DNA from: an uncultured virus (IMG/VR IMGVR_UViG_3300029889_000001)
Taxonomy: Duplodnaviria; Heunggongvirae; Uroviricota; Caudoviricetes
DNA length: 64,000 nt
Reading direction: 5' to 3' (one strand)
Virus record (IMG/VR): IMGVR_UViG_3300029889_000001
Location: 1 to 64,000 of that record
Under the pieces are notes generated by a model. That model was not told where the DNA came from and made no database searches. It saw nothing but the letters and a program-made list of their open reading frames with translations. The position numbers and the translations under genes are program-made. This document shows, piece by piece, positions 1-64,000 of this stretch (the stretch's first letter is position 1; every line of letters begins with the position of its first letter).

Positions 1-2265
1 GCACGGACCATAACCCCACCCAACTCCAGGGCATCCGCCGCCGCTTGCATAGCTCGTTTGCAAAGTCGCGCTGTGCTTGTAAAGCGTTCCTCCGCTCACT
101 ACACAGCCACCACTAGTCAGCGATCCAGAAGACGGCGTACAAGTGACCGTTCCGCCTGAGCCACCAGGATTGGCTGAGTAACTACCATCGTCGCTTACGT
201 CGTTAAGCATGTAGTACGGATAGGTCGCCAGCAGGTAGTTTCCGGCCGGGATGATGCAGGTTCCCCCAAGAGTCTTCGCTATTGCGTCGGCTGCACAGGC
301 ATTGAAGGCCGGTACATTGTCCGTGCCCCACTCAATGCTAAAGTTACCCGTGTTTGCGGCTGTCTTACTAAGTGTCACTTGCGTGGCTGAGATATAAGCC
401 GTGATCTCAGCTACGGCTGGCGTCGTAGCAAACGGCGTAAAAGCATCGAAGTAAGGCTGGAAAGTGACGTACTTCCCCACCGCTGCCGTAGTAAACGCGC
501 AGGTCGAGCAAGTCAGTGTCGTGCTACTGGCGGTCAAGCTCGCTACCAGATACCCGGATAGCGGCTGCTTGTCGGCTACTGCCCCGTAGTTGACCACGTT
601 GTAGTAGACTGCACAGCCTGTTCCGCCAGTTGTAACTTGCCCGCCCGTAGATGCGTTACTGATCTGCAAACAATCAGGACCGCCGCTGGAAGGAGCAATG
701 CCTGGTGCTGTAATGCTGGTAACGGCGCTATTGCCCAAGGTCACTTGATTGTTGGCGGTGATTGTAGCACCGTGACCCACGGCTGTGCTGTTTGTATAGC
801 CGTCCGCATTAGCCGTAGCGGCGGAACCGAGGTACGTGTTGTAAGTTCCCGTTTGTAGCGCAGGTGTTCCATTTCCGGCAATCGCTCCGATGGCGACGTT
901 ATAGGTTCCTGTAGTGTTAGCCACGAGAGCGCCGTTACCTACCGCCGTATTTTCACCACCGACGCTCGACCCGCCATACACACCATTGAGTGAGTTGTAC
1001 CCAACTGCCGTGTTTCCCGATGCTGTGGTTGGGTTTGTAAGCGCACTGTCACCTATGGCGACGTTGTAGCCTCCAGTCGTATTCCTGTACAGTGCTCCTT
1101 CACCCACGGCAGTGTTAAACCCGACGCCTGTGTCAAAAGTCAGAGTGAAAGCGCCAGCGGCAGTATCTTCCTGGCCAGTCACCATATTTTGCAAGGCTTC
1201 GTATCCAATTCCAGTGTTAGTGACACCCGTCGTATTAGCGTTGAGAGACTGATAGCCGAGGGCGGTGTTATAACTGCCGGTCGTATCTGCAATTAGAGCG
1301 GATTGTCCACTTGCGGTATTATAATTTCCTGTCGATGCTGTCGGCAGCGACCCACCGACATTTGCATTCCCCGATCCAAACCAGTTCACCCCAGTAGGGA
1401 TATTGAGCGCACCAGTAGGAGAGAGCGTTGCCGGACCGGGGTTGCCTGTGGTGGTAAGGGAGATGAGATTGCCGCAAAGCTGCATGGTCCCATCCCCAGC
1501 AAGACAATACTCCGCGTCCTTGATCCCGCTCCACAGAGCCAGAATGTCACCGTAAGTCGGAGTCCGCCATGCGTTATTCCCACTATTTCCCACACCTATA
1601 GTATTAGCTCCGGGATAGATCATGCCGCCACCGCCCGCTATCCAATCCGTAACAGTTAGTGGAGTTGTGTAAACAAGCGGATAAATACCACCCGACTTAA
1701 CAATGTCGTACCCTACTCCTGTCGCTGCAAAGAAAGTAATCTGCCCGTTTACAGTTGTTTGGTAAGGGTTTGTCAGCGGCGTGTTGGCTGCGTCTTTGTA
1801 TATCGTAGCCTTGATTGGAATTAACGAAGTAACAACCGTAGCTGTTCCTGAGCAAGTGGCAGTTCCGCTCGTAAGTGTAGCTGTGGTTGGTGCTGTCGGA
1901 TATATCCCTACTCCGGGAGGTGTAATAGAAAATGCTGTCCCTCCAGCTATTGTATTTATTCCAGTCAACGCAATCACTCCCGATCCGCTAGGACCGCCTC
2001 CAAGAAATGTTGCATTGCAAGTCTGACCAATATTTCCGGTAATTGTTCCTCCGCTCGTATAGGATGCACTGGAAACCTGACCCACACCGTCTAAGTACAC
2101 TGTCACAGTACAGTACGGAATAATCCCCTGTAGCTTATTCGTGCTATTCAATCCTGAAGTTGTAGCCGAAGTTGCCCCTTGGTCGCAAAATCCCGAATAC
2201 GCAGCGGTCTGTGTATGAGCCGCGATAGGAAACAAAAGCGCCAAAAGTAAGAGAAATCTTTTCAT
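1..2265 (-). CDS. Tailspike/adhesin-like virion protein, partial (runs off the left edge; absent from the ORF track)
   Basis: Manual translation from ATG at 2265 stays open to base 1. It begins MKRFLLLLALLFPIAAHTQ (signal-peptide-like), has NTAVG..AL..NTTG repeats (YadA-head-like), then YNVVNYGA...GTDNVPAFNAC...GGTCIIPAGNY (start of a pectate-lyase-like beta-helix). Lies downstream of the capsid genes. Confidence 0.8.
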   Translation of the reverse strand, partial: MKRFLLLLALLFPIAAHTQTAAYSGFCDQGATSATTSGLNSTNKLQGIIPYCTVTVYLDGVGQVSSASYTSGGTITGNIGQTCNATFLGGGPSGSGVIALTGINTIAGGTAFSITPPGVGIYPTAPTTATLTSGTATCSGTATVVTSLIPIKATIYKDAANTPLTNPYQTTVNGQITFFAATGVGYDIVKSGGIYPLVYTTPLTVTDWIAGGGGMIYPGANTIGVGNSGNNAWRTPTYGDILALWSGIKDAEYCLAGDGTMQLCGNLISLTTTGNPGPATLSPTGALNIPTGVNWFGSGNANVGGSLPTASTGNYNTASGQSALIADTTGSYNTALGYQSLNANTTGVTNTGIGYEALQNMVTGQEDTAAGAFTLTFDTGVGFNTAVGEGALYRNTTGGYNVAIGDSALTNPTTASGNTAVGYNSLNGVYGGSSVGGENTAVGNGALVANTTGTYNVAIGAIAGNGTPALQTGTYNTYLGSAATANADGYTNSTAVGHGATITANNQVTLGNSAVTSITAPGIAPSSGGPDCLQISNASTGGQVTTGGTGCAVYYNVVNYGAVADKQPLSGYLVASLTASSTTLTCSTCAFTTAAVGKYVTFQPYFDAFTPFATTPAVAEITAYISATQVTLSKTAANTGNFSIEWGTDNVPAFNACAADAIAKTLGGTCIIPAGNYLLATYPYYMLNDVSDDGSYSANPGGSGGTVTCTPSSGSLTSGGCVVSGGTLYKHSATLQTSYASGGGCPGVGWGYGPC

Positions 2266-2269
2266 CCTT

Positions 2270-2665
2270 TTACCTCGAAATCTTCGCCGTCACTGGAACT
2301 GAGTTTCCTAGCGTGGTCATGTTCAAAGCAACGTATCTCGGATATAATGCTAACGATTCAAAACGCCCTACATACTGTCCCGCAACTGGGGCGGTAAATG
2401 TTTGGATTGACCCGATACTGATGTAATTGGCAGGGTTGTCCGTCTCCGCTCCCATAATGTCAACCTTAGTCGTGCCAGGATTCCCTGTAAACTGTACCTC
2501 CACAGCAAATCCCCACGGATAATAATTGCCATCCACCCGCTGCAACTGAAACGCGGTGCTTAACGATTGTGGGAAGGTCGTTCCTACTGTCTCCCCTGCC
2601 CAAAAGATTCCTTGCTTCGTGTAAGCCAAAGGTGCTGCTAGTCCCGGTCCCGGATAGCTCGGCAT
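2270..2665 (-). CDS. Putative virion structural protein
   Basis: 131 aa, GGAG RBS, inside the structural operon. Confidence 0.6.
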   Translation of the reverse strand: MPSYPGPGLAAPLAYTKQGIFWAGETVGTTFPQSLSTAFQLQRVDGNYYPWGFAVEVQFTGNPGTTKVDIMGAETDNPANYISIGSIQTFTAPVAGQYVGRFESLALYPRYVALNMTTLGNSVPVTAKISR

Positions 2666-2675
2666 GTTATTCTCC

Positions 2676-3911
2676 TTACCAACTGCCTACGTTGGCAGTT
2701 CCGTTAGTGTTTGTAAATGGTTCGCCTCCGTTAAATGGTGCGTTCATCTTCGCCTTTGTGAAGTATAGGTCAACAAGATGACGGTCCATAATCCTTGCTT
2801 GACGGAGCAAGTCTTTGTACTCTTCGTGATGAGCTTTTGCGAGAAACTGCCAATTTGCGCCCGATCCTCGTTCCATATCATTGCCCTTCTGTCCCTCTTT
2901 CCATAAACTTATTACCTCATAAGTTCTCTCTCTAACAATCTCATCTGTCAGAGGGAAAGGAAGCGTGTCGGTAGGGTTCATAAGTGCTGGCCAGTTACAC
3001 TGGCACATGAATGTATAGCTTAGTTGGCTAATTGGATGTGGCCATAATTCTACTAGCCATTGCCCATAGGTCGCGCTTCCTTGTCTTGTATCTGGTCCGA
3101 AAGGAACCACATACTCAGGTTGGTCGAATATCTCGCGCTGCGGGTCTTCTTCGGCTAAGTCGATCTGTGTCATATCCGAGAACTTCATTGCTTGATTGTT
3201 TTGTGTGTCGCGGACGTTGTACCACCTCTTGAAGTTAGCAGGTGCAGGGTAGTAAGCCTGATAAATCATGTAGCTAGACGCAACCTGCGGCGGCTCCGTC
3301 CAAAGTCTATCTATGGTGATTGTAGCAATTAGTGTCACCGAAAATGTCGCTGGAGTGCCACCCTCTGCAAAAGCGATGTATGGAGCGGTATAATTATTTC
3401 CTGCCGTCACTAGCACAGGTGGAAGAGTTACGGTGCCATTTGCATTTACCGTGATGGACACGGTTCCACCTGCGCCTGTCGCCGGATCAAGAACTGGAAC
3501 CGTATATTGTCCTGGGGTCTGACCAGAACCAGAAGTCAACAAGGTAGCATAAGCAACTGTTCCGTTATTTCCTAACGCGATAATAGAATATAGACCGTAT
3601 GAGGGTACACGAATCTGCTGCTGGGTCAACAGAGGGGGATAAGGAACGGCAGCCGTCCATGCAGCCGTCGCTATAGCATCACCTGTGATCGTGTTTGTGT
3701 AGGGTACTACAGTGATCGTTCCGGGGCTAAGGAATGAAGTATTAGGACCACCAAGCAGAGAGGGTGTTAACCACCCTCCAGTCACGCACTGAAAACTAAA
3801 TACATTCTCATTCTGAATCTTTTGGAATGCCTCGTTTATGCGCGATACCGCAAGTCCCCGGTTCATGCCAGGAATGCCGAGCACATCCTGAATCATGTTT
3901 TGCAGTGCCAC
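2676..3911 (-). CDS. Putative head-tail adaptor / tail tubular protein with an inserted G/T-rich domain
   Basis: Helical N-terminus (SRINEAFQKIQ), VELWPHP motif, helical C-terminus, position after the capsid genes. Confidence 0.55.
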   Translation of the reverse strand: MALQNMIQDVLGIPGMNRGLAVSRINEAFQKIQNENVFSFQCVTGGWLTPSLLGGPNTSFLSPGTITVVPYTNTITGDAIATAAWTAAVPYPPLLTQQQIRVPSYGLYSIIALGNNGTVAYATLLTSGSGQTPGQYTVPVLDPATGAGGTVSITVNANGTVTLPPVLVTAGNNYTAPYIAFAEGGTPATFSVTLIATITIDRLWTEPPQVASSYMIYQAYYPAPANFKRWYNVRDTQNNQAMKFSDMTQIDLAEEDPQREIFDQPEYVVPFGPDTRQGSATYGQWLVELWPHPISQLSYTFMCQCNWPALMNPTDTLPFPLTDEIVRERTYEVISLWKEGQKGNDMERGSGANWQFLAKAHHEEYKDLLRQARIMDRHLVDLYFTKAKMNAPFNGGEPFTNTNGTANVGSW

Positions 3912-3921
3912 GTATGAACAC

Positions 3922-4083
3922 TCACTTCCCCGCCCGTTTCCGCGCCACTCGCTTGCCGCCAGTCCGTCCGCTCCCGCTGACCTTCGTCATGTGGCCCATA
4001 GGGTACACAACATCCGGTCTGCCGTTGCTTTTGCTTCCCGCTCCGACTAGGTGTTTCCTAGAGCCTGCCTTTGGCTTTGCCAT
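3922..4083 (-). CDS. Small basic K/R/G-rich peptide (53 aa)
   Basis: MAKPKAGSRKHLVGAGSKSNGRPDVVYPMGHMTKVSGSGRTGGKRVARKRAGK*, manual translation. Confidence 0.6.
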   Translation of the reverse strand: MAKPKAGSRKHLVGAGSKSNGRPDVVYPMGHMTKVSGSGRTGGKRVARKRAGK

Positions 4084-4090
4084 CAGCTAC

Positions 4091-4192
4091 CTACTTTCCA
4101 GCTACGCGCTTCCTGCCGCCCTTCTTCTTGTTGGACGGTATCTTTTCCGATAACAACGGATTTGTTTTCGATGCTACCTTCTTTTTAGCCAT
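4091..4192 (-). CDS. Small basic peptide (33 aa; alternative start at 4231)
   Basis: MAKKKVASKTNPLLSEKIPSNKKKGGRKRVAGK*, GAAGGGA RBS. Confidence 0.6.
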   Translation of the reverse strand: MAKKKVASKTNPLLSEKIPSNKKKGGRKRVAGK

Positions 4193-4237
4193 GACTGTTC
4201 CCTTCCGTCTGTTGAACTTTCGATTCGACATACCTCA

Positions 4238-4411
4238 TTACTTGAGGATCGTCTTGTGCGATGCTTTCTTCCCGCGTCCCTTGCCCTTGCCACCTTTGTG
4301 AACATGAATCGTGCTGTGACCCTTGACATGATGGTTTGCTGCTACCGTGTGCTTAGCGTTCCTTGGTGCGGAAGCCTTGTGAATTTTTGCTTTTCCTAAA
4401 CCTCTGTGCAT
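4238..4411 (-). CDS. Small K/H-rich basic peptide (57 aa)
   Basis: MHRGLGKAKIHKASAPRNAKHTVAANHHVKGHSTIHVHKGGKGKGRGKKASHKTILK*, AGGAG RBS. Confidence 0.65.
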   Translation of the reverse strand: MHRGLGKAKIHKASAPRNAKHTVAANHHVKGHSTIHVHKGGKGKGRGKKASHKTILK

Positions 4412-4454
4412 TTCAGTTCTCCTTTGTTTCTGATTTTTCTACCGCCCCTGACTT

Positions 4455-4498
4455 AAAACGCCCTCCATAGTTTACCCTTCCGGGGCTACAGAGGGCGT
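4455..4498 (-). terminator. Probable intrinsic terminator after the capsid genes
   Basis: Stem ACGCCCTC (4458-4465) / GAGGGCGT (4491-4498), followed by TTTT on the minus strand. Confidence 0.55.
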
Positions 4499-4551
4499 CA
4501 ATTGTCTGCAATCACCGGGAGAGGGAAAGACAGACCTTGTGTTGAAACTCG

Positions 4552-4899
4552 TTAAGCCCCACCAATCACTGTCAACTGCACCGACTTCGTTGCGATACTG
4601 GCTCCGCTTCCTAATGGAACCCATTCTGGAGTGCTTGTGAGAGAGAACGTGTACCAGAAAATCGCCCATGTTGCCGCAGTTGCAACACCACCAACCGGAA
4701 CAGGAACGCCAATATAAGTTCCGTCTGTCGTCACGGCAAGTCCAAGCACAGCATCAATATTAAACGGAATAAAACTTACCGAAATAATATCGCCTGTGGT
4801 CTGGTTATAAGAAGCAGTAGGATTACCGTATCCCACAAAAACCTGACGGTTTCCAGTATGGATCGGGTACTTCACCGGGGTTAGCGTGTTGAGAATCAT
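4552..4899 (-). CDS. Putative small virion protein
   Basis: 115 aa, AGGAG RBS, follows the decoration gene. Confidence 0.55.
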   Translation of the reverse strand: MILNTLTPVKYPIHTGNRQVFVGYGNPTASYNQTTGDIISVSFIPFNIDAVLGLAVTTDGTYIGVPVPVGGVATAATWAIFWYTFSLTSTPEWVPLGSGASIATKSVQLTVIGGA

Positions 4900-4959
4900 T
4901 TCCGCTCCTTATTTCCGAGAACTGCGGGGTGGATATTCCTACCCACCCCGAATGCGCGA

Positions 4960-5823
4960 TTAGTCTTGGTAGATTGGCGAGTCCATTTGAATCTTAAACG
5001 GAGTTCCAGCAGGCGGCGTAGTTGGCAGTGGATCGAGAACGTTGCCGATTGCGAACGGTCCATAAGTTGCGCTCGATGGAGCCATCGTTCCGTTTGGCGA
5101 TGAACTCTGCACGATAGCAAACTGCTGTGCCGTTTGAGTGGCGCTTGTGTTTTGTACTATCACAGTCGCCACACCAGATTCCTGAACAAAGCCATAGTTT
5201 CCAGGAGTGATAGAATTCAAGAACACTACCGGATGGACTGGTCCTACTGCCGCTGCCGTGGCAGAACTGCTCAAGGCAACGTCTGCGCTGGTGAAAATAT
5301 TCTGGCTGATTCCCAACTGCGCCACAACCGTGCCTGGAGTTCCGCCAGTTGCTAATGTGAATGTTGGAGGCGAAACGTATCCCTGCCCACCATTGACCAC
5401 AGTAGCTGTTATCGCGTTCGCAGCCGTTACGATAACCTGAATGATTGCGCCCGATCCTCCGCCGCTGCCTACATTTGCCGCAACAGTATAGGTGCCGATA
5501 GTCTGACCGCTACCCTGGGTCAAAACCACCACACTCTTTACCGATGATCCTGAGCGGATAAAGCCAACGGTTCCCGTCTTCACGTTCGCCGCCGTCGCGC
5601 CTGAATCAACCTGCACATAACGGTAACGACCGCTATACAGAAGGCCGTTGGTCGGATAGGACGCACCAGCAGCTTCGTCATTCGTCAAGTCGAAGTAGTC
5701 GCCCTGATTCAACCCGCCAGCGTTGTACGGGAAGCCGGTATTGCTATCCCCCTGCCCCGACTGGTACGGGGAGTTTACGTCGTTGATGCAAAGCCAGGTA
5801 GGAAGTGCCTGTTGCTGTGGCAT
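4960..5823 (-). CDS. Putative capsid decoration/cement protein
   Basis: Immediately after the major capsid gene; GRYRYVQ and YGFVQESG motifs; G/T/A-rich insert. Confidence 0.55.
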   Translation of the reverse strand: MPQQQALPTWLCINDVNSPYQSGQGDSNTGFPYNAGGLNQGDYFDLTNDEAAGASYPTNGLLYSGRYRYVQVDSGATAANVKTGTVGFIRSGSSVKSVVVLTQGSGQTIGTYTVAANVGSGGGSGAIIQVIVTAANAITATVVNGGQGYVSPPTFTLATGGTPGTVVAQLGISQNIFTSADVALSSSATAAAVGPVHPVVFLNSITPGNYGFVQESGVATVIVQNTSATQTAQQFAIVQSSSPNGTMAPSSATYGPFAIGNVLDPLPTTPPAGTPFKIQMDSPIYQD

Positions 5824-5879
5824 GATTAAATCTCCTTAAAACTACTTCGTTTTTTCCTGTTCCGTCACCCTAGTACGGA

Positions 5880-7157
5880 TTAACCGATTGACGTAAAGCC
5901 GAAAGCGTATGCGTTTTGACGAGGCTGCACACAGTACAGGTTCGTTGCCAAGCGCATGAAGATCGTGTCCACGCTAACGTTGTTCCATTGGCTCGTCCTG
6001 CGCACTCCGAAGTTCCATCCAGGCTTGTCCGTTGTACGCAACTTGAACGTCTCAGGCGTCAGGAAGTAAATCGCTTCCGAAGGCTGAATGTTCGCGTTCG
6101 ATGGCAAACCGGAGTTCGTTGGCGAAGTCGTAACCGATGCGCCTGACGAGTTGACAAACTGAGGAGTCGTATAGGTAATGGTTGTCGTGTTCGATCCAAC
6201 GCCGTCCACCAAGCTCGTGTTTCCAGATGCTCCACCTGTTGCAAGCGGAATGTAATACTGCGCAACTGCCGAAGGAGCCAGAGGATCGGAATAAATCTGC
6301 GTACCGTTGAAGTCCAGAGCATCCCACATGATGTCGTGCTTCGTGTTCGAGATGTCACGCCGATAAGCGTCAAGAGCAATCGCAATTGCCTTGAATCCGA
6401 ACACATTTGTGATGCCCAGCTTCGGTTTTCCACCCACCGCCTTGCACTGCGACCAGAGTTGCATCAGAGAACCAAAGTTGATTTGTCCCGGTCCTGACGT
6501 TGCAGGTGCGGCCACGGTTCCGGTCGTTACCTGTTGTCCAAGGTAAAGCGGTGTCACGTTGATTGCAGCACCTACCGCGCCGTTTCTGGCTTGCTGTCCG
6601 TAGCTCTTGTAGATATTGCCATAGAGCGAAGGATCAATGCCGTTATTCAACGCTTCGTCCAAGCCGTTCGATACTTTGTAACGGTTGTCCTGCACGGTTG
6701 AAGATGATTGCTGACCGTGACGGAACGAGTCCATTTCCAGCATCGTGTTGATCTGCATCACCAACGCTTCCATAAAGATCGCGTAGATGTCGCAAATCCG
6801 CGCAGGACCGGAGTTAATCACACCACCCTGTCCAGAGCCGTCATCCATCTGCCAATCGTCCATCGGGAACCATGAAGCGTAGCCCTTCTCATAGAACTTC
6901 AGCTTGTCGGTAATTTGCTGACGGGTCACAGTGATCGTCTGACCTGGATTCACGCCAGCGCCCTGCGGACGACCGTACAGGAAGACTTCCGTCATACCTG
7001 CGCCGCCAAGATACGGGTCAGCTACACCGGCACGGCGTAACTCTTCCAAGAAAGGAGTCCCGACGAAGAAGTTATTCCAGACCACCTCTTTGCGGACGCT
7101 CTCTAGGTTTGTGGAATCAATTTCGCCGAAGGTTGGATCGGTCGGTGTAATTGGCAT
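5880..7157 (-). CDS. Major capsid protein
   Basis: 425 aa after scaffold-like gene and portal; C-terminal YFL...F.L....G.NF...NLYC..PR.N pattern; strongly biased codon usage. Confidence 0.8.
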   Translation of the reverse strand: MPITPTDPTFGEIDSTNLESVRKEVVWNNFFVGTPFLEELRRAGVADPYLGGAGMTEVFLYGRPQGAGVNPGQTITVTRQQITDKLKFYEKGYASWFPMDDWQMDDGSGQGGVINSGPARICDIYAIFMEALVMQINTMLEMDSFRHGQQSSSTVQDNRYKVSNGLDEALNNGIDPSLYGNIYKSYGQQARNGAVGAAINVTPLYLGQQVTTGTVAAPATSGPGQINFGSLMQLWSQCKAVGGKPKLGITNVFGFKAIAIALDAYRRDISNTKHDIMWDALDFNGTQIYSDPLAPSAVAQYYIPLATGGASGNTSLVDGVGSNTTTITYTTPQFVNSSGASVTTSPTNSGLPSNANIQPSEAIYFLTPETFKLRTTDKPGWNFGVRRTSQWNNVSVDTIFMRLATNLYCVQPRQNAYAFGFTSIG

Positions 7158-7203
7158 TTTCGTTTCCTTTCAGCGATTTACGCTGTTTTTCTGAATCTTC
7201 CGC

Positions 7204-8199
7204 TTACGCTACAACTGCTTGTCTTTCTTCCAGAGCCTTGTGAATATTGTCGAGAGAAGTCTGTCTGCGTTCGGCTTGAGTCATCTTTGTCGGGTCTTTG
7301 CGCTCACCCGCCTTCGTTGCTCTCTGTAAATCGGAGAACTTCGATGATCCTGGAGGCAACTTCGTATCAGGATTGCTACCGGCCTGCTCCGCTCTTAAAC
7401 GTTCCTTAGCCGCAAATTCAGCCTTGAGCTTGTCGGTCTCTTCCTTGTACTTTGCTTCCCTCTCAGCTACAGCAGCGGCGGCTACGGCATCGTCATGGGC
7501 CTTCGCTGCTGCTAGACGCATCTCTTCTTTCTTCTCCGAGAACTTGAAAATCTGAGAGGCGTAGGTTGCAGGGTCTTTGAACTTGTTCGCCTCAGCCTGC
7601 CGTAGAAGTTCGGTAGGAGAGATCGGCATTGGCTTTCCGTAAAGCGTTTGGTACTCCCATTGGATATTGGCTACCGTTCCAAGAGAATTTCCTAGTTCGT
7701 TGCGAACTTCATCAATCGTAAATGTGGGAGTTCCGGGAGTCTTTGGAGCGGGAGGAACTACAACTGCGGCTGGAGGAGTGAATACCGGAGCGTCTTCCGG
7801 GTTGATGTTGAGCGTCCCCAAATAACTTTCTCTCTGCGCCTTGTAGAACGCTGCTTCCGCTGCGGCATCTGATGCTGCCTTCGCCAACTTTTGTCTTTCG
7901 GTTTCCCATGCGGCGATGCCAGGATTATAAACATTATCCCGCCAATCAGCCCATCCTCTTTCGGATGCTTCTGCTGCTTCCCGTGCAACTCTGGCAGCTT
8001 CGGCGGCTGCTTCCTGTGCTTTACGATCCGCTTCCGCCTTTGCTGCTAAATCTTTTGCCGCCTGTTCTTTCTGTGCCGCTGTCTGTTCGATATTGGAAAC
8101 GTAGCTGGTAAGCCCACTCATGGCTTTCGCGTCAAGAGCATCAATCTGCTCCTGGCTCCAGCCCGAATTCTTCAAAACTTCGGCTAATGTCATTTGCAC
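7204..8199 (-). CDS. Putative scaffolding protein
   Basis: A/E/K-rich coiled coil directly upstream of the major capsid gene. Confidence 0.65.
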   Translation of the reverse strand: MQMTLAEVLKNSGWSQEQIDALDAKAMSGLTSYVSNIEQTAAQKEQAAKDLAAKAEADRKAQEAAAEAARVAREAAEASERGWADWRDNVYNPGIAAWETERQKLAKAASDAAAEAAFYKAQRESYLGTLNINPEDAPVFTPPAAVVVPPAPKTPGTPTFTIDEVRNELGNSLGTVANIQWEYQTLYGKPMPISPTELLRQAEANKFKDPATYASQIFKFSEKKEEMRLAAAKAHDDAVAAAAVAEREAKYKEETDKLKAEFAAKERLRAEQAGSNPDTKLPPGSSKFSDLQRATKAGERKDPTKMTQAERRQTSLDNIHKALEERQAVVA

Positions 8200-8221
8200 T
8201 ATTCTCCCGGATTTGTGTTCG

Positions 8222-8527
8222 TTAGCTTACTTGAGGTTGCTGCGAAATTGGAGTCGGCTGAGAAGGCGTAACCATTGCCGTCTGTGCCTCTCCTATCGCC
8301 TGTACGACCTTGTTCATCTGTGAAGCAATCTGAGGGTACGCAGATGCGATTTGCTGCGCTACCTGCGACCATTGGCCGAGCAATTGTTGGATTTGATTGG
8401 CTGGACCTTGCGATGGAGGCTGTGCGCCTCCTTGTGGTCCACTTTGAGGTGGAGAAGGAGGACCACCTGCTCCCGAAGGGGGCGATCCTCCTTGATCTGG
8501 CGTTGGTGGCATTGCTGGTGTAGCCAT
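8222..8527 (-). CDS. P/Q-rich hypothetical protein
   Basis: 101 aa, GGAG RBS, in the head module. Confidence 0.6.
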   Translation of the reverse strand: MATPAMPPTPDQGGSPPSGAGGPPSPPQSGPQGGAQPPSQGPANQIQQLLGQWSQVAQQIASAYPQIASQMNKVVQAIGEAQTAMVTPSQPTPISQQPQVS

Positions 8528-8559
8528 TTCGTCTCCGTCTAACGGTTAGTGGCTACCAA

Positions 8560-8664
8560 CTACGCCTTGATTGCGCTCTTCTTGCTGTGACGCTTGCCGC
8601 CTCTGCGCTTCTTGCCGACTTTCTTCACGTGCGCCTTTTTTCCGCCTACACGATGCTTTGCCAT
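8560..8664 (-). CDS. Protamine-like basic peptide (34 aa)
   Basis: MAKHRVGGKKAHVKKVGKKRRGGKRHSKKSAIKA*, AGGAG RBS. Confidence 0.7.
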   Translation of the reverse strand: MAKHRVGGKKAHVKKVGKKRRGGKRHSKKSAIKA

Positions 8665-8801
8665 TGGGAATACTCCTTTTTTGTTTGAGGTTGACTGCAA
8701 AAGGAAATGGCCCATCAGGCCACTTCGCCTAATGAGCCATTGCGTATTCCCTCTAAACTTCTGCGCGAGGGGCGCATGTATCTCGATGAATCTCTTTCAA
8801 A

Positions 8802-8831
8802 AACCTACAGCAATTCGTACCTGTTTGTCAA
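8802..8831 (-). promoter_or_regulatory. Sigma70-like promoter for the head operon
   Basis: TTGACA (8831-8826), 18 nt spacer, TAGGTT (8807-8802), intergenic. Confidence 0.5.
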
Positions 8832-8838
8832 GCACTTT

Positions 8839-9081
8839 TTACAGAAATTTTGTATCCAAACCTAAAAGATCACGAATTTTCTGGTCAATCACCTCAGATG
8901 GAATCTTTTCTTTCTGCTCTACGTTAATTCCAAGCACGCTCCCATCATTATACAGAGTGACGCTTTTTCCTGTGGTTTGGATTGCCTTCAATGTGTCGTC
9001 GAGTTCACCAGCGTGAGCAGGTAATTCCAGATTAAATTCCGTGACGTAATATGATTTCTGTGTCTTGACCTTGATTGCCAT
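8839..9081 (-). CDS. Hypothetical protein
   Basis: 80 aa, GGAG/AGGA RBS. Confidence 0.6.
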   Translation of the reverse strand: MAIKVKTQKSYYVTEFNLELPAHAGELDDTLKAIQTTGKSVTLYNDGSVLGINVEQKEKIPSEVIDQKIRDLLGLDTKFL

Positions 9082-9116
9082 TCCTTCTCCTTATGTTGTT
9101 TGTTTTCTTACAGTTA

Positions 9117-11237
9117 TCAGGATTCCTTCACCACGGTTCTGGGCGTTCCACCTGCCGCACCTTTTTGCGATATGCGAGGCGGCTTGCTTCCCGAAGGGGG
9201 CCGTCCACCTGCGTGTAATCCTCCGCCTCCACCCTTGCCTCCACCGCCGCCCTTACCTCCACCTTCCTCTGGCGGTTGGATACCGAGCTTCTTCATTTCC
9301 TCCTGCGCCATTGCCATACCAATCAGTTTGGCTTTGGTGAGTTCCTGTTGCTCCTTGAAGTATTTCTTCATCTCGTCTTTTGGGTTGGCAATGTCCAACT
9401 TCTCCATTGTCGTTTCCCAGCTTACCGGGCAATCAGGCTGGCGCTTTAGTTGAAGCCACTTCATTTGCTCCTGGATTTGTGTGATCTTCAACAGTGTACT
9501 CGGCACGGAAATCAACCTTAGTTTCCGAACGAAATACTTTGCCCTCGTCAGTCTGTCGTACATCGACGGCGTGGTGGGGTACATATTTCCGTTTATGAAT
9601 TCATCAGGCAAATGGCTTGGAACCATGTCATCAGGATTGAGGTCGAACATCTCCTTTGCAATTCCGTCAGGTCCAACATACTCAATAAGCCTAGCAGCGT
9701 CAAACCATTGAGGAATAAGGTACTTCATCCTCTCGCCCAACTTCTTATTCGCCTTCTCAATCCTCATCGCAATCCCTCTGGCGATAGGACCGATAGCCCC
9801 TACTTCCTTATCTGCTGTGTCGTTGGCGATATTCAACTTCATATTGGCCAAGTTGCCAACATCGTTCAATCCTAATTGCGCTAGGAGTTTTTCAGAAAGG
9901 TATTTCAGCCAAGTGAAGTCTATATTATCGACTGTAACCGTATCAGGAAGCAGGGATTGAAATGCCTTTGTTGGCTCCTGACCGCCTGCTAGTCCTAGAC
10001 GAACATCTTCCTCAAATATATCGAAGTGCTCAATCTTCGCTCCTCCATTGGTATCCAGATCGTAGCCCATTGGAGGATTCTTTTTGGCCGTCATGGTCTG
10101 ATCGACCTTGCGCTCATGCTTCCTAATCGTTGTCTGGATTGACGCTACATCCCCTACTAACGATCTTCCTGAAGGCTCCCACGCTACATCGTCTACTGTG
10201 TATTGGATTATTGGAATTTCCGGGTCCCAGTCGAAAGAAGTACCGTCGTACATAACTTGGTCGAGTCCTGAAGACGTAATGATGAGCCGAAGGTTAGGGT
10301 AGATGCGGCAGTCCTCCACCATTGCAGGGCGATAGTAAGGTTGGCCATTCTTCATCCCTCCAAAGATTTCCTGTCCTAGCGCCGGTACTTTATAAAACCA
10401 GGACGTTCCCTCGTCTCCCATCTTCATTTCTAAACCAGATGTGTTGATTCGTATGTCCCTTACAAATGTGTATCTTATCTCTGTGTAGAGGTTTCCGAAG
10501 CTCCTGCTCTGCGTCTCCCCCACTTGCCCGTAACGCCACGTTGCAGCAAAGTCCTGCCGCTGCGCCTGAATCAGAGATTTGTAGTTATTGCGCCCGACTG
10601 TTTGAAATTTGCCTGCGAATAGAGGAAATCTTGCACACGCCTCCGCAATCGGCATATAGTCGTAAATCGTTACCGAATAGGCATCCTGAACATCATTTGT
10701 CTTTGACGGCACCTGCGTAGGCATTACGTCCAATAGTCCTAGCGCGTCAAATACTAATTCTCTTGGACCGAAATTATATTGAGAGCCACGGACCTTCGCC
10801 CAGAGGTATCCGACACCCATGACCGTCGCGTATTGCAGAGCCTTGAGAATTTGAAGGGGAAAGTCAGACTCTAAATAAACAGCCTTCGATACTCCAGTGA
10901 GCATCTCAGCCATTTTTTTGTAATTGGGTACATCGGAGCTAAATCCCGCGATTTCACGAACTTCCGCCATCGTCGTGCAAAATTTATTGACGGAATATCG
11001 TAATTCGTTTGTGACGAGACTTGACCGAGTTTTGTCTTTGAAAATCCCATCAAAGACACGTAGATTCTGATTTAGATTTTTATAGGACGGCTGACCCTCA
11101 AGCCAACCCTCGCTTTCGGAAACCTGCTCATCAACCCAAGCGATCTTCTCAGAGTCAGAGGCTTCCCAATTAGGAACACGCCAACGAATTGTCTCTGTCT
11201 GCTGAGGAGACGGAGTTTCTAGTCTAAGGTACGTCAC
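9117..11237 (-). CDS. Portal protein
   Basis: 706 aa between terminase and scaffold/capsid; ALQYATVMGVGYLW segment; low-complexity G/K tail. Confidence 0.75.
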   Translation of the reverse strand: MTYLRLETPSPQQTETIRWRVPNWEASDSEKIAWVDEQVSESEGWLEGQPSYKNLNQNLRVFDGIFKDKTRSSLVTNELRYSVNKFCTTMAEVREIAGFSSDVPNYKKMAEMLTGVSKAVYLESDFPLQILKALQYATVMGVGYLWAKVRGSQYNFGPRELVFDALGLLDVMPTQVPSKTNDVQDAYSVTIYDYMPIAEACARFPLFAGKFQTVGRNNYKSLIQAQRQDFAATWRYGQVGETQSRSFGNLYTEIRYTFVRDIRINTSGLEMKMGDEGTSWFYKVPALGQEIFGGMKNGQPYYRPAMVEDCRIYPNLRLIITSSGLDQVMYDGTSFDWDPEIPIIQYTVDDVAWEPSGRSLVGDVASIQTTIRKHERKVDQTMTAKKNPPMGYDLDTNGGAKIEHFDIFEEDVRLGLAGGQEPTKAFQSLLPDTVTVDNIDFTWLKYLSEKLLAQLGLNDVGNLANMKLNIANDTADKEVGAIGPIARGIAMRIEKANKKLGERMKYLIPQWFDAARLIEYVGPDGIAKEMFDLNPDDMVPSHLPDEFINGNMYPTTPSMYDRLTRAKYFVRKLRLISVPSTLLKITQIQEQMKWLQLKRQPDCPVSWETTMEKLDIANPKDEMKKYFKEQQELTKAKLIGMAMAQEEMKKLGIQPPEEGGGKGGGGGKGGGGGLHAGGRPPSGSKPPRISQKGAAGGTPRTVVKES

Positions 11238-11316
11238 TCATGGTCACTTTCCTCCCGGTACATGCCGCATCCTCAGACGTGGCTAAACGCATAGTAAACC
11301 AAATCTTGTCAACCGT

Positions 11317-12180
11317 CTAGTGCCCTTTTTCGTAGGCTTCTGCGTGGAGGTAGCTTTCCCTCTCATACGCTGTTGGGTTTTTCCTACCCTCGCTCATTTC
11401 CTCAGCCCTGCGCAGGAAATCCCTGTTTTTGTTATCTCTGGCATTTGCCATCAAAGTCCTACGGTCGCTCCTGATCTGGCCGATGAACTCGGCTTCAATC
11501 GCCCCTCTTTGTTCCTGCTGGCGTCGATGCTCAACCCTTTCCTGTCGCCTTTGAAGTTCCGACAACCTCTCCGCTTCATGTGCGGAATTGCAGATAATCT
11601 TTTCGTATCCTCGCGGCGCAGGAAGATTCTCAGGCATACCGCTCATAATCTTTCCTGATGCGTCCTTGTAAAATACCACTTTTTTATCTAGTTGAGCTTT
11701 TCCCATGCTCCACGATTTCGGCCTCATGTCGTGCGCCGTATCTGATACTCCTTGGGTAAACCTTCTCCATATATATACGATACGGTTGACTATTCCTGGT
11801 CCGTATGGGGGATACCAGCAATCTGCGGTACGCCAATGTTGATCCATCCAATGTGTGATTCCTTCAGTTGTCTCTTTTGCCCAAATATAACAATACGTTC
11901 CATCATCCTCGTACCATCTTTTATTTTCTTTATCGTAACATCCATGCTCTACGTGACCATTCCTCCAGATGAGAACAGCCGCCTTTATGCTGTCAATCCA
12001 GTCCCATGGATCATCATCCCCTGGCATTCTCTTTTTGACGCTCACCCACTTTTTCGATCTCTTGGCGGCAATAGCCTTTTCCTTGCGCTGCTGCTTAAGA
12101 GCGGCAAGTTCAGTTTGCAATACCTCTATTCTATTTTCCTGTGCGCTCACACATCCTCCCGGTTGTAGAACTCCTCGCAC
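11317..12180 (-). CDS. Hypothetical protein with DUF551-like segment and C-terminal coiled coil
   Basis: WVSVKKRMP...ITHWM signature followed by an R/E/Q-rich region. Confidence 0.55.
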   Translation of the reverse strand: MRGVLQPGGCVSAQENRIEVLQTELAALKQQRKEKAIAAKRSKKWVSVKKRMPGDDDPWDWIDSIKAAVLIWRNGHVEHGCYDKENKRWYEDDGTYCYIWAKETTEGITHWMDQHWRTADCWYPPYGPGIVNRIVYIWRRFTQGVSDTAHDMRPKSWSMGKAQLDKKVVFYKDASGKIMSGMPENLPAPRGYEKIICNSAHEAERLSELQRRQERVEHRRQQEQRGAIEAEFIGQIRSDRRTLMANARDNKNRDFLRRAEEMSEGRKNPTAYERESYLHAEAYEKGH

Positions 12181-12635
12181 ATCTCTTGCAGCTTAAGAAA
12201 CGATTCTCTCGCTTTTTCTTCCACGTCCTCACGGTCCCACTCAATAGAGATTCCGTCACCTTTTATTTCAATCGTTTGACCGTGGTGAACCTCTGACACT
12301 GATCCAAAAGGAACCCAAGTGGCAAAGTATTTTACCTCTCCAGTGTGTTTATTCTTTACTGCTTGGCGATAGAACACAATGTAGTCAATCTTGGAAAGGT
12401 TAAGATCGGAAGGAGCTAAGCCGTCTTCGATTTCATAAGCATTTACTCCCCCGATACGTGTGATCATCCTCGTTGCGCCATGTCTCCATCCCGGTCTATC
12501 ATCTACATTTGGAATGGTTTGATGAATAGATTTCGCTATCTCCACGAAAATCTCGATTGGCGGTGCGTTTTTTCTGGCGCGTTCTACCGCGTCGCGTTGC
12601 TCCGGTGTCATCAATTCAGTGTCTTTGGTAATCAT
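12147..12635 (-). CDS. Hypothetical protein
   Basis: ORF track; ATGA coupling with the upstream ORF. Confidence 0.55.
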   Translation of the reverse strand: MITKDTELMTPEQRDAVERARKNAPPIEIFVEIAKSIHQTIPNVDDRPGWRHGATRMITRIGGVNAYEIEDGLAPSDLNLSKIDYIVFYRQAVKNKHTGEVKYFATWVPFGSVSEVHHGQTIEIKGDGISIEWDREDVEEKARESFLKLQEMCEEFYNREDV

Positions 12636-13324
12636 TTCCCATCCTCCAATTTCATCCTGTCCATTTGACCGCTAGAAACCTGCCTCAACTCCGCTCCGGG
12701 AACGTTTATTGTCCCGTATCCTTCGCCCGTCTCCGAACGCTTGAACCCTAGAATACCACCATTCGGAAGGCCGACAGGAACGTATTTCTGTTTGTCTTTA
12801 TCAAACCATTCCTGCGTCAAAAACTTTCCTGTATGCGTACCGTCGAAGTCAATATCCTCGACTACTTCCCCACGCTCCAATGCCAGTTTAGCGACAGGAG
12901 TGGTCATTAAATGCATAAAGTTGTCCGTAAATTTCATTTTCCTGACGGCTTCCATTGTGGCCTCATGCCGTTCTTTGTAATCCATGTCCGCAGGATTCTT
13001 CCTTTTTCCTAGCCTTACATCCTGTTCCTTGCGCTCATAATAATCTCTCTCATCTATCCTGCGCTTCCTGAGTTCGGCGTAACGAGGTTGAATCTTTGTC
13101 CACTGGAGCCTGTCGAACTTGGAACGTTCGCCTAGCTTCTCAATGTCCCTATTGCCCCAGTACAGAACCGGACCCCAAGCGCGATACTTTATCACCAACT
13201 CAAATTCATCAGTTCCACGGCACTGGATAGAGCCACGGTCCCAAATAACTGTAAACCACCTAGTCCATAAGCATACGCAGTTCTCGTGCTCGTTTAGGCG
13301 CTTGGTAAGTTTGAGAAACTTCAT
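12632..13324 (-). CDS. Hypothetical protein
   Basis: 230 aa, ATGA overlaps at both ends. Confidence 0.55.
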   Translation of the reverse strand: MKFLKLTKRLNEHENCVCLWTRWFTVIWDRGSIQCRGTDEFELVIKYRAWGPVLYWGNRDIEKLGERSKFDRLQWTKIQPRYAELRKRRIDERDYYERKEQDVRLGKRKNPADMDYKERHEATMEAVRKMKFTDNFMHLMTTPVAKLALERGEVVEDIDFDGTHTGKFLTQEWFDKDKQKYVPVGLPNGGILGFKRSETGEGYGTINVPGAELRQVSSGQMDRMKLEDGK

Positions 13325-13530
13325 TTCCAGTCCCTTAGAAATTCGTATATCGCGGTGGAAAGTTTGTATTTCGCTCGGTCCTGTGCGATCACATCGGCAA
13401 TATCGTGAATGTGAGGTTTAACGTTTATAACACCGCGAAAATGAAGCAGTGCTTGACGTGTTGTTTCAGATTCCTCTTCGCTTAGGTCAGAATCTAAGAC
13501 GACTATGAAGGCTTTTGCTCTATCACTCAT
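13321..13530 (-). CDS. Hypothetical protein
   Basis: 69 aa, translationally coupled. Confidence 0.55.
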   Translation of the reverse strand: MSDRAKAFIVVLDSDLSEEESETTRQALLHFRGVINVKPHIHDIADVIAQDRAKYKLSTAIYEFLRDWK

Positions 13531-13796
13531 CTCTTACCTCTCACCAGAGAGTTCAGTCCAGCCTTCGTTCCTTCATGCGCCCGATTAAAAGGCGTCAGGA
13601 GTTCGTGATCTGGAGCAAAACCGTCTCCTTCGATGCGCGGCCTGTTCGTTAGGTCTACAATTTTGCCGCCAGATGCAAAGTAGTTCTTTACGCGGTCAAA
13701 GTCGCTCAAAACAGGCTCAGGTTCAACCTTTGGAGCCTCCTGCGCCGCTTCCTCTGGCTTGTTCCACCTGTCGTTAAACCACTTGATTATGCCCAT
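13527..13796 (-). CDS. Hypothetical protein
   Basis: 89 aa, GGGAGGGG RBS. Confidence 0.55.
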   Translation of the reverse strand: MGIIKWFNDRWNKPEEAAQEAPKVEPEPVLSDFDRVKNYFASGGKIVDLTNRPRIEGDGFAPDHELLTPFNRAHEGTKAGLNSLVRGKR

Positions 13797-13808
13797 TTTC
13801 CCCTCCCG

Positions 13809-14075
13809 TTATTTTGTCATGAGTTCGATGTAGTCGTAAACCTGTTTTGCACACTTCTTCTTTTCTTCTTCCGGCTTATTGTCACGAAACGCCTCCAATA
13901 AGTTACGCCATAGGGTGATAGCATGAGGAAGTCTTGCCATAAGCAACCTTTCCCTGACCTCAAACCGATGCTCCCAATCTATTCCCTGTAGTCCTTTTCT
14001 ACTCCACCACATGATAACTAACAAAGGTGGGATCGTAACAAGCATAAAAACGGCCATCAATACGTCGTGGTTCAT
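13809..14075 (-). CDS. Putative membrane protein
   Basis: Start re-called at MNHDV (GGGAGAGGG RBS); one hydrophobic helix. Confidence 0.55.
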   Translation of the reverse strand: MNHDVLMAVFMLVTIPPLLVIMWWSRKGLQGIDWEHRFEVRERLLMARLPHAITLWRNLLEAFRDNKPEEEKKKCAKQVYDYIELMTK

Positions 14076-14088
14076 TGCCCTCTCCCGT

Positions 14089-16239
14089 CTACCAATCTCC
14101 AACTGAGAATGTGTTCGACATACACCTACCCTTATTGGGGTCTGTTTTCTTCTTGCTTGGAACATTGTACCTCTTTTGCGACCGTGCGGATAGATCATCG
14201 TAAGTATGGCAGTTCAAATAGCTCTGTGCAGCAGCACGTATCCTGTCGTCATGCTTGTTCTTTTGGTGCGTCATAACGTCTCTTCCGCCGTCTTTCGTAT
14301 GGCGCTCAAGAGTCTTCAACTCCTCTATCAGCCACTTGGAGTAAGGAACGTACCAACCTCCATTTACAGCCTCAATAAATCGATCCATCAAAATAGGTAC
14401 AGTGACTTTGTTGGAATACCATCCTTCCCGATGCTTGTTTTCGTCCTTTACTTTCTTACCATCTAGCCTTCCTGGAGTATGGTGCCAGTTGAAACCCATA
14501 ATCTTTAATTGGTTCTGGCAGGTATCTCCTGGTCCTTCGACCTGTTCGATTGAGAACTTCACTCCCCTATAATGTCCAGATACTTGTCCGTACCACGTCG
14601 CCATAGCCGCTAGGAAAGGAACTGCTTGCGCGGGGCTGAATCTCAAAGATGTAAGCTCTGCGGCTTGAAAATCGCAACCCGATCCGCTTGAAACTCTTGT
14701 CATGGATGCGCAGAATCTATCCTCATCCTCGTGACCTAGACCGTGCGCAGTATCGACTCCACAGCTATACAAAGCTCCTCTTTGCGGAGGCTCATAAACA
14801 AGAAGCCTGTCGAATGTATAGCTTTCGGTTTCTTCGTCTATCGGAAGCAAAGGAACAAGTTCCCAATCGTATCGTTCATCTCGATTTGATTTATGGGTTA
14901 AGTGAATGACTTCTTTGCTGTAGTCTATTTGAGATTCACTTGGATCGAACTCTTCTAAAATGGAATGTCCTGTGATCGCATAGGCGTGGAATGGTTCTTT
15001 GCGGACCTTTTTCCCATCACTCTTAATCTCGTAAATATCGTCTTCCAGTTCCATGATTGTCTCTTGGTCAAAGACACTATCATGTACTCCGGTTAAAGCC
15101 TCAAAGTCATCGGCAGGTAAACGTGCAGCGTGCTGCTGTAATGAATGTCTTTCCTTTGCCTGAGCATACTCAATTTCCCACCAATACTGCTGTTCGATTG
15201 GAACACGATAATCCGAACCTACAACTTTGGCTAGATATGGGGTGTTTCTAATGTACGACTCGCAGCGTGTTATATGAGCCTTCGTTGCGTCTAGGCGTCT
15301 CTCATAGAATCCTGCCGGGACAGGGTGCTGCCTCATCCAATCAGCTTCAGGATAAAGATCGGTTGCTAGAGGCCACGATAGGAATATAGGGCACATTCTT
15401 CCTGTATTTAGAGGCCACTTTTCTTTCTGCGATCTCCAGAAATCAGCAAACCATCCAACGTTTCCCGATCCTGTACTCTCGAATACCATAAATAGGTTTT
15501 TCGTCGGGTGAGTAGCAGGTAGCAATCCTTCCTCAATAGTGTTGTGAGGATTAGGGATAAGAGAAAGCTCTGAGATGTGGATTAAGGTAGGACTCTTTCC
15601 TTGTGCAATACCTTTCGGCTGCATACCGGATTCAATATTGAGACGTGATCCGTTTGAAAATCCTCTCTTCGGAGTCCTTGGAGGAATCAACCAAAACGGA
15701 CACATGTCGTATGCTGTGTTTAGTTTTACCTCAATCTCTTCTGACTTTTCCTTTTGTACGGACGCCATAACAGCTAAGACGTTAGGTACAAAAAGCATCC
15801 TGTGCATGAAGTACAAAGCTACGAGAGACGTGATCCCGATTTGGCGGGCTTTCAGACATAAAATCTGTATACCCGCCTGTTTCTCTTCTAACTCAGCAAC
15901 AATCGAATCGAAAACGTCTTGCGATCTCCTATTTTTGAACTTCTTAATCTGCCCACCTTCGTCAACGCAATAAGCGTAATTATCACGCCAGTAGTGGTAA
16001 GAGAGAGAGCAGAGTACCTGCTCATTCAATATCCAGCGTCGTATCTCCGCACGTCTCTTGTCGGTGAGGGGAGCTACCTTATCGATCCATGCGCCTTTGG
16101 AATTGCTTGCTAGGGTGGTTATAGACTTAATGTAATTCGTGAACTCTACAACTTCATTGAAGGTGTGATGGGTCGGCATCCACCCTTCTTTTGCGGCAAA
16201 AAAGTTTAGATTTTGTTCGATGATCTTTGGGCTATACAT
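14089..16239 (-). CDS. terL: Terminase large subunit
   Basis: LKARQIGIT (Walker A), LIHISE (Walker B), ESTGSG coupling motif, GVDTA and HDDRI nuclease acidic motifs. Confidence 0.9.
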   Translation of the reverse strand: MYSPKIIEQNLNFFAAKEGWMPTHHTFNEVVEFTNYIKSITTLASNSKGAWIDKVAPLTDKRRAEIRRWILNEQVLCSLSYHYWRDNYAYCVDEGGQIKKFKNRRSQDVFDSIVAELEEKQAGIQILCLKARQIGITSLVALYFMHRMLFVPNVLAVMASVQKEKSEEIEVKLNTAYDMCPFWLIPPRTPKRGFSNGSRLNIESGMQPKGIAQGKSPTLIHISELSLIPNPHNTIEEGLLPATHPTKNLFMVFESTGSGNVGWFADFWRSQKEKWPLNTGRMCPIFLSWPLATDLYPEADWMRQHPVPAGFYERRLDATKAHITRCESYIRNTPYLAKVVGSDYRVPIEQQYWWEIEYAQAKERHSLQQHAARLPADDFEALTGVHDSVFDQETIMELEDDIYEIKSDGKKVRKEPFHAYAITGHSILEEFDPSESQIDYSKEVIHLTHKSNRDERYDWELVPLLPIDEETESYTFDRLLVYEPPQRGALYSCGVDTAHGLGHEDEDRFCASMTRVSSGSGCDFQAAELTSLRFSPAQAVPFLAAMATWYGQVSGHYRGVKFSIEQVEGPGDTCQNQLKIMGFNWHHTPGRLDGKKVKDENKHREGWYSNKVTVPILMDRFIEAVNGGWYVPYSKWLIEELKTLERHTKDGGRDVMTHQKNKHDDRIRAAAQSYLNCHTYDDLSARSQKRYNVPSKKKTDPNKGRCMSNTFSVGDW

Positions 16240-16243
16240 AAGT

Positions 16244-16489
16244 CTACCTAACCATCGTCCCGTTAGCCTTCGGAACCCACTCAGGAAGAACGCTCAAGAC
16301 CTTTTTCATGTAAGATTGGTCGTTGTCGTCCATATTTTCGAGTAAATCTTTTTGGCTATCAAAGACCTGTTGACCACCAAAGCATAGGAATGAAGCCTGT
16401 AGTGTGTCATATAACGCGAACTCTCGCGGCCAGTCAGGATCGTCCTTGTCCTGCGCTATCTGTTTGCCAAGGTCTATAAATCGGATCAA
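16244..16489 (-). CDS. Hypothetical protein
   Basis: 81 aa, GGAGGG RBS. Confidence 0.5.
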   Translation of the reverse strand: MIRFIDLGKQIAQDKDDPDWPREFALYDTLQASFLCFGGQQVFDSQKDLLENMDDNDQSYMKKVLSVLPEWVPKANGTMVR

Positions 16490-17137
16490 TTACCCCTCCA
16501 ATAGTCTCTGTCTGATCGGAATTAGCTTATCTTGAATATCGGTTGGAGGTGGGAAGAGGTCGTCAAAATCATTGTTGGTTGTATACTCCGCATCGACTGT
16601 CTTCCCATCGTCCTCATCTTTAGCTTTACCTTGCCCACCACCACGAAACACGGCTACCTGCTGCGTGCCAATGAATGTCGGTCCCTTCGGAGATTGCATG
16701 ATTCCTAGCGCAATATCCAACGCTGTCCTGTCCTTCTCCCCTCCAGCCATCTTCGCATATTTTACTCTTGATTTCGTTACGTCGGGATGGTTGGATACCG
16801 CAATAAACCTGCTCCGGTTCCAGCAGTGGGTCTGTACAGCCAACTGGATTGCTCCTAGAAGATGCTTTATGTTTACCTTTGCGGCTATGGACATCGCTTC
16901 CCATGACAAACATTCCCTGTCGCCTATAGGAACCTTATCGTAAACCTTTAAGAACGCCTTAATCTCTGTATCATCCGTCGCAAAACGCATCGCGTCAAGA
17001 GCAGCCTTTAAGCCACCCTTGACGGTCGTTTTCAACATCGGAGTGAGTGGGGGAGACGCTATGAGAGATTCAGGCTTTACTTTTAGTCTTTTTAGGGCTT
17101 GGAGAGTCCTGCTTTCCAGATTCTTCGGCACCGGCAT
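16490..17137 (-). CDS. Hypothetical protein, possible small-terminase-like (start re-called at MPVPK)
   Basis: Helical basic protein just upstream of terL; role inferred from position only. Confidence 0.4.
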   Translation of the reverse strand: MPVPKNLESRTLQALKRLKVKPESLIASPPLTPMLKTTVKGGLKAALDAMRFATDDTEIKAFLKVYDKVPIGDRECLSWEAMSIAAKVNIKHLLGAIQLAVQTHCWNRSRFIAVSNHPDVTKSRVKYAKMAGGEKDRTALDIALGIMQSPKGPTFIGTQQVAVFRGGGQGKAKDEDDGKTVDAEYTTNNDFDDLFPPPTDIQDKLIPIRQRLLEG

Positions 17138-17480
17138 CAACGACTTTGACTTCCTTGCTTTCTTTGGGGTGATCTCGCAACCATTGTGCTGTGCGCTCTC
17201 CAATATAGGATTCGGATTCGGGGTCTCCAATGTCGAGCCACTCGTTAATTGAGATTGACTCGTCTGCGAGTCCAAGGTTTTTCTTTGCTCTATCCTCTTC
17301 GGTTTCAACCCGCGTGAGGACGGACTCTCTTTGCTGTCCTGGTTCGGGCCAATATCGTTTTCCTGCTTTTCTGACTTCTTCATGCAGACCCTCTAAAGAC
17401 TTTGCAATCAACTCCCATGCTACCACAAGACGGTCGTTTTGCTCTTTGGTCATACATAGACCCTTTTCTTCGTTAGCCAT
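17070..17480 (-). CDS. Hypothetical protein
   Basis: Charged protein overlapping the next gene's start. Confidence 0.5.
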   Translation of the reverse strand: MANEEKGLCMTKEQNDRLVVAWELIAKSLEGLHEEVRKAGKRYWPEPGQQRESVLTRVETEEDRAKKNLGLADESISINEWLDIGDPESESYIGERTAQWLRDHPKESKEVKVVDAGAEESGKQDSPSPKKTKSKA

Positions 17481-17705
17481 AAATCCCTCAGAATCGGACA
17501 GGTATCGGCAGCGTCCAAGTCCAGAGATTTTGTCTCATGTAGCCCCTCTTTGCGTGATTTCTCGCTAAAATAAGGTCCGCAGATGCGATCACATTCTTTT
17601 TTCTTGTCCTCTGGCGTCATGTTCCCTCTCCTCAACAGATATACCACAAACACACCCGCCCTCAACAGGTAAATTGTCAAGGGCGGTCGTCATGCGAGAA
17701 ACAGG

Positions 17706-18233
17706 TTATGGGGTTGGAGTTGTGAACTGGACAGCGATGCTCTGCGTCAACTGCGCTGGAGGCGGAGGCGTCACCGCAAGCGTGGTCACTGTGAAAGCCT
17801 GAGAGAACGTGAAGACTGCCTGATCGGTATCCGTCACCGTGGCAGTCGCCGTGCCGGTCACTGCGCCCACGGATGGAGCTACGCCGGTCACGGTAGCGGT
17901 CAAGCCATCCGCGTTTAGAACTACCGTTGCCGAAGGATCGGCAAACACATACGAGACAGCAGAGAGTGTGCCGCCCGAAGGAGTAACGCCATCGGCCAAA
18001 AGCGGCAAGATGGACGCCTGAGAAGTTTGTCCTACGTTCAAAGTCAATGCATTGTTCGGCATGGAAGATTCTCCTGAGAATTGGACTGCGATGGAAGCGG
18101 TGAGGGGTTGAGGGTGTGGGCGCACTTCGCGCTCAATCTTTCTAATGATTTCGAGAATACGGGCAATCTCCTCAGAGTTCTCTTTGGACTCCCGCAACAG
18201 GCGTTTCAAAATCTCTTTTTCTTCGTGGCTCAT
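17706..18233 (-). CDS. Ig-like (Big_2-type) domain protein; possible internal start at 18062
   Basis: LTLNVGQT...ADG...VVLNADGLTATVTGVAP pattern; internal GGAG RBS before MPNNALT. Confidence 0.6.
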   Translation of the reverse strand: MSHEEKEILKRLLRESKENSEEIARILEIIRKIEREVRPHPQPLTASIAVQFSGESSMPNNALTLNVGQTSQASILPLLADGVTPSGGTLSAVSYVFADPSATVVLNADGLTATVTGVAPSVGAVTGTATATVTDTDQAVFTFSQAFTVTTLAVTPPPPAQLTQSIAVQFTTPTP

Positions 18234-18304
18234 GAGCGCCTCGATTCAAAGTCTACATCAGTTCTGTGAATCTGTGGTGAGCAAAAAGAAACAATATTTA
18301 TTCC

Positions 18305-19063
18305 TTACGCCCAGCCGCCGCCCATGTTCGGCAAACCTGGACCTGCGTCCTCATCAACAGGCGTGTAACCAAGGTCTATTGCCCCTCCTAAAGGCTTGTT
18401 GAGAACTACAGGGGCATTCGCTATTGCAGGGGATAGTCCAGGTAACGGGTTGGAGTTTGTTGCGTAGAGCGCGGGGTCAATAGGGTTAACGTCTTGGGAT
18501 GGAATAGTTTGAGGCTGCTGATATTGGGGAGGTTGGTAAAAATTCATGTTCTGTGCAGTGGATGCACCGTCGAGAGATCTTATATCAACCGCTCTCATAG
18601 CCTGTGGGTCTACCGTACCTCCAAGCGACTTGATTACATTCACGTACATCGGAATGTCTTCATTGCAGGCAATGATTATCTTGACGGCATCTGAGCGTTT
18701 CTTGAGAGCCTCTTCTAGCAGCTTTTCAGCGCGAGAATATGCCTGCCCAAACTCCTTTACCATAGGCTTCCTGCGCTTCTGGACGGCCTTGGGAGGGTCT
18801 GGAGGGGGAGGAATGTAGATAGGCGTAGGTTGAGGTACTGGAGCGGCTTGTGGGGCGATTTGAGCGGCTGCTGAAACTAATACTTCTTTCAATCCATCCG
18901 AGATTTGGGCAATGCCAACCTTTAGCTCTTGCTCTGTTATTTCTCTTGGCTTTGCCCATCGCTTTTTTGCCGCCATTACCGCTATCGCGCTGCGCTGCTC
19001 TTTCGTCAGCTTTGCGGCTCTAGCAACCCCGCCGTTTGACCCTCGTGCAGATGGTTCACTCAT
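18305..19063 (-). CDS. Hypothetical protein with basic N-terminal GG.ARA.KLT.EQR...A.KRW motif
   Basis: Short basic motif common in phage proteins; P-rich linker. Confidence 0.6.
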   Translation of the reverse strand: MSEPSARGSNGGVARAAKLTKEQRSAIAVMAAKKRWAKPREITEQELKVGIAQISDGLKEVLVSAAAQIAPQAAPVPQPTPIYIPPPPDPPKAVQKRRKPMVKEFGQAYSRAEKLLEEALKKRSDAVKIIIACNEDIPMYVNVIKSLGGTVDPQAMRAVDIRSLDGASTAQNMNFYQPPQYQQPQTIPSQDVNPIDPALYATNSNPLPGLSPAIANAPVVLNKPLGGAIDLGYTPVDEDAGPGLPNMGGGWA

Positions 19064-19090
19064 ACTTCCGTTCCCTCTCCCGATGAATCA

Positions 19091-19267
19091 CTACTTTGCG
19101 GTTCCATCAAGTATTGCGTAGAACTGAATGACTTCACGAAGTGTAGGAATACCCAAAACTACCGCTTCAATTCCCGCCTCTTTGAGTTTTTCCGCAACAC
19201 CGTCAGGACCAACTACGTCTTGGTCAACCAAAACCAAATACTTCACGCCTACATTCAACGCTTCCAT
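19091..19267 (-). CDS. Hypothetical protein (58 aa, absent from the ORF track)
   Basis: MEALNVGVKYLVLVDQDVVGPDGVAEKLKEAGIEAVVLGIP..., GGGAGGG RBS. Confidence 0.55.
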   Translation of the reverse strand: MEALNVGVKYLVLVDQDVVGPDGVAEKLKEAGIEAVVLGIPTLREVIQFYAILDGTAK

Positions 19268-19391
19268 TGTTCCCTCCCGATGAATCTTTATCCTGCCGCT
19301 TGCCCGATTGCGCCAGCGAGTCGCCGAAGGCTTGCAAACTGGGAGTCGAGCTTACACCTTAACGGAGCGGCAGAGTTTCTAGCTACCTGCG

Positions 19392-19856
19392 CTAGAATGC
19401 TTCGTCTAGGCTTACCGCTCCGCCAGCAGCAGTCATCTCAAGGCTTGGAACACCTGTGCGCTTGGTGTACTTTCTCTTGAGTCTTTGCGGCATCCTGTTT
19501 TCCTCTTCTTCGCTTACGGGTGGCAGCGGTGCAGGCTCATGGAGGCGCTCACGAACAGCCTCAAGGTCCAATTCCTGCTCGATTGTGATGCTTTCTTGGA
19601 TTTCCAGCGGCGTTACGATGGTCGTCTCAGTCGAGACTGGCGGCAACTCTTTCGGCTTAATATCGACCGTGAATTCGGCAGGAAGAGCATCCATTCCGTA
19701 CAGTTTCAGGCTGATTTTTATCTCGCCTGAGTATCCTTGACCATACGAATCAGCCTCTCGCAAATCGCATGAAGTCTGTAGTTTGCGCTTGATTTGCGCT
19801 AAAATGTCTTCGATCACTTCGCTGCCGCTCAAACCCTCAATCATTACATCTGCCAT
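19392..19856 (-). CDS. Hypothetical protein
   Basis: 154 aa, GGAG RBS. Confidence 0.55.
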   Translation of the reverse strand: MADVMIEGLSGSEVIEDILAQIKRKLQTSCDLREADSYGQGYSGEIKISLKLYGMDALPAEFTVDIKPKELPPVSTETTIVTPLEIQESITIEQELDLEAVRERLHEPAPLPPVSEEEENRMPQRLKRKYTKRTGVPSLEMTAAGGAVSLDEAF

Positions 19857-20140
19857 TAGAACTCTCCTTCGTCATGGTGATTTTTCTTCGTTTTACGTTT
19901 GCCGGTTTTCTTTCCTTCGCGCTCGTACCGTGCTTGCAAAGCCGCAAAAGCATCCAAAACCCTCTGATGCGGTGAGCACTCCTGCGCCGCCTCGATGTTC
20001 TGAATTGTTCGTCTGGAGATTTCTATTACCTCACTTAACCTCTTTTGACTCAACAGATTATCTGTCCGAAAGCGTCTCCACTCCGCCGCTCTCTGCTTCA
20101 TTTCGATTGTAGGCGTAGGGTCTTTTTTATGCCGTCCCAT
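19856..20140 (-). CDS. XRE/Cro-like HTH regulator
   Basis: RRFR...LSQKRLSEVIEISRRTIQNIE. Confidence 0.75.
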   Translation of the reverse strand: MGRHKKDPTPTIEMKQRAAEWRRFRTDNLLSQKRLSEVIEISRRTIQNIEAAQECSPHQRVLDAFAALQARYEREGKKTGKRKTKKNHHDEGEF

Positions 20141-20157
20141 GCTTGCATCCTTTCTCT

Positions 20158-20376
20158 TTAGTATGCGCTTTTCGATGCTTTGTCAAGTTCTTTCTCATGC
20201 GCCCTGTGTTCTCTTCCCAGTTTCCGTCTCGACTCCAAACAGTCTATGCAAAGCGTTTTATCTTCAAACGGGGGCCGATTACCGCAGTCTTGGCATAGGT
20301 TTATGCTCTTTAGCCTTATTTTCCTGCGGCGTAGACAGTCGGCTACGGTCGCTCGGCGTTCATCTGGAGTCTTCAT
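20158..20376 (-). CDS. Small CxxC zinc-finger protein
   Basis: LCQDCG...LCIDC. Confidence 0.5.
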   Translation of the reverse strand: MKTPDERRATVADCLRRRKIRLKSINLCQDCGNRPPFEDKTLCIDCLESRRKLGREHRAHEKELDKASKSAY

Positions 20377-20705
20377 TTTTTACTGGATTCCTTACCGCGC
20401 CGGTAGGCTTCGATTGTACGTCTCTTTGTATCTGGGGTAGGGCTTGCATCCCACAAATCTTGGATCGCCTCTGGCACTTCCGGCTCCGGCGCAAGAAACA
20501 TGCGGCGCACATCTTGAATGGCCGCCTTATACGCTTCCGGTTTGGCTTGCTTGTGGGAAACGGTTTCTTTGAGTTTTTGAAGTTCTTCATCCATCCAGCG
20601 AAGAGCCGCTTCGACGCCTATATTTACGGTCTGAGCATCGTATCCGTGAGTCGCCTCACGAACCGCATTCGACATTCCTTCAGGTACTTCGATTTTTTTG
20701 CTCAT
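20373..20705 (-). CDS. Hypothetical protein
   Basis: GGAGGGG RBS, coupled. Confidence 0.5.
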   Translation of the reverse strand: MSKKIEVPEGMSNAVREATHGYDAQTVNIGVEAALRWMDEELQKLKETVSHKQAKPEAYKAAIQDVRRMFLAPEPEVPEAIQDLWDASPTPDTKRRTIEAYRRGKESSKK

Positions 20706-21127
20706 CTCGTTATCCCCCTCCTAGCGCGTACCAGAGCCTCAGCAATAGCGTCAAGAGATACCTCATAGAGACTATTAGCAAGCTCTTCTTCAATAATTTC
20801 GGCGATTTCGGTGGTGTACCACCTGCTATTCCGGGCGTGTATAAGTTCATGGACAAGTATAACTTCGTAATCTGCGTTAAAATGCCGAAGTCCTGCCATT
20901 GTTCGGTGTTCTGGATGTCTGATGCCGATAGAATATAGCTGCGCTAAAGATAAATCGTCAAAATATCCTAGTTTCTCGTGACGCTCATCCCTGTTAAGCC
21001 AACGGATTTCAATATCAACATCATCTAAGCGCAACTCTCTCTGCCAGTGCTTGAGATCGGCCTGTAGTTGCTCCATGATCTGCTCTGGAGTCTTTGGTTG
21101 AATGGTTTCCTTTGGTTTACTCTTCAC
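20702..21127 (-). CDS. HExxH metallopeptidase-like protein
   Basis: ILVHELIH motif. Confidence 0.5.
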   Translation of the reverse strand: MKSKPKETIQPKTPEQIMEQLQADLKHWQRELRLDDVDIEIRWLNRDERHEKLGYFDDLSLAQLYSIGIRHPEHRTMAGLRHFNADYEVILVHELIHARNSRWYTTEIAEIIEEELANSLYEVSLDAIAEALVRARRGITR

Positions 21128-21444
21128 ATTTTCTCCTGTCCCGCTGCTTTTTCTGCCTCAATCTCCAACCTCTGCATCGCTTCCCACTCCTTTTCCGCTT
21201 CCTGAGCCTTCTGGTTAAATTCCTCTGCGCTCAGAGCGCCAGGAAAGTTTGGATCGAAATGATTCCATAGCGGCCATCCGCCGTTACCGTGAGATAGAAA
21301 CGGATTGCACTGGCAGTTCTCGCTCAACTCATGGGAATCGGTCATCATCCACTCGCCTTTGCTCAGGACTACAGGCATTACGTGGTAGGCGATGAACCTT
21401 CCGTCTTCGTCACGAACGTCGATCACGCCCCATTTTTCAGTCAT
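21124..21444 (-). CDS. Hypothetical protein
   Basis: H...C.C.P motif, coupled. Confidence 0.5.
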   Translation of the reverse strand: MTEKWGVIDVRDEDGRFIAYHVMPVVLSKGEWMMTDSHELSENCQCNPFLSHGNGGWPLWNHFDPNFPGALSAEEFNQKAQEAEKEWEAMQRLEIEAEKAAGQEKM

Positions 21445-21673
21445 TATCCTTAGCCTTAAGCAAACCGTATGCTCCAGCTTGCAGCCAGAACTTGAACGCC
21501 TCTACCAACCACAGAGAATCCCTCAATTCAAGATCGTTGTCGAGAGAGCCATGCGTTGCATCCTCTACTCCCTCCTTAAGCCGATAGATGACCAGCACTT
21601 GATCTATATCATCGGCTTTTGAGGCTAGAGTTGCGGCGAGGTCTACGATCTTTTCGATCTTCTCACTTTGCAT
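21437..21673 (-). CDS. Hypothetical protein
   Basis: Coupled ORF. Confidence 0.5.
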   Translation of the reverse strand: MQSEKIEKIVDLAATLASKADDIDQVLVIYRLKEGVEDATHGSLDNDLELRDSLWLVEAFKFWLQAGAYGLLKAKDND

Positions 21674-22280
21674 TTTCCGCTTCTTTCGCTAAATCCGCCT
21701 TCAACTCGGCCCACAAAGGCTCCATGTTTATCCTCTGCTTGCCGGGATACCAGCACGATGGTCCCTGCGCCTTGAGGACGGCGTTAAGAGCGTCTACAGC
21801 GGCTCCTACTTCGTCTGAAAGTTCTCCTTCATCGGCAAGATCATCTGACCATGTTTCGCAATCAATAGGATGCAGGTAACGAGGTTCGCAGAGGACTAGA
21901 CGTGATTCAGGTTCATAGCCGTTCTTTTGTGCATCCTCCCAAACGTCGAAGAGATGTTCAAGAACGTCCTCACGATCCCAAAAGTAATTGTCGCTCTTGT
22001 AGTCACAGACTGGCGTTACTTCGTCCCAATCGGCCACAGGGAGCGCGTAATACTTATCGCAGTCTATTTTCGCTTGGCAGGAATTGCAACGCACACGACC
22101 ATGCTCAAATATGTTCCCGCACTCGCATTTTTGGTGCGTACAGCCTGACCACCTAGCGCCATGCTCGCTGCTTGCGTGGTTTCCAGGATAGAAGTGTCCC
22201 AAGCGCGATAACCACCCCGGCATATCTACACGAGTAGCCGCTTCAGGGCTGTCATACATCACTATCTTTTCGTCTGTCAT
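21663..22280 (-). CDS. Hypothetical phage protein, Cys-containing
   Basis: MYDSPEAA...GW.SR.G...ARW.GCTH..C pattern. Confidence 0.6.
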   Translation of the reverse strand: MTDEKIVMYDSPEAATRVDMPGWLSRLGHFYPGNHASSEHGARWSGCTHQKCECGNIFEHGRVRCNSCQAKIDCDKYYALPVADWDEVTPVCDYKSDNYFWDREDVLEHLFDVWEDAQKNGYEPESRLVLCEPRYLHPIDCETWSDDLADEGELSDEVGAAVDALNAVLKAQGPSCWYPGKQRINMEPLWAELKADLAKEAENAK

Positions 22281-22681
22281 CTGGTCCTCTCCCTTTCTTG
22301 AGATTCTCCACAGTCTTTTCTACGGCCTCATTTACCGCGTCATAGCAATTGCCGCATACGTTTTCTTGATAATACCCATCATCTTCCATATAGGTAAATG
22401 ACAAAGTTGCAGATTTTGGAATCCATCCTGCGCGACGACTACGCTCCATCGGAACCTCAAACGTTTCCCCGCAGATACCGCACTTCTCTCTTGTGAATGG
22501 ATCGCTCATTTTTCCTCCACTACTGCTTTGTATTCCGTTATCCTGTACATCCATCGCCAACCTTTGTAGGTTTCAAGACGCTTTTCACCTGATTCCTTGC
22601 GCTTGTAGACTTGGTAAGGACTACTCACTCGCCACGTCTTCCCGCCGTCAAGAGACTCCTCTAGTATCCAAATAGGAGGCA

Positions 22682-23068
22682 TCATATACCATCAAAGATT
22701 GAAGGAAGTGGCTTGCCATCCTTCATACGCTTATACCACTCCGTCTTTTGCACTTGAAGGAACTCTTTGAACGTGCAGTCCCATGCATCGGCAAAGGCTC
22801 TATAGTCAATCATTCTCTGCTGGCTCCGCGTTATCTTCGGCGGCTTAGGACTCTCTAAACGCATAGCTTGCTTTCCTATTATCGTGACGGTAAACAGAGG
22901 ATCGCCGCCTGTTATCTCACTGGTTTTGTGCTCTGTCATGTAGCCCATCTCTACTAATGGACGACATTCCTCAGCGCCGCCAACGTAGTGATTGCGATAC
23001 TGCTCACCAAGGCCATATTTATCCACGCCTAGCGAGTGCTGGAGGATACTTAGTTGCTCTGGAGTCAT
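22682..23068 (-). CDS. Hypothetical phage protein
   Basis: ILQHSLG.D.YG....YRNHYV pattern. Confidence 0.55.
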   Translation of the reverse strand: MTPEQLSILQHSLGVDKYGLGEQYRNHYVGGAEECRPLVEMGYMTEHKTSEITGGDPLFTVTIIGKQAMRLESPKPPKITRSQQRMIDYRAFADAWDCTFKEFLQVQKTEWYKRMKDGKPLPSIFDGI

Positions 23069-23385
23069 TAGAACGGCACCTCAAGCACCTTTTCCGGCAT
23101 CGGATTCCCGCAGTATACGCAATAAAATCCTTTGCGAACAGGATCATACTCGTACTTATGCAAACAAATCTTTTCCATTTACTCCCTCTCTTTCCAATTC
23201 CCAACTATCGTCTCCGCACTCAGAGGTTTGCTTGTTACACTTATTGAAGATTTATGGACTCGGCATCCTAGACTACGGAATATAACCATCTGGCCCTCAA
23301 GTAAGACAGGTTTTCCGTTGCCTGTGCAGCAGCATATAGGCTCTCGCGTCCACACGTAATCTTTCAGTTCGTCCGCGTCCATTGG

Positions 23386-23814
23386 TTAATCCTTTTTTTG
23401 TCCGCTATGCTCGTACATCCATACGATGTGAGGATACCGATCTTCTTTGATGTTGATGTGTGGGCAGACGAAATGCTTGTGAATGTTCCTGTTGACTACT
23501 GTCGTCTTATACTTCACTGGGTACCGTTCAAGGAACCATTTCGGAGCATATTCCTGTTTCACAAAATCCCATGGCGTTGCAGGAAAGTCAATCGACTCAG
23601 GCTCAATTCTGTCTATCTTATGGCCGTCAAGAATCCACGTATTCACCGTCATCGCAACTTCATCGACAGAGTACGATAGCTCTTGGATGCGTAACTTTGC
23701 GTTCTCTCCTATCGGCGGGTAATTCTGCTTGATTGTGGTCCAAAAAGCAAGTTGTAGCTGCTCAAGAATAGCTTTGTTTGGGTTAAACGCATCGTTGGTT
23801 ACAGGGTACGCCAT
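23386..23814 (-). CDS. Hypothetical protein
   Basis: 142 aa, GGAGG RBS. Confidence 0.5.
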   Translation of the reverse strand: MAYPVTNDAFNPNKAILEQLQLAFWTTIKQNYPPIGENAKLRIQELSYSVDEVAMTVNTWILDGHKIDRIEPESIDFPATPWDFVKQEYAPKWFLERYPVKYKTTVVNRNIHKHFVCPHINIKEDRYPHIVWMYEHSGQKKD

Positions 23815-23822
23815 TCTGCCTC

Positions 23823-24665
23823 CTACAGCAAATCCTTCATCACCTTTTTCGGAAGATCGTCAATCTCAATCTGTGGAACGTCTGGAGCAAACACAAGACG
23901 CTTCACATATGTTCCTTTGACGTAGGCGTTCCACGACATGACTGTGTAATAGTAAGTCGCAGAGTTGGTCAATCGTGTCGATACTTCCTTTTGTGCAGCA
24001 ATAAGCCTATTGCGAAGAATATAGACTGGATTATCCTCTGTCAACTCTAGTCCAGATTGAAACCGATTGAAAAACTCATCCGCTTTCTTTTCGTCTACAA
24101 GAGAGAAAAGATAATGCAATCCAATCGCCATACCTGCGCTAATCAATAAGCCGCCAGGACGATTCTTAAGTAAACCGTAGAACTTGACCGAACTCCTGAT
24201 TTTAGGATTCTTATCAAGAGTTGCCTGCAAGAGTTGTTTCGTGCATACCTGTCCTCTTCTCAAGTCCTTATGCTCGATCTCGCCCCTAACATAGAGCCAG
24301 AGGAATCGCAATCCTGCCGAAAGAAGATTAGGGTTGGCTTCTCCCCTGATGTGCAGTACATCGGCCATTGAGCGGGTGTTACAATCATCAATGGTGTCGA
24401 AATACTCGTCAGGTACACCCCATGTGATCGTTGTCTCAAATGACTTATTAGAGCGGACACATGCGGTCAAACGGTGTTGACCATCCAAAAGCTGTCCACT
24501 CTTCCCGAACACTAACCCTTTTCCGTTGTCCACCCATTTCCCGTCCCGCATCATTTGGCTGTATTTAAGCACAGCATTTTCAGAAATTGGACGATTCTTA
24601 CTGCGCTTGGTGTCTAGCCATAGACGCGCTTCTTCTGGTGTTACTGTCGTGTGTTTGGTGTACAT
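23823..24665 (-). CDS. ParB/Srx-like DGQHR-motif protein
   Basis: NRPIS...Y...M..GKW..NG...LLDGQHRL.A. Confidence 0.7.
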   Translation of the reverse strand: MYTKHTTVTPEEARLWLDTKRSKNRPISENAVLKYSQMMRDGKWVDNGKGLVFGKSGQLLDGQHRLTACVRSNKSFETTITWGVPDEYFDTIDDCNTRSMADVLHIRGEANPNLLSAGLRFLWLYVRGEIEHKDLRRGQVCTKQLLQATLDKNPKIRSSVKFYGLLKNRPGGLLISAGMAIGLHYLFSLVDEKKADEFFNRFQSGLELTEDNPVYILRNRLIAAQKEVSTRLTNSATYYYTVMSWNAYVKGTYVKRLVFAPDVPQIEIDDLPKKVMKDLL

Positions 24666-24684
24666 ATTTCCCTCTCCCTGTGTT

Positions 24685-25245
24685 TCAGTTTCCTATCCTT
24701 CCCGGTGGATAGGTTTTTGCCAAGTATTGATTGAATCGTTTCCTTGACATTTTGACTGCTTTTGCGTATTCTTCTTGTTGATCCTGTGTGACCATAATTT
24801 TTCCATCGTTACCGCGAGGCACATGTTGCATATAGAATTTTGTTCCTCCCTCGTGCGCGTTTCTAACTCCAGGTTGATGAACATAAACCTTGTAACTCTT
24901 GTCGCTAGGCTCAATCTCCACGGTAGAACTGTAATCCGCATCCTCTGGCGCTTCAGCGGACTCATGGACGAGTCGAAGCATGTCTTCCCAATGCAGCGAC
25001 CCGCAATAAGAGCAAACGCGATCCCCGTTTGATTTGAATTTATTCCAGTGATCTGGTCCGGGAAAGGAAGCACCGACAAAACTCTCATCACGGCGACGGC
25101 AGTAGAATGGCTCAGGAAGCGTGTCTACGAGCGTATGGAAGGCTGGCTGTTCTTCTATGATGCCATCGCATCCTTCGGTCCTACAGGGCGCTCCTAGCAC
25201 GTCCTCTGAACGACTGGTGAGGCATTTCTTACAGTGTAGGTACAT
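24685..25245 (-). CDS. Cys-rich hypothetical protein
   Basis: CKKC, CSYCGSLH. Confidence 0.55.
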   Translation of the reverse strand: MYLHCKKCLTSRSEDVLGAPCRTEGCDGIIEEQPAFHTLVDTLPEPFYCRRRDESFVGASFPGPDHWNKFKSNGDRVCSYCGSLHWEDMLRLVHESAEAPEDADYSSTVEIEPSDKSYKVYVHQPGVRNAHEGGTKFYMQHVPRGNDGKIMVTQDQQEEYAKAVKMSRKRFNQYLAKTYPPGRIGN

Positions 25246-25425
25246 TGTTTGACTCCTTGAACTTTCTTCCTGCGGCCTCTACCAGTTCATCCACTTGCCG
25301 CTCTCGTTCTATGCGCTCTTCTTCTGTTTCAGGGTGCAAACCTAAACGTGTCGGGATATTAAGACGAGCTTCAATGGCCTCCAAGCGCCTGATTACCATC
25401 ATTTGAAAATCTTCTGTTCCGTACA

Positions 25426-26070
25426 TCACGCCTCCCAATCAAAGCATTCCTGTTGCAACCTGTGAACCGCATCGGCGCAATACTTCTCTTCGCGCTCCAC
25501 GCAAATACAACTAAGTCCTACAGCCTTGCAGCACACCGCTGTAGTACCAACTCCAGCGTAAGGATCAAGAACGCTCCTAACGTCACTGGGAACTTGCGTG
25601 AGACACCATGAAAACAAATTTCGCGGCTTCTGAGTCGGATGCATTCGATACTCTGGATTCTCTTTCAGCATTCCGTTCCACATGTAGTGGAAAATCCTCA
25701 CCGCTTTGTCCAGATTCGTCCATGCCAACTCACAGTCTGCAAAATCATTTGCCCCGTTCACCTTATCCCAAACCAGCCAGCACTTTGAAGGCGGAAGGAC
25801 AAAATAGTTACCGCCAAAGATGATTTGGTACTTCGTCAAGTCCCTCAAGCGAATCAGATCAAAGTCCGATGGTGGTTCATCATCCCAATCACTCGTTCCG
25901 TAATCCTTGGCGACCGCTAGTTTTGTTCGGCTCTTGTTCTTTCCCTTCGCCTCTCCGATCCCGTACGGGCAATCGGTTAAAAGCAAATCCGCTTTCAGTA
26001 GTTCAATTGGAACATCTCTCCAATCCGCGTGATATATTAAAATTCCCTTTTCGCTGTAGTATGGCTTCAC
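25426..26070 (-). CDS. DNA N4-cytosine/N6-adenine methyltransferase (beta class)
   Basis: LLTDCPYG (DPPY variant), HPTQKP, VLDPYAGVGTT. Confidence 0.85.
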   Translation of the reverse strand: MKPYYSEKGILIYHADWRDVPIELLKADLLLTDCPYGIGEAKGKNKSRTKLAVAKDYGTSDWDDEPPSDFDLIRLRDLTKYQIIFGGNYFVLPPSKCWLVWDKVNGANDFADCELAWTNLDKAVRIFHYMWNGMLKENPEYRMHPTQKPRNLFSWCLTQVPSDVRSVLDPYAGVGTTAVCCKAVGLSCICVEREEKYCADAVHRLQQECFDWEA

Positions 26071-26076
26071 ACAGAG

Positions 26077-26106
26077 ACTCTCTCATACGGCGCAGGAATA
26101 TGTCAA
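26077..26106 (-). promoter_or_regulatory. Promoter directly abutting the methyltransferase start (leaderless candidate)
   Basis: TTGACA, 18 nt, GAGAGT with upstream TG; GTG start 7 nt after the -10; no SD. Confidence 0.45.
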
Positions 26107-26108
26107 GT

Positions 26109-26477
26109 TTATTCTGCGCTTTCCTTTGCCTCCGCAGCCCGCTGCTCGGCTGCTACCGCGTCCAGGTTAGCCGCGCTGGGCAGGACTGCGGCCTTCATCA
26201 TGCGGTCATTGTCTGCCGCAAGCCGGTCGCAGAAGTCAGGGTCTTCGTCTGCGACCTCCTGCATCAGGTCTGTCAGAGAGTCCAGTACTTTGTCCATCTT
26301 GGCCAGCACCTCGGCCTTGTGCGCACGGTGCCATGCGCGGGCTTCTTTCGCTGTTGCTGGTTCATCCATATTCTGACCGCAGCGGCAACCATAGCGGGCA
26401 GTATAAGGGTAGAACGAATCGCCACTGGGAACCCAGTCATATTTCAGCGCGTGCCCTTTGAGTCTGCTACTTTTCAT
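26109..26477 (-). CDS. Hypothetical protein
   Basis: GH...C.CG...W...H zinc-binding-like motif. Confidence 0.5.
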   Translation of the reverse strand: MKSSRLKGHALKYDWVPSGDSFYPYTARYGCRCGQNMDEPATAKEARAWHRAHKAEVLAKMDKVLDSLTDLMQEVADEDPDFCDRLAADNDRMMKAAVLPSAANLDAVAAEQRAAEAKESAE

Positions 26478-26650
26478 GGCTCCCTTTCTTGTTTCGGGCT
26501 ATGCCAGCAATCGCCGCCCGCTTGAGGGCAGTACCATCCGCCGGGAGATTCGGCCTTCCACGCAAAGCGGGGAAATCCCTGTGGTGTCCTCTGGCGAGTG
26601 ATCTTCTGATCGCAGTAAGCGCAAATCTCTACTTTAGGCTTTTTGCTCAT
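26474..26650 (-). CDS. Small Cys-containing protein (start MSKKPK)
   Basis: GGGAG RBS; flanked by a 17-bp direct repeat. Confidence 0.5.
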   Translation of the reverse strand: MSKKPKVEICAYCDQKITRQRTPQGFPRFAWKAESPGGWYCPQAGGDCWHSPKQEREP

Positions 26651-27134
26651 GGCTCCCTTTCTTCGCTGCGATTTGCCATTTCTCAATTACCTTGTCCCAG
26701 TCGATCTGCTCCGCTCTCAACTCTGAGCAGCCGATCTCTAGTATGCGAGCGAACTGTCTCTGAATATGCGCCAACCTCAACCCTTGAGGGTCGAAATTGA
26801 GTGGCAAAGAAAAAACTATTCCTTGGTCGCCGTCCGCTTGGAAGAAGTTGCAGACTACACAGGGAGCGCAGAAGCCCTGACGCGCACGTTTGAATGGGCG
26901 AGCGGAGAGCTTAGTGCTATCAGATGCCTCGCATTCATCTCCACATCTTTGGCACTTAGTTCTCATTGCCTTGCCCTTTCTTCTCGGCCTCGATGCGCCG
27001 CGCCAGCGGGAACAATCTTGCGTAGTAACCGACCAATAGCTGTTCGCCATCCCGCAGTTGTTATACTCGATGGTCACACCCATCCACTTGCTCTCGACGT
27101 ACTCCCGCTCCTGCGCTGCTGTCAGTTCACTCAT
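26634..27134 (-). CDS. Hypothetical protein, probably two fused segments (internal start MRTKCQRCG)
   Basis: Internal purine-rich RBS and ATG near 26966. Confidence 0.45.
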   Translation of the reverse strand: MSELTAAQEREYVESKWMGVTIEYNNCGMANSYWSVTTQDCSRWRGASRPRRKGKAMRTKCQRCGDECEASDSTKLSARPFKRARQGFCAPCVVCNFFQADGDQGIVFSLPLNFDPQGLRLAHIQRQFARILEIGCSELRAEQIDWDKVIEKWQIAAKKGSHEQKA

Positions 27135-27336
27135 GGGGTGCCTCCGATTTCATTTCTACATACTGCTCCGCGTTTGCGATTGCGCTTTCGTAGGATAAGC
27201 CTTGCCCAATGACACATCCACGCCAATCCTCAATCACATAGCGGGGAAAGCGGTTCGCCTTTTCGAGCGCATAGGTTCCCGCACCAAACTTTTCCTGCGC
27301 CAATTCGATTGCTTCCTGCGCTGTCAACTCAGGCAT
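27127..27336 (-). CDS. Hypothetical protein
   Basis: GGAGG RBS; N-terminus resembles that of the downstream ORF. Confidence 0.5.
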   Translation of the reverse strand: MPELTAQEAIELAQEKFGAGTYALEKANRFPRYVIEDWRGCVIGQGLSYESAIANAEQYVEMKSEAPHE

Positions 27337-27766
27337 GGGGCGCCTCCGGTTTCTTTTGCGCGGGAACTACTGTTTCAAGCGCAATCCGAAGCGATTCGAT
27401 CTTGCGGTTGGCGTAACGAATATCTTGTTCCGCGTCTGCCACGCGCTTTAATTCTTTGGTTAAGGATGCGCGGAGCAGAAGGACGGGATCGGTAATCGCT
27501 GTCAGTTCTTTCTCTGACCACCAAAAAGAACCGCCGCCGCCAAGATGAAACGGCTCAGCGCATGGCTCCATCTTTGTTCCGCCCGTGTAATAGATGTGGT
27601 ATCGGAAGCAGGTCAATTCCTCTACCCAGATGCCCTCTTCGACACATACCAGCATATCTCCGTGGAAACAGAAATCCCCTTTTTTGAAGAGAGGTTCCGC
27701 GCTCACCTTCTCTGCTACTTTAGGGATTATTGCCCCATCCTTCGCTTTCGTTTTCTTAACTGCCAT
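27329..27766 (-). CDS. Hypothetical protein (start MAVKK)
   Basis: GGGGGAG RBS. Confidence 0.5.
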   Translation of the reverse strand: MAVKKTKAKDGAIIPKVAEKVSAEPLFKKGDFCFHGDMLVCVEEGIWVEELTCFRYHIYYTGGTKMEPCAEPFHLGGGGSFWWSEKELTAITDPVLLLRASLTKELKRVADAEQDIRYANRKIESLRIALETVVPAQKKPEAPHA

Positions 27767-28200
27767 CACTCCCCCTTTTCTCCTGCCCCTAGCGCCAATT
27801 GATTGCTCTTGAAATGCTGGAAAAATGTCTCTCCATTCGGCGCAACCGCATACGGCAGGAACACTTCGGCGATCTCGGCCTGTTGAGCTTCCACAAGGGC
27901 CATCTGCGCCTCTACCCAGTCCTTGACGATGCGCCATGCAATACGTTCGCATTGAGGAATATCCCGCCAGATTCCGCTTCTCTGACTGCCTTTCTTGAGT
28001 GCGGCGCTCACACCCTGCACGTTGCAGGGAAGCCGGAAGTGGACGGTGTTCTTGCCGATATTCAGGCCGAATATGACCGCTGTCGCCTTGCCGCTCTGAT
28101 AATCAACTGAAACATGGCAAGCACCTTTAGCCCCAAGAATCTCTTGAATCTGCGAGACTGTTTTGGCGCTTGCTACCTTGGTTGTGTAATTAAGAAGCAT
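27766..28200 (-). CDS. Conserved-looking phage hypothetical protein (start MLLNYTT)
   Basis: NYTT.V...KT...IQ..L...GA; AWRIVKDWVEAQMA...EVFLPY. Confidence 0.65.
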   Translation of the reverse strand: MLLNYTTKVASAKTVSQIQEILGAKGACHVSVDYQSGKATAVIFGLNIGKNTVHFRLPCNVQGVSAALKKGSQRSGIWRDIPQCERIAWRIVKDWVEAQMALVEAQQAEIAEVFLPYAVAPNGETFFQHFKSNQLALGAGEKGE

Positions 28201-31200
28201 CACTCCCCCTTTTCCCCCGGTCCCGGCTGGCACTGCTTGCCATACTCCGGTTTGTCGTACCCATCCATCTTGTAGTCCACAATCACCTTTACCTGAGTTC
28301 CGATAGGAAGGTAACTAAGATTATATTTCTCACGAATCTCCATCGCCGCTGCATCAGCACCGTCAGTGCGAGGAATACCGTCTAGTTGCGTCCTAGCCTC
28401 ATCCCAAGCCATTTCAGTAAGATGATTGCCGATGATCGTGTGTAGATCGTGGAATACCTGTGGACTGACACGCCATGTTACTTCGTCTGGCATTCCTGCT
28501 CCCATTTACCAGTTTCCTTATCGCGCCGAAGGATGGAAATCAATTCATCAGGTTCCCCATCTTCTCCTATTCTCATCAAAGCCGCTACTGTCTCATCCGA
28601 TGCCTGTCCGTAGTCCGCTCCTATGCAATAGCGACCTGCTTTTGGAACAGTGAATATCATCGGCGTCTCTTGCAATACAAGGTTAGGTGGTTCTGGTTCC
28701 ATGCGCTTATACTCTACGGGGCGGCGCTGGTATGCAGATTCGTCGTTAGTTGCGGTGAAAGGCTTCGATGGATAGGCGGTAGTGGTCTGTCCTGTTCGCA
28801 TCTCTTCCCACGGCCCCCAAGGATCATTTGGATTTCTTCGTCTTGCTTCAATAATCCAGATAGATTTGCTCATTTCCCCTCCCTCGCCCTTCGTCTCCGC
28901 TCCTGAGCGCAACCCGGACAGCCAGTAATCGGATCGCATAAGCCGTCAGGAGTATTGTGAGCCATCATATAGCATCCCTCTTCTAATTCCTCGCCCGTCT
29001 CAGGATTGTATTCAGGCTCCTTCGGCGCTCCATAATCCTTGCTGTCCAAATCGCACCTTTCCCAACCCGCTTTGATGTCCATCCGCTGCCTATAATCAGT
29101 AGGCATAAATCGCGGACTCCCGAAAACATCCCATTCAAGAATAGTCCCTGTTTCTTTCGCAATCTTTTTCGCCACTTCCACACGATTCCCGATAGCGTCA
29201 ATATCGGGCGGATACATCGTCCATCCCGGATACTTTTTGACGTGAGCAATCATATCCTCTAGCGTTTTAGGATTCATTTCATACCCCTCTTTAATTCCGC
29301 CAGCGCCGCCTGTAAACGTCCAACCGTGCGAGCTACGACAGCGCAAAGTCCACATTCGTCGCCATGCTGACAAAATTCTCCTTGCGTCGAAATCTCTTCT
29401 TCAAGAAGCCGAATTTCTTCAATCCTCCCCCGCGTAAATTCCGCCGCTAATTTCCATACTACCTTCTCTTTCCCAAAATCCATTTGCCATCTCTTGAAAG
29501 GATTGTCGCACCACTTCGCATCTTTTTCGTTGAGGAATAAGGCGACATTAAATTGGTCAGTCCCATAGGAATCAAGGTCGCGTACCCACGACCTCACATG
29601 CTCCCAATTCTCCCGAACAAACTTCTCGTCAGCGCCCATCATTGGAACCTCTCTCGATAGGCTGCAAGCGCCTTATCAGCATCTTCCAAAGCCTTCGACA
29701 GAGACCACTCCTGCCCGATTCTGGCTTGCAGTGTCTCATTCCAAACGCCTCTCTCTTGGTCCAAGTCGTCACGGCGAAATTGCTCCACTCGCTGACGATC
29801 TTCCTGTTGACGATAGCGTTCGTTGTCAGCATTATCTTTTTCCTGTGCATCTTTTGAAACGAATATCACTCGCATCAGATTCCTCTCCTATCTTTCCCAC
29901 AGACGCGGCAGATGCCATCTTCGTTTAATCGCTCATGCTGGCACTCCCTACGCCCTCCTACGCGCCCACAGCCCTCGCATGGATGCGTAACGTGCTTCAG
30001 GCACCCCGGATGGCTACAAGGCACCCCATCGCGCAATAGCTGTCGGCGCTGTATATTGATTTCGTTCCCCGGAAAGTCTGGTGGAAAAATTATCCTATCC
30101 ATCATACGCACCCCACGGGAACCGGCAAATCAGCCAACGTTATCCTCTGACATTCCAAGGCAACTCTCATAGCCGTTTTAAGGCTGCAAGTTCCCGCTTT
30201 CTCGAAAATCGCAGCATCAGAAAGCAATGAACATATTTCATCGTCCTGCGCCTTGAATCTAAGGCCATCGTATTCAAAAATAGTTCCGCGCATTATTTTC
30301 TCCCGCCGCACCACCACTCACCCATCGTGCTGCAATCTATCGCCCCACATGCACGGCATTGGCGATCTCTATTTCCGGTGTCCACGAAGTCATGCTCGTT
30401 GAACTGCCCTGTACCGCCGCACCTATGGCAATGAACCTTTCCCATGCCACCTAATGCTAATGTCGAAATTCCCACCGAACGAGCCTTGAGCACAATCGTT
30501 ACTTGCCCAGTCCCATCGCAACTCTCGCACTTCACTGTGCTCATCCCTTGACTCCTAAAATCGTCTGACAATAATGAATATCAACTTTATCCAGTTGCCG
30601 GTAAATATCCATCACATCCATTTCCGGGTAGGCGAAGGTGTGAATTAACCTCACAATTTCAGGAATCGCCTCCGAAACGTGGCCTGTGATTGTATTGCGG
30701 TACGACCAATTTTCCGGCGACAAATAAAACAGCGTCTCCCCCGGCGTAATAACCCCGCCCGCACATCTCCACCCACCCAAAGGCGGCAGGACGTAAATCT
30801 TCCGCGCAGCCTCAGCCGCCAAAGCGCCGCCCAATAATCCGAAAAATCCGCGCCGTGAAATCATATATTCCTCTGTAGAACGAAAATCCCTTCATACCCA
30901 TCCATAGCTTTAATAGTTCCGCACTCGCCAAGCACTCTACGCACTATCTCTTGATCCACAAATACGCCAGCTACAGACGCTAAAGACTGGCTTCGCAGCT
31001 TTGTACTCACTATGTAATCTTCCAGTGGTTCCACCCAGTACAGCACATCGCCAACAGAACAATAATCCAGTTCGCCGCGCCAGATATTTGCGGTGATATA
31101 TTGATTAGCGACGCTCATTTCATCTCCCTTCAAAGTGAATTTAGCGACATGAAAAACATAACAAACCAGAAAATAACGAAAAGCACTCCAACTGCGCAAA

Positions 31201-31306
31201 GCACGATCACTCCTGCGGCTACTATTATTGCTTGCGCCAACTCCCCAAACACCCCACAAGCAGCCAAGATTATAGCCAAGACTGCTATTAACGCAAAGAA
31301 TTTCAT
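28200..31306 (-). other. Run of about 12 small coupled hypothetical ORFs (28200-28493, 28478-28873, 28870-29277, 29274-29642, 29639-29875, 29875-30111, 30102-30317, 30293-30544 CxxCxGxG finger, 30541-30864 RR-motif N-terminus, 30861-31118, 31130-31306 membrane peptide)
   Basis: Head-to-tail ORFs with RBS and ATGA overlaps; no functions recognised. Confidence 0.55.
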
Positions 31307-31308
31307 CT

Positions 31309-31932
31309 CTATACCCCTCTCCCACAACTAAAGCAGACCAATTCCTTCCCCTTCATCCGCTTCCCCGTAGACCCGCACACGCATCTCCACTCCGGCGCAG
31401 GATGCCCCGCCATCGGCCTAGAAACCGTCACCTTGCACCCCGTAGTTCCTACCGCGTCCGTCTCTATCGGATTCTCCAAAGGCCGCGCAGGAACCCGCTT
31501 GTTTAATTCCCATCCTTGCGCTTTACGCTCTTCCGTCAATTCCGGTGCGCGAACAAACTCTACCGCTTCACCGCCAGCATCCCGTATCTTCCCTCTTTCA
31601 AGGGCGGCTTTATCAGCTTTAATATCGCCTTTCCCGTTTCCTCTGCCTGCTCTCGGTGCTCCGTCCCTACCACCCAGCAATTCCCCGCCAACCTTGCCGC
31701 CGCCCGAATTCCCCGGTTCCACCCGTCCCGCCGAATTTCCAGCTTCAACGCCGCCATTTGCTCCTGATATACTTTCAATTCCCGGTTTGCCATTTATTTC
31801 CCCTCCCATTAAATTCCACTTCCGACTCCGACATTTACTCGACGCGCACTGAACCGGATTTATTCCCTCCGTCCTCAGCCACTCAAATCCGCAAACATCG
31901 CAATGCCACGATTTCCGTTCAACTACACTCAT
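31309..31932 (-). CDS. Zinc-ribbon protein, first gene of the leftward block (start MSVVERK)
   Basis: WHCDVCGFEW...P..C...CRSRKWN and a C-terminal CVCG...CFSC. Confidence 0.55.
   Translation of the reverse strand: MSVVERKSWHCDVCGFEWLRTEGINPVQCASSKCRSRKWNLMGGEINGKPGIESISGANGGVEAGNSAGRVEPGNSGGGKVGGELLGGRDGAPRAGRGNGKGDIKADKAALERGKIRDAGGEAVEFVRAPELTEERKAQGWELNKRVPARPLENPIETDAVGTTGCKVTVSRPMAGHPAPEWRCVCGSTGKRMKGKELVCFSCGRGV
31560..31793 (-). CDS. Hypothetical protein nested in another frame of the preceding ORF
   Basis: GGGAGGGG RBS; helical charged sequence. Confidence 0.45.
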   Translation of the reverse strand: MANRELKVYQEQMAALKLEIRRDGWNRGIRAAARLAGNCWVVGTEHREQAEETGKAILKLIKPPLKEGRYGMLAVKR

Positions 31933-31941
31933 AATGATGCA

Positions 31942-31971
31942 ACTATACTCACACCGCATTTCCGTTGTCAA
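31942..31971 (-). promoter_or_regulatory. Leftward sigma70-like promoter
   Basis: TTGACA, 18 nt, TATAGT; A/T-rich upstream tract. Confidence 0.65.
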
Positions 31972-33187
31972 TAGCAAAACCAAAATTATTTTCTTGCGCT
32001 CCCCTTTTTTCTTTTTCCAAATTTCCTATTTTTTTATTTCATTTTCCTGCGCCTACCGATTTTCCTTGTTTTAACCACAACCCTCCAAGCCGTAAGTCGT
32101 CTTCGAGCCGTGCGCTATCGTGGACAACTCCTAGCCTAGCAAGTGGACTGCCATACAGGTACAACTAGCCTATTATCCCGCGAATAATGCCATTACCGGC
32201 AGTGGTTACCTGCCTATAATCCCCATTGCGTAGATTAAGCAAGGCGCTAGATCGGCGCTATATCTCCATCCTGCCCATAATCCCCTATAAATGCCTGTAT
32301 TTGCCCATTATCCCCCGTTTACGGTCCCTGTAGGCCGTCTATCGGTCCCTGCGCGTCCATTGCCGCGTGTACGTCCGTTTATATGCGCCTTGATTCTTTG
32401 ATAGCGCTTAGACGAATGGCGAGCGAGCTAAAAGGCGTCACTCCATCGGGAATAATCGAACGGTGGAACTGCGTACAAACGTCAAGGCGAGCGGTAATGA
32501 TTATTTGCTTTGCCGGTCCCTTGACGCTGTGAGCGGTGAGCAAGGGGTGAGCGTACCCCGCAAAGCGCAGGGGTATCCCCTGCCGTGCTCCACCGTGTAC
32601 CGTGTACTAATCTGAGAGTCTGTATTATCCTTGCGCGTTATGGGTTTTCAGGGATACCCCCATAGGGTATAAACCGATACCCCCGCCCCCTATGGCATAG
32701 TTAAACCGTTTAGAATCAATACTCCTATTGCTTAAATGGTAACCTTTTAAGATTCCAAACAAATATCCTGTAAGTTACTGTATTTATTGCCTTTAGATAC
32801 CTGTTTTCAAGTGTCATTGTTACCATATAGTACATACCCCGCGCTGCGATTTGCTGCCGTTTTAAGGCGTTCGGCGTGAAAAGTGACACTCCCCTATCAT
32901 CCGGGCGTTAAACGTTCGCTCTAGGGCAAATGTGCAATTTTCGCCTTTTCAACTCCCCTATTGACTAATGAGTAATATTCGCTTTGATTCCTGTTGCCTA
33001 TATGGTAACGGTCCCCCGCGTATCGCGGGATAGTCCCCGCTGATACTCCGCTATATATAATGATGCGTCACTCTTGATTGTCTTTAATCCTTGCGCGATA
33101 TAGGCGAGTGTGGCAAGTGTACAGCGTGCATCTAAACGTATGATACTAAAGATGTAGATAAATAATCCTATTCCATTCATTTTATTC
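31972..33187. other. Non-coding divergent control region (candidate origin or genome-end/packaging region)
   Basis: No credible ORF; strand switch; short direct repeats and hairpins. Confidence 0.55.
32167..32315 (+). repeat. Four iteron-like repeats WGCCYATWATCCC
   Basis: Copies at 32167, 32211, 32272, 32302. Confidence 0.6.
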
Positions 33188-33217
33188 TTGACAATGGAAT
33201 AGTAACGGGTGTAAACG
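33188..33217 (+). promoter_or_regulatory. Rightward promoter candidate
   Basis: TTGACA at 33188 in AT-rich context upstream of the AAA gene; -10 degenerate. Confidence 0.4.
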
Positions 33218-33256
33218 TGTATATGTAAGATTGAATTCAATACGAAAGGGGATTAC

Positions 33257-34291
33257 ATGAGCGTTAACCCGTCACAATTGCAAGCCATTCTCACCGCAGC
33301 TATTCCTGCCCGTTTGCCTTTACTCATTACAGGGATGCCCGGTATCGGCAAGACTGATACCGTTGAATCCGTCACCGCGTCACTGTCCAATGACCTCATC
33401 TTGGAACACCCGGCAGTGGGTGACCCTACAGACTTTAAAGGTCTCCCATGGGGTAATCAAGGTGCAACGGAAGCAACTTTCCTGCCGTTCGGGAACTTTG
33501 CCCGTGCATTGAAAGCAACCAAACCCACTGTCTGGTTTTTCGATGACTTGGGGCAAGCTCCCCCGTCTGTGCAGGCCGCATGTATGCAACTATTCCTTGC
33601 CCGCCGGGTCAACGGCCATGTACTCCCGGACTGCGTTACTTTCCTTGCGGCCACTAATCGGCGCATTGACCGCGCGGGAGTATCGGGCATTCTAGAGCCG
33701 GTAAAATCCCGTTTCGTGTCCATTGTCGAATTGGAACCCGATATTGACTCGTGGTGCAACTGGGCATTCTCGCACGGTATCCCCGCTACCCTGATAGCTT
33801 TCCTACGTTTCAGGCCGGAATTGCTTTGCAAGTTTGAAGCGACGGCAGACCTTACAAACTCTCCAGTTCCCCGTACATGGGCGCATCTTGCTAAGATTGA
33901 GTCTCTTTCCTTGCCCGCTGTGATTGAATCCGCCGTGATGGCGGGGAGTGTAGGGGAAGGAGCAGCGCTTGAATACCTTGCTTTCCGGTCAATGGTGAAG
34001 AGTCTGGTAAACCTTGACGCCATTCTCATGAATCCCGATAAGGCTACAATTCCGAGCAAGCCCAGTGAATTGTACGCGGTCTCAGTTGGACTCGCTGCCC
34101 GCGCTAACGATCAGAATTTTGCCCGCATTGTGACCTATGCGAATAGGCTCTACACTGAAGCGGGCAAGGGCGAATTCGCCGTTCTCCTCATCCGTGACGC
34201 AATTCGCCGTGACGAAAAGATTCAATACACTGATTCCTTTGTTCGCTTGAATTCTGGTCCCTTGGGCCAGCTTATTTCAGGCCGTTCATAG
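33257..34291 (+). CDS. MoxR-like AAA+ ATPase
   Basis: GMPGIGKT Walker A, WFFDDLG Walker B, AATNR sensor 1, SRF Arg finger, PRTW sensor 2. Confidence 0.85.
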   Translation: MSVNPSQLQAILTAAIPARLPLLITGMPGIGKTDTVESVTASLSNDLILEHPAVGDPTDFKGLPWGNQGATEATFLPFGNFARALKATKPTVWFFDDLGQAPPSVQAACMQLFLARRVNGHVLPDCVTFLAATNRRIDRAGVSGILEPVKSRFVSIVELEPDIDSWCNWAFSHGIPATLIAFLRFRPELLCKFEATADLTNSPVPRTWAHLAKIESLSLPAVIESAVMAGSVGEGAALEYLAFRSMVKSLVNLDAILMNPDKATIPSKPSELYAVSVGLAARANDQNFARIVTYANRLYTEAGKGEFAVLLIRDAIRRDEKIQYTDSFVRLNSGPLGQLISGRS

Positions 34292-34344
34292 TCCTATCGC
34301 CGTTACCGGACCGTATGCCGGAATTCACTTGGGAGAGTGAGAAA

Positions 34345-35211
34345 ATGACCGCTTCAGATTTGCATACAAGGGCAATGCTAGTCTCTCTGAGAATCAGCGC
34401 ATGGAGTGCTCGCAAGTATGACCGCAAGGTTTCACAAGAGACCGCTGCGGCACACAATACCACTCTTGACGCTGGACGCTACAATAAACACCTATTGCCG
34501 GGTGATTGTCCAGCGTACAAGGCGTTAACGGGTCACATTGCGGATTTGAGAGTCAAGCATTACGCGCAAACTCTTGCATGGTCCGATGACGGATGGAGAT
34601 TACTCCCCGTCAAGAATTATCAGGCATATACCGATATGGTGCGCAAAATGTTCCATGATGCCGATTCTTTGCTCGCCGATTTTATCGCCGATTACCCGGC
34701 TTATCGTGAGCAAGCAAGGGAAGTCTTGAATGGCATGTTTCAAGAGACCGATTATCCCTCAGACATCGCTGGACGTTACTCTTGGGGAGTGGAATACAAT
34801 CCCGTTCCCGCAGGGACCGACTTTCGAGTGACTATTGCGGCGGAGGAGATTAACGCTATCGCGGCACGGACTGAACAGCGGGTCACGGAAGCATTCAAAG
34901 ACGCTCAGCAGGATGCCGTCAGACGTTTGGCCGATTGTCTCTCACGGATTCACGAACGTTTGGCGCAGCCAGAAGCTATCTTCCGTGATTCGCTAATAGG
35001 TAACGCACGGGAATTGTGCGATGTGTTGACCCGCTTGAATCTCACGGATGACTCGACACTTGAATCCTTGCGCAGGCAGACTGAGATACTTGCGGCAAGT
35101 GATCCTCAAACGTTGCGCGATAATCCCGATGTGCGCGTTAGCACGGCGAATGAGGCGCAGGCAATTCTTGACGCGATGACGGCCACTTATGGCAAGGGCA
35201 TTTTTGCCTAG
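34345..35211 (+). CDS. DUF3150-like helical protein
   Basis: L.IS.WSARK.D, TLAWSDDG.RLLP, FRDSLI.N motifs; lies between AAA and VWA genes. Confidence 0.6.
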   Translation: MTASDLHTRAMLVSLRISAWSARKYDRKVSQETAAAHNTTLDAGRYNKHLLPGDCPAYKALTGHIADLRVKHYAQTLAWSDDGWRLLPVKNYQAYTDMVRKMFHDADSLLADFIADYPAYREQAREVLNGMFQETDYPSDIAGRYSWGVEYNPVPAGTDFRVTIAAEEINAIAARTEQRVTEAFKDAQQDAVRRLADCLSRIHERLAQPEAIFRDSLIGNARELCDVLTRLNLTDDSTLESLRRQTEILAASDPQTLRDNPDVRVSTANEAQAILDAMTATYGKGIFA

Positions 35212-35293
35212 TAACCCTGCCCATGGGCTCATGGGCAAACGGGGAAGGGTATCAGGCACTAATCGTGCTGGCGAGATACCGGAAGGGGATTAC

Positions 35294-36445
35294 ATGAATG
35301 CACAGAGCAAAATGACCGCAGCGCGCACTAGCCTAGTACTAGAGCAGCCATTTTTTGGTACGCTCGCCTTATCGCTTAAAATGCAAGCGGATGACACTTG
35401 CGAGACCGCATGGGTCAATGGCCGTACACTGGGGTACAATCCTACATTCATTGAATCCTTGCCGCATGAGCAGATTACCGCTCTAGTTGCGCATGAGGTG
35501 ATGCATTGCGCAATGGGTCATCCGTTTAGACGTGATGGACGTGAGCCTAAACCGTGGAACGTTGCCTGCGATAAGGCTATCAATTCAGAACTGAGAGAAT
35601 CCGGCTTCACTTTGCCCGAAGGTGCTTTGTATCCTTCGGACTCTGAAAAGGGCAAGTCTGCGGAATGGCATTACTCGCACGCGCAACAGGATGATAACCC
35701 GGACCCGAACGGGCAGGGCAATGGGCAAGGGAATACAGCGGGTCAAGGTCCAAGTGTCCCGGACCCATTAGGGGAAGTTCGGGATGCCCCTACGGGTCCC
35801 GATAGTGACGGGGAACCCGCTCCAACTGAGCAGGAATGGAAACAAAGAGCAGCCAGCGCTTTACAGCAGGCAAAGATGCAAGGCACATTGCCCGCTGGCC
35901 TTGCGCGTCAAGTGTCGCAAGCATTACGGCCTAAGTTGGACGTTAGGTCTCTGTTACTCCGATTTTTCTCCGAGCGTAGCACGGGCGATTATTCATGGAC
36001 TCGCCCAAACTCGCGGTATCTTTCACAAGGTCTCTATCTTCCCGCGCTGGAATCTAAAGCCCTGGGCGAGATCGCAATCATGGTAGACACTTCGGGCAGT
36101 GTGGATGAGGTAAGTTTATCCTATGCGCGGTCTATCGTTGAATCGGTAATCGATGAGTGCAATCCCGCTGCGGTCACGGTCTATTACTTTGATTCCGAGA
36201 TTGCAAGTATTGACCGATTTGAGCGCGGGGATTCTTTGACGTGGAAACCTCAAGGCGGAGGTGGAACGTCTTTTATCCCCGCTCTTGAGGCGATAGAGTT
36301 AGACGGGCAAGCGGTCTGCGCGGTCTGTATCAGTGACCTTGACGGTACTTTCCCCGATATTCCCCCGTCTATTCCTGTTCTATGGCTTTCAACTGTTGAA
36401 GACGCAACTGCCCCGTTTGGTGAGGTGGTTTACGTTGACCGATGA
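35294..36445 (+). CDS. DUF2201-type metallopeptidase + VWA domain protein
   Basis: AHEVMH, WNVACD..IN, DTSGS MIDAS, GGGGTSF, ISDL. Confidence 0.85.
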   Translation: MNAQSKMTAARTSLVLEQPFFGTLALSLKMQADDTCETAWVNGRTLGYNPTFIESLPHEQITALVAHEVMHCAMGHPFRRDGREPKPWNVACDKAINSELRESGFTLPEGALYPSDSEKGKSAEWHYSHAQQDDNPDPNGQGNGQGNTAGQGPSVPDPLGEVRDAPTGPDSDGEPAPTEQEWKQRAASALQQAKMQGTLPAGLARQVSQALRPKLDVRSLLLRFFSERSTGDYSWTRPNSRYLSQGLYLPALESKALGEIAIMVDTSGSVDEVSLSYARSIVESVIDECNPAAVTVYYFDSEIASIDRFERGDSLTWKPQGGGGTSFIPALEAIELDGQAVCAVCISDLDGTFPDIPPSIPVLWLSTVEDATAPFGEVVYVDR

Positions 36446-36514
36446 CACTTCGGGGGATGGTTAGGTATCACATCCCCCTTAACAATCGTTCCTGGGGCAT
36501 CCTACGGGGCAGGA

Positions 36515-36763
36515 ATGAGCGATTTAACGCAAGCATACGCAAGCATGGAAGGCGGGAGTATGAAATACGGCCACACACTAACCTGCATCTGCCGCGATTG
36601 CACTACAGAAAGACTCAACCGCTGCGTGCGTATCATGCTTTCTTCGATTGACAATGCTGTCCATGCTACGCGCAGGGTATCGGATGAGGCAATCGGTGCA
36701 ACAGTTAAACCGCGTGTTCGATTAGCCGCACACTACGCACTAAAACTGTTATCGAAGTCTTGA
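36515..36763 (+). CDS. Hypothetical protein
   Basis: H...C.C..C motif; probable start at 36560. Confidence 0.45.
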   Translation: MSDLTQAYASMEGGSMKYGHTLTCICRDCTTERLNRCVRIMLSSIDNAVHATRRVSDEAIGATVKPRVRLAAHYALKLLSKS

Positions 36764-36765
36764 CG

Positions 36766-37052
36766 CGGCAATTGATAGGAACCCAAACCAAACACGGAGG
36801 AATAGCTTTATGGAATACGGAATTTTGGTAGTTGAGAGCGAGTCCGGCGAGTACCAGATTATCGGTCCCGTTGACTCTGTGGCCGAAGCGAAAGAGATCG
36901 CACAGAATTACACGGTACACGGTCCCGATTCTGACTGCTTAGCTCCTGATCGCTTTGTCATTGTCCGGCGCGGGGAATGGGGCTATTACACGCGCAGAGA
37001 ACTCTTGTACTAATCCTTGCGCTCACCGGCAATTGATAGGCAACCAAACACG
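36766..37052 (+). repeat. Direct repeat CGGCAATTGATAGG...AACCAAACACG flanking ORF 36810-37013
   Basis: Exact 14-mer at 36766 and 37027, each followed by AACCAAACACG. Confidence 0.75.
36810..37013 (+). CDS. Hypothetical protein
   Basis: GGAGG RBS. Confidence 0.55.
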   Translation: MEYGILVVESESGEYQIIGPVDSVAEAKEIAQNYTVHGPDSDCLAPDRFVIVRRGEWGYYTRRELLY

Positions 37053-37063
37053 TTTATGGGAGA

Positions 37064-37408
37064 TTGAAAATGGCGACAATGACACGCGGATTTGACGTTA
37101 TGGGAGATCGGTACAGATACGACTTCCGAAAATGCACGTCTAGGGATGGATGGGCGCAACTGGACACGCGGCAGGATGCGTCTTACTTTGGCAACTGGAT
37201 TAACCCGCTCACGCTCAAGCTAATGAGTTATTGCGAAGGCGATACAACCTTGACCGATTGCACAGACGAAGCCGATTTTATCGCCACTGTGCGCGAGTGC
37301 ATCCGCTGGCATAGTGAGGCCGGTTATTTCATCGGGATAGATGGGATGTGTGAACCGGAAATTATCGAAGCATTCACGCGCATGGGCCTGTCAGAATTCT
37401 TGCATTGA
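37064..37408 (+). CDS. Conserved-looking phage hypothetical protein
   Basis: DRY.YDF..C....GWAQ.DT.QDASYFG.W.NP...YCEGD. Confidence 0.65.
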   Translation: MKMATMTRGFDVMGDRYRYDFRKCTSRDGWAQLDTRQDASYFGNWINPLTLKLMSYCEGDTTLTDCTDEADFIATVRECIRWHSEAGYFIGIDGMCEPEIIEAFTRMGLSEFLH

Positions 37409-37442
37409 TAGCGGTATAACGAATTGAGAGGAGAAACGGAAA

Positions 37443-37853
37443 ATGATTCACGGCAAGCTGTACAAAACACGATTCACTGAAATAGGTTTCACGTTGAATT
37501 CGCCTGGAGACTGGCGATTCGTTGACCTGTCCGACGCGCAGGATGGAAACAAAGATAACATGCACTGTATCGGCGCGTCCTATCCGACACGGGAGCAACT
37601 ACTCCTAAACGTGGAACGGTACGCGGCGGAGTATGGCTGTGAAGGCGCAAGTAAGCCGAACGTGCAAACTCCACCGGACGCGCTGCTTCACCAGATCGCA
37701 CGGGATTACCTGGGAATCAAAACGCTTGACATGCGGAATTCAGACTCGCTCGACTTCTACAGTATCGCCGTGTGGAACCTGAAGACGGCGCTAGAGGCTG
37801 CATGGAAAGCTGGAGTGAGCACGGGATTCAAAGCGGGCAAGGAAAGCAACTAA
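37443..37853 (+). CDS. Protein with a C-terminal DUF6900-like domain
   Basis: IA..YLGI.TL..RNSDSLDF....VW.LK.ALEAA..AG. Confidence 0.65.
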   Translation: MIHGKLYKTRFTEIGFTLNSPGDWRFVDLSDAQDGNKDNMHCIGASYPTREQLLLNVERYAAEYGCEGASKPNVQTPPDALLHQIARDYLGIKTLDMRNSDSLDFYSIAVWNLKTALEAAWKAGVSTGFKAGKESN

Positions 37854-37903
37854 CCGGCTTTGATAGCGGTCCAACTCTTGTACTAATTGATAGGGGATCA
37901 AAA

Positions 37904-37961
37904 TAATCCTTGCGCGTTACATTTTCCACTTGACAAGCGTTTGATAGACGTGCAAGGATTA
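37904..37961 (+). promoter_or_regulatory. Promoter bracketed by a perfect 10-bp inverted repeat (operator candidate)
   Basis: TAATCCTTGC (37904-37913), TTGACA (37930), GCAAGGATTA (37952-37961). Confidence 0.6.
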
Positions 37962-37999
37962 GCAAGCATCAAGCAAGCAACACCGGGAGGATGTAAGCA

Positions 38000-40404
38000 A
38001 TGATCGAATTGAACGGCAAGCATTACTCAAAGAATCTGGCAGAGTCCAAGAGGCTTGTACGAGAGGGTGGAGAGGCTTTTCTAGCAACTCACACTCACGG
38101 CGGATTCTACCGGACGCATACGAACGGGGTCCTATTGCTTGACAGGGACCGTGAACCGTTCGCCTATGCCGTGATCGACTCGCAGACCGGCACATGCTTT
38201 TTCGTGACCGCGCATAAGACAGAGCAGGGCATACGGTATATGTACTCTACGTGTGAGCACACGGAAAAGGCGCTGGGCATCCACGGCATGAAGTGTTCCG
38301 AGATTCACAGCATTGCCAAAGAGGTTATCAGGCAGAGCGGTATCCCGATGTACAGCAGATTCTATCGCACGGATGAGGTGGCGGCATGATTACCTACGTT
38401 TCTACTATTCCTGCGGGCGCTGTGGTTCGCCAGATCGACGGCAACCTGTACGCTCACACGAATTTGAAGCTAGACGTGCAACCGGGCCGCGTGACCGTCA
38501 AGGGCGGCATTGAAACCCGTATGATGCGCGTCCATGAGGTACATCCGACTAACGGCACAGCTACGGTGATTATCGGGCGGGCGGGAGATGCAATCGCAAA
38601 TACAGTTAACCTGCCGTTCTCAGTAACCGCTTTACATGAGGTGGATGCGTGATGGGCAAGCATTACTCCACACACGATTATTGCCGTATCCTGCTCGCTC
38701 AAGTCATGGCGGATGTGCGAAAGAAGTACACGCCCGAAGAGATCAAGGCAGCATGGGCCTGGGAAACAAGCGGGGGAGTACGGCACACCTATGAATTCCA
38801 CGGGCCGCATGGCGAGTACAGGCATAACCTGGGCAGCGCTTGCTGTATGTGGAGCGCAAGGGCTGAAGGATGGTCACAGATCATTCACGCTGGCGAAACT
38901 CTTGTACAGGAGTAACAATGCTCCACCATCCCGATAACGACCACTGGAACGAATGGCGAGAGGCCGTCAAGCGCACAGGATACACGCCGCAACTGGCTCA
39001 CGCTGCTCATGCTTTGTTGGAAATGGAAAATTGGACTCCGCAAGAACTTGAGTCTTATTTCTTTAATCCTTGCCGCTGTTCGGCTAGTACGAATATCGCA
39101 GATGAGATTAACTACGGGACCGGAAGCCTCGACTTTAATGGATTCTGGGAATTCCCTTGCACTCACCGGGAACACACTGAAACCATTTGATAGGAGACAA
39201 ACGAAATGAAAAGCGAACTCGAAGGGCGCTTGCAATTTGATGCTATTCAAGCCGCCGAAGACTTGACTGGGCTTGACTCGCATAAAACAGACCTTCCCGT
39301 ATGGCTCGCCATAGGAATGATGCAGGCAAACGGCAAACGCAAGTCAGAACTCTTGACCGCTCAACTCGACAGCACGTTTTCTAGCAAACTCGATTATTAC
39401 GAGAGAGTCCTAGCGGCTGAAGGATTCTCGAAGGTTTTCGAGATGGAGATTCCGAACGACCCAACACACGAAAAGGATTATCAGGATAAGTATTTCATTT
39501 ACTGGCATCCTGACGGTCTGCTGCTCTCGTTTGATTCCTACTTTGGCGATTCCGTGAACGGCGGACACATCTACTTCAATTTCAAGCCGAACGACTGGAA
39601 ACAGTTTTGCACGTTGAATATTCCGCTGAGCGGCGGCGGTGGAGTCTATGAGTCCCTCGATTGCCGTGAGGCTATCCGGTACTACCTTGGGAAAATGAGA
39701 GAGACCGGAACATTCCTGCCAGTATGGGAGAATCGGCCTTTCCTGTGGCTCTTGCACTACATGGACACCAAAGAAGAGGGCTACGACTACAAGGCGATTA
39801 CCGCGTCACGGATCGCACAACTGCCGGAACACGTTCGCAACTCTATCACTCCCGCGTGAGGATCGCAATGAAAGTGTTTATAGTACGAGAGTTTCATCGT
39901 CCTTTCCTTGGCGGCAACCTCAATATGAGGCAACTGCTAAACCCGATTTTCTTCAGCCGGGAAGTGAAGCATCCCGACCGTAAGAGGCAACGCACTACCA
40001 GAATGCGCGACCTGATGCTATGGGGAGCGCGGAAACTCAAGAGGGCGATATGACGTGTCCACTGTGCAATGGAGATACATTCCTACGGCGCTTGCAGCCT
40101 CATCCTGGCGTCAAGGGCTGTATGGTGACCGTGACTAAGCCCTGCCCAAAATGCAAAGCGACAGGAAAAGTACCGGACTCAGGCAACCTATTTGCAACAC
40201 TCGAAAAGGAGTTTACCAATGTTCATCAATCGTGACTGGCAAAGATCGGAAGAGGATGATTTTAAACTGAATGTCCTACCGCGTTTGGATTCCGGTACTG
40301 AGGCCGTGCCGTGTTTGTGTATTATCGACAAAACCGTTCGGAGTGAATCTGGCCAACCGATACTCAGCATTACTGGCTGGCACATTCAACCAAGAGGCGA
40401 ATGA
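38000..40404 (+). other. Run of small hypothetical ORFs (38000-38389, 38386-38652, 38649-38915, 38918-39190, 39206-39859, 39868-40053, 40050-40235 CxxC finger, 40219-40404)
   Basis: Coupled ORFs with GGAG/GAGG RBS. Confidence 0.55.
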
Positions 40405-40417
40405 AAAAGATTTATCA

Positions 40418-40439
40418 TTTTCCTCTTGACAATCATTTG
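40418..40439 (+). promoter_or_regulatory. Extended promoter box TTTTCCTCTTGACAATCATTTG
   Basis: Near-identical to the boxes at 37922 and 45483. Confidence 0.6.
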
Positions 40440-40551
40440 TGAGATGTGAAAGTGTTGTATCAACGCTTGGGAGAGCGTTAAACCGAACTCAGAGAATTCT
40501 ACAAATCTCCAGAGGATCGGAGAGCGTAGCGAAAAGGGAGAGGGAAAGATC

Positions 40552-41502
40552 ATGGCAGTTGAATTTGCAAACGAAACAACGAAGCGGGCCTGTGCGCTCT
40601 ACAGCGATTGGCCTGAGAACATCCTTATCGTGCCGGAACTGAATGGTCGGCATGAGCATACGGATGTGGAAACACTGGCAGCCGACATTGCCAAGAACGG
40701 GCAGCTTGTCCCGGTTATCTGCCGGAAAAACGATCAAGGCTTGCCGGTCCTCGTAGCTGGACATCGCCGCTACAGGGCTATATGCCTGTTGAACGAGCGC
40801 AACCCCGAACAGCCTATGCGCGTGAAGTTTGAATACGCGGCTGTCACTGAGGTTGAGGCTTTCAGCATGGCAATCCGGGAAAACCGCAACCGGAAAGACG
40901 TTTCCCCGATTGACGATTGCGCCAACATTATCACCCTGCGCAAGCGTTTCCAGTTCACCGATGAAGACATTGCGACCATCTATTTTCCCGAAGCAAAGAC
41001 GGATGAGGAAAAGGCTGAGGCTCTGCGTTACGTCAAACAGCGTGCCTCACTTGTGGAACTCGCTCCCGAAGCCGCCGATGCCGTAAGGGAAGGGCGCGTT
41101 AAGCTCACCGCCGCTGTGGGTCTTGCCAAACTCACCAAGGATCAGCAGAGGGAAAAGGTGTCCAGACCTGGACGGGTCAAGGTCAGTGACGTGGCGAAGA
41201 AGTCAAAGGCAAAGCCGCAACCCGCTGAGGCTCCGGCTCCGATTGAAACCGCTCCTGCTCCGGCTCCTGCTCCGCAACCCGCCAACGGCAAGGGCAACGG
41301 AAAGCACGTTGACAAGGATTCCGATGCCCACAAGCTGCGGACATTTTCTTTGAGCCTGAACGATTTGCTCAAGGATGTTGAGCCTGCGGACCTTACCAAT
41401 CCCGATGTGGAATGGGTGTCCGTGTCCGCTCTGAAACTCCTGGCGCTCTCACATCTTGTCAACAAGGCAACCAGCGCGAATAACGGGGATGTCAAGTTCT
41501 AA
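40552..41502 (+). CDS. ParB/RepB/Spo0J-family protein
   Basis: LA.DI..NGQLVPV, LVAGHRRYRA, AIREN..RKD.SPI; HTH-like region; PA-rich linker. Confidence 0.8.
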   Translation: MAVEFANETTKRACALYSDWPENILIVPELNGRHEHTDVETLAADIAKNGQLVPVICRKNDQGLPVLVAGHRRYRAICLLNERNPEQPMRVKFEYAAVTEVEAFSMAIRENRNRKDVSPIDDCANIITLRKRFQFTDEDIATIYFPEAKTDEEKAEALRYVKQRASLVELAPEAADAVREGRVKLTAAVGLAKLTKDQQREKVSRPGRVKVSDVAKKSKAKPQPAEAPAPIETAPAPAPAPQPANGKGNGKHVDKDSDAHKLRTFSLSLNDLLKDVEPADLTNPDVEWVSVSALKLLALSHLVNKATSANNGDVKF

Positions 41503-41516
41503 GGGAGAGGGCTGTC

Positions 41517-42527
41517 ATGGAACACTTGAACTCTGTGCGGGCGGCGCTGAGAGGCTCCGCCCCTGTAGTCGCAATTCCTGTGCCCGGTCATGCGCCCGTC
41601 TGTATCCGAGCAAAACTGCTCAAGGGCGCATTGAAGGGCGTCACGATTGATTCTGTGGAGTTGACAGAGACTCGTTGGCTTAAAATCAAAGGCCATGCGG
41701 GAAACGTCCACACATCTTGCTCTCTCACTCCTATCTCTCGCTATGACGCGCTGAAAGCTATCAGTGAGTGGTCCTACCGCGAACGGCAGAAGCGGAAGGT
41801 TATCGCTTTGAAGGGTGTCCTATCCGCCGCAGAGCAACGGGCGCTCAAGTTAAAACAAGCGGAGCAAGCCGGTATCGCTGAATTGATAGAGGCGCGGAAA
41901 GTTGAGGCTGAAATCCTGTCCAGAGCAACCGTCTGCCCCGTCCTAACGCCTGTAAACCCGGAAAGGCGTCAAGACATCATCGAATTCTATGCGGCCTTTA
42001 GGCGTCAACGTGACATCAGGAAACGCGCCTCTGTGATTCGCTGGACACTGGCAAAGCTGAGGAAAGAGAAAGCCGCGATGGTCAAGAACCAATGCGAGTA
42101 CGAAGTAACTTACGGCTATGGTCGCCGCCGCAAGCATCTCAAGAGCAAGAAACTCGTACTCCGCAACCCAAAGAACGCGGTGAAGTATGCGGCTCTCATC
42201 TACCAGATCGGGGAACTCGAAAAGCAATATGAGAGTCTTTCGCTCCGCGAGTGGGTTAGTTATTCCTGGCAATGTGAAGACGGCGAGAGAAAAGGCTACT
42301 GGCGCGATTCTTGGATTACCAAACACCCAAAGGAACAAACATACACCGTATCGCGTTCCTGGCGCAATTGTTACATTCCAGAGCCGGAGCAAGTTGATGA
42401 AAATGGCGAAGTGTATCTGACTGGAATCAAATTGCTGGCATGGCGGCTCAAGAACGCACGGGCTGACATACGGGCTTTGACTCCACCGGAAGATGAGGAA
42501 ACCACTCAGGAACAGATCGCTGCTTGA
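41517..42527 (+). CDS. Basic hypothetical protein
   Basis: 336 aa, GGGAGAGGG RBS. Confidence 0.6.
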   Translation: MEHLNSVRAALRGSAPVVAIPVPGHAPVCIRAKLLKGALKGVTIDSVELTETRWLKIKGHAGNVHTSCSLTPISRYDALKAISEWSYRERQKRKVIALKGVLSAAEQRALKLKQAEQAGIAELIEARKVEAEILSRATVCPVLTPVNPERRQDIIEFYAAFRRQRDIRKRASVIRWTLAKLRKEKAAMVKNQCEYEVTYGYGRRRKHLKSKKLVLRNPKNAVKYAALIYQIGELEKQYESLSLREWVSYSWQCEDGERKGYWRDSWITKHPKEQTYTVSRSWRNCYIPEPEQVDENGEVYLTGIKLLAWRLKNARADIRALTPPEDEETTQEQIAA

Positions 42528-42759
42528 TAGGAGAACAAATGGGCGGCAATCGCAAACATGGATTCCTGCGAGGAGCGCATCACGTTCACAATTGGTGGGA
42601 GAAACCATTCTTCTGTGACGGATGCAAGAGACAACATGGACCGAAGATTGACCGCTTCGGTATGCTTGACGGGCGCATGTTATGTTCGCGCCAGTATTAC
42701 AAAGAAGTGGACAAACAGCGAAAGCAATTTCTAGCAAAAAGTTTTGGGGAGATAACGGC

Positions 42760-43506
42760 ATGAACATCGACAGCGCAGTTCTTGACGTGTTGAGCAATGC
42801 CACCATGAGCGGAAACAGCCTGAAGTTGACCGGGCAGCTTAACAGGCCGCTCTACGTCATAACCAACAAAGTCCTTGAGGCCGCAGGCGGCAAGTGGAAC
42901 CGCAAGGCTCAGGCCCATGTATTCGACGGTGACGCAGCCGAGATCATGGATCAGATTATCCTGACCGGAAAAGTCTTAAACAAAAAACAGGAACTCGGAT
43001 ACTTCCCTACTCCACCCGCTGTAGTCAAAAGGCTCTTGGAATTAGCACAGATCGAACCTGGGATGCGCGTGTTGGAGCCTAGCGCCGGAACAGGAAACAT
43101 TCTTAAAGCTATTATTCCTAGCGCCGATAAGGTCGCTGTGGAAGTCAATCCTGAATTCATTCCTAAGTTGGCGCTCTGCGGCTCTGGGATATTAGTTGTC
43201 GAGGGTGATTTTCTTGCGATACCTAATGCCAGATTGCGACCGTTTGATAGGGTGGTAATGAATCCTCCCTTTGCTCCGCGTCAAGCTGACATCCGGCATG
43301 TTAACCATGCACTCACCTTTCTAAAGCCTGGGGGCCGTCTGGTAAGCGTTATGTCTTCTAGCGTGACGTTCCGTACCAATGCGCTGACTGACTCCTTCCG
43401 CTTCCGTCTCCCTGGCTTCAAAGGCACCATCGAAGCTCTGCCTGAGAATGCCTTTGCCGAATCAGGAACCAACGTCAACACCGTGATAGTCACAATGCAG
43501 AATTGA
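42760..43506 (+). CDS. Class I SAM-dependent (probably DNA adenine) methyltransferase
   Basis: YFPTP, VLEPSAGTG, VVMNPPF, F.ESGT.V. Confidence 0.85.
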   Translation: MNIDSAVLDVLSNATMSGNSLKLTGQLNRPLYVITNKVLEAAGGKWNRKAQAHVFDGDAAEIMDQIILTGKVLNKKQELGYFPTPPAVVKRLLELAQIEPGMRVLEPSAGTGNILKAIIPSADKVAVEVNPEFIPKLALCGSGILVVEGDFLAIPNARLRPFDRVVMNPPFAPRQADIRHVNHALTFLKPGGRLVSVMSSSVTFRTNALTDSFRFRLPGFKGTIEALPENAFAESGTNVNTVIVTMQN

Positions 43507-43514
43507 GGATCACT

Positions 43515-43922
43515 ATGAAACTTGTCCTATCGCTTTTCGTCTTCGCCTGTGTACCAGCATGGTCTCAGGCCGTTAAGCCAGCACTGCAACCCGTCCACTA
43601 CGCCCTCACGCAAGGACAGCATGGCACCGTCCGCGTAGTTCCTCTGGCCTTAGCTGGCGAATATGATGGCAAGCTAGGTCCGCTGCACATCCGGCTCCAC
43701 CTGCGCGTCACTGACCAAGGGGAATTGGAAGGCTCACTCGACGGCAACGGCGCAACCGGAATCAAACTGGCACGTATCCAAACCGATTACCGCAAGCTGT
43801 CTTTCATTGTCCCTGCGCTCACAGCCGCTTGGGAAGGCTCAGTCAACCCCGATGGCTCCTTGACCGGCACATGGCATCAGGCTGGCGCAGAGGACCAACC
43901 GCTCAATTTGTCTAAAAGGTAA
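43515..43922 (+). CDS. Secreted/periplasmic beta-rich protein
   Basis: Signal peptide MKLVLSLFVFACVPAWSQA; G.Y.G.LG...L.GSLD...LTGTW.Q pattern. Confidence 0.6.
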   Translation: MKLVLSLFVFACVPAWSQAVKPALQPVHYALTQGQHGTVRVVPLALAGEYDGKLGPLHIRLHLRVTDQGELEGSLDGNGATGIKLARIQTDYRKLSFIVPALTAAWEGSVNPDGSLTGTWHQAGAEDQPLNLSKR

Positions 43923-43964
43923 GCGAACCGTTTTGATAGGAAACCAAAAACGAAAGGAAATCCG

Positions 43965-44264
43965 ATGACTAATAAAACATGGATCGCTTCTTTCATTGGA
44001 ATGGTTATTCTCTTTGCATGTCTTCTGTGCATAGCGTCTCAACCATCCGCCGTTACCCTCTACCTGCCCAACGCAGAGCAAGGCTCTATGCCGCTCTGCA
44101 TCTCCAATCGGGGACACTCCAACGTCAACATTCCTAGCGGACCCGTCCTACGGCCCGGAGAGAGCGTTACAGCAGCCGTGGTCGCCGACTTCAACTGGGG
44201 GTTTACTACTCCTACGCCAACCAATGAACGTGTGGACGTTGACTGCATCGTGATTGCAGAGTAA
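43965..44264 (+). CDS. Putative membrane/exported protein
   Basis: N-terminal hydrophobic helix. Confidence 0.5.
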   Translation: MTNKTWIASFIGMVILFACLLCIASQPSAVTLYLPNAEQGSMPLCISNRGHSNVNIPSGPVLRPGESVTAAVVADFNWGFTTPTPTNERVDVDCIVIAE

Positions 44265-44321
44265 GGGATTAACGCAACCGCACCCCTGAGCGTTACAGGA
44301 AAGCCTGGGAGGGCTAGGACA

Positions 44322-44897
44322 GTGGAGATCACAACCAAAACATTTCAGGAATTCATTGCCGACCAGAAAGACAATTTCAGCATCGTCGTTCTAGGCGCTG
44401 GCGCTCCGCTCGAAGAGTGGGTCAACGGGATCAACGGGGAGTTGAAAGAATCCTCCATCACCTCAGCGGAGAATTGCTTTACCAGAGCCTACACGCTCTC
44501 AGATAACGTGCTAGGAGACAAGGGCCGCTGTGACTTGGTACTCGTATTCGATCCTGACGCTAAGCCGAACATGGGCAAGATGGCTCTCTGGCGGATCGGG
44601 TGGAACGGCTGCATCGGCTGGACAGACGACTTCATTGCCAATCACGGCGCTGACTATGGCTATGCCACTGCCGAAGAAGACGACATTGAAGAGGACGAAT
44701 CGAAAACCACGTCCAAACCGTTTGTACAGTTAAGCGGAGAGGATGGCAATGCTTTCTTCATCATCGGGCGCTGTGGTAAAGCCTTGAAGAACGCAGGACA
44801 GGCTGACAAGGCCAAGGAATTCACAACCAAAGCGTTCGGCGCTGGCAGCTACGATGAAGTCCTGCGGCTGGCAATGGAGTATTGTGACGTTGCCTAA
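44322..44897 (+). CDS. Two-domain hypothetical protein
   Basis: Acidic linker, then VQL.GEDGNAF.IIG...YDEVL domain familiar from phage proteins. Confidence 0.6.
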   Translation: MEITTKTFQEFIADQKDNFSIVVLGAGAPLEEWVNGINGELKESSITSAENCFTRAYTLSDNVLGDKGRCDLVLVFDPDAKPNMGKMALWRIGWNGCIGWTDDFIANHGADYGYATAEEDDIEEDESKTTSKPFVQLSGEDGNAFFIIGRCGKALKNAGQADKAKEFTTKAFGAGSYDEVLRLAMEYCDVA

Positions 44898-44933
44898 CTG
44901 TTTGATAGCGAACTAAACCATTCACCGGGAGGA

Positions 44934-45227
44934 ATGACAATGATTAACTGGAATATCAGCAATGCCGATTTCAAACTCATTGTCCAGATCGCAGAGCGCA
45001 TCGAGTCAGATATTCCAAATTATCCTGACGACCGCCGCACAATGATTATGGACCTCAACGGTTGCCACTCAAACGGATGCCCACTGCAATTGGAAGAACT
45101 GCTCACGGCAGATAGCTCTGACTTCACCCACGACATATACGGCATCCGTCGCCACATCGACCGCACGACAGGCAAGTTGCAAGAGTGCTTTGTTCCTCGC
45201 CACGCACAGCCAGAGGTGACGGCATGA
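44934..45227 (+). CDS. DUF6874-like protein
   Basis: MDL..CH.NGCPL.L..LL.A...DF.HDI.GI..HIDR.TG.L..CF.PR. Confidence 0.65.
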   Translation: MTMINWNISNADFKLIVQIAERIESDIPNYPDDRRTMIMDLNGCHSNGCPLQLEELLTADSSDFTHDIYGIRRHIDRTTGKLQECFVPRHAQPEVTA

Positions 45228-47365
45228 CAGGATCAACCATCATCAAAGGTCACAGCTTGCTTCCAGTTAACCAACAAGAGCCGTACAAGGCTCAATGCTC
45301 CTGCGGTGCATGGGAGAAACTCATACTCGTACCATCTAGTACAGGCCGAGCTAAGGCACGGCGCAACTGGCATGACGAACACAAGCGTAATGTCTGGCGG
45401 CGTAAACACCCCGAAGACTTTCGAGAGGACCGCCCGATTGTTGACGATCCTGAAGCCTTCAGGTATTGACAGGAACCCAAAGTTTTCCTCTTGACAACCG
45501 TTTGCGCTAGGCGCAGGATAACGGTAACTAACTCCAAAGGAGAAACAAGAATGAACGCATTTGAAGCAACAAAACTCTTAGACCGCTCCAACATTGCCGA
45601 GTGGCCTAATCCTAAGCCGCTCTCAACCGAGCGCGTGAAAGTCTCGATCTGCAAAGGCGAAGGATCAGACTCAGCGTTCCCATCAACAGAAGGATTTATC
45701 CGTAATGCTAAGTTGCATCCTGACGCGCATACGGGAAGGGGGTAGGAGGATGGCGAAGTGTGGGATAACACTAATTGAGGGCGTGAAGCATGAGGATGAT
45801 TTTGGTTTCCCGGAAAGCCGCGTCCACTGTGCGTGTGGGTGGAAGTCCAAGCCATATAGTTCTGACAGTGCTAATCGGCCCTCAGTTATCGGCAAAGCTA
45901 TCGCTCAATACGTTGACCATCGGATGGACGTGCTGACGGCCCGTTTTGAATGTCATACGCACTATGAAGGGAACCAGTGACCTATCTCATGGACCGCGAC
46001 GAACTGATTCAACTCCTAGCCAATGCCTCATGGTTTGCAGGATGCTATGTGAGATGGAAGAAGATCGGTCCTCAACGATTCCGAGTTAACACGAACTATC
46101 AATGGGAGAGGTGATTTATGGGATACACAGCAGCAGGACAGAGAGGGCTAGAGAACCGCATCCGTACACTAGAAACGACTCTCAAACAAATCGCTACACT
46201 CTGGCCCGATCCTAGCATGTGCGCCGAATTAGTTCCTGAGTGGGTAGGTCCGAACGATGGCCGGATGAGGGCTGAATTGCTTTTCTATGCCGTTACCCAT
46301 GCGCGTAAGGCGCTAGGACTACCTACCCATCCTGAGCCGGAATACTGGCATAAGAAGAAGACTGAGCGCGAGGAGGAGTAGTCATGGGTGAAAAGTACAT
46401 TTGGGAAGCATGGGAAGGAAAGCGCATCGTCAGAATGGTTACCCTTGACGACGGGAACACACAGATCGAGATTGAAGACGGACGCATAATTCTCGTTACT
46501 GTTCTCGGATTCGCAAAGATGAAGAGAGAGCCGGAGATAACAAAGCCGTGAAGCCGCAAGTAAAGCCTCCTATGCCCTTCACCAGGGCGCTACGCATCCT
46601 GCCTTCCTTTGTAGCTCATTGCGGGAATGGGATAAGTGATTTATCTATCCTGCGGGCGCGAGTCCAAGGGGAGTTGAAGAACCTTTCTCACCTTTTGCTG
46701 GAGCAACTAGGACAGACAAATACCGGCTCTTTCTACACCAACGAGATTAACGCAACCGACCGCAAGATCACGCAACTCAAGAACTTTCTGGAGGATACGA
46801 AATGAGCCTCGCCGGAAACATCTACAGAGAACTTGTAGGGCACGACGATCCTGACTCCTACGCGCCACCTCTGATCGCCTGTATAGTCGTTGCCCTGTGT
46901 TACTGGGTTCCCTGGGGCCGAGTCTTTCGCGTCTTCCGCCTTACGGTCCTGATCGTCTGCGGGATCATCCTGCTAGTGTTTTGATAGGAGACCAACGTGA
47001 ACCAGAATAAAACAATACGTCTCCCTAGTGGGTTAGCCGGTTCCCTTCCGGTATCGCTGTTCGTTGAGGAGGAGACTGCGAACCTGACCCCACAGGAAAG
47101 TCGTGTTCGGGAACCGGAGGATTCAATTCCGATTCAAACTCTTGAGACCGTCACCGTCTCAGAAAGTCCGCAGTGTACCGCAACTGCAATTCCTGGGCAA
47201 AAGGAAAATCCGCTCATCCTGAATGCGTTGCCCTCTGGCGGGATGAAGTCACCATGCACCAGCACACCGTCAGTATATCAGAATCGGGAAACGGCGCAAG
47301 AGCGGGAAGATTGGCTTGATGCGATTGCCAGAGATGATCGGCGCGATAGGAGATTAAATGGTTAA
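45224..47365 (+). other. Run of small hypothetical ORFs (45224-45469, 45551-45745, 45750-45980, 46118-46381, 46548-46805, 46802-46984, 46997-47365)
   Basis: RBS-bearing short ORFs, several with C.CG.W motifs. Confidence 0.5.
45483..45519 (+). promoter_or_regulatory. Extended promoter box TTTTCCTCTTGACAACCGTTTG
   Basis: Third copy of the box; TTGACA, 17 nt, CAGGAT. Confidence 0.6.
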
Positions 47366-47672
47366 GAAGAAAACCAAGACGACTTGGCTCTGCACCTGTG
47401 AGCTACCCAACTGCGGTAAGTCCTGGGAGTCGCAGGGCGAAGAGATTCCCAAGCAGTGCCGATGGTGCTTTAGCCGAAGGTGGAATGGCGTAGACAACAG
47501 TCCTAAGCCGCGTATGATAACAGTCAACGGCAAAACTAAGCGCCTTTCCGAATGGGCCACTGAAACAGGAATCAGTAAGCAGACTATTCGTTACCGACTT
47601 ACTAGCGGGTGGACTCCTGATGAGGCTCTGGGATTTACAAAGCATCAAGTCCGAAGGGAGAGAAAGCCGTGA
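47358..47672 (+). CDS. Zinc ribbon + HTH-like DNA-binding protein
   Basis: C....CG..W...P..C..C.S..WN, then ITVNG.TK.LSEWA...GIS..TI..RL..GW...EAL. Confidence 0.65.
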   Translation: MVKKKTKTTWLCTCELPNCGKSWESQGEEIPKQCRWCFSRRWNGVDNSPKPRMITVNGKTKRLSEWATETGISKQTIRYRLTSGWTPDEALGFTKHQVRRERKP

Positions 47673-48554
47673 ACCACGTTCAAGAGGTCGCAAAGAGCAT
47701 CGTGAAAGCGATGGATGATCCTCTGCCTGACTTCGCACCGGCAAGCGACAGGATGATCGTCGCCGATACCTACAAGAAGTTTGCCATCATGGACTATGCC
47801 AATGCCTTGCGCTTTTCAGGAGAGCGAACAGAGGAACACAACCAACGCTGCATAGAAGAAGCATACGTTCACTACTACAAAGCAATCTCTCTGGGCATAC
47901 CGGAAGAGAGACTGGAAGCTGTCTTTGCTGGCTTACGGTCCTACTGGAGTAATAAACTGGCGGGGGTGAAACAATGACAAAGGAAGAACTCGCACAGCTA
48001 GAATCCGACCAAAGATATTGGCAGGAATTAGCCACTCTTCTTGGTTGGCAGTTGCATGGTTTTACCAACAAATCCCATGCGTCTTTCATTACAAAGAAAT
48101 CAATGGGACAGTGGGTTACCCTTCCACTCTCAGGGGCGCAGCGTGACGACATTGTGAACGCTATCAGAGGAGCACAATAATGACCTACTTTGAGGATCAG
48201 GAAGACGCTTGGTATGCAAACGATTGTAAAGGAAACATCGAAGACTATGATCCTTTCGATGCTGATTCCTGGCCTACCGCGCAACAGCACACTGTAGGCA
48301 ACCGCTCTCGCAACCTGCTGGCCCTTACGAAGCTCGTAGACTTCGCGGCATGGGCTGTCTGTCAAGGATACCGCGTAGAGCCTACGAAGGGCACCTACGA
48401 GGTTCTAAGGCTGAGGTTTGTGGATGCTCAGTCTCCTATTCTCTTTTTCAAGCGCAACAGAGGAGAACACGCCACTTCCTACGGCGAAGGGACGGCTCTC
48501 GTTAAACAGTGGATCAACACGCGCAAGCATGAAAAGAAAGGCTTGCAAGCATGA
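47669..48554 (+). other. Three coupled hypothetical ORFs (47669-47977, 47974-48180, 48180-48554)
   Basis: Stop/start overlaps. Confidence 0.55.
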
Positions 48555-48781
48555 TCCTTGCAGATGTACAATTGCTTGCAAAGCATTACCAGTGCGACCT
48601 GTGCGGATGGGACTGGTACAGCATTGGGACACGGAAACCTGAGTGCTGTCCTAACCGTGACTGTCGAAGCCGAGAATGGGATGGCAAGAAGAAGAAACGT
48701 AAACCGGCTCCGAAACCGAAGATCGAACTTCCGAAGCCGCACAGGATGAAGGAAATTTATGACACCGACACCGAGTTCTAA
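48551..48781 (+). CDS. Zinc-ribbon basic protein
   Basis: YQCDLCGWDW...P.CC...CRSREWD plus K-rich tail. Confidence 0.6.
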   Translation: MILADVQLLAKHYQCDLCGWDWYSIGTRKPECCPNRDCRSREWDGKKKKRKPAPKPKIELPKPHRMKEIYDTDTEF

Positions 48782-48850
48782 ATTCTCATGGTGGGAAGTC
48801 CTGCTGATGATCCTGGGCGTTGGGATAATCGTGTGGATGGAGAGGATGCT

Positions 48851-49127
48851 ATGAGCGAAGATTTTCAATCAAAGGTGATTTTTCTTGCAACACAGACTAT
48901 TACCAAACGCTAAAGTGACATTTTGCGTAAGCTCTTAGCAGGTGAATCGTTGGCTTTGGAGCACGGAAACGCTTGGATCGGCGATGAACGTACTTCTCAA
49001 CGGACTATTGACGCTTTGCTGAGATTCTGTGCGATCTCTACCGATTGGTCTGGGGCGCGGGTGTGAATACTACATCATAAACGGGACAGGAAAAGAAATT
49101 CTCAGGAGACTGGAGAAAGCACAATGA
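48851..49127 (+). pseudogene. Disrupted small ORF upstream of the recombinase
   Basis: MSEDF...ITKR*SDILRKL... with TAA at 48911, then a frameshift near 49060 into CEYYIINGTGKEILRRLEKAQ*, whose stop overlaps the recombinase ATG. Confidence 0.55.
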
Positions 49128-49861
49128 CCGATTCTTACGGCTACGTCAGATGTTCTGGATTAGGCCAGATGGACGGGGAAGGTCCAGACCGCCAGCAGGA
49201 AACGATTGGAATATTTGCGGCTGGACACGACTTCAATATAGCCGACTGGTACATTGAATCTCATACCGGAAGTGATTTAGAAGGCCGTCCGCAATTCAGC
49301 GCCATGCGTGCCGCAATGGTCTCAAACGGCGTCCATTGCGTCATTGTGGAGAAGTTGGATAGGCTTGCAAGATCGGTTCTAGTTCAGGAAACAATCATTG
49401 CCGACTTCAAAGAGAACGGGATTCTCCTTGTTTCCGCCACTCCAGGGGAAGAGGATTTATGCGGTGACGATCCTACCCGCGTCGTCATTCGCCAGATTCT
49501 TGCAGCGTTCTTTGAATATGAACGCAAAATGATTGTGAGCAAATTGAAGGACGCCCGCGACAGGATCAAACGAGAGGGCCGGAAACCGGGACAAAAGAAC
49601 TATTCACCTGATCCGATTAGGAATCATAGGGCAGAAGGCAGGAAGCCTTACGGAGAACATCCCGATTACCCCGAAGAGAAGGCTGTAGTGGCCCGAATGA
49701 TTGTCCTACGCGCCGAAGGAAACCGGCCAGATCAGATTGCGCAAATCCTTAATTCTGAGGGAGTTGAGACGCGGGGAACAAAGAACGGAAAGAAGCCCTG
49801 GCATGGTTCAACGGTGGCAAAGATTCTAAAACGCCAGTCCTGCCGCGAAACTTCTCCATAA
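49124..49861 (+). CDS. Serine recombinase (resolvase/invertase family) with C-terminal HTH-like domain
   Basis: YGYVRCS..Q, SG...RP.F, KLDRLAR, EYER..I, GRKPYG, IA..LN.EG...W....V..IL. Confidence 0.9.
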   Translation: MTDSYGYVRCSGLGQMDGEGPDRQQETIGIFAAGHDFNIADWYIESHTGSDLEGRPQFSAMRAAMVSNGVHCVIVEKLDRLARSVLVQETIIADFKENGILLVSATPGEEDLCGDDPTRVVIRQILAAFFEYERKMIVSKLKDARDRIKREGRKPGQKNYSPDPIRNHRAEGRKPYGEHPDYPEEKAVVARMIVLRAEGNRPDQIAQILNSEGVETRGTKNGKKPWHGSTVAKILKRQSCRETSP

Positions 49862-49958
49862 TCCTGCGCACTTTTACTTGTTTTTCCACTTGTTTTCAAT
49901 TGTTTGGAAAGTTGTAACGCTAACATTTTCAAAGCAATGCAATTTGTAAGGCGAGAGG

Positions 49959-50147
49959 ATGTCTGGAATGAAACGTCCGTGGGAACCAAAGATCGAGGAT
50001 CACTTTGATGGACAGATGAATTTAGGTGATAACGTAAGCCACCACACCTTTCCGTGGGGTATGTGGGCGTGGATTGCTTTAGGTGTCCTATGCGTCGTCA
50101 CGCTGGCGGGCCTGTGGATATACGGGTACTACCACTTGGCGCAGTAA
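49959..50147 (+). CDS. Small membrane protein
   Basis: One hydrophobic helix. Confidence 0.45.
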   Translation: MSGMKRPWEPKIEDHFDGQMNLGDNVSHHTFPWGMWAWIALGVLCVVTLAGLWIYGYYHLAQ

Positions 50148-50180
50148 AAAGGGGGCCGAATCTCTCCGGTTCCCCCTTCC
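50146..50180. terminator. Hairpin at the convergence of the plus and minus blocks
   Basis: AAAAAGGGGG...CCCCCTT stem with adjacent A tract. Confidence 0.5.
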
Positions 50181-50197
50181 CTCCACTTGATAGGAAA

Positions 50198-50980
50198 TCA
50201 AAATTCAGGCTGATTCAAAGGCTTCGTGAATCCTAGCGGAACCTTCCGTGGCCTGCCGCGCTTTCTCTTTACCTCCCCTTCGACTACCTGCTCGTGGAAA
50301 GCCGCCAAATCCTTTGGGCCACTTTTGGTTTTTACCAGAGCCGGTCCAGACTCATATTCCAGTTCCTCTGGCGTATCCAACTCAGGGTTGAATCCTTCCT
50401 CTTGATGATCTTGGTCAAGATCGCCCTGATCTGCTTCGTCCTCGTCTTCCTGTTCGTTCTCGCCGTCGTCAAGTAGGGTTCCGTCCTCACTCTCAACAAA
50501 GGCTGTTCCTGCCTCACCTGGGATAAACTTGGCCCACACATCCTCTCCGACGTACTGCCCAAGGTAGTTCCATTTTTTGCCGCTGAACGGCATACGTAGC
50601 GTGAAGCTGAGTACCACGTCTGGCGTTTCCTCGTCCCCGAACTCTGCAATCTCAAACCCGCGCATGATGCAGTTGGCTGATTTGATGTCGTCCCCAAAGA
50701 GATTTTCCGTGCTGAGGTCGATGGAGTAGCCCTTGAATTCAATGTCTGGGGTGATTTTGTCTCCACCATGACTAGCTACGTATCGGTACGCCTCGTCTAG
50801 CCATGCTGGAGCACCCATTGTTCCAGTCCCAATGCCTCCGGTCGATAGCGGCATACGGACCTTGATGCTAATTCTCTTCTCTTTGGTTGGGGGCTTCGAG
50901 ACCAGTGATCCTACGCTTAGAATCCTAATCTGACGCTCGTTATGCCTATTCTCTGTGCTGAAAAACGTGTGATCTGCCAT
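50198..50980 (-). CDS. Hypothetical protein with acidic tail and AT-hook-like KRGRPRK
   Basis: ORF track; GAGGAG RBS. Confidence 0.6.
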   Translation of the reverse strand: MADHTFFSTENRHNERQIRILSVGSLVSKPPTKEKRISIKVRMPLSTGGIGTGTMGAPAWLDEAYRYVASHGGDKITPDIEFKGYSIDLSTENLFGDDIKSANCIMRGFEIAEFGDEETPDVVLSFTLRMPFSGKKWNYLGQYVGEDVWAKFIPGEAGTAFVESEDGTLLDDGENEQEDEDEADQGDLDQDHQEEGFNPELDTPEELEYESGPALVKTKSGPKDLAAFHEQVVEGEVKRKRGRPRKVPLGFTKPLNQPEF

Positions 50981-51001
50981 GCTTGTTTCTCCTCTCCCCG
51001 G

Positions 51002-51451
51002 TTACTCCCAAACGATTAGTTCATCTGGTACGTTAAAGAATCCTTGCCGTCCTGTCACCGCTGGCCGTTTGAGCGCAGGAATCAATCGAACATTTTCCAG
51101 TTTGAATGCATACCTGTCCTTGCCGTCGTCTCCTTTGTCTCGGAAGTCTCCCCAAAACTCACAGTCCCCTATCCTGCCCCTCAGCTTGCCTGTAGGAACG
51201 CAATCAACTAGATCGACTACACAGAGTACCTTTCCGTAGTCCAGAGCGTACAGAGGAAAATCGATCTGCTTAAATCTCCTACCCACTTCCTGATAATAGT
51301 CGAGAAGATAGTCTTTGTAATTGAAAAGTTTCTTTGCCGCGTGGATCGCCAGAGGACCACGATAGTCAGTTTTCCAGCCTCTCGTTTCGTAAGGCTTCAA
51401 CTTCAATCCTATCGCTTGAGCGTGGGGTTGCCAGAGAGATAATGCTTTCAC
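51002..51451 (-). CDS. ASCH-domain protein
   Basis: KALSLWQP.A..I....K.YETR.W...YRGPLAIHA; G.QGFF. Confidence 0.85.
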   Translation of the reverse strand: MKALSLWQPHAQAIGLKLKPYETRGWKTDYRGPLAIHAAKKLFNYKDYLLDYYQEVGRRFKQIDFPLYALDYGKVLCVVDLVDCVPTGKLRGRIGDCEFWGDFRDKGDDGKDRYAFKLENVRLIPALKRPAVTGRQGFFNVPDELIVWE

Positions 51452-51711
51452 TCGGTATCTCCATCCAACTCCGCCGCTAGTCTGCGGTCCTCTTCTTCCT
51501 CTTCCGGCGTTATATCGTGCCGACAGGCTTGACATAACTCAGCGTCTTCATAGTAGCCTGAATTGCACATATTACATATCCTGCGGTCGCAACCTACACA
51601 GATATTGTCGGCTATTTCGTTTCCACACAGTTCGCAGGAATCCAACCCTCTGATATAGTCCTTGAATCCTGAGAACCAACCAAAAAACTCACGCTTGAGA
51701 TACTTCCACAT
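51448..51711 (-). CDS. Cys-rich zinc-finger protein
   Basis: Four CxxC pairs. Confidence 0.55.
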   Translation of the reverse strand: MWKYLKREFFGWFSGFKDYIRGLDSCELCGNEIADNICVGCDRRICNMCNSGYYEDAELCQACRHDITPEEEEEDRRLAAELDGDTE

Positions 51712-51722
51712 AATTCCTCTCC

Positions 51723-52211
51723 CTAGAATGGATGATACCCACTCTCAAACAACATACGCGGCGTCTCTGTGCTCTCCAGATTAGTTACGACAATCTCCGC
51801 CCTCTCTGGTATTCCATAGTGCTTTGAGGCTATCAATTGAATGATTTGCGCGTCGTCTGCCCATAACACTCCAGTCATGGCATCTATGCTGCTGCGACAG
51901 ATTTTATCTATATCTGGTTTTACAGAGATGTGCTGGCGCTTCTTAGATATAGATGGAGGCTTTTCAAAGTAGAACTTCATTTCTACTCCTACCGCCACTT
52001 GCTTCTCTGCAAATAAACCAGCGTATCCTGCCTTTGCACGGGCGTCCAGAGCGGCCCATCCTACCTGCTGACGGTAGGGCTTCATCTTTGTGTTGTCGCT
52101 CGTTAGAATGGCTCGTGGCTTCTTGCCATCTTTACCCGGCAAGACGAATCCCTTCATTGAGCCTTGGGGCTGTGGGCGTCCAAGAACGGTAAAGGATATG
52201 CGGTCAGGCAT
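51723..52211 (-). CDS. rusA: RusA-family Holliday junction resolvase
   Basis: G.P.PQGS, KPDIDK..R...DA.TG....DD.QI. Confidence 0.85.
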   Translation of the reverse strand: MPDRISFTVLGRPQPQGSMKGFVLPGKDGKKPRAILTSDNTKMKPYRQQVGWAALDARAKAGYAGLFAEKQVAVGVEMKFYFEKPPSISKKRQHISVKPDIDKICRSSIDAMTGVLWADDAQIIQLIASKHYGIPERAEIVVTNLESTETPRMLFESGYHPF

Positions 52212-52212
52212 G

Positions 52213-52419
52213 TCAGTCCACCACAACTACGTTTGCGGCCTGCGGCTTTCCTTTTGGCCCCTGTTCTATTTCAAATTGGACTTTCTGTCCCTGTTCGAGC
52301 TTCTTGTATCCTTCGCATTGGATGGCACTGAAATGCGTGAACACATCGGCACTTCCGTCGTCAGGCTTCAAAAACCCGAAGCCCTTGCTGTTATTGAACC
52401 AGATTACAACGCCTTTCAT
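52213..52419 (-). CDS. csp: Cold-shock protein (CspA family)
   Basis: WFN.SKGFGF (RNP1), DVFTHFSAI (RNP2), GPKG.PQAANV. Confidence 0.92.
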
Positions 52420-52433
52420 GTCTTTCCTTTCTC

Positions 52434-52919
52434 TTACGGGTTTGCAATCCATTCTCCAAAAAGATCGTTTGGTGGAAACTCAGGATAGTAGAGGGTGTGA
52501 CTTAGCCAAGCCAAGAGGATTTTACCAACTCGCCCGTTGCCATCTACAAATGCGTGTATCCCCTCGAAAGCCTTGTAAAACTCTAGCGGTTCCAGTTCTC
52601 TCTTGTTCTCTGGACACTGGTTAAATAATATATCCAAAAGCCGAGGAACTTCCTGCCATTCTGGAAATCTTTTTATCCCTGTCCTTGTCCGCACATAAAC
52701 CCCGCAGGTTCGCAGTCCTTGCTTGTTCTTTTTCCGTTCAACCAATTTTCCAAGAGCAATCACATCTTTGACCGTCGGTTTCCTGTCTGAAATAGAAGTC
52801 TTCCTAAGCGCGTAGCTCCACGCATCCAGCATCCACCCTACACGCTCTATGCCGTCAAGAGACTCTACATCGTGTCCTTGGCGCGTTACCTCTTCGCGTA
52901 CATAGTCGATGACGTTCAT
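52434..52919 (-). CDS. Fic/Doc-family protein
   Basis: [13 protein letters not shown] motif. Confidence 0.8.
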
Positions 52920-52927
52920 TGGCTCTC

Positions 52928-53302
52928 CTAAAATGGGTACTCACAGTCCTTGCAAACAGAGCTTTCGTCTCCTGTTGGCGTGTTGCAGTGGACACATATT
53001 CCGGGCGTGGATGCTGGAGGCTCCGTACTGATGAGTCCTTTCGCTTTAAGTTTTTCTACCTCTTCATCGGTCCAGAGATGCCTAAACACCGGCTCTTGCG
53101 GAACTGGAGTATTTGCCGTTGGATCGCCGATAGGATGATCGACTTCTTCCCACCAATAACGCCATTCCCTGCGGTTTCCACGTCCATCTGGTACAAATGT
53201 GTAAGATGATTTCTTGACTAATAAACGACCAGATTCGCTGAGGGCGTAAAGAGATTCATTTCCCTCTGCGTCAACAGCGACTGCGATCTGTTTGAAGTTC
53301 AC
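52928..53302 (-). CDS. Hypothetical protein with C-terminal CxxC pair
   Basis: Coupled to the ATPase gene. Confidence 0.5.
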   Translation of the reverse strand: MNFKQIAVAVDAEGNESLYALSESGRLLVKKSSYTFVPDGRGNRREWRYWWEEVDHPIGDPTANTPVPQEPVFRHLWTDEEVEKLKAKGLISTEPPASTPGICVHCNTPTGDESSVCKDCEYPF

Positions 53303-55203
53303 TTCAACTCCTCCACTGTTCCATTCTCAACGAAGAACCACTTCGTACCTTCCGCTCTCTTTTCCTTTGGAGGCAAAGTCTTATCCAAACTAAAACCGAT
53401 AAGGATAGCCTGATCCAACTGACCACGCTTAATCAAGTCTAGGACAGAACCGTACAAGAAGGGACGAATATCCTCACCAAGCTCCTGCATTTCGTCAATG
53501 ACTACCAACCTGATTCCTGCGGCGATAGATACAGCGCACTGGAAAGCCGCCTTGAAGATATGTTCCTCCGCGCCTGAGATTTCCTTGACCGGGCCAACGT
53601 ATCCGCGTGCGGTTTTAACCTCAAAGCGAAGGTCTTCCGACAAAGAGGATTCGTACCCAAAGGCGCTCATAACCTCACAGAGCTTCGATTCAAAACCACC
53701 GATATATTCCTCAATCAAGGTTTTCTTCACGCCGTCTTTGTCGAAATACTTGACTAGGGAATCCAGCGTTGCCGCTTTCTTTTGCAGCTTCGTCAACTGC
53801 TCTGTCAGTCGTGTCCTTTCCGCCGCTCTCTCCTCAGCCGCAATGACAGGACGTAGCTGCTCGTTAACCTTATCTTCCTCAGCCTGTAGGGTAGCCAGAG
53901 GGTCGTTGAACGGGAGCGTGGCGTTGACTGCCTCTGGTAGTGCCTCCAGTTCGGCCTTGGTTGCCTTACCCGCCTTGACCGTCTCTGTCAAAGACGCTTC
54001 AAGTGTGATCTTTTCCTTGACCGCCGCTTCATGCTTTCTGAGTGATTCCTTTGCTGCTCCGATGTCTCCTATCGCCTCGATCTGTTTGTCTACATATTGA
54101 ATCTCTCGATCTGAATCGGCAACCTCTTTTTGAAGATCGCTAATCATGGCTTCTAGTTTGGTAGCGTCTATGTCCTGTTCGCACATAGGGCACTTGGCTT
54201 GATCGCCTAATAATCCTTTGAGTTTTTCTATCTGCTCATTGGATACTTGGATACCACCAAGCCAACTAGCGTGATTTTTGTTGAGTTCGGCTAATTCTTG
54301 AGCCTTTGCAGCGGTCGCAGTAAATCCTTTTACCTGTTCCGCGCTGAGGATTTCCGTCTCTAGCTGCTCTAGTCTCGCCTTTCCCTTACCTAGCTCCGCT
54401 CTCAGACCCTCGATCTTGGTCTGTAATTTGCCGCGCTTGACCTCGATATTGTTAGCCGTTGCAACCGCTGTATCCCGCTCCAGTTGCAGGTTGTGGCGCT
54501 TTGCTTTAATCTCAGTCAACTTGGTTTGGAGAGATTCTGAGTCTACTCCTCTCGGCGTAGGTAAGGCGTCAGGAATTACGAAGTCCTTTACCTGTCGATT
54601 GGTCGTTTCACGCTCCTTGTGGAGCAACTTATACGCACCTGTAATCACAGTGAAAGGCTCTGCGTCGAAGTCAACCTTTCCTTCGCCTAACATCTCCTCC
54701 ACGGCATCCGTCTTGTCCTTTGGAAAGTCGTAGTGCGGCGGAAGAACCAGCTTGGCTAATAGGTCTGTCTGAGCCTTTTCATCTAGACGTGAGAAGTAGT
54801 CTGTCGCCGTGGCAATCAACATCGCTGCTTTCCTGTCGGCAAGGAAGTTCTTGAATCCATTCACAATTTTGCTATTATCGGGATCATCCAAGCACTCAGT
54901 ATTCACGGTGCGACCGCTCGAATTAGTATTGAGCGTTACAATATTTCGCAACAGATGTGTGCCCTGAATCTCCGCTGTGATTATTGCCTTGCTCTCGCCT
55001 TGCCGAATCTTCTTTTGGAATCCTTTACCATCACTGGAAAGGGATACAGTTGTCTGCGCAAGATTCATCGACAAAGCTTCCGCGAAACTCGTCTTGCCGC
55101 TCATGTTCTTACCGCGAAGGATTACGAAAGAGGCGTCTCCGCAGTCGAGCGTGGAGTTTTCATGAATCCTATAGTCCTTGAGTGTCAGTTTCTTCAGACG
55201 CAT
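53299..55203 (-). CDS. Rad50/SbcC-like ABC ATPase
   Basis: GKNMSGKT Walker A, long coiled coils with CPMC zinc hook, ISGAE signature, VVIDE Walker B. Confidence 0.85.
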   Translation of the reverse strand: MRLKKLTLKDYRIHENSTLDCGDASFVILRGKNMSGKTSFAEALSMNLAQTTVSLSSDGKGFQKKIRQGESKAIITAEIQGTHLLRNIVTLNTNSSGRTVNTECLDDPDNSKIVNGFKNFLADRKAAMLIATATDYFSRLDEKAQTDLLAKLVLPPHYDFPKDKTDAVEEMLGEGKVDFDAEPFTVITGAYKLLHKERETTNRQVKDFVIPDALPTPRGVDSESLQTKLTEIKAKRHNLQLERDTAVATANNIEVKRGKLQTKIEGLRAELGKGKARLEQLETEILSAEQVKGFTATAAKAQELAELNKNHASWLGGIQVSNEQIEKLKGLLGDQAKCPMCEQDIDATKLEAMISDLQKEVADSDREIQYVDKQIEAIGDIGAAKESLRKHEAAVKEKITLEASLTETVKAGKATKAELEALPEAVNATLPFNDPLATLQAEEDKVNEQLRPVIAAEERAAERTRLTEQLTKLQKKAATLDSLVKYFDKDGVKKTLIEEYIGGFESKLCEVMSAFGYESSLSEDLRFEVKTARGYVGPVKEISGAEEHIFKAAFQCAVSIAAGIRLVVIDEMQELGEDIRPFLYGSVLDLIKRGQLDQAILIGFSLDKTLPPKEKRAEGTKWFFVENGTVEELK

Positions 55204-55355
55204 CTTCTCTCTCCCATCCGCAAGTGTTACAGGTTAAAACCACGTCCATGCACGATCCGCACGGCGCACTCTTAAAGCATGTGCAGTTCTCCGATGGAGG
55301 ATAGATCATCCTTCCTTCGCATCCATCTATAGGGCACGGATCGCCTTCGTCTACC

Positions 55356-56741
55356 TCAGAACTCATCTTCATCTCCCCATCCTTCCCCTTCGCTGTCCTC
55401 TTCCTGCTCCTCGTCAGGAACCGCGTCCAAAGGCTTGCTCACCTTGAGCGTTGCCTTCGTTACCTTGTCTGCGGTGTCCTGACAGGCTTGGTCAAGAAAC
55501 GCCCTCTTTTTTGTTCCCAAATAGCTATTGAGCTTGGTTGAAGAGATAACCAGTTTTCCCATCCATGCCGTATCGCCTGTATTACCGAAAGCGTAATCTT
55601 CTACGATCAAATCCGCAATCGGCATTATCGGCCTGACTCTTCCTTCCTTACATTTTGGGCATAGTCCATTTTCAGGAACATAGTCGAATTGTTTTCCGCA
55701 GTCACACCTAGTTGCGATACTTTCTCCTGTTGTCCTGAAAAGAGGATACACGCTAGATTCACTCTCGACGGGTCCGAAGACGTAAGCCTTCCCGTTGTAG
55801 TCTTTGAGAACTACTCTCTTTCCTGTCCCGTTAACATAATCGCGCAGCGTCTTGCTGTTGACCTTTGAAAAAGCACTGTACCAAAGCAGATAGCGGAGCC
55901 TATCAACTGGCTCTAGTTGCATTTGAGGGTTCCATTGGCTAATGGGGCACTCACGGTTGGAAAGAAGAGGGCAGTAGACACATTGAGCGCCTGAGATTGC
56001 TTCAATTTCCTTGCCGCCGTCGAAACTCACATGGATGGTTTTCTGGCGCTCTCTCGCAGCCTTCGCTTCCTCAATCAACTTAGGAACGTCTTGGCGCGTG
56101 TATTCCACCGTCCTAGTCATATTTTTGTAACGGACGAAAGTCAAACGGAATACAACAGTCTCCACCCATGTAAAGTGTTGATAAATAAAAAGCGCGTACA
56201 TCTTAGCCTGCATTGTTTCGCTTGGCTCAAAAGCGCGAGCGTGTGATTTGAAGTCATCCACTAGAATCTTGTTTTCTGTGCGGAAGACGTACACGCCGTC
56301 AAGTGTTCCCTGATAGCATGGAGGCAACCCACTGTCTCCGCTTATCCCTTCTACCTCCGTTGCCACATCGGTAGGCTGAAAATGCTCATCAAGAGCCATG
56401 CCTAGTTCTGTAGCAAATAAATGTTCGTGGTCAACTACAAATCCATCGCGGAGTCCTGATAGAATCCTAGCCGCTTGTGGCCCTGCGCCATGACTGAAAG
56501 ATTCAAAGGCATCCAAGTCCATCCCTACCGATTTACGGGCGCAGTGGGAGAGATAAAGCGCCATTGTCTTGTGGATTTCAGTTCCACGCGCCGCCTCAAG
56601 TCCTCCCGGTGGTTTATTTCCTTTAATGAATACTTCCGTATAGAAACGAGGACAGGCCATCGTTTCCTGAGTGGACTGCCTGAGTGGTGGGATAGGACTC
56701 TTCTGAATTTGAACCAACTCGGTAGATTTTCTCTTAGGCAT
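55356..56741 (-). CDS. PD-(D/E)XK (RecB/Cas4-like) exonuclease
   Basis: CP...RGT.IH, E, G.LD, DDFKS, Q...YA, C.YC.....C. Confidence 0.8.
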   Translation of the reverse strand: MPKRKSTELVQIQKSPIPPLRQSTQETMACPRFYTEVFIKGNKPPGGLEAARGTEIHKTMALYLSHCARKSVGMDLDAFESFSHGAGPQAARILSGLRDGFVVDHEHLFATELGMALDEHFQPTDVATEVEGISGDSGLPPCYQGTLDGVYVFRTENKILVDDFKSHARAFEPSETMQAKMYALFIYQHFTWVETVVFRLTFVRYKNMTRTVEYTRQDVPKLIEEAKAARERQKTIHVSFDGGKEIEAISGAQCVYCPLLSNRECPISQWNPQMQLEPVDRLRYLLWYSAFSKVNSKTLRDYVNGTGKRVVLKDYNGKAYVFGPVESESSVYPLFRTTGESIATRCDCGKQFDYVPENGLCPKCKEGRVRPIMPIADLIVEDYAFGNTGDTAWMGKLVISSTKLNSYLGTKKRAFLDQACQDTADKVTKATLKVSKPLDAVPDEEQEEDSEGEGWGDEDEF

Positions 56742-57291
56742 TCAGTCCTTTCTGTGTGCAGTCAAAAACCATTAACCTGTCGATGTAACTCTTTGCCGCG
56801 TCGTATCCGTGAGCATGAATTACATGGTCGTACTGCGTTGTCTCGTATCCCGGCCACGCTTCTTCCTTCGGAAAGATTTCAGATGCATCAGCTTTTATTT
56901 CGGAATCCGTCCACTCAAGATGGATGACACTCTTTCTCCATCCAATCTTAATCCTTCCCTTCGGAGTTGCCACGATAAACCAAGGGTAAAAAGCGCAGCA
57001 TCCACGACTACAATAGCCGTTAGGAATCTCTTCCATATATAGAGCGTGACGACCAAAACATTCAAGAATCTTCGCCTTGTCGCAAGCGGCTTTCTCGTGC
57101 GTCTTTGGGTTGGCTCCTGTCTCTCCCTTCAGGAGAGCGTCGTCAATCGAATCTCGCGCTCTATCAATCGCAAACTTTTCATCTTCGGTAAACTCCCGCT
57201 CTATGCCTTGTATCTGAATACGAATCGCATAGCCGCCCATGTGCTGCACACTAGTTACGTTTTTGAATTCCTGCTCGACTGCTATAGTCAC
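56734..57291 (-). CDS. Conserved-looking phage hypothetical protein
   Basis: EIPNGY...PWF.V.T..G.IKIGWRK.VI...W...IHA. Confidence 0.6.
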   Translation of the reverse strand: MTIAVEQEFKNVTSVQHMGGYAIRIQIQGIEREFTEDEKFAIDRARDSIDDALLKGETGANPKTHEKAACDKAKILECFGRHALYMEEIPNGYCSRGCCAFYPWFIVATPKGRIKIGWRKSVIHLEWTDSEIKADASEIFPKEEAWPGYETTQYDHVIHAHGYDAAKSYIDRLMVFDCTQKGLNA

Positions 57292-57706
57292 GCAACCCTC
57301 CTAATCTTCTTTATCTCGCCCCATGAAATCGTAGCCAGTCTCCGGTCCTTGTGCGACACGGAAAACGCATCCACACGCTCACGTATGTTTCCATAGGTGC
57401 GTGACGTGCAGAGCAATTCCTCTCCAGCCCATAGGCTCTTGAGCGCAAGAGTTAGTATATCCTTCGGCTTACGAAATGTACGCCGCTTCTTTACGAATAC
57501 CATGCTGGTACCTCCTAAAATAGTCCTAATCTGGCAAACTCACGTCGGGTAAATTCCGCCGTCTTCGGGTCCAACTTCGCCATCAACTTGTGACGGTTGT
57601 TCGATTGCTCTATCTTTTCGTTAAGGATACGTGCCTCACCTATCCTTCTCAAGTCTTCAACCGTTTTGATGGCACCGCTCTTGCCTTTATTCTTTCCTCT
57701 CTTCAT
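57288..57706 (-). other. Two small basic hypothetical ORFs (57288-57503, 57515-57706)
   Basis: GGAGG RBS, coupled. Confidence 0.5.
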
Positions 57707-58824
57707 GCCGTTACCTCCATATTGATTGTCCTGTGCGCCGCTGTCGGGCCTCTCCCTTGCATAACAACAGGAGCGAGTTCACTGACCCGATCAATAAACA
57801 CTCGTTCCTGCCATCCTAAGCGGGGTAGGTAGTCGAGATGACTCAAAGCCAATACATCCACCCCGCCAACAATGCTTAGTGCTTGTTTAGCCAAAGTGAA
57901 GTCAAAGCGTCCTACGCGGAACTTACCTTGGAATCCGTCGTTTCCATTGTGCGGCTCAGGAAGATCAAGAGTGTTATCTTCGGTCGGAAATGGTCCTACT
58001 CCGTGACGAGTGTAGTACGTTCTCAGGCATCCAATCCTCATTCTGTCCGTACAACCGATCTCGTCAAGCAGCGTATCGGCGTTCTCAAAGGTAGTGTTCG
58101 TCCATGTGTTGTGCGGAGCAGTACCGTGCTTTTCGTCCAGCATTACTCCCTGCGCTCCCTCGAAAACCATGCACCTCGATTCGCCAATGATTGAACTGTC
58201 CTCCGGTACTAAACGAACAAATGCCTTCCAGCGATCATACCCAACCTTTATATCTTCAATATTTAGATCAGAGGTAGCCTCTACTCCCATTTCTTTTTGA
58301 ACAAGGTTTTTCTGAAATTTCAATTTCTCTCGCAGGTCCACCCAATCGTAAATATCCTCCGCGCAGAGCACATTATCGCGCCCGTATTTCAATTCAAACT
58401 CTCGCGCCACCCCAACTCCCATCCCACAACTTCCATGCCGTCCCGTACCACGCGCCGTCTCTCTAAGCCGGTTGAGACGCTTGTGAAAAGGTGTAATAAC
58501 AACACATCTGGCGGATATGGTCAATCTTCTCCACCAGCCAGGAGTTTTCTTGGCTAACTCATCCGCCTCGTTCAACATGGTAATTGGATCGATAAGCATA
58601 AAACGTGATAAATGCGTCCTAACTTGATCGTTCGCCATCATTCCAGAGCCGAACTGGGAAAAGGTATGATGTACGCCTTCGGGGGTAATCACGTTATGAG
58701 CGCATTGCGATCCACCCCCATGCCGCACGATTAAGTCCACTGGAAGGCTACGGCAGAGTGCATCCACCGTAGCCCCTTTGGACTCGTCGCCGAAACCTAA
58801 CCCGGCTACAGAGATTGCTCTCAC
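57703..58824 (-). CDS. Divergent adenylosuccinate-synthetase (PurA)-like ligase
   Basis: GFGDESKG, R.GGG.Q.AH, FEGAQG..LD, TR.G.GPFPTE, LSHLD, GP; IMP and Asp loops non-canonical. Confidence 0.85.
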   Translation of the reverse strand: MRAISVAGLGFGDESKGATVDALCRSLPVDLIVRHGGGSQCAHNVITPEGVHHTFSQFGSGMMANDQVRTHLSRFMLIDPITMLNEADELAKKTPGWWRRLTISARCVVITPFHKRLNRLRETARGTGRHGSCGMGVGVAREFELKYGRDNVLCAEDIYDWVDLREKLKFQKNLVQKEMGVEATSDLNIEDIKVGYDRWKAFVRLVPEDSSIIGESRCMVFEGAQGVMLDEKHGTAPHNTWTNTTFENADTLLDEIGCTDRMRIGCLRTYYTRHGVGPFPTEDNTLDLPEPHNGNDGFQGKFRVGRFDFTLAKQALSIVGGVDVLALSHLDYLPRLGWQERVFIDRVSELAPVVMQGRGPTAAHRTINMEVTA

Positions 58825-59765
58825 AGCCTTGCCGCCTTCCCCGCTCCAGACGTAGCCAGTGAGTCAGTGGTAACATGCTTCATTGACTTGACTAGAGCCT
58901 TGGCTTCGCTATCTCCTACGCCGATAGCCACAAGGTCAGTGACCACCGACGCCGGAGTTGCCTTGGACTCATACAGGCCAATAGTCGAAGCAATCAACTC
59001 GCAAAGCAGATTTGGATGCTGGCTGGTTAGCACAGATTCCTCGCCAAACAGTCTGACGTACTGCTCACGAGCATGACGGTATCCACCATCCGGCCAGATC
59101 ACGAAGATATTGAAGTTCCTGCGGGCCTCTTCGATGATCTCCGCGATAGGAATATCTTTTTCGATGGTATCGCCGAAGATCGCCTTCACTTCCTTCGCTT
59201 GAACATGGGTGAAGATTGGCTCATCGGCATACAGGAACATATAGCCCTTTTTCCCACGTTTCTCGACAGAATCAAGCACCATCTTCCGCGCTGCCGCGTA
59301 GAGCAGCAGATCGTAAGACTCACCATCATTGCCGCCTCCAAGACAGACCAGATAGATGTTGCGAATGTGATCGTCTACGCGGTTGTCACTCTCGAAGTCT
59401 GAAAGCTGAACACAGTTGGACCCCGCATAGTTGTAGTCATCATTCGCCGCAACCGCAACTTGCGGATCAGTCAGGTACTTGTTGAGCAGTTCCATCAGGT
59501 TAGGCAAACGCTTCTGCGCGTCCACTGCTCGCTCATAGTTCGAGCCTGTCACGTCAAAGCAAACTAGTACAGGGTTGGATTGTGGATGCTCTGTCGAGTC
59601 ACGCGCTTCGAGTTTTCCGAAAGGCTTGCTATTGATCCTCAGCGGGTCAAGGTTCGTGTGAACTGACGTTGCTGTTTTGGTATAGGCAAAATCGGCTACG
59701 CCGGTTGCCTTACGAGTGGTTGCTGACGAATGATATGCACCGCTATCCCAGGCTCCCCCGCCCAT
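58821..59765 (-). CDS. VWA-like protein with MGGG.W N-terminus
   Basis: FDVTGS MIDAS variant, FESD, GGGN..ESY, F..ADE. Confidence 0.8.
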   Translation of the reverse strand: MGGGAWDSGAYHSSATTRKATGVADFAYTKTATSVHTNLDPLRINSKPFGKLEARDSTEHPQSNPVLVCFDVTGSNYERAVDAQKRLPNLMELLNKYLTDPQVAVAANDDYNYAGSNCVQLSDFESDNRVDDHIRNIYLVCLGGGNDGESYDLLLYAAARKMVLDSVEKRGKKGYMFLYADEPIFTHVQAKEVKAIFGDTIEKDIPIAEIIEEARRNFNIFVIWPDGGYRHAREQYVRLFGEESVLTSQHPNLLCELIASTIGLYESKATPASVVTDLVAIGVGDSEAKALVKSMKHVTTDSLATSGAGKAARL

Positions 59766-59782
59766 CGTTTGTCTCCTTTTCT

Positions 59783-60832
59783 TTACGGCAAGTTAAATTC
59801 AACCCACTTAGGGGAGCCGTACCCCTTAGCAGCAGCTTGCTTCCAATCCTCAAGAACATCACCGGCTTTCTGGTAACGCTTATCTGGATTTTCATCAAGA
59901 CACTTCGATAGAACTTTTCCTAACTCCGGCAGCCACAAGGTTCCGCACAGATATGTCATTAACCGCGCTGCCATGTAGATGTCGGATGGTGGCCCAATGT
60001 ACTTCTTTGAAAGCAATTCTGGAGCATAGTGATCTTGCCACGCAGGAACCCACGAAGAAAGTCTCGTCCTCTGGGTATAGTCAACACTATAGCACCAATC
60101 CACGAGCCTGATCGAATGTTTTCTTGAGTCTTTTGTTATCGTGTTTCCGTCATTGTCTGGATAAAATAAAACGTGAGGCGGAAGGATGGCTCCATGAATG
60201 ATCTTGAAATGATGAACCCAGGTAAGAAGAGTTAGGATTCTCTTAAACATCCACACTCCAGTCTTCTTCTCTACTGTGTTGTCTCCAAACTTTGCATGAA
60301 CTTCCTGAGCCGTCACGAACCCAGGGAAGCGAGTAATAACATTCGCCTCTCGCTTCCACAGTCCCTCTACCCAAAAGTTGCCTACCAACTCAGGAACACC
60401 GTCTCGGACAGGACCATCAATCTTTGCCAGAATCTTGAGCGCATTGACTTCTGCGCGTAGAAGATCATTGTCGTCGTGAGAGCGAGCAACCTTTACCAGA
60501 ATCTTTCCGCCTTCAACCGTGTAAAGGTCTGCTATGTCTCCTATATGCGGATGAGGCTTGGCTTTGTACTTGCCGATCTCCAGAGGGACACAGTGAGGTA
60601 AAGGTACTCTCTTGCCCCATATTCCTTTCCTCACTCTCTCATCGGCTATTTGCTTGAGTTCGTTGAGTTTTTGAAAAGCCTTCTTTGCGATAGGCTCCGT
60701 AGGATTGTGATCTGGATGGCAAGCACGAGCAAGTTTACGAAAGACTATTGCTGGATCGTCGCCAGAACCAAACACATCCTCTGGGCAGCAGGCTCCGTCT
60801 AGCTTGTCGTAGATGAGTTGTAGTTCGCTCAC
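59783..60832 (-). CDS. J-domain (HPD) fused to a Ser/Thr-kinase-like (pseudokinase) domain
   Basis: FRKLARACHPD.N....AF..L; LVKVAR, helix C Glu, IHGAILPPHV, LVDWCY, YAPE, SDIYM. Confidence 0.8.
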   Translation of the reverse strand: MSELQLIYDKLDGACCPEDVFGSGDDPAIVFRKLARACHPDHNPTEPIAKKAFQKLNELKQIADERVRKGIWGKRVPLPHCVPLEIGKYKAKPHPHIGDIADLYTVEGGKILVKVARSHDDNDLLRAEVNALKILAKIDGPVRDGVPELVGNFWVEGLWKREANVITRFPGFVTAQEVHAKFGDNTVEKKTGVWMFKRILTLLTWVHHFKIIHGAILPPHVLFYPDNDGNTITKDSRKHSIRLVDWCYSVDYTQRTRLSSWVPAWQDHYAPELLSKKYIGPPSDIYMAARLMTYLCGTLWLPELGKVLSKCLDENPDKRYQKAGDVLEDWKQAAAKGYGSPKWVEFNLP

Positions 60833-61131
60833 TCAGAAGTCTCCGTTCCCTCTACCTTCGGTTCCTCAATCAAAGGCTCAATCATGTCGAGTCCTACCAG
60901 AATAGCCTTGAGCGTGGCACGAAGACTCTCAACCTCACTCTTACGTTGGTTATTGCGGTGAATCTGATCGAAGGCTTTGACGATATTGAAGGTCGTTCCG
61001 GTTTGAATCTTACGGTCGCTTGAGTAGTACCCTTGCTGTGAACCTACTGTTCGACCTGCTAGGTAGTCAATCTCTCGAAAAGTCGCCTCAACGAGAAAAT
61101 TCCCGTCTCCTATAGTTCCGATGATTTTCAT
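60829..61131 (-). CDS. Hypothetical protein
   Basis: GGGAGAGGG RBS; GTGA-coupled to the J-kinase gene. Confidence 0.55.
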   Translation of the reverse strand: MKIIGTIGDGNFLVEATFREIDYLAGRTVGSQQGYYSSDRKIQTGTTFNIVKAFDQIHRNNQRKSEVESLRATLKAILVGLDMIEPLIEEPKVEGTETSE

Positions 61132-61254
61132 TGTCCCTCTCCCAATGTGTTGATGCGCGGCGCTCGGATGCTGAGACTTCGCCCGGACGCGACCCGATGT
61201 GCCTTAGAGGGACACGCCGCGCACTCTCGACAACTCCCCTAGCTGCCGAAAGGT

Positions 61255-62436
61255 CTAAAATTCCAAGTTCAACGTCTTCGGTCGCCCTGGTTCCGCTTGC
61301 TGTGCCGGTTTCTCGTCCTGCGCGGGCTTGGTTTCTTGTGTTTCCTGTTGCGGCTCAGGCTTCTCCTCTGGCGCTGAGTCGATCTTCTTTGGCCGTCCAC
61401 GACCGCGCTTCACTTCCGTTTCCTGCGGCGTCTCGGTCTTTGCTTGCTCAGTCTTGACCTCTGCTTGCGATGCTTGCTGTGTTGCTTGCTCCGCTGGCTT
61501 CTCAGTTGCCTTCGTTTCCGTCTTGGCTACTGTCTGTCCTGTCGGCGCTAGGCGTCCACGTAGGTACTCAAGCAACTCCTTCGCCCGTCCCATGTATGAG
61601 TTCTTGAGAAGACGCTTCTCTGTCTCGTTCTTGCCGAGTTGAGTAAACAGAGATTCAATCTCCTTGTCAAATGGAGAACCGAATACCTCTTCAATCGTCC
61701 TGACGCCCTTCTTAATCTCCTCACAGAGAGCTTTCAGGGTGACAAGGTGGTCGATCTCCAGTTCCTTTGGCGAAGTGACTCCTACCGCGTTCATGATCTG
61801 CCACTCGCTCACGCCCAGCTTCGTCAGGTACTCCATAGCCGCGTCGATGCGCTGTGAATGGCTTACAGCTTGTCCTACGGCGGTCAGCTTCGCTTGTTGG
61901 TAGGCTGGGTCCCAAAGAGCCATCGGAACGCCGCCTTTGAGAACTGCATCGCGGTAAGCAATGCTCAACGCAGCCTTTCCGGTCGTTAGGATCATATCGG
62001 CATTGAACTTCCGGCCTTCTTTGTCTGTGATCCGGCGAGGAACCTCTTTGGCGTTCTTGTTATTAAACTCGTAGTCAAGAAACACGCCTTGCGCGGTAAT
62101 AGTGTCGTCTGTGCTTCCAAAAATCCTTGTTGCTGTGGACGTGTTTCTCCATGTTGGAGCCACAATCTCAGCAAAGCGAACTCCTGGTCCGACAATCTGC
62201 TTTCCTGCGCGGGGAAGCGTATAAAACATGCTCAGTGCAACAGGCTGAGAATGGGTTGCGTAGGACATGAGTTGCTTTTGAAAAGTGGTAATGTTTCTCC
62301 TGTTCGCTGGAAGGTTTGCTGTGGCAACCATGGCCGCATATTCCGACTGTGTGATAATCGCTAATGTCGAAGGAGATGAGTCAATAATCTCCAAATTTGA
62401 TTCATTCTCTGGTGGAAGGTATTCCTCGTTCGCCAT
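61255..62436 (-). CDS. Putative single-strand annealing / recombination protein
   Basis: Y.LPR.GK.I.GP..R.AE motif; disordered tail with KRGRGRPKK ending LEF; function inferred from context. Confidence 0.5.
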   Translation of the reverse strand: MANEEYLPPENESNLEIIDSSPSTLAIITQSEYAAMVATANLPANRRNITTFQKQLMSYATHSQPVALSMFYTLPRAGKQIVGPGVRFAEIVAPTWRNTSTATRIFGSTDDTITAQGVFLDYEFNNKNAKEVPRRITDKEGRKFNADMILTTGKAALSIAYRDAVLKGGVPMALWDPAYQQAKLTAVGQAVSHSQRIDAAMEYLTKLGVSEWQIMNAVGVTSPKELEIDHLVTLKALCEEIKKGVRTIEEVFGSPFDKEIESLFTQLGKNETEKRLLKNSYMGRAKELLEYLRGRLAPTGQTVAKTETKATEKPAEQATQQASQAEVKTEQAKTETPQETEVKRGRGRPKKIDSAPEEKPEPQQETQETKPAQDEKPAQQAEPGRPKTLNLEF

Positions 62437-62481
62437 GCTGCTCCTTTTCCGGTTCTCCCGGTGTGGTTTCAAAATGTTCCA

Positions 62482-63712
62482 CTACTCCTGCTCTAATTGC
62501 CTTAATTTCTCACTTGCGGCCCATCCTCTTGGATTGCCGGGTTTGTCTTCCCGAATAGTCGATGGACCGCCTAAAGGCATATCAATAATCGCCGTTCTCG
62601 TACACCGCTTTCTCCCAAAATATAGGTAAACGGCTACGCTTGCGTCATCATCCATCCCCATAGGCCCAAAGATTTTGAAATCCCAAGGTGCTCTGTCAAA
62701 CTGCTTCATCAGATTGGGATGTTGGAACCTCAAGTGATCTAATAGTGTCATTCTCTTTCTCTCCCGTCGTTTCCTGTTCCTTGGCTGCTGGTACGGTCCC
62801 TTCCCTAGTCAGCGGCGGCTTTAATTCCAAAGTCGATTCCCGATTTGCCACGGTTGTGTCAGGCGTCATCAGGTTGCTCACCGTCTGCATCATGTGTCCT
62901 ATCCCGCATAAATGCTTTCCCTCTTTCATTGCCTTTTGAGGACACTCATCCCAGTGGTACACATGAACGCCAGAGGATTCAGGAAGGACTACATACCAAT
63001 TATTTACCTCTCGGCGCTGGGCTGTGCAACCGGGGAAATCACACGTAGGTGCTGATCCTAATCCCATGCAGTTATTTTACCTCTCCTCGCGCTTTAGCCA
63101 ACGCTTTTATTGCCATGGCTACGCCGCAAGGATTTCCAAGGTTATGCGCTTGACAGTTTCCATGGTGATCGTACTGGCATGGTTCGTCGTCAATTAACTG
63201 CTCAAGAGCAACGTACATATCCGGTCCTGCGGCGATAAGGTGAGCGTTGGCTTCATCGTTGCCTTGAGATGTGATAGCGATAAAATGGAACCTCTCGCCA
63301 GCGACAGATATTTCCCATTGGCAACCGTTGTGATCTTTTGCCACCCACGGCCCTTGTGTGAACTTAGGTTCGCTCATGCCGTCACCGCCTCCCAAAATCC
63401 CTCACCGTAGACCACAGCGCCGTTCACTGAATGGAATACCAGCATATCCCCGCCGTCGCAGACTTTCACTTCGAGTCCTTTGGCTATATAAGCATCAGAA
63501 CGCCGTTTAGCTTCGGACAGTGTGATTTCCTCGTCAGGATATTTCATCGGTCCTTTGCGAAACCACATGCCTCCGCTGTGATAACCGTCACGTTGGTAAC
63601 AGTAGATTTTCCACGGTCCTTCACCGATCTCCGCGTACTGGAGTTCGGTAAGCGTGTGAACTTCCGCTAATCCTGCCGCCTCTTGGCTCTTTGCCCACTC
63701 TCCGAAATTCAT
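62482..63712 (-). other. Small hypothetical ORFs (62482-62751, 62696-63067, 63072-63377, 63374-63712)
   Basis: Coupled ORFs; 63072-63377 has the common phage T.GPW...ANA.LIAA.P...AL..ARG pattern. Confidence 0.55.
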
Positions 63713-63726
63713 GCCGTCAACCTCCG

Positions 63727-63999
63727 TCACCACGAAATCGTGAATACCTGTTTGCCTTTGTTTGCTTCCAAGAACGGGAGTACGTCTTTTTCCGCTGCTA
63801 CGCCGTAATGCTCATGCTCCTTTGCTGCTGCATAAATCGCACGAACCTTGTCCAGAAAATCATCGTCGATGACTGGCAAATCCTCACCGATTAGTTCGTT
63901 GATTTTCCCTACTACGTCAGGAATAAATGATTCATTGTCTCCTGTTAGTTTTGCCTTGAGCCAGCTAACCTCTCCTACCCAAACGTTAGGAGTATCAGT
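63727..63999 (-). CDS. Hypothetical protein, partial (starts beyond the window)
   Basis: Open frame ...TPNVWVGEVSWLKA...KGKQVFTISW*. Confidence 0.55.
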   Translation of the reverse strand, partial: TDTPNVWVGEVSWLKAKLTGDNESFIPDVVGKINELIGEDLPVIDDDFLDKVRAIYAAAKEHEHYGVAAEKDVLPFLEANKGKQVFTISW

Positions 64000-64000
64000 G

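What the first reader, a model, noticed from the sequence alone, without database searches (positions are those of the whole stretch)
57703..60832. Phage-borne J-domain/pseudokinase + VWA + rewired PurA-like ligase cassette
Seen: three tightly linked genes (17-bp gap, then a GTGA overlap) inserted between the putative annealing protein and the PD-(D/E)XK nuclease/Rad50 genes. They encode an HPD J-domain fused to a kinase fold, a MIDAS-type VWA protein starting MGGGAW, and a PurA-like enzyme. Established: J-domains recruit DnaK through HPD, VWA domains are metal-dependent adaptors, and PurA is a GTP-driven C-N ligase. No purB or other purine gene is in the window. I recall similar triads in bacterial, especially actinobacterial, chromosomes without an assigned function, but cannot verify that here. 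Inference: this is not purine supply but a chaperone-assisted nucleotide- or protein-modification (conflict) system captured by a phage. One testable idea is that the VWA protein's Gly-rich N-terminus, or a bound client, is the amine acceptor.
Basis: partly seen in the sequence, partly recalled or inferred. Interest (0 to 1): 0.88.

Follow-up and report, generated by a model that had tools for sequence, protein, structure and literature searches.

The report
Phage J-pseudokinase, vWA, PurA-like module
This phage carries a tightly linked three-gene set (a chaperone-recruiting dead kinase, a metal-site vWA protein and a re-tooled relative of the purine enzyme PurA) that recurs in hundreds of large phages and bacteria, usually beside NAD/ADP-ribose genes, and whose function nobody has described.

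Summary
Minus-strand genes K (59783-60832; J-domain plus kinase fold lacking the catalytic Asp), V (58821-59765; vWA fold with a DxTGS metal site, starts MGGGAW) and P (57703-58824; PurA-like) are joined by a 17-bp gap and a GTGA overlap.

P is neither PurA nor PurZ. It keeps the phosphotransfer residues and the guanine-specific Asp, but the aspartate pocket is rebuilt across the family.

The set is a conserved module:
- K-V-P or V-P in 80 of 84 IMG/VR loci and 76 of 80 bacterial loci, always co-directional.
- The same order in about 200 Bixzunavirus mycobacteriophages.

Bacterial copies lie next to an NrtR-like (Nudix-wHTH) regulator gene in 71 of 80 loci. Some jumbo phages embed the module among NAMPT and NMNAT genes. 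I therefore read it as an NAD/ADP-ribose-linked system.

Two correlations found here:
- V begins Met-Gly in 153 of 159 distinct copies.
- V's C-terminal Arg-Leu tail tracks the presence of K.

The chemistry remains unknown, and my literature searches found no description. This scan had flagged the same module at least 15 times on other DNA.

The parts
59783..60832 (-). K: 349-aa J-domain (about aa 1-70) fused to a protein-kinase-fold domain without the catalytic Asp (pseudokinase)
   Evidence: ORF. Pfam DnaJ 3e-06 and Pkinase 6.2e-05. phrog_3043 1.7e-31. AF2 pLDDT 94.1. Foldseek best hit is the DnaJ-PKA chimera 4wb7, then Aurora/PknB kinases.
60710..60718 (-). HPD tripeptide of the J-domain (aa 39-41)
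   Evidence: Translation. HPD is aligned in 47-48 of 61 viral K and 66 of 73 bacterial K; it is invariant in alignment A4.
60172..60196 (-). Catalytic-loop equivalent H213-G-A215-I-L-P218-P-H220. The canonical HRD Asp is Ala and the loop Asn is His.
   Evidence: Ala in 49 of 61 viral K, Asp in only 2 of 61, His220 in 48 of 61. Ala in 71 of 73 bacterial K.
59773..59778 (-). AAGGAG ribosome-binding site inside the 17-bp K-V spacer
   Evidence: Read from the sequence.
58821..59765 (-). V: 314-aa vWA-fold protein with an N-terminal helical extension and a disordered C-terminal tail
   Evidence: ORF. phrog_2971 5.5e-49. AF2 pLDDT 94.2, pTM 0.91. Foldseek matches vWA and integrin I-like domains. The family has 1225 50%-identity clusters at E<=0.001.
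59748..59765 (-). Conserved N-terminus of V, M-G-G-G-A-W. Met1 and Gly2 are invariant in the family.
   Evidence: M1 and G2 are invariant in 59 of 59 aligned sequences. A start-codon-plus-Gly motif is found in 73 of 79 distinct viral V and 80 of 80 bacterial V.
59541..59555 (-). MIDAS-type motif D71-V-T73-G74-S75 of V
   Evidence: D71 and S75 are invariant; T73 and G74 are at least 90% conserved.
58824..58829 (-). C-terminal Arg-Leu of V, at the end of a low-confidence tail. Its presence co-varies with K.
   Evidence: pLDDT is below 50 at residues 302-306 and 312-314. Tail versus K: viral 46/14 with K against 1/18 without K; bacterial 54/20 against 1/5. Fisher p = 2.5e-08 and 0.010, not corrected for kinship.
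57703..58824 (-). P: 373-aa PurA-fold enzyme (a short-C-terminus form) with a rebuilt nucleophile pocket. Its GTG start overlaps V's stop (GTGA).
   Evidence: ORF. PF00709 4.1e-51. phrog_1211 1.8e-60. PDB sequence matches are canonical PurA only, best E = 1.7e-26. NCBIfam scores are below the PurA and PurZ cut-offs. Site analysis. Overlap read.
58774..58791 (-). P-loop G12-D13-E-S-K16-G17 of P. Asp13 is retained; PurZ has Ser here.
   Evidence: G12, D13, K16 and G17 are kept in 79 of 79 family members. Ser at this position in 147 of 147 phage PurZ (PMC12884076, section 24).

Best explanation
The cassette is a phage copy of a widespread, undescribed module that I call K-V-P.

Shown:
- P has the adenylosuccinate-synthetase fold. 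It keeps the residues that in PurA transfer the gamma-phosphate of GTP onto the purine O6 (Asp13, Lys16, His41, Gln224; guanine-specific Asp333).
- The aspartate pocket is rebuilt throughout the family, and part of the IMP 5'-phosphate pocket is altered.
- V is a vWA domain with a metal site and is P's near-obligate genomic partner.
- K is a J-domain fused to a kinase fold that lacks the catalytic Asp.

Inferred:
- P still activates an oxygen by GTP-dependent phosphorylation, then joins the activated carbon to a nucleophile other than aspartate.
- K docks on V's disordered C-terminal Arg-Leu tail and brings the host Hsp70 (DnaK) to the V-P pair. In this reading K plus DnaK would play the part that MoxR ATPases play for other vWA adaptors.
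- The module belongs to the NAD+/ADP-ribose economy. In bacteria it would be switched by an NrtR-like ADP-ribose-type sensor. In phages it would help keep or reshape the NAD/adenine-nucleotide pool during infection.
- It does not make Z-DNA and does not supply AMP by the standard route.

The substrate and product are not known.

P active site, 79 family sequences aligned to E. coli PurA:
- Kept: D13 79/79, K16 79/79, H41 79/79, Q224 78/79, D333 78/79.
- Changed: T300 to W/F/Y 72/79; T301 to Q 72/79; R303 deleted 79/79; R305 to F/L/M/I/W 76/79; V273 to H 79/79; N38 to Q 78/79; T129 to C 65/79. R143 is not conserved.
- P is below the curated PurA and PurZ cut-offs: 137 vs 402 bits and 30 vs 300 bits.

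Module conservation:
- 84 viral loci: KVP 61, VP 19, KV 3, V 1. All are co-directional.
- 80 bacterial loci: KVP 73, VP 3, KV 1, V 3.
- About 200 Bixzunavirus genomes carry the genes in the same order.
- V-P pairs occur in Vibrio and Rhizobium jumbo phages.
- No other conserved neighbour was found in phages; the best shared family is in 9 of 84 loci.

NAD/ADP-ribose link:
- NrtR-like gene adjacent and on the same strand in 71 of 80 bacterial and 7 of 84 viral loci.
- NAMPT within 7 kb in 10 of 84 viral loci. It lies between V and P in L015, L016 and L042, and directly upstream of V in five others.
- NMNAT-like gene directly after K in three loci.
- NADAR beside V in L014 and in Vibrio phage pv27.
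- P is fused to a Nudix domain in Kitasatospora. A solo Nudix gene follows P in L036.

K-V coupling:
- V's C-terminal [RK][LVIMF] tail is present in 46 of 60 viral V with K and in 1 of 19 without K.

Paralogue status:
- Four of five bacterial carriers checked have a canonical PurA (559-618 bits) plus P (192-207 bits).
Against: - No biochemical datum exists, and the nucleophile and the phosphoryl acceptor are unknown.
- This phage and its complete 136-kb relative have no NrtR-like/Nudix gene and no NAMPT. The NAD link is therefore borrowed from other carriers.
- NAD-related neighbours occur in a minority of phage loci, and most neighbours have no Pfam family.
- NrtR-family regulators also control non-NAD pathways such as pentose use (PMC2330246, passages read), and the effector of this NrtR-like branch is untested.
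- The retained D13/H41/Q224 set argues for a purine-type substrate. That is not obviously an NAD-pathway intermediate.
- The loci analysed are the 80 most similar of 482 viral and of at least 546 bacterial matches, and many are related. Counts are therefore not independent events.
- The functional roles assigned to E. coli PurA residues are recalled from the literature. They do not come from a call, except for Asp13.
Confidence: 0.5

Rival explanations
1. Protein N-terminal purinylation. After removal of Met1, the free amine of V's Gly2 replaces aspartate as the nucleophile. P would then link a purine nucleotide through C6 to the N-terminus of V. K and DnaK would load or recycle the modified V.
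For: - Met-Gly at V's start is invariant in 59 of 59 aligned sequences. The motif is found in 73 of 79 viral and 80 of 80 bacterial V, including loci without K.
- The carboxylate-binding residues of the Asp pocket are replaced by aromatic or hydrophobic residues. That would suit a peptide amine without side-chain carboxylates.
- V and P co-occur almost always, and their genes often overlap.
Against: - No direct test was possible.
- V's first 10 residues are modelled with pLDDT 89, which suggests a packed rather than a free arm.
- A stoichiometric self-modification does not explain the NAD-gene context.
- 5 of 79 distinct viral V lack the motif yet still sit next to P.
Confidence: 0.15
2. One-enzyme NAD+ rebuilding, a functional analogue of NARP1. 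P would phosphorylate the 1''-hydroxyl of ADP-ribose with GTP, and nicotinamide bound in the rebuilt aromatic pocket would displace the phosphate to give NAD+. V and K would act as activase and chaperone.
For: - The operon sits under an NrtR-like, ADP-ribose-type sensor in 71 of 80 bacterial loci.
- In jumbo phages it is embedded in NAMPT/NMNAT operons.
- Nudix domains are fused to P or adjacent to it.
- The pocket is rebuilt with Trp/Phe, His and Gln, and the 5'-phosphate site is altered.
- Phage NAD+ reconstitution pathways are established: NARP1 and NARP2 (search listing) and NARP3 (abstract).
Against: - The chemistry is my own proposal and has no precedent in the PurA family.
- Retention of the purine N1/O6 residues D13 and Q224 is not explained.
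- The window's phage has no other NAD gene.
Confidence: 0.1
3. A defence, abortive-infection or superinfection-exclusion module. V and K would sense an invader or stress, and P would be the effector that depletes or corrupts a nucleotide pool. Phages would carry it against rivals.
For: - vWA and kinase-like proteins recur in conflict systems.
- K has weak PADLOC hits to PD-T4-6 and MkoA kinases.
- Presence within genera is patchy but common: 45 of 61 and 54 of 63 species genomes.
- Iyer et al. 2022 describe Nudix-HTH regulators and vWA chaperones in ADP-ribose-related immune neighbourhoods (PMC9503650, passages read).
Against: - V and P match no PADLOC model.
- The flanks examined in 12 bacterial loci are ordinary chromosomal genes, without integrases or other defence genes.
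- The module is kept in an 0.8-Mb Saccharibacteria genome.
- It is embedded in NAD salvage operons in phages.
Confidence: 0.1
4. Ordinary adenylosuccinate synthetase: a phage auxiliary metabolic gene that boosts AMP synthesis. V and K would be unrelated neighbours.
For: - PF00709 4.1e-51.
- The catalytic residues and the GTP site are kept.
- Annotated as a PurA-like adenylosuccinate synthetase in GenBank phage records.
Against: - The Asp-binding positions are lost in 72-79 of 79 members.
- P scores 137 bits against the 402-bit PurA cut-off.
- No purB-type gene is in the phage.
- Four of five bacterial carriers checked already have a canonical PurA.
- Linkage to V is strict.
Confidence: 0.04
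5. PurZ: synthesis of 2-aminoadenine (Z) for a Z-genome, as the PHROG and RefSeq label '2-aminooxy adenylosuccinate synthetase' implies.
For: - Best PHROG is phrog_1211, which carries that label.
- The same label appears on RefSeq Bixzunavirus records.
Against: - Asp13 is kept in 79 of 79 members, whereas all 147 phage PurZ have Ser there (PMC12884076, section 24).
- P scores 30 bits against the 300-bit PurZ cut-off.
- PHROG annotation of the whole 73-kb record shows no DatZ, MazZ or DpoZ.
- PurZ uses aspartate, and P's aspartate pocket is gone.
Confidence: 0.01

Closest known systems
Adenylosuccinate synthetase PurA (EC 6.3.4.4; PF00709; E. coli structures such as 1ADE)
   Same: - Same fold (PF00709 4.1e-51), and the best PDB sequence matches are PurA.
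- Keeps Asp13, Lys16, His41 and Gln224.
- Keeps the guanine-binding Asp333 and the S/G-x-G-P element.
   Different: - Aspartate pocket replaced: T300 to aromatic, T301 to Q, R303 deleted, R305 to hydrophobic, V273 to invariant His.
- IMP phosphate contacts altered: N38 to Q, T129 to C, R143 variable.
- Below the curated equivalog cut-off.
- Occurs as a second copy beside a canonical PurA in four of five bacteria checked.
- Always paired with a vWA gene.
PurZ / PurZ0 (2-aminoadenylosuccinate synthetase of Z-genome phages)
   Same: A phage-borne PurA paralogue with a shortened C-terminal region. It falls in the same PHROG (phrog_1211).
   Different: - PurZ has Ser at position 13 in 147 of 147 phage sequences (PMC12884076, section 24), whereas P keeps Asp.
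- P scores 30 against the 300-bit PurZ model cut-off.
- No DatZ, MazZ or DpoZ partners were found.
- PurZ partners are nucleotide hydrolases and a polymerase, not a vWA protein and a pseudokinase.
MoxR AAA+ / vWA enzyme-activase pairs (CbbQ-CbbO, NorQ-NorD and others; recalled, apart from the NorQ-NorD structure 9qh6 listed)
   Same: A vWA/MIDAS adaptor genetically tied to an enzyme and to an ATP-driven remodelling component. The NorD vWA domain is among the structural matches of V (rank 21).
   Different: - No MoxR ATPase lies next to this V. The energy source would be host DnaK, recruited through K's J-domain (inference).
- The window does hold a separate MoxR-like gene and a DUF2201 vWA gene about 22 kb away.
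Kinase-plus-vWA gene sets (TerY-P triad; YeaG/PrkA-YeaH-YcgB), recalled from general knowledge
   Same: Co-transcribed kinase-fold and vWA proteins of unclear stress-related function.
   Different: - Those kinases keep their catalytic residues and have no J-domain.
- Their third partner is a PP2C phosphatase or SpoVR, not a PurA-like enzyme.
- None of this was tested here.
Phage NAD+ reconstitution pathways: NARP1 (Adps + Namat) and NARP2 (Nampt + Nmnat), seen in the search listing; NARP3 (PnuC + NadR-like), abstract of PMC13464706 read
   Same: - Phage-borne, nucleotide-level and NAD-linked context.
- The module is interleaved with NAMPT and NMNAT-like genes in several jumbo phages.
   Different: - No component is shared.
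- No NAD-forming activity has been shown for K-V-P.
- The window's phage has no NAMPT.

Membership tests
PurA (adenylosuccinate synthetase) | PF00709 fold | tested here: met
   4.1e-51, 174.5 bits against a cut-off of 27.
PurA (adenylosuccinate synthetase) | Reaches the curated NCBIfam equivalog score | tested here: not met
   NF002223: 137.4 bits against a cut-off of 402. TIGR00184: 127 against 395.55.
PurA (adenylosuccinate synthetase) | Catalytic Asp13, Lys16, His41, Gln224 and guanine-specific Asp333 (roles recalled from the literature; Asp13 is called essential in PMC12884076) | tested here: met
   Kept in the window protein and in 78-79 of 79 family members.
PurA (adenylosuccinate synthetase) | Aspartate-binding Thr300, Thr301, Arg303, Arg305 (roles recalled) | tested here: not met
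   The window protein has F, Q, a deletion and F at these positions. In the family: aromatic 72/79, Q 72/79, gap 79/79, F/L/M/I/W 76/79.
PurA (adenylosuccinate synthetase) | Makes adenylosuccinate from IMP, Asp and GTP | not testable with these tools
   Needs an enzyme assay or purA complementation.
PurZ | Ser in place of Asp13 | tested here: not met
   Asp in 79 of 79. Ser in 147 of 147 phage PurZ (PMC12884076, section 24).
PurZ | Reaches the NCBIfam NF038379 cut-off | tested here: not met
   30.1 bits against a cut-off of 300.
PurZ | Accompanied by DatZ, MazZ or DpoZ | tested here: not met
   None appears among the PHROG matches of 73 ORFs of the window and 12 ORFs of the rest of the record. 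The record is estimated to be 72% complete.
J-domain (DnaJ/Hsp40) | HPD motif between helices II and III, and a J-domain fold | tested here: met
   HPD at aa 39-41. The model has helices 27-38 and 47-68. The best structural match is a DnaJ-kinase chimera. Pfam DnaJ scores 27.7 bits, 0.1 under its cut-off.
J-domain (DnaJ/Hsp40) | Stimulates the Hsp70 ATPase | not testable with these tools
   Needs a DnaK ATPase assay.
Active Hanks-type protein kinase | Kinase fold with the beta3 Lys and alphaC Glu | tested here: met
   Fold. K114 in 54 of 61 and E128 in 55 of 61 viral K. Both in 73 of 73 bacterial K.
Active Hanks-type protein kinase | Catalytic Asp of HRD and Asn of the catalytic loop | tested here: not met
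   The loop reads H-G-A...P-x-H. Ala in 49 of 61, Asp in 2 of 61, His in place of Asn in 48 of 61 viral K. Ala in 71 of 73 bacterial K.
vWA domain with MIDAS | vWA (Rossmann-like) fold | tested here: met
   AF2 pLDDT 94.2. All of the listed top Foldseek PDB matches are vWA, integrin I-like or Ku domains.
vWA domain with MIDAS | DxSxS-type metal motif | tested here: met
   D71-V-T-G-S75, with D71 and S75 invariant. Metal binding itself was not tested.
vWA domain with MIDAS | Recognised by Pfam vWA models | tested here: not met
   No Pfam family at E<=0.01. The PDB sequence profile search gave nothing meaningful.
NrtR-linked K-V-P module (as seen repeatedly in this scan) | The three families are co-linear on one strand | tested here: met
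   Window. 61 of 84 viral and 73 of 80 bacterial loci carry all three.
NrtR-linked K-V-P module (as seen repeatedly in this scan) | Adjacent NrtR-like (Nudix + wHTH) gene | tested here: not met
   No NUDIX match in the window's record or in its complete relative. Present in 71 of 80 bacterial and 7 of 84 viral loci.
Known anti-phage defence systems (PADLOC-DB v2) | Component proteins match the models of a system | tested here: not met
   V and P: no match. K: weak kinase-fold hits only, best E = 8.1e-06.
NARP1/NARP2/NARP3 | Contains the pathway's enzymes | tested here: not met
   No NAMPT in the window's record or its relative. Adps, Namat, PnuC and NadR were not searched for specifically, and none appears in the PHROG annotation.

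The most novel reading that the evidence does not exclude
P catalyses a new kind of protein modification. Using GTP, it activates C6 of a hypoxanthine nucleotide (IMP, or an ADP-ribose- or NAD-like dinucleotide with that base) and joins it to the alpha-amine of V's invariant N-terminal glycine. This would make an N6-protein-linked adenine nucleotide. K would grip V's Arg-Leu tail and recruit DnaK to load, present or recycle the conjugate. The whole cycle would read or buffer the cell's NAD/ADP-ribose state, and phages would exploit it during infection.
Probability: 0.12. Interest if true: 0.95.

Novelty: new variant of a known kind. Interest (0 to 1): 0.8.

Why it matters
The module is widespread and undescribed.
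- V relatives occur in at least 546 bacterial species genomes and 482 IMG/VR contigs.
- About 200 cultured Bixzunavirus mycobacteriophages of the laboratory host M. smegmatis carry the set.
- My searches found no paper on what it does.

The databases label P as PurA or PurZ, and both labels fail tested defining features. Z-genome surveys that rely on PF00709 or phrog_1211 will therefore miscount these phages.

A PurA-fold enzyme with a new nucleophile would be the third chemistry in this family, after PurA and PurZ. Its tie to an ADP-ribose-type sensor and to NAMPT/NMNAT genes places it in the NAD-centred phage-host contest, where new pathways are still being found; NARP3 was published in 2026.

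The J-domain pseudokinase plus vWA pair may also be a new way to couple Hsp70 to an enzyme. All of this can be tested directly with Bxz1-type phages, Streptomyces or Micromonospora.

Tried and rejected
- Complex prediction of P (alignment A2) with GTP, Mg and V (alignment A1): scores 0.00, 0.39, 0.00. The tool's verdict was 'no answer', so I draw no conclusion.
- Megablast of window 50000-64000 against the phage collection: no match. The phage itself is not among the deposited phages.
- Profile of V against PDB sequences: only two chance-level hits to nitrophorin, E about 0.08.
- ESM Atlas look-up of V: only 'hypothetical protein' clusters. vWA-named clusters scored 0.82-0.83, below a useful level.
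- PADLOC: no system.
- Search for a shared exact inverted repeat (a candidate NrtR operator) upstream of 55 bacterial NrtR-like genes: the best arm occurred in only 6 loci, which is inconclusive, and I did not pursue it.
- All-against-all BLAST clustering of bacterial flanks timed out. I replaced it with Pfam annotation of 65 flank ORFs from 12 loci and a purpose-built NrtR HMM.
- The flanking small ORFs (100 aa upstream; 63, 71 and 185 aa downstream) are shared only with the same phage (L007) or one close relative (L008). I reject them as module parts.
- Domain fusions gave no substrate clue beyond the P-Nudix fusion and an intein in V.
- Supplementary files of Rodionov 2008 could not be read. 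The identity of its unknown NrtR-regulated genes nrtX and nrtY is therefore unchecked.
- I did not open the supplements of PMC12884076. Its Supplementary Fig. S8 may show the non-PurA, non-PurZ phage clade.

Full report
**What is in the window.** The window is bases 1-64000 of a 73,458-bp IMG/VR virus record, estimated to be 72% complete. A 136-kb IMG/VR contig, estimated to be complete, carries the same three proteins at 100% identity.

Three ORFs lie head to tail on the minus strand:
- K, 59783-60832, 349 aa.
- V, 58821-59765, 314 aa.
- P, 57703-58824, 373 aa.

I read the junctions directly. K's stop is followed by 17 bp containing AAGGAG, then V's ATG. V's TGA and P's GTG share GTGA. The upstream 100-aa ORF overlaps K's start by GTGA, and the downstream 63-aa ORF overlaps P's stop by ATGA. 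The cassette therefore sits inside a long, translationally coupled leftward gene string. That string also holds an exonuclease (phrog_69) and an SbcC/Rad50-like gene (phrog_77). The small flanking ORFs recur only in the same phage or one close relative and are not part of the module.

**What the three proteins are.**
- K scores just under Pfam's cut-offs for DnaJ (27.7 against 27.8 bits) and Pkinase (23 against 31.7). It matches phrog_3043 'kinase' at 1.7e-31. Its AF2 model (pLDDT 94.1) has as best PDB match the human DnaJ-PKA chimera 4wb7, which covers both domains, followed by Aurora and PknB kinases.
- In 61 viral K sequences the HRD aspartate is Ala in 49 and Asp in 2. The catalytic-loop Asn is His in 48. 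The beta3 Lys (54) and alphaC Glu (55) are mostly kept, and HPD is aligned in 47-48. In 73 bacterial K the figures are Ala 71, Lys 73, Glu 73 and HPD 66. 'J-domain pseudokinase' is therefore a family trait.
- V has no Pfam family. Its model is confident (pLDDT 94.2, pTM 0.91). Its PDB matches are vWA, integrin I-like and Ku domains, with 177 at E<=0.001. It has a D71-x-T-G-S75 metal motif.
- P is PF00709 at 4.1e-51. Its only sequence matches in the PDB are canonical PurA enzymes.

**P is neither PurA nor PurZ.** I aligned 79 family members to E. coli PurA taken from the K-12 record.
- Kept: D13, K16 and H41 in 79 of 79; Q224 and D333 in 78 of 79.
- Changed in the aspartate pocket: T300 is aromatic in 72, T301 is Gln in 72, R303 is deleted in all 79, R305 is F/L/M/I/W in 76, and V273 is an invariant His.
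- Changed in the IMP-phosphate site: N38 is Gln in 78, T129 is Cys in 65, and R143 is not conserved.

The roles of these residues are recalled from the PurA structural literature. Only the essential role of Asp13 comes from a paper I read (PMC12884076, section 24). That section also states that all 147 phage PurZ sequences carry Ser at position 13, whereas P keeps Asp.

NCBIfam gives 137 bits against a cut-off of 402 for PurA, and 30 bits against 300 for PurZ. PHROG annotation of the whole record shows no DatZ, MazZ or DpoZ. The record and its complete relative have no Lyase_1 (purB-type) gene. In four bacterial carriers a canonical PurA (559-618 bits) coexists with P (192-207 bits). A fifth, an 0.8-Mb Saccharibacteria genome, has only the module's P.

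**The module is conserved.**
- Among deposited phages, P, V and K each match the same 201 Mycobacterium phage records, all Bixzunavirus in the two records I opened. In phage Colt the genes are directly adjacent in the order K-V-P.
- V-P pairs without a detectable K occur in Vibrio phage pv27 and Rhizobium phage RHph_TM30.
- In IMG/VR, 482 contigs encode a V relative. I examined 84 loci: the best 80, plus 4, one of which is the same phage. Of these, 61 have K, V and P, 19 have V and P, 3 have K and V, and 1 has V alone. All genes are on one strand. The usual order is K-V-P, with V-P-K in 8 loci and P-V in 2.
- Three of the four loci without P end within about 1 kb after V. The fourth, L069, has 2.9 kb after V.
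They are mostly Actinomycetota, with Planctomycetota and Saccharibacteria as well. Of the best 80 loci, 73 have K-V-P, 3 have V-P, 1 has K-V and 3 have V alone. Three of the four without P are short contigs or contig ends; L093 is a real exception.
- V is found in 45 of 61 sampled species genomes of the genus that holds L109, and in 54 of 63 of the genus that holds L094.

These loci are the most similar hits and include close relatives, so the counts are not independent events. ORFs were called as longest open frames, not by a gene finder.

**Link to NAD and ADP-ribose.** I found this link, before I read the scan's earlier notes.
- Pfam annotation of flanks in 12 bacterial loci showed a Nudix plus NrtR winged-helix gene directly beside the triad in several phyla.
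- An HMM built from four of these finds such a gene in 71 of 80 bacterial loci. In nearly all it is on the same strand and abuts the triad, either just before K or just after P. It also finds one in 7 of 84 viral loci.
- The Nudix box looks intact in the actinomycete and phage versions and degenerate in the others.
- The best NCBIfam match is the ADP-ribose-responsive repressor model, at 141 bits against a cut-off of 400. It is a relative, not an equivalog.
- In phages, NAMPT lies within 7 kb in 10 of 84 loci. It sits between V and P in L015, L016 and L042, and directly upstream of V in L041, L048, L056, L057 and L063. An NMNAT-like gene follows K in L056, L057 and L063.
- NADAR genes flank V in L014 and in Vibrio phage pv27.
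- Rhizobium phage TM30 has a phosphoribosyltransferase-like gene and an NMN adenylyltransferase/Nudix gene 3-4 kb upstream.
- P is fused to a C-terminal Nudix domain in a Kitasatospora. A solo Nudix gene follows P in L036.
- Against this, most phage neighbours have no Pfam family. The window's own phage and its complete relative have neither NAMPT nor any Nudix gene.

**Two correlations inside the module.**
- V begins Met-Gly in 59 of 59 aligned family members. A start codon followed by Gly, a small residue and an aromatic is present in 73 of 79 distinct viral V and 80 of 80 bacterial V, whether or not K is present.
- V ends in a low-confidence tail that often terminates in Arg-Leu. A terminal [RK][LVIMF] is present in 46 of 60 viral V from loci with K, but in 1 of 19 from loci without K. 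In bacteria the figures are 54 of 74 against 1 of 6. Fisher p is 2.5e-08 and 0.010, not corrected for relatedness. The K-less loci fall in several V clades, including the nearest relatives of the window's own clade.

I infer that the tail is K's docking or DnaK-client element. Separately, one V homologue is interrupted by a Hint (intein) module near the conserved D181-E182 motif.

**Most likely mechanism.**
- Shown: the folds, the motifs, the genetic linkage and the context.
- Inferred: P uses GTP to phosphorylate an oxygen of a purine-type substrate, as PurA does, but passes the activated carbon to a nucleophile other than aspartate. V is its adaptor, or its substrate. K binds V's tail and recruits DnaK. 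In bacteria the operon answers to an ADP-ribose-type signal. In phages it supports or rewires the NAD/adenine-nucleotide pool.

I put 0.5 on this general reading. Sharper variants are N-terminal purinylation of V (0.15) and one-step rebuilding of NAD+ from ADP-ribose and nicotinamide (0.10). Other rivals are a defence or exclusion module (0.10), ordinary PurA (0.04) and PurZ (0.01).

**Literature.**
- Full-text searches found no paper describing the set: 'adenylosuccinate synthetase' with Bxz1; PurZ / PurA-like / phage; adenylosuccinate synthetase with vWA and phage; PurA-like or PurA-homolog terms; NrtR with adenylosuccinate; NARP terms with adenylosuccinate or von Willebrand; J-domain / pseudokinase / von Willebrand / operon.
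- PMC12884076 (section 24 read) sorts 481 phage PF00709 homologues into PurA-like and PurZ groups. In the passages I read it does not discuss the remainder.
- Rodionov et al. 2008 (PMC2330246, passages) list unknown NrtR-regulated genes nrtX and nrtY but never mention purA. Its supplements could not be read.
- Iyer et al. 2022 (PMC9503650, passages) describe Nudix-HTH regulators and vWA chaperones in ADP-ribose systems but contain no mention of adenylosuccinate or PurA.
- NARP3 (PMC13464706, abstract) is PnuC plus a NadR-like enzyme.
- A 2026 preprint on kinase-like domains (passage) concerns a different vWA context.

**Earlier findings of this scan.** The same module had been reported at least 15 times in at least 14 other genomes, with the same general reading: an NrtR-linked, uncharacterised module whose Asp pocket is lost. 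My counts were made independently. The items not in the summaries I saw are NAMPT placed between V and P, the P-Nudix fusion, the near-universal Met-Gly start, and the co-variation of V's tail with K.

Noticed in passing
window 33257-36445 (+): A second, separate vWA system in the same phage. It comprises a MoxR-like AAA_5 ATPase (33257-34291), a 298-aa protein with no family (34315-35211), and a DUF2201_N metallopeptidase fused to a DUF2201 vWA-like domain (35189-36445). PHROGs labels the last one 'HNH endonuclease'.
   Followed up: partly
window 52434-52919 (-): A 161-aa Fic/DOC-family protein (Pfam 2.3e-07) sits between a cold-shock protein gene (52213-52452) and the Rad50-like region, just upstream of a RusA resolvase gene. 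It is a possible AMPylating or host-takeover enzyme.
   Followed up: no
window 61132-61254 (-): A 123-bp G+C-rich non-coding stretch, the only sizeable gap in the gene string. It lies just upstream of the 100-aa ORF that is translationally coupled to K. It may hold the promoter or a structured leader for the cassette. I did not analyse it.
   Followed up: no
window 49124-49861 (+), 40552-41502 (+), 25426-26070 (-), 42682-43506 (+); L003 7472-9196 (+): A serine recombinase (Resolvase + Recombinase), a ParB-like protein and at least three DNA methyltransferase-like genes. These suggest a temperate or plasmid-like lifestyle with heavy DNA methylation.
   Followed up: no
protein P0239 (V homologue, 581 aa); Bixzunavirus records such as CharlieB and Yassified: Some V genes are interrupted. 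P0239 has a Hint (intein) module at residues 173-250. In about 60 mycobacteriophage records the match to V stops at residue 185, with 'HNH endonuclease' annotated under it. Mobile elements seem to target the conserved D181-E182 region of V.
   Followed up: partly
L122 8285-10042 (+) (Kitasatospora sp.): The PurA-like gene is fused in one open frame to a C-terminal NUDIX domain (PF00293 at residues 464-558). This is in addition to the separate NrtR-like gene upstream.
   Followed up: partly
L093 3437-7933 (+) (Gemmataceae): The V homologue lies in a 1498-aa open frame with no K or P in a 14.9-kb locus, and Pfam finds nothing in the frame. It is either a large fusion or an artefact of longest-ORF calling.
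   Followed up: no
RefSeq Bixzunavirus records (for example NC_023733.1 gene 259) and phrog_1211: The PurA-like gene is labelled '2-aminooxy adenylosuccinate synthetase' (PurZ) in RefSeq and PHROGs. It fails the PurZ defining residue and the model cut-off, so this looks like a propagated mis-annotation.
   Followed up: yes
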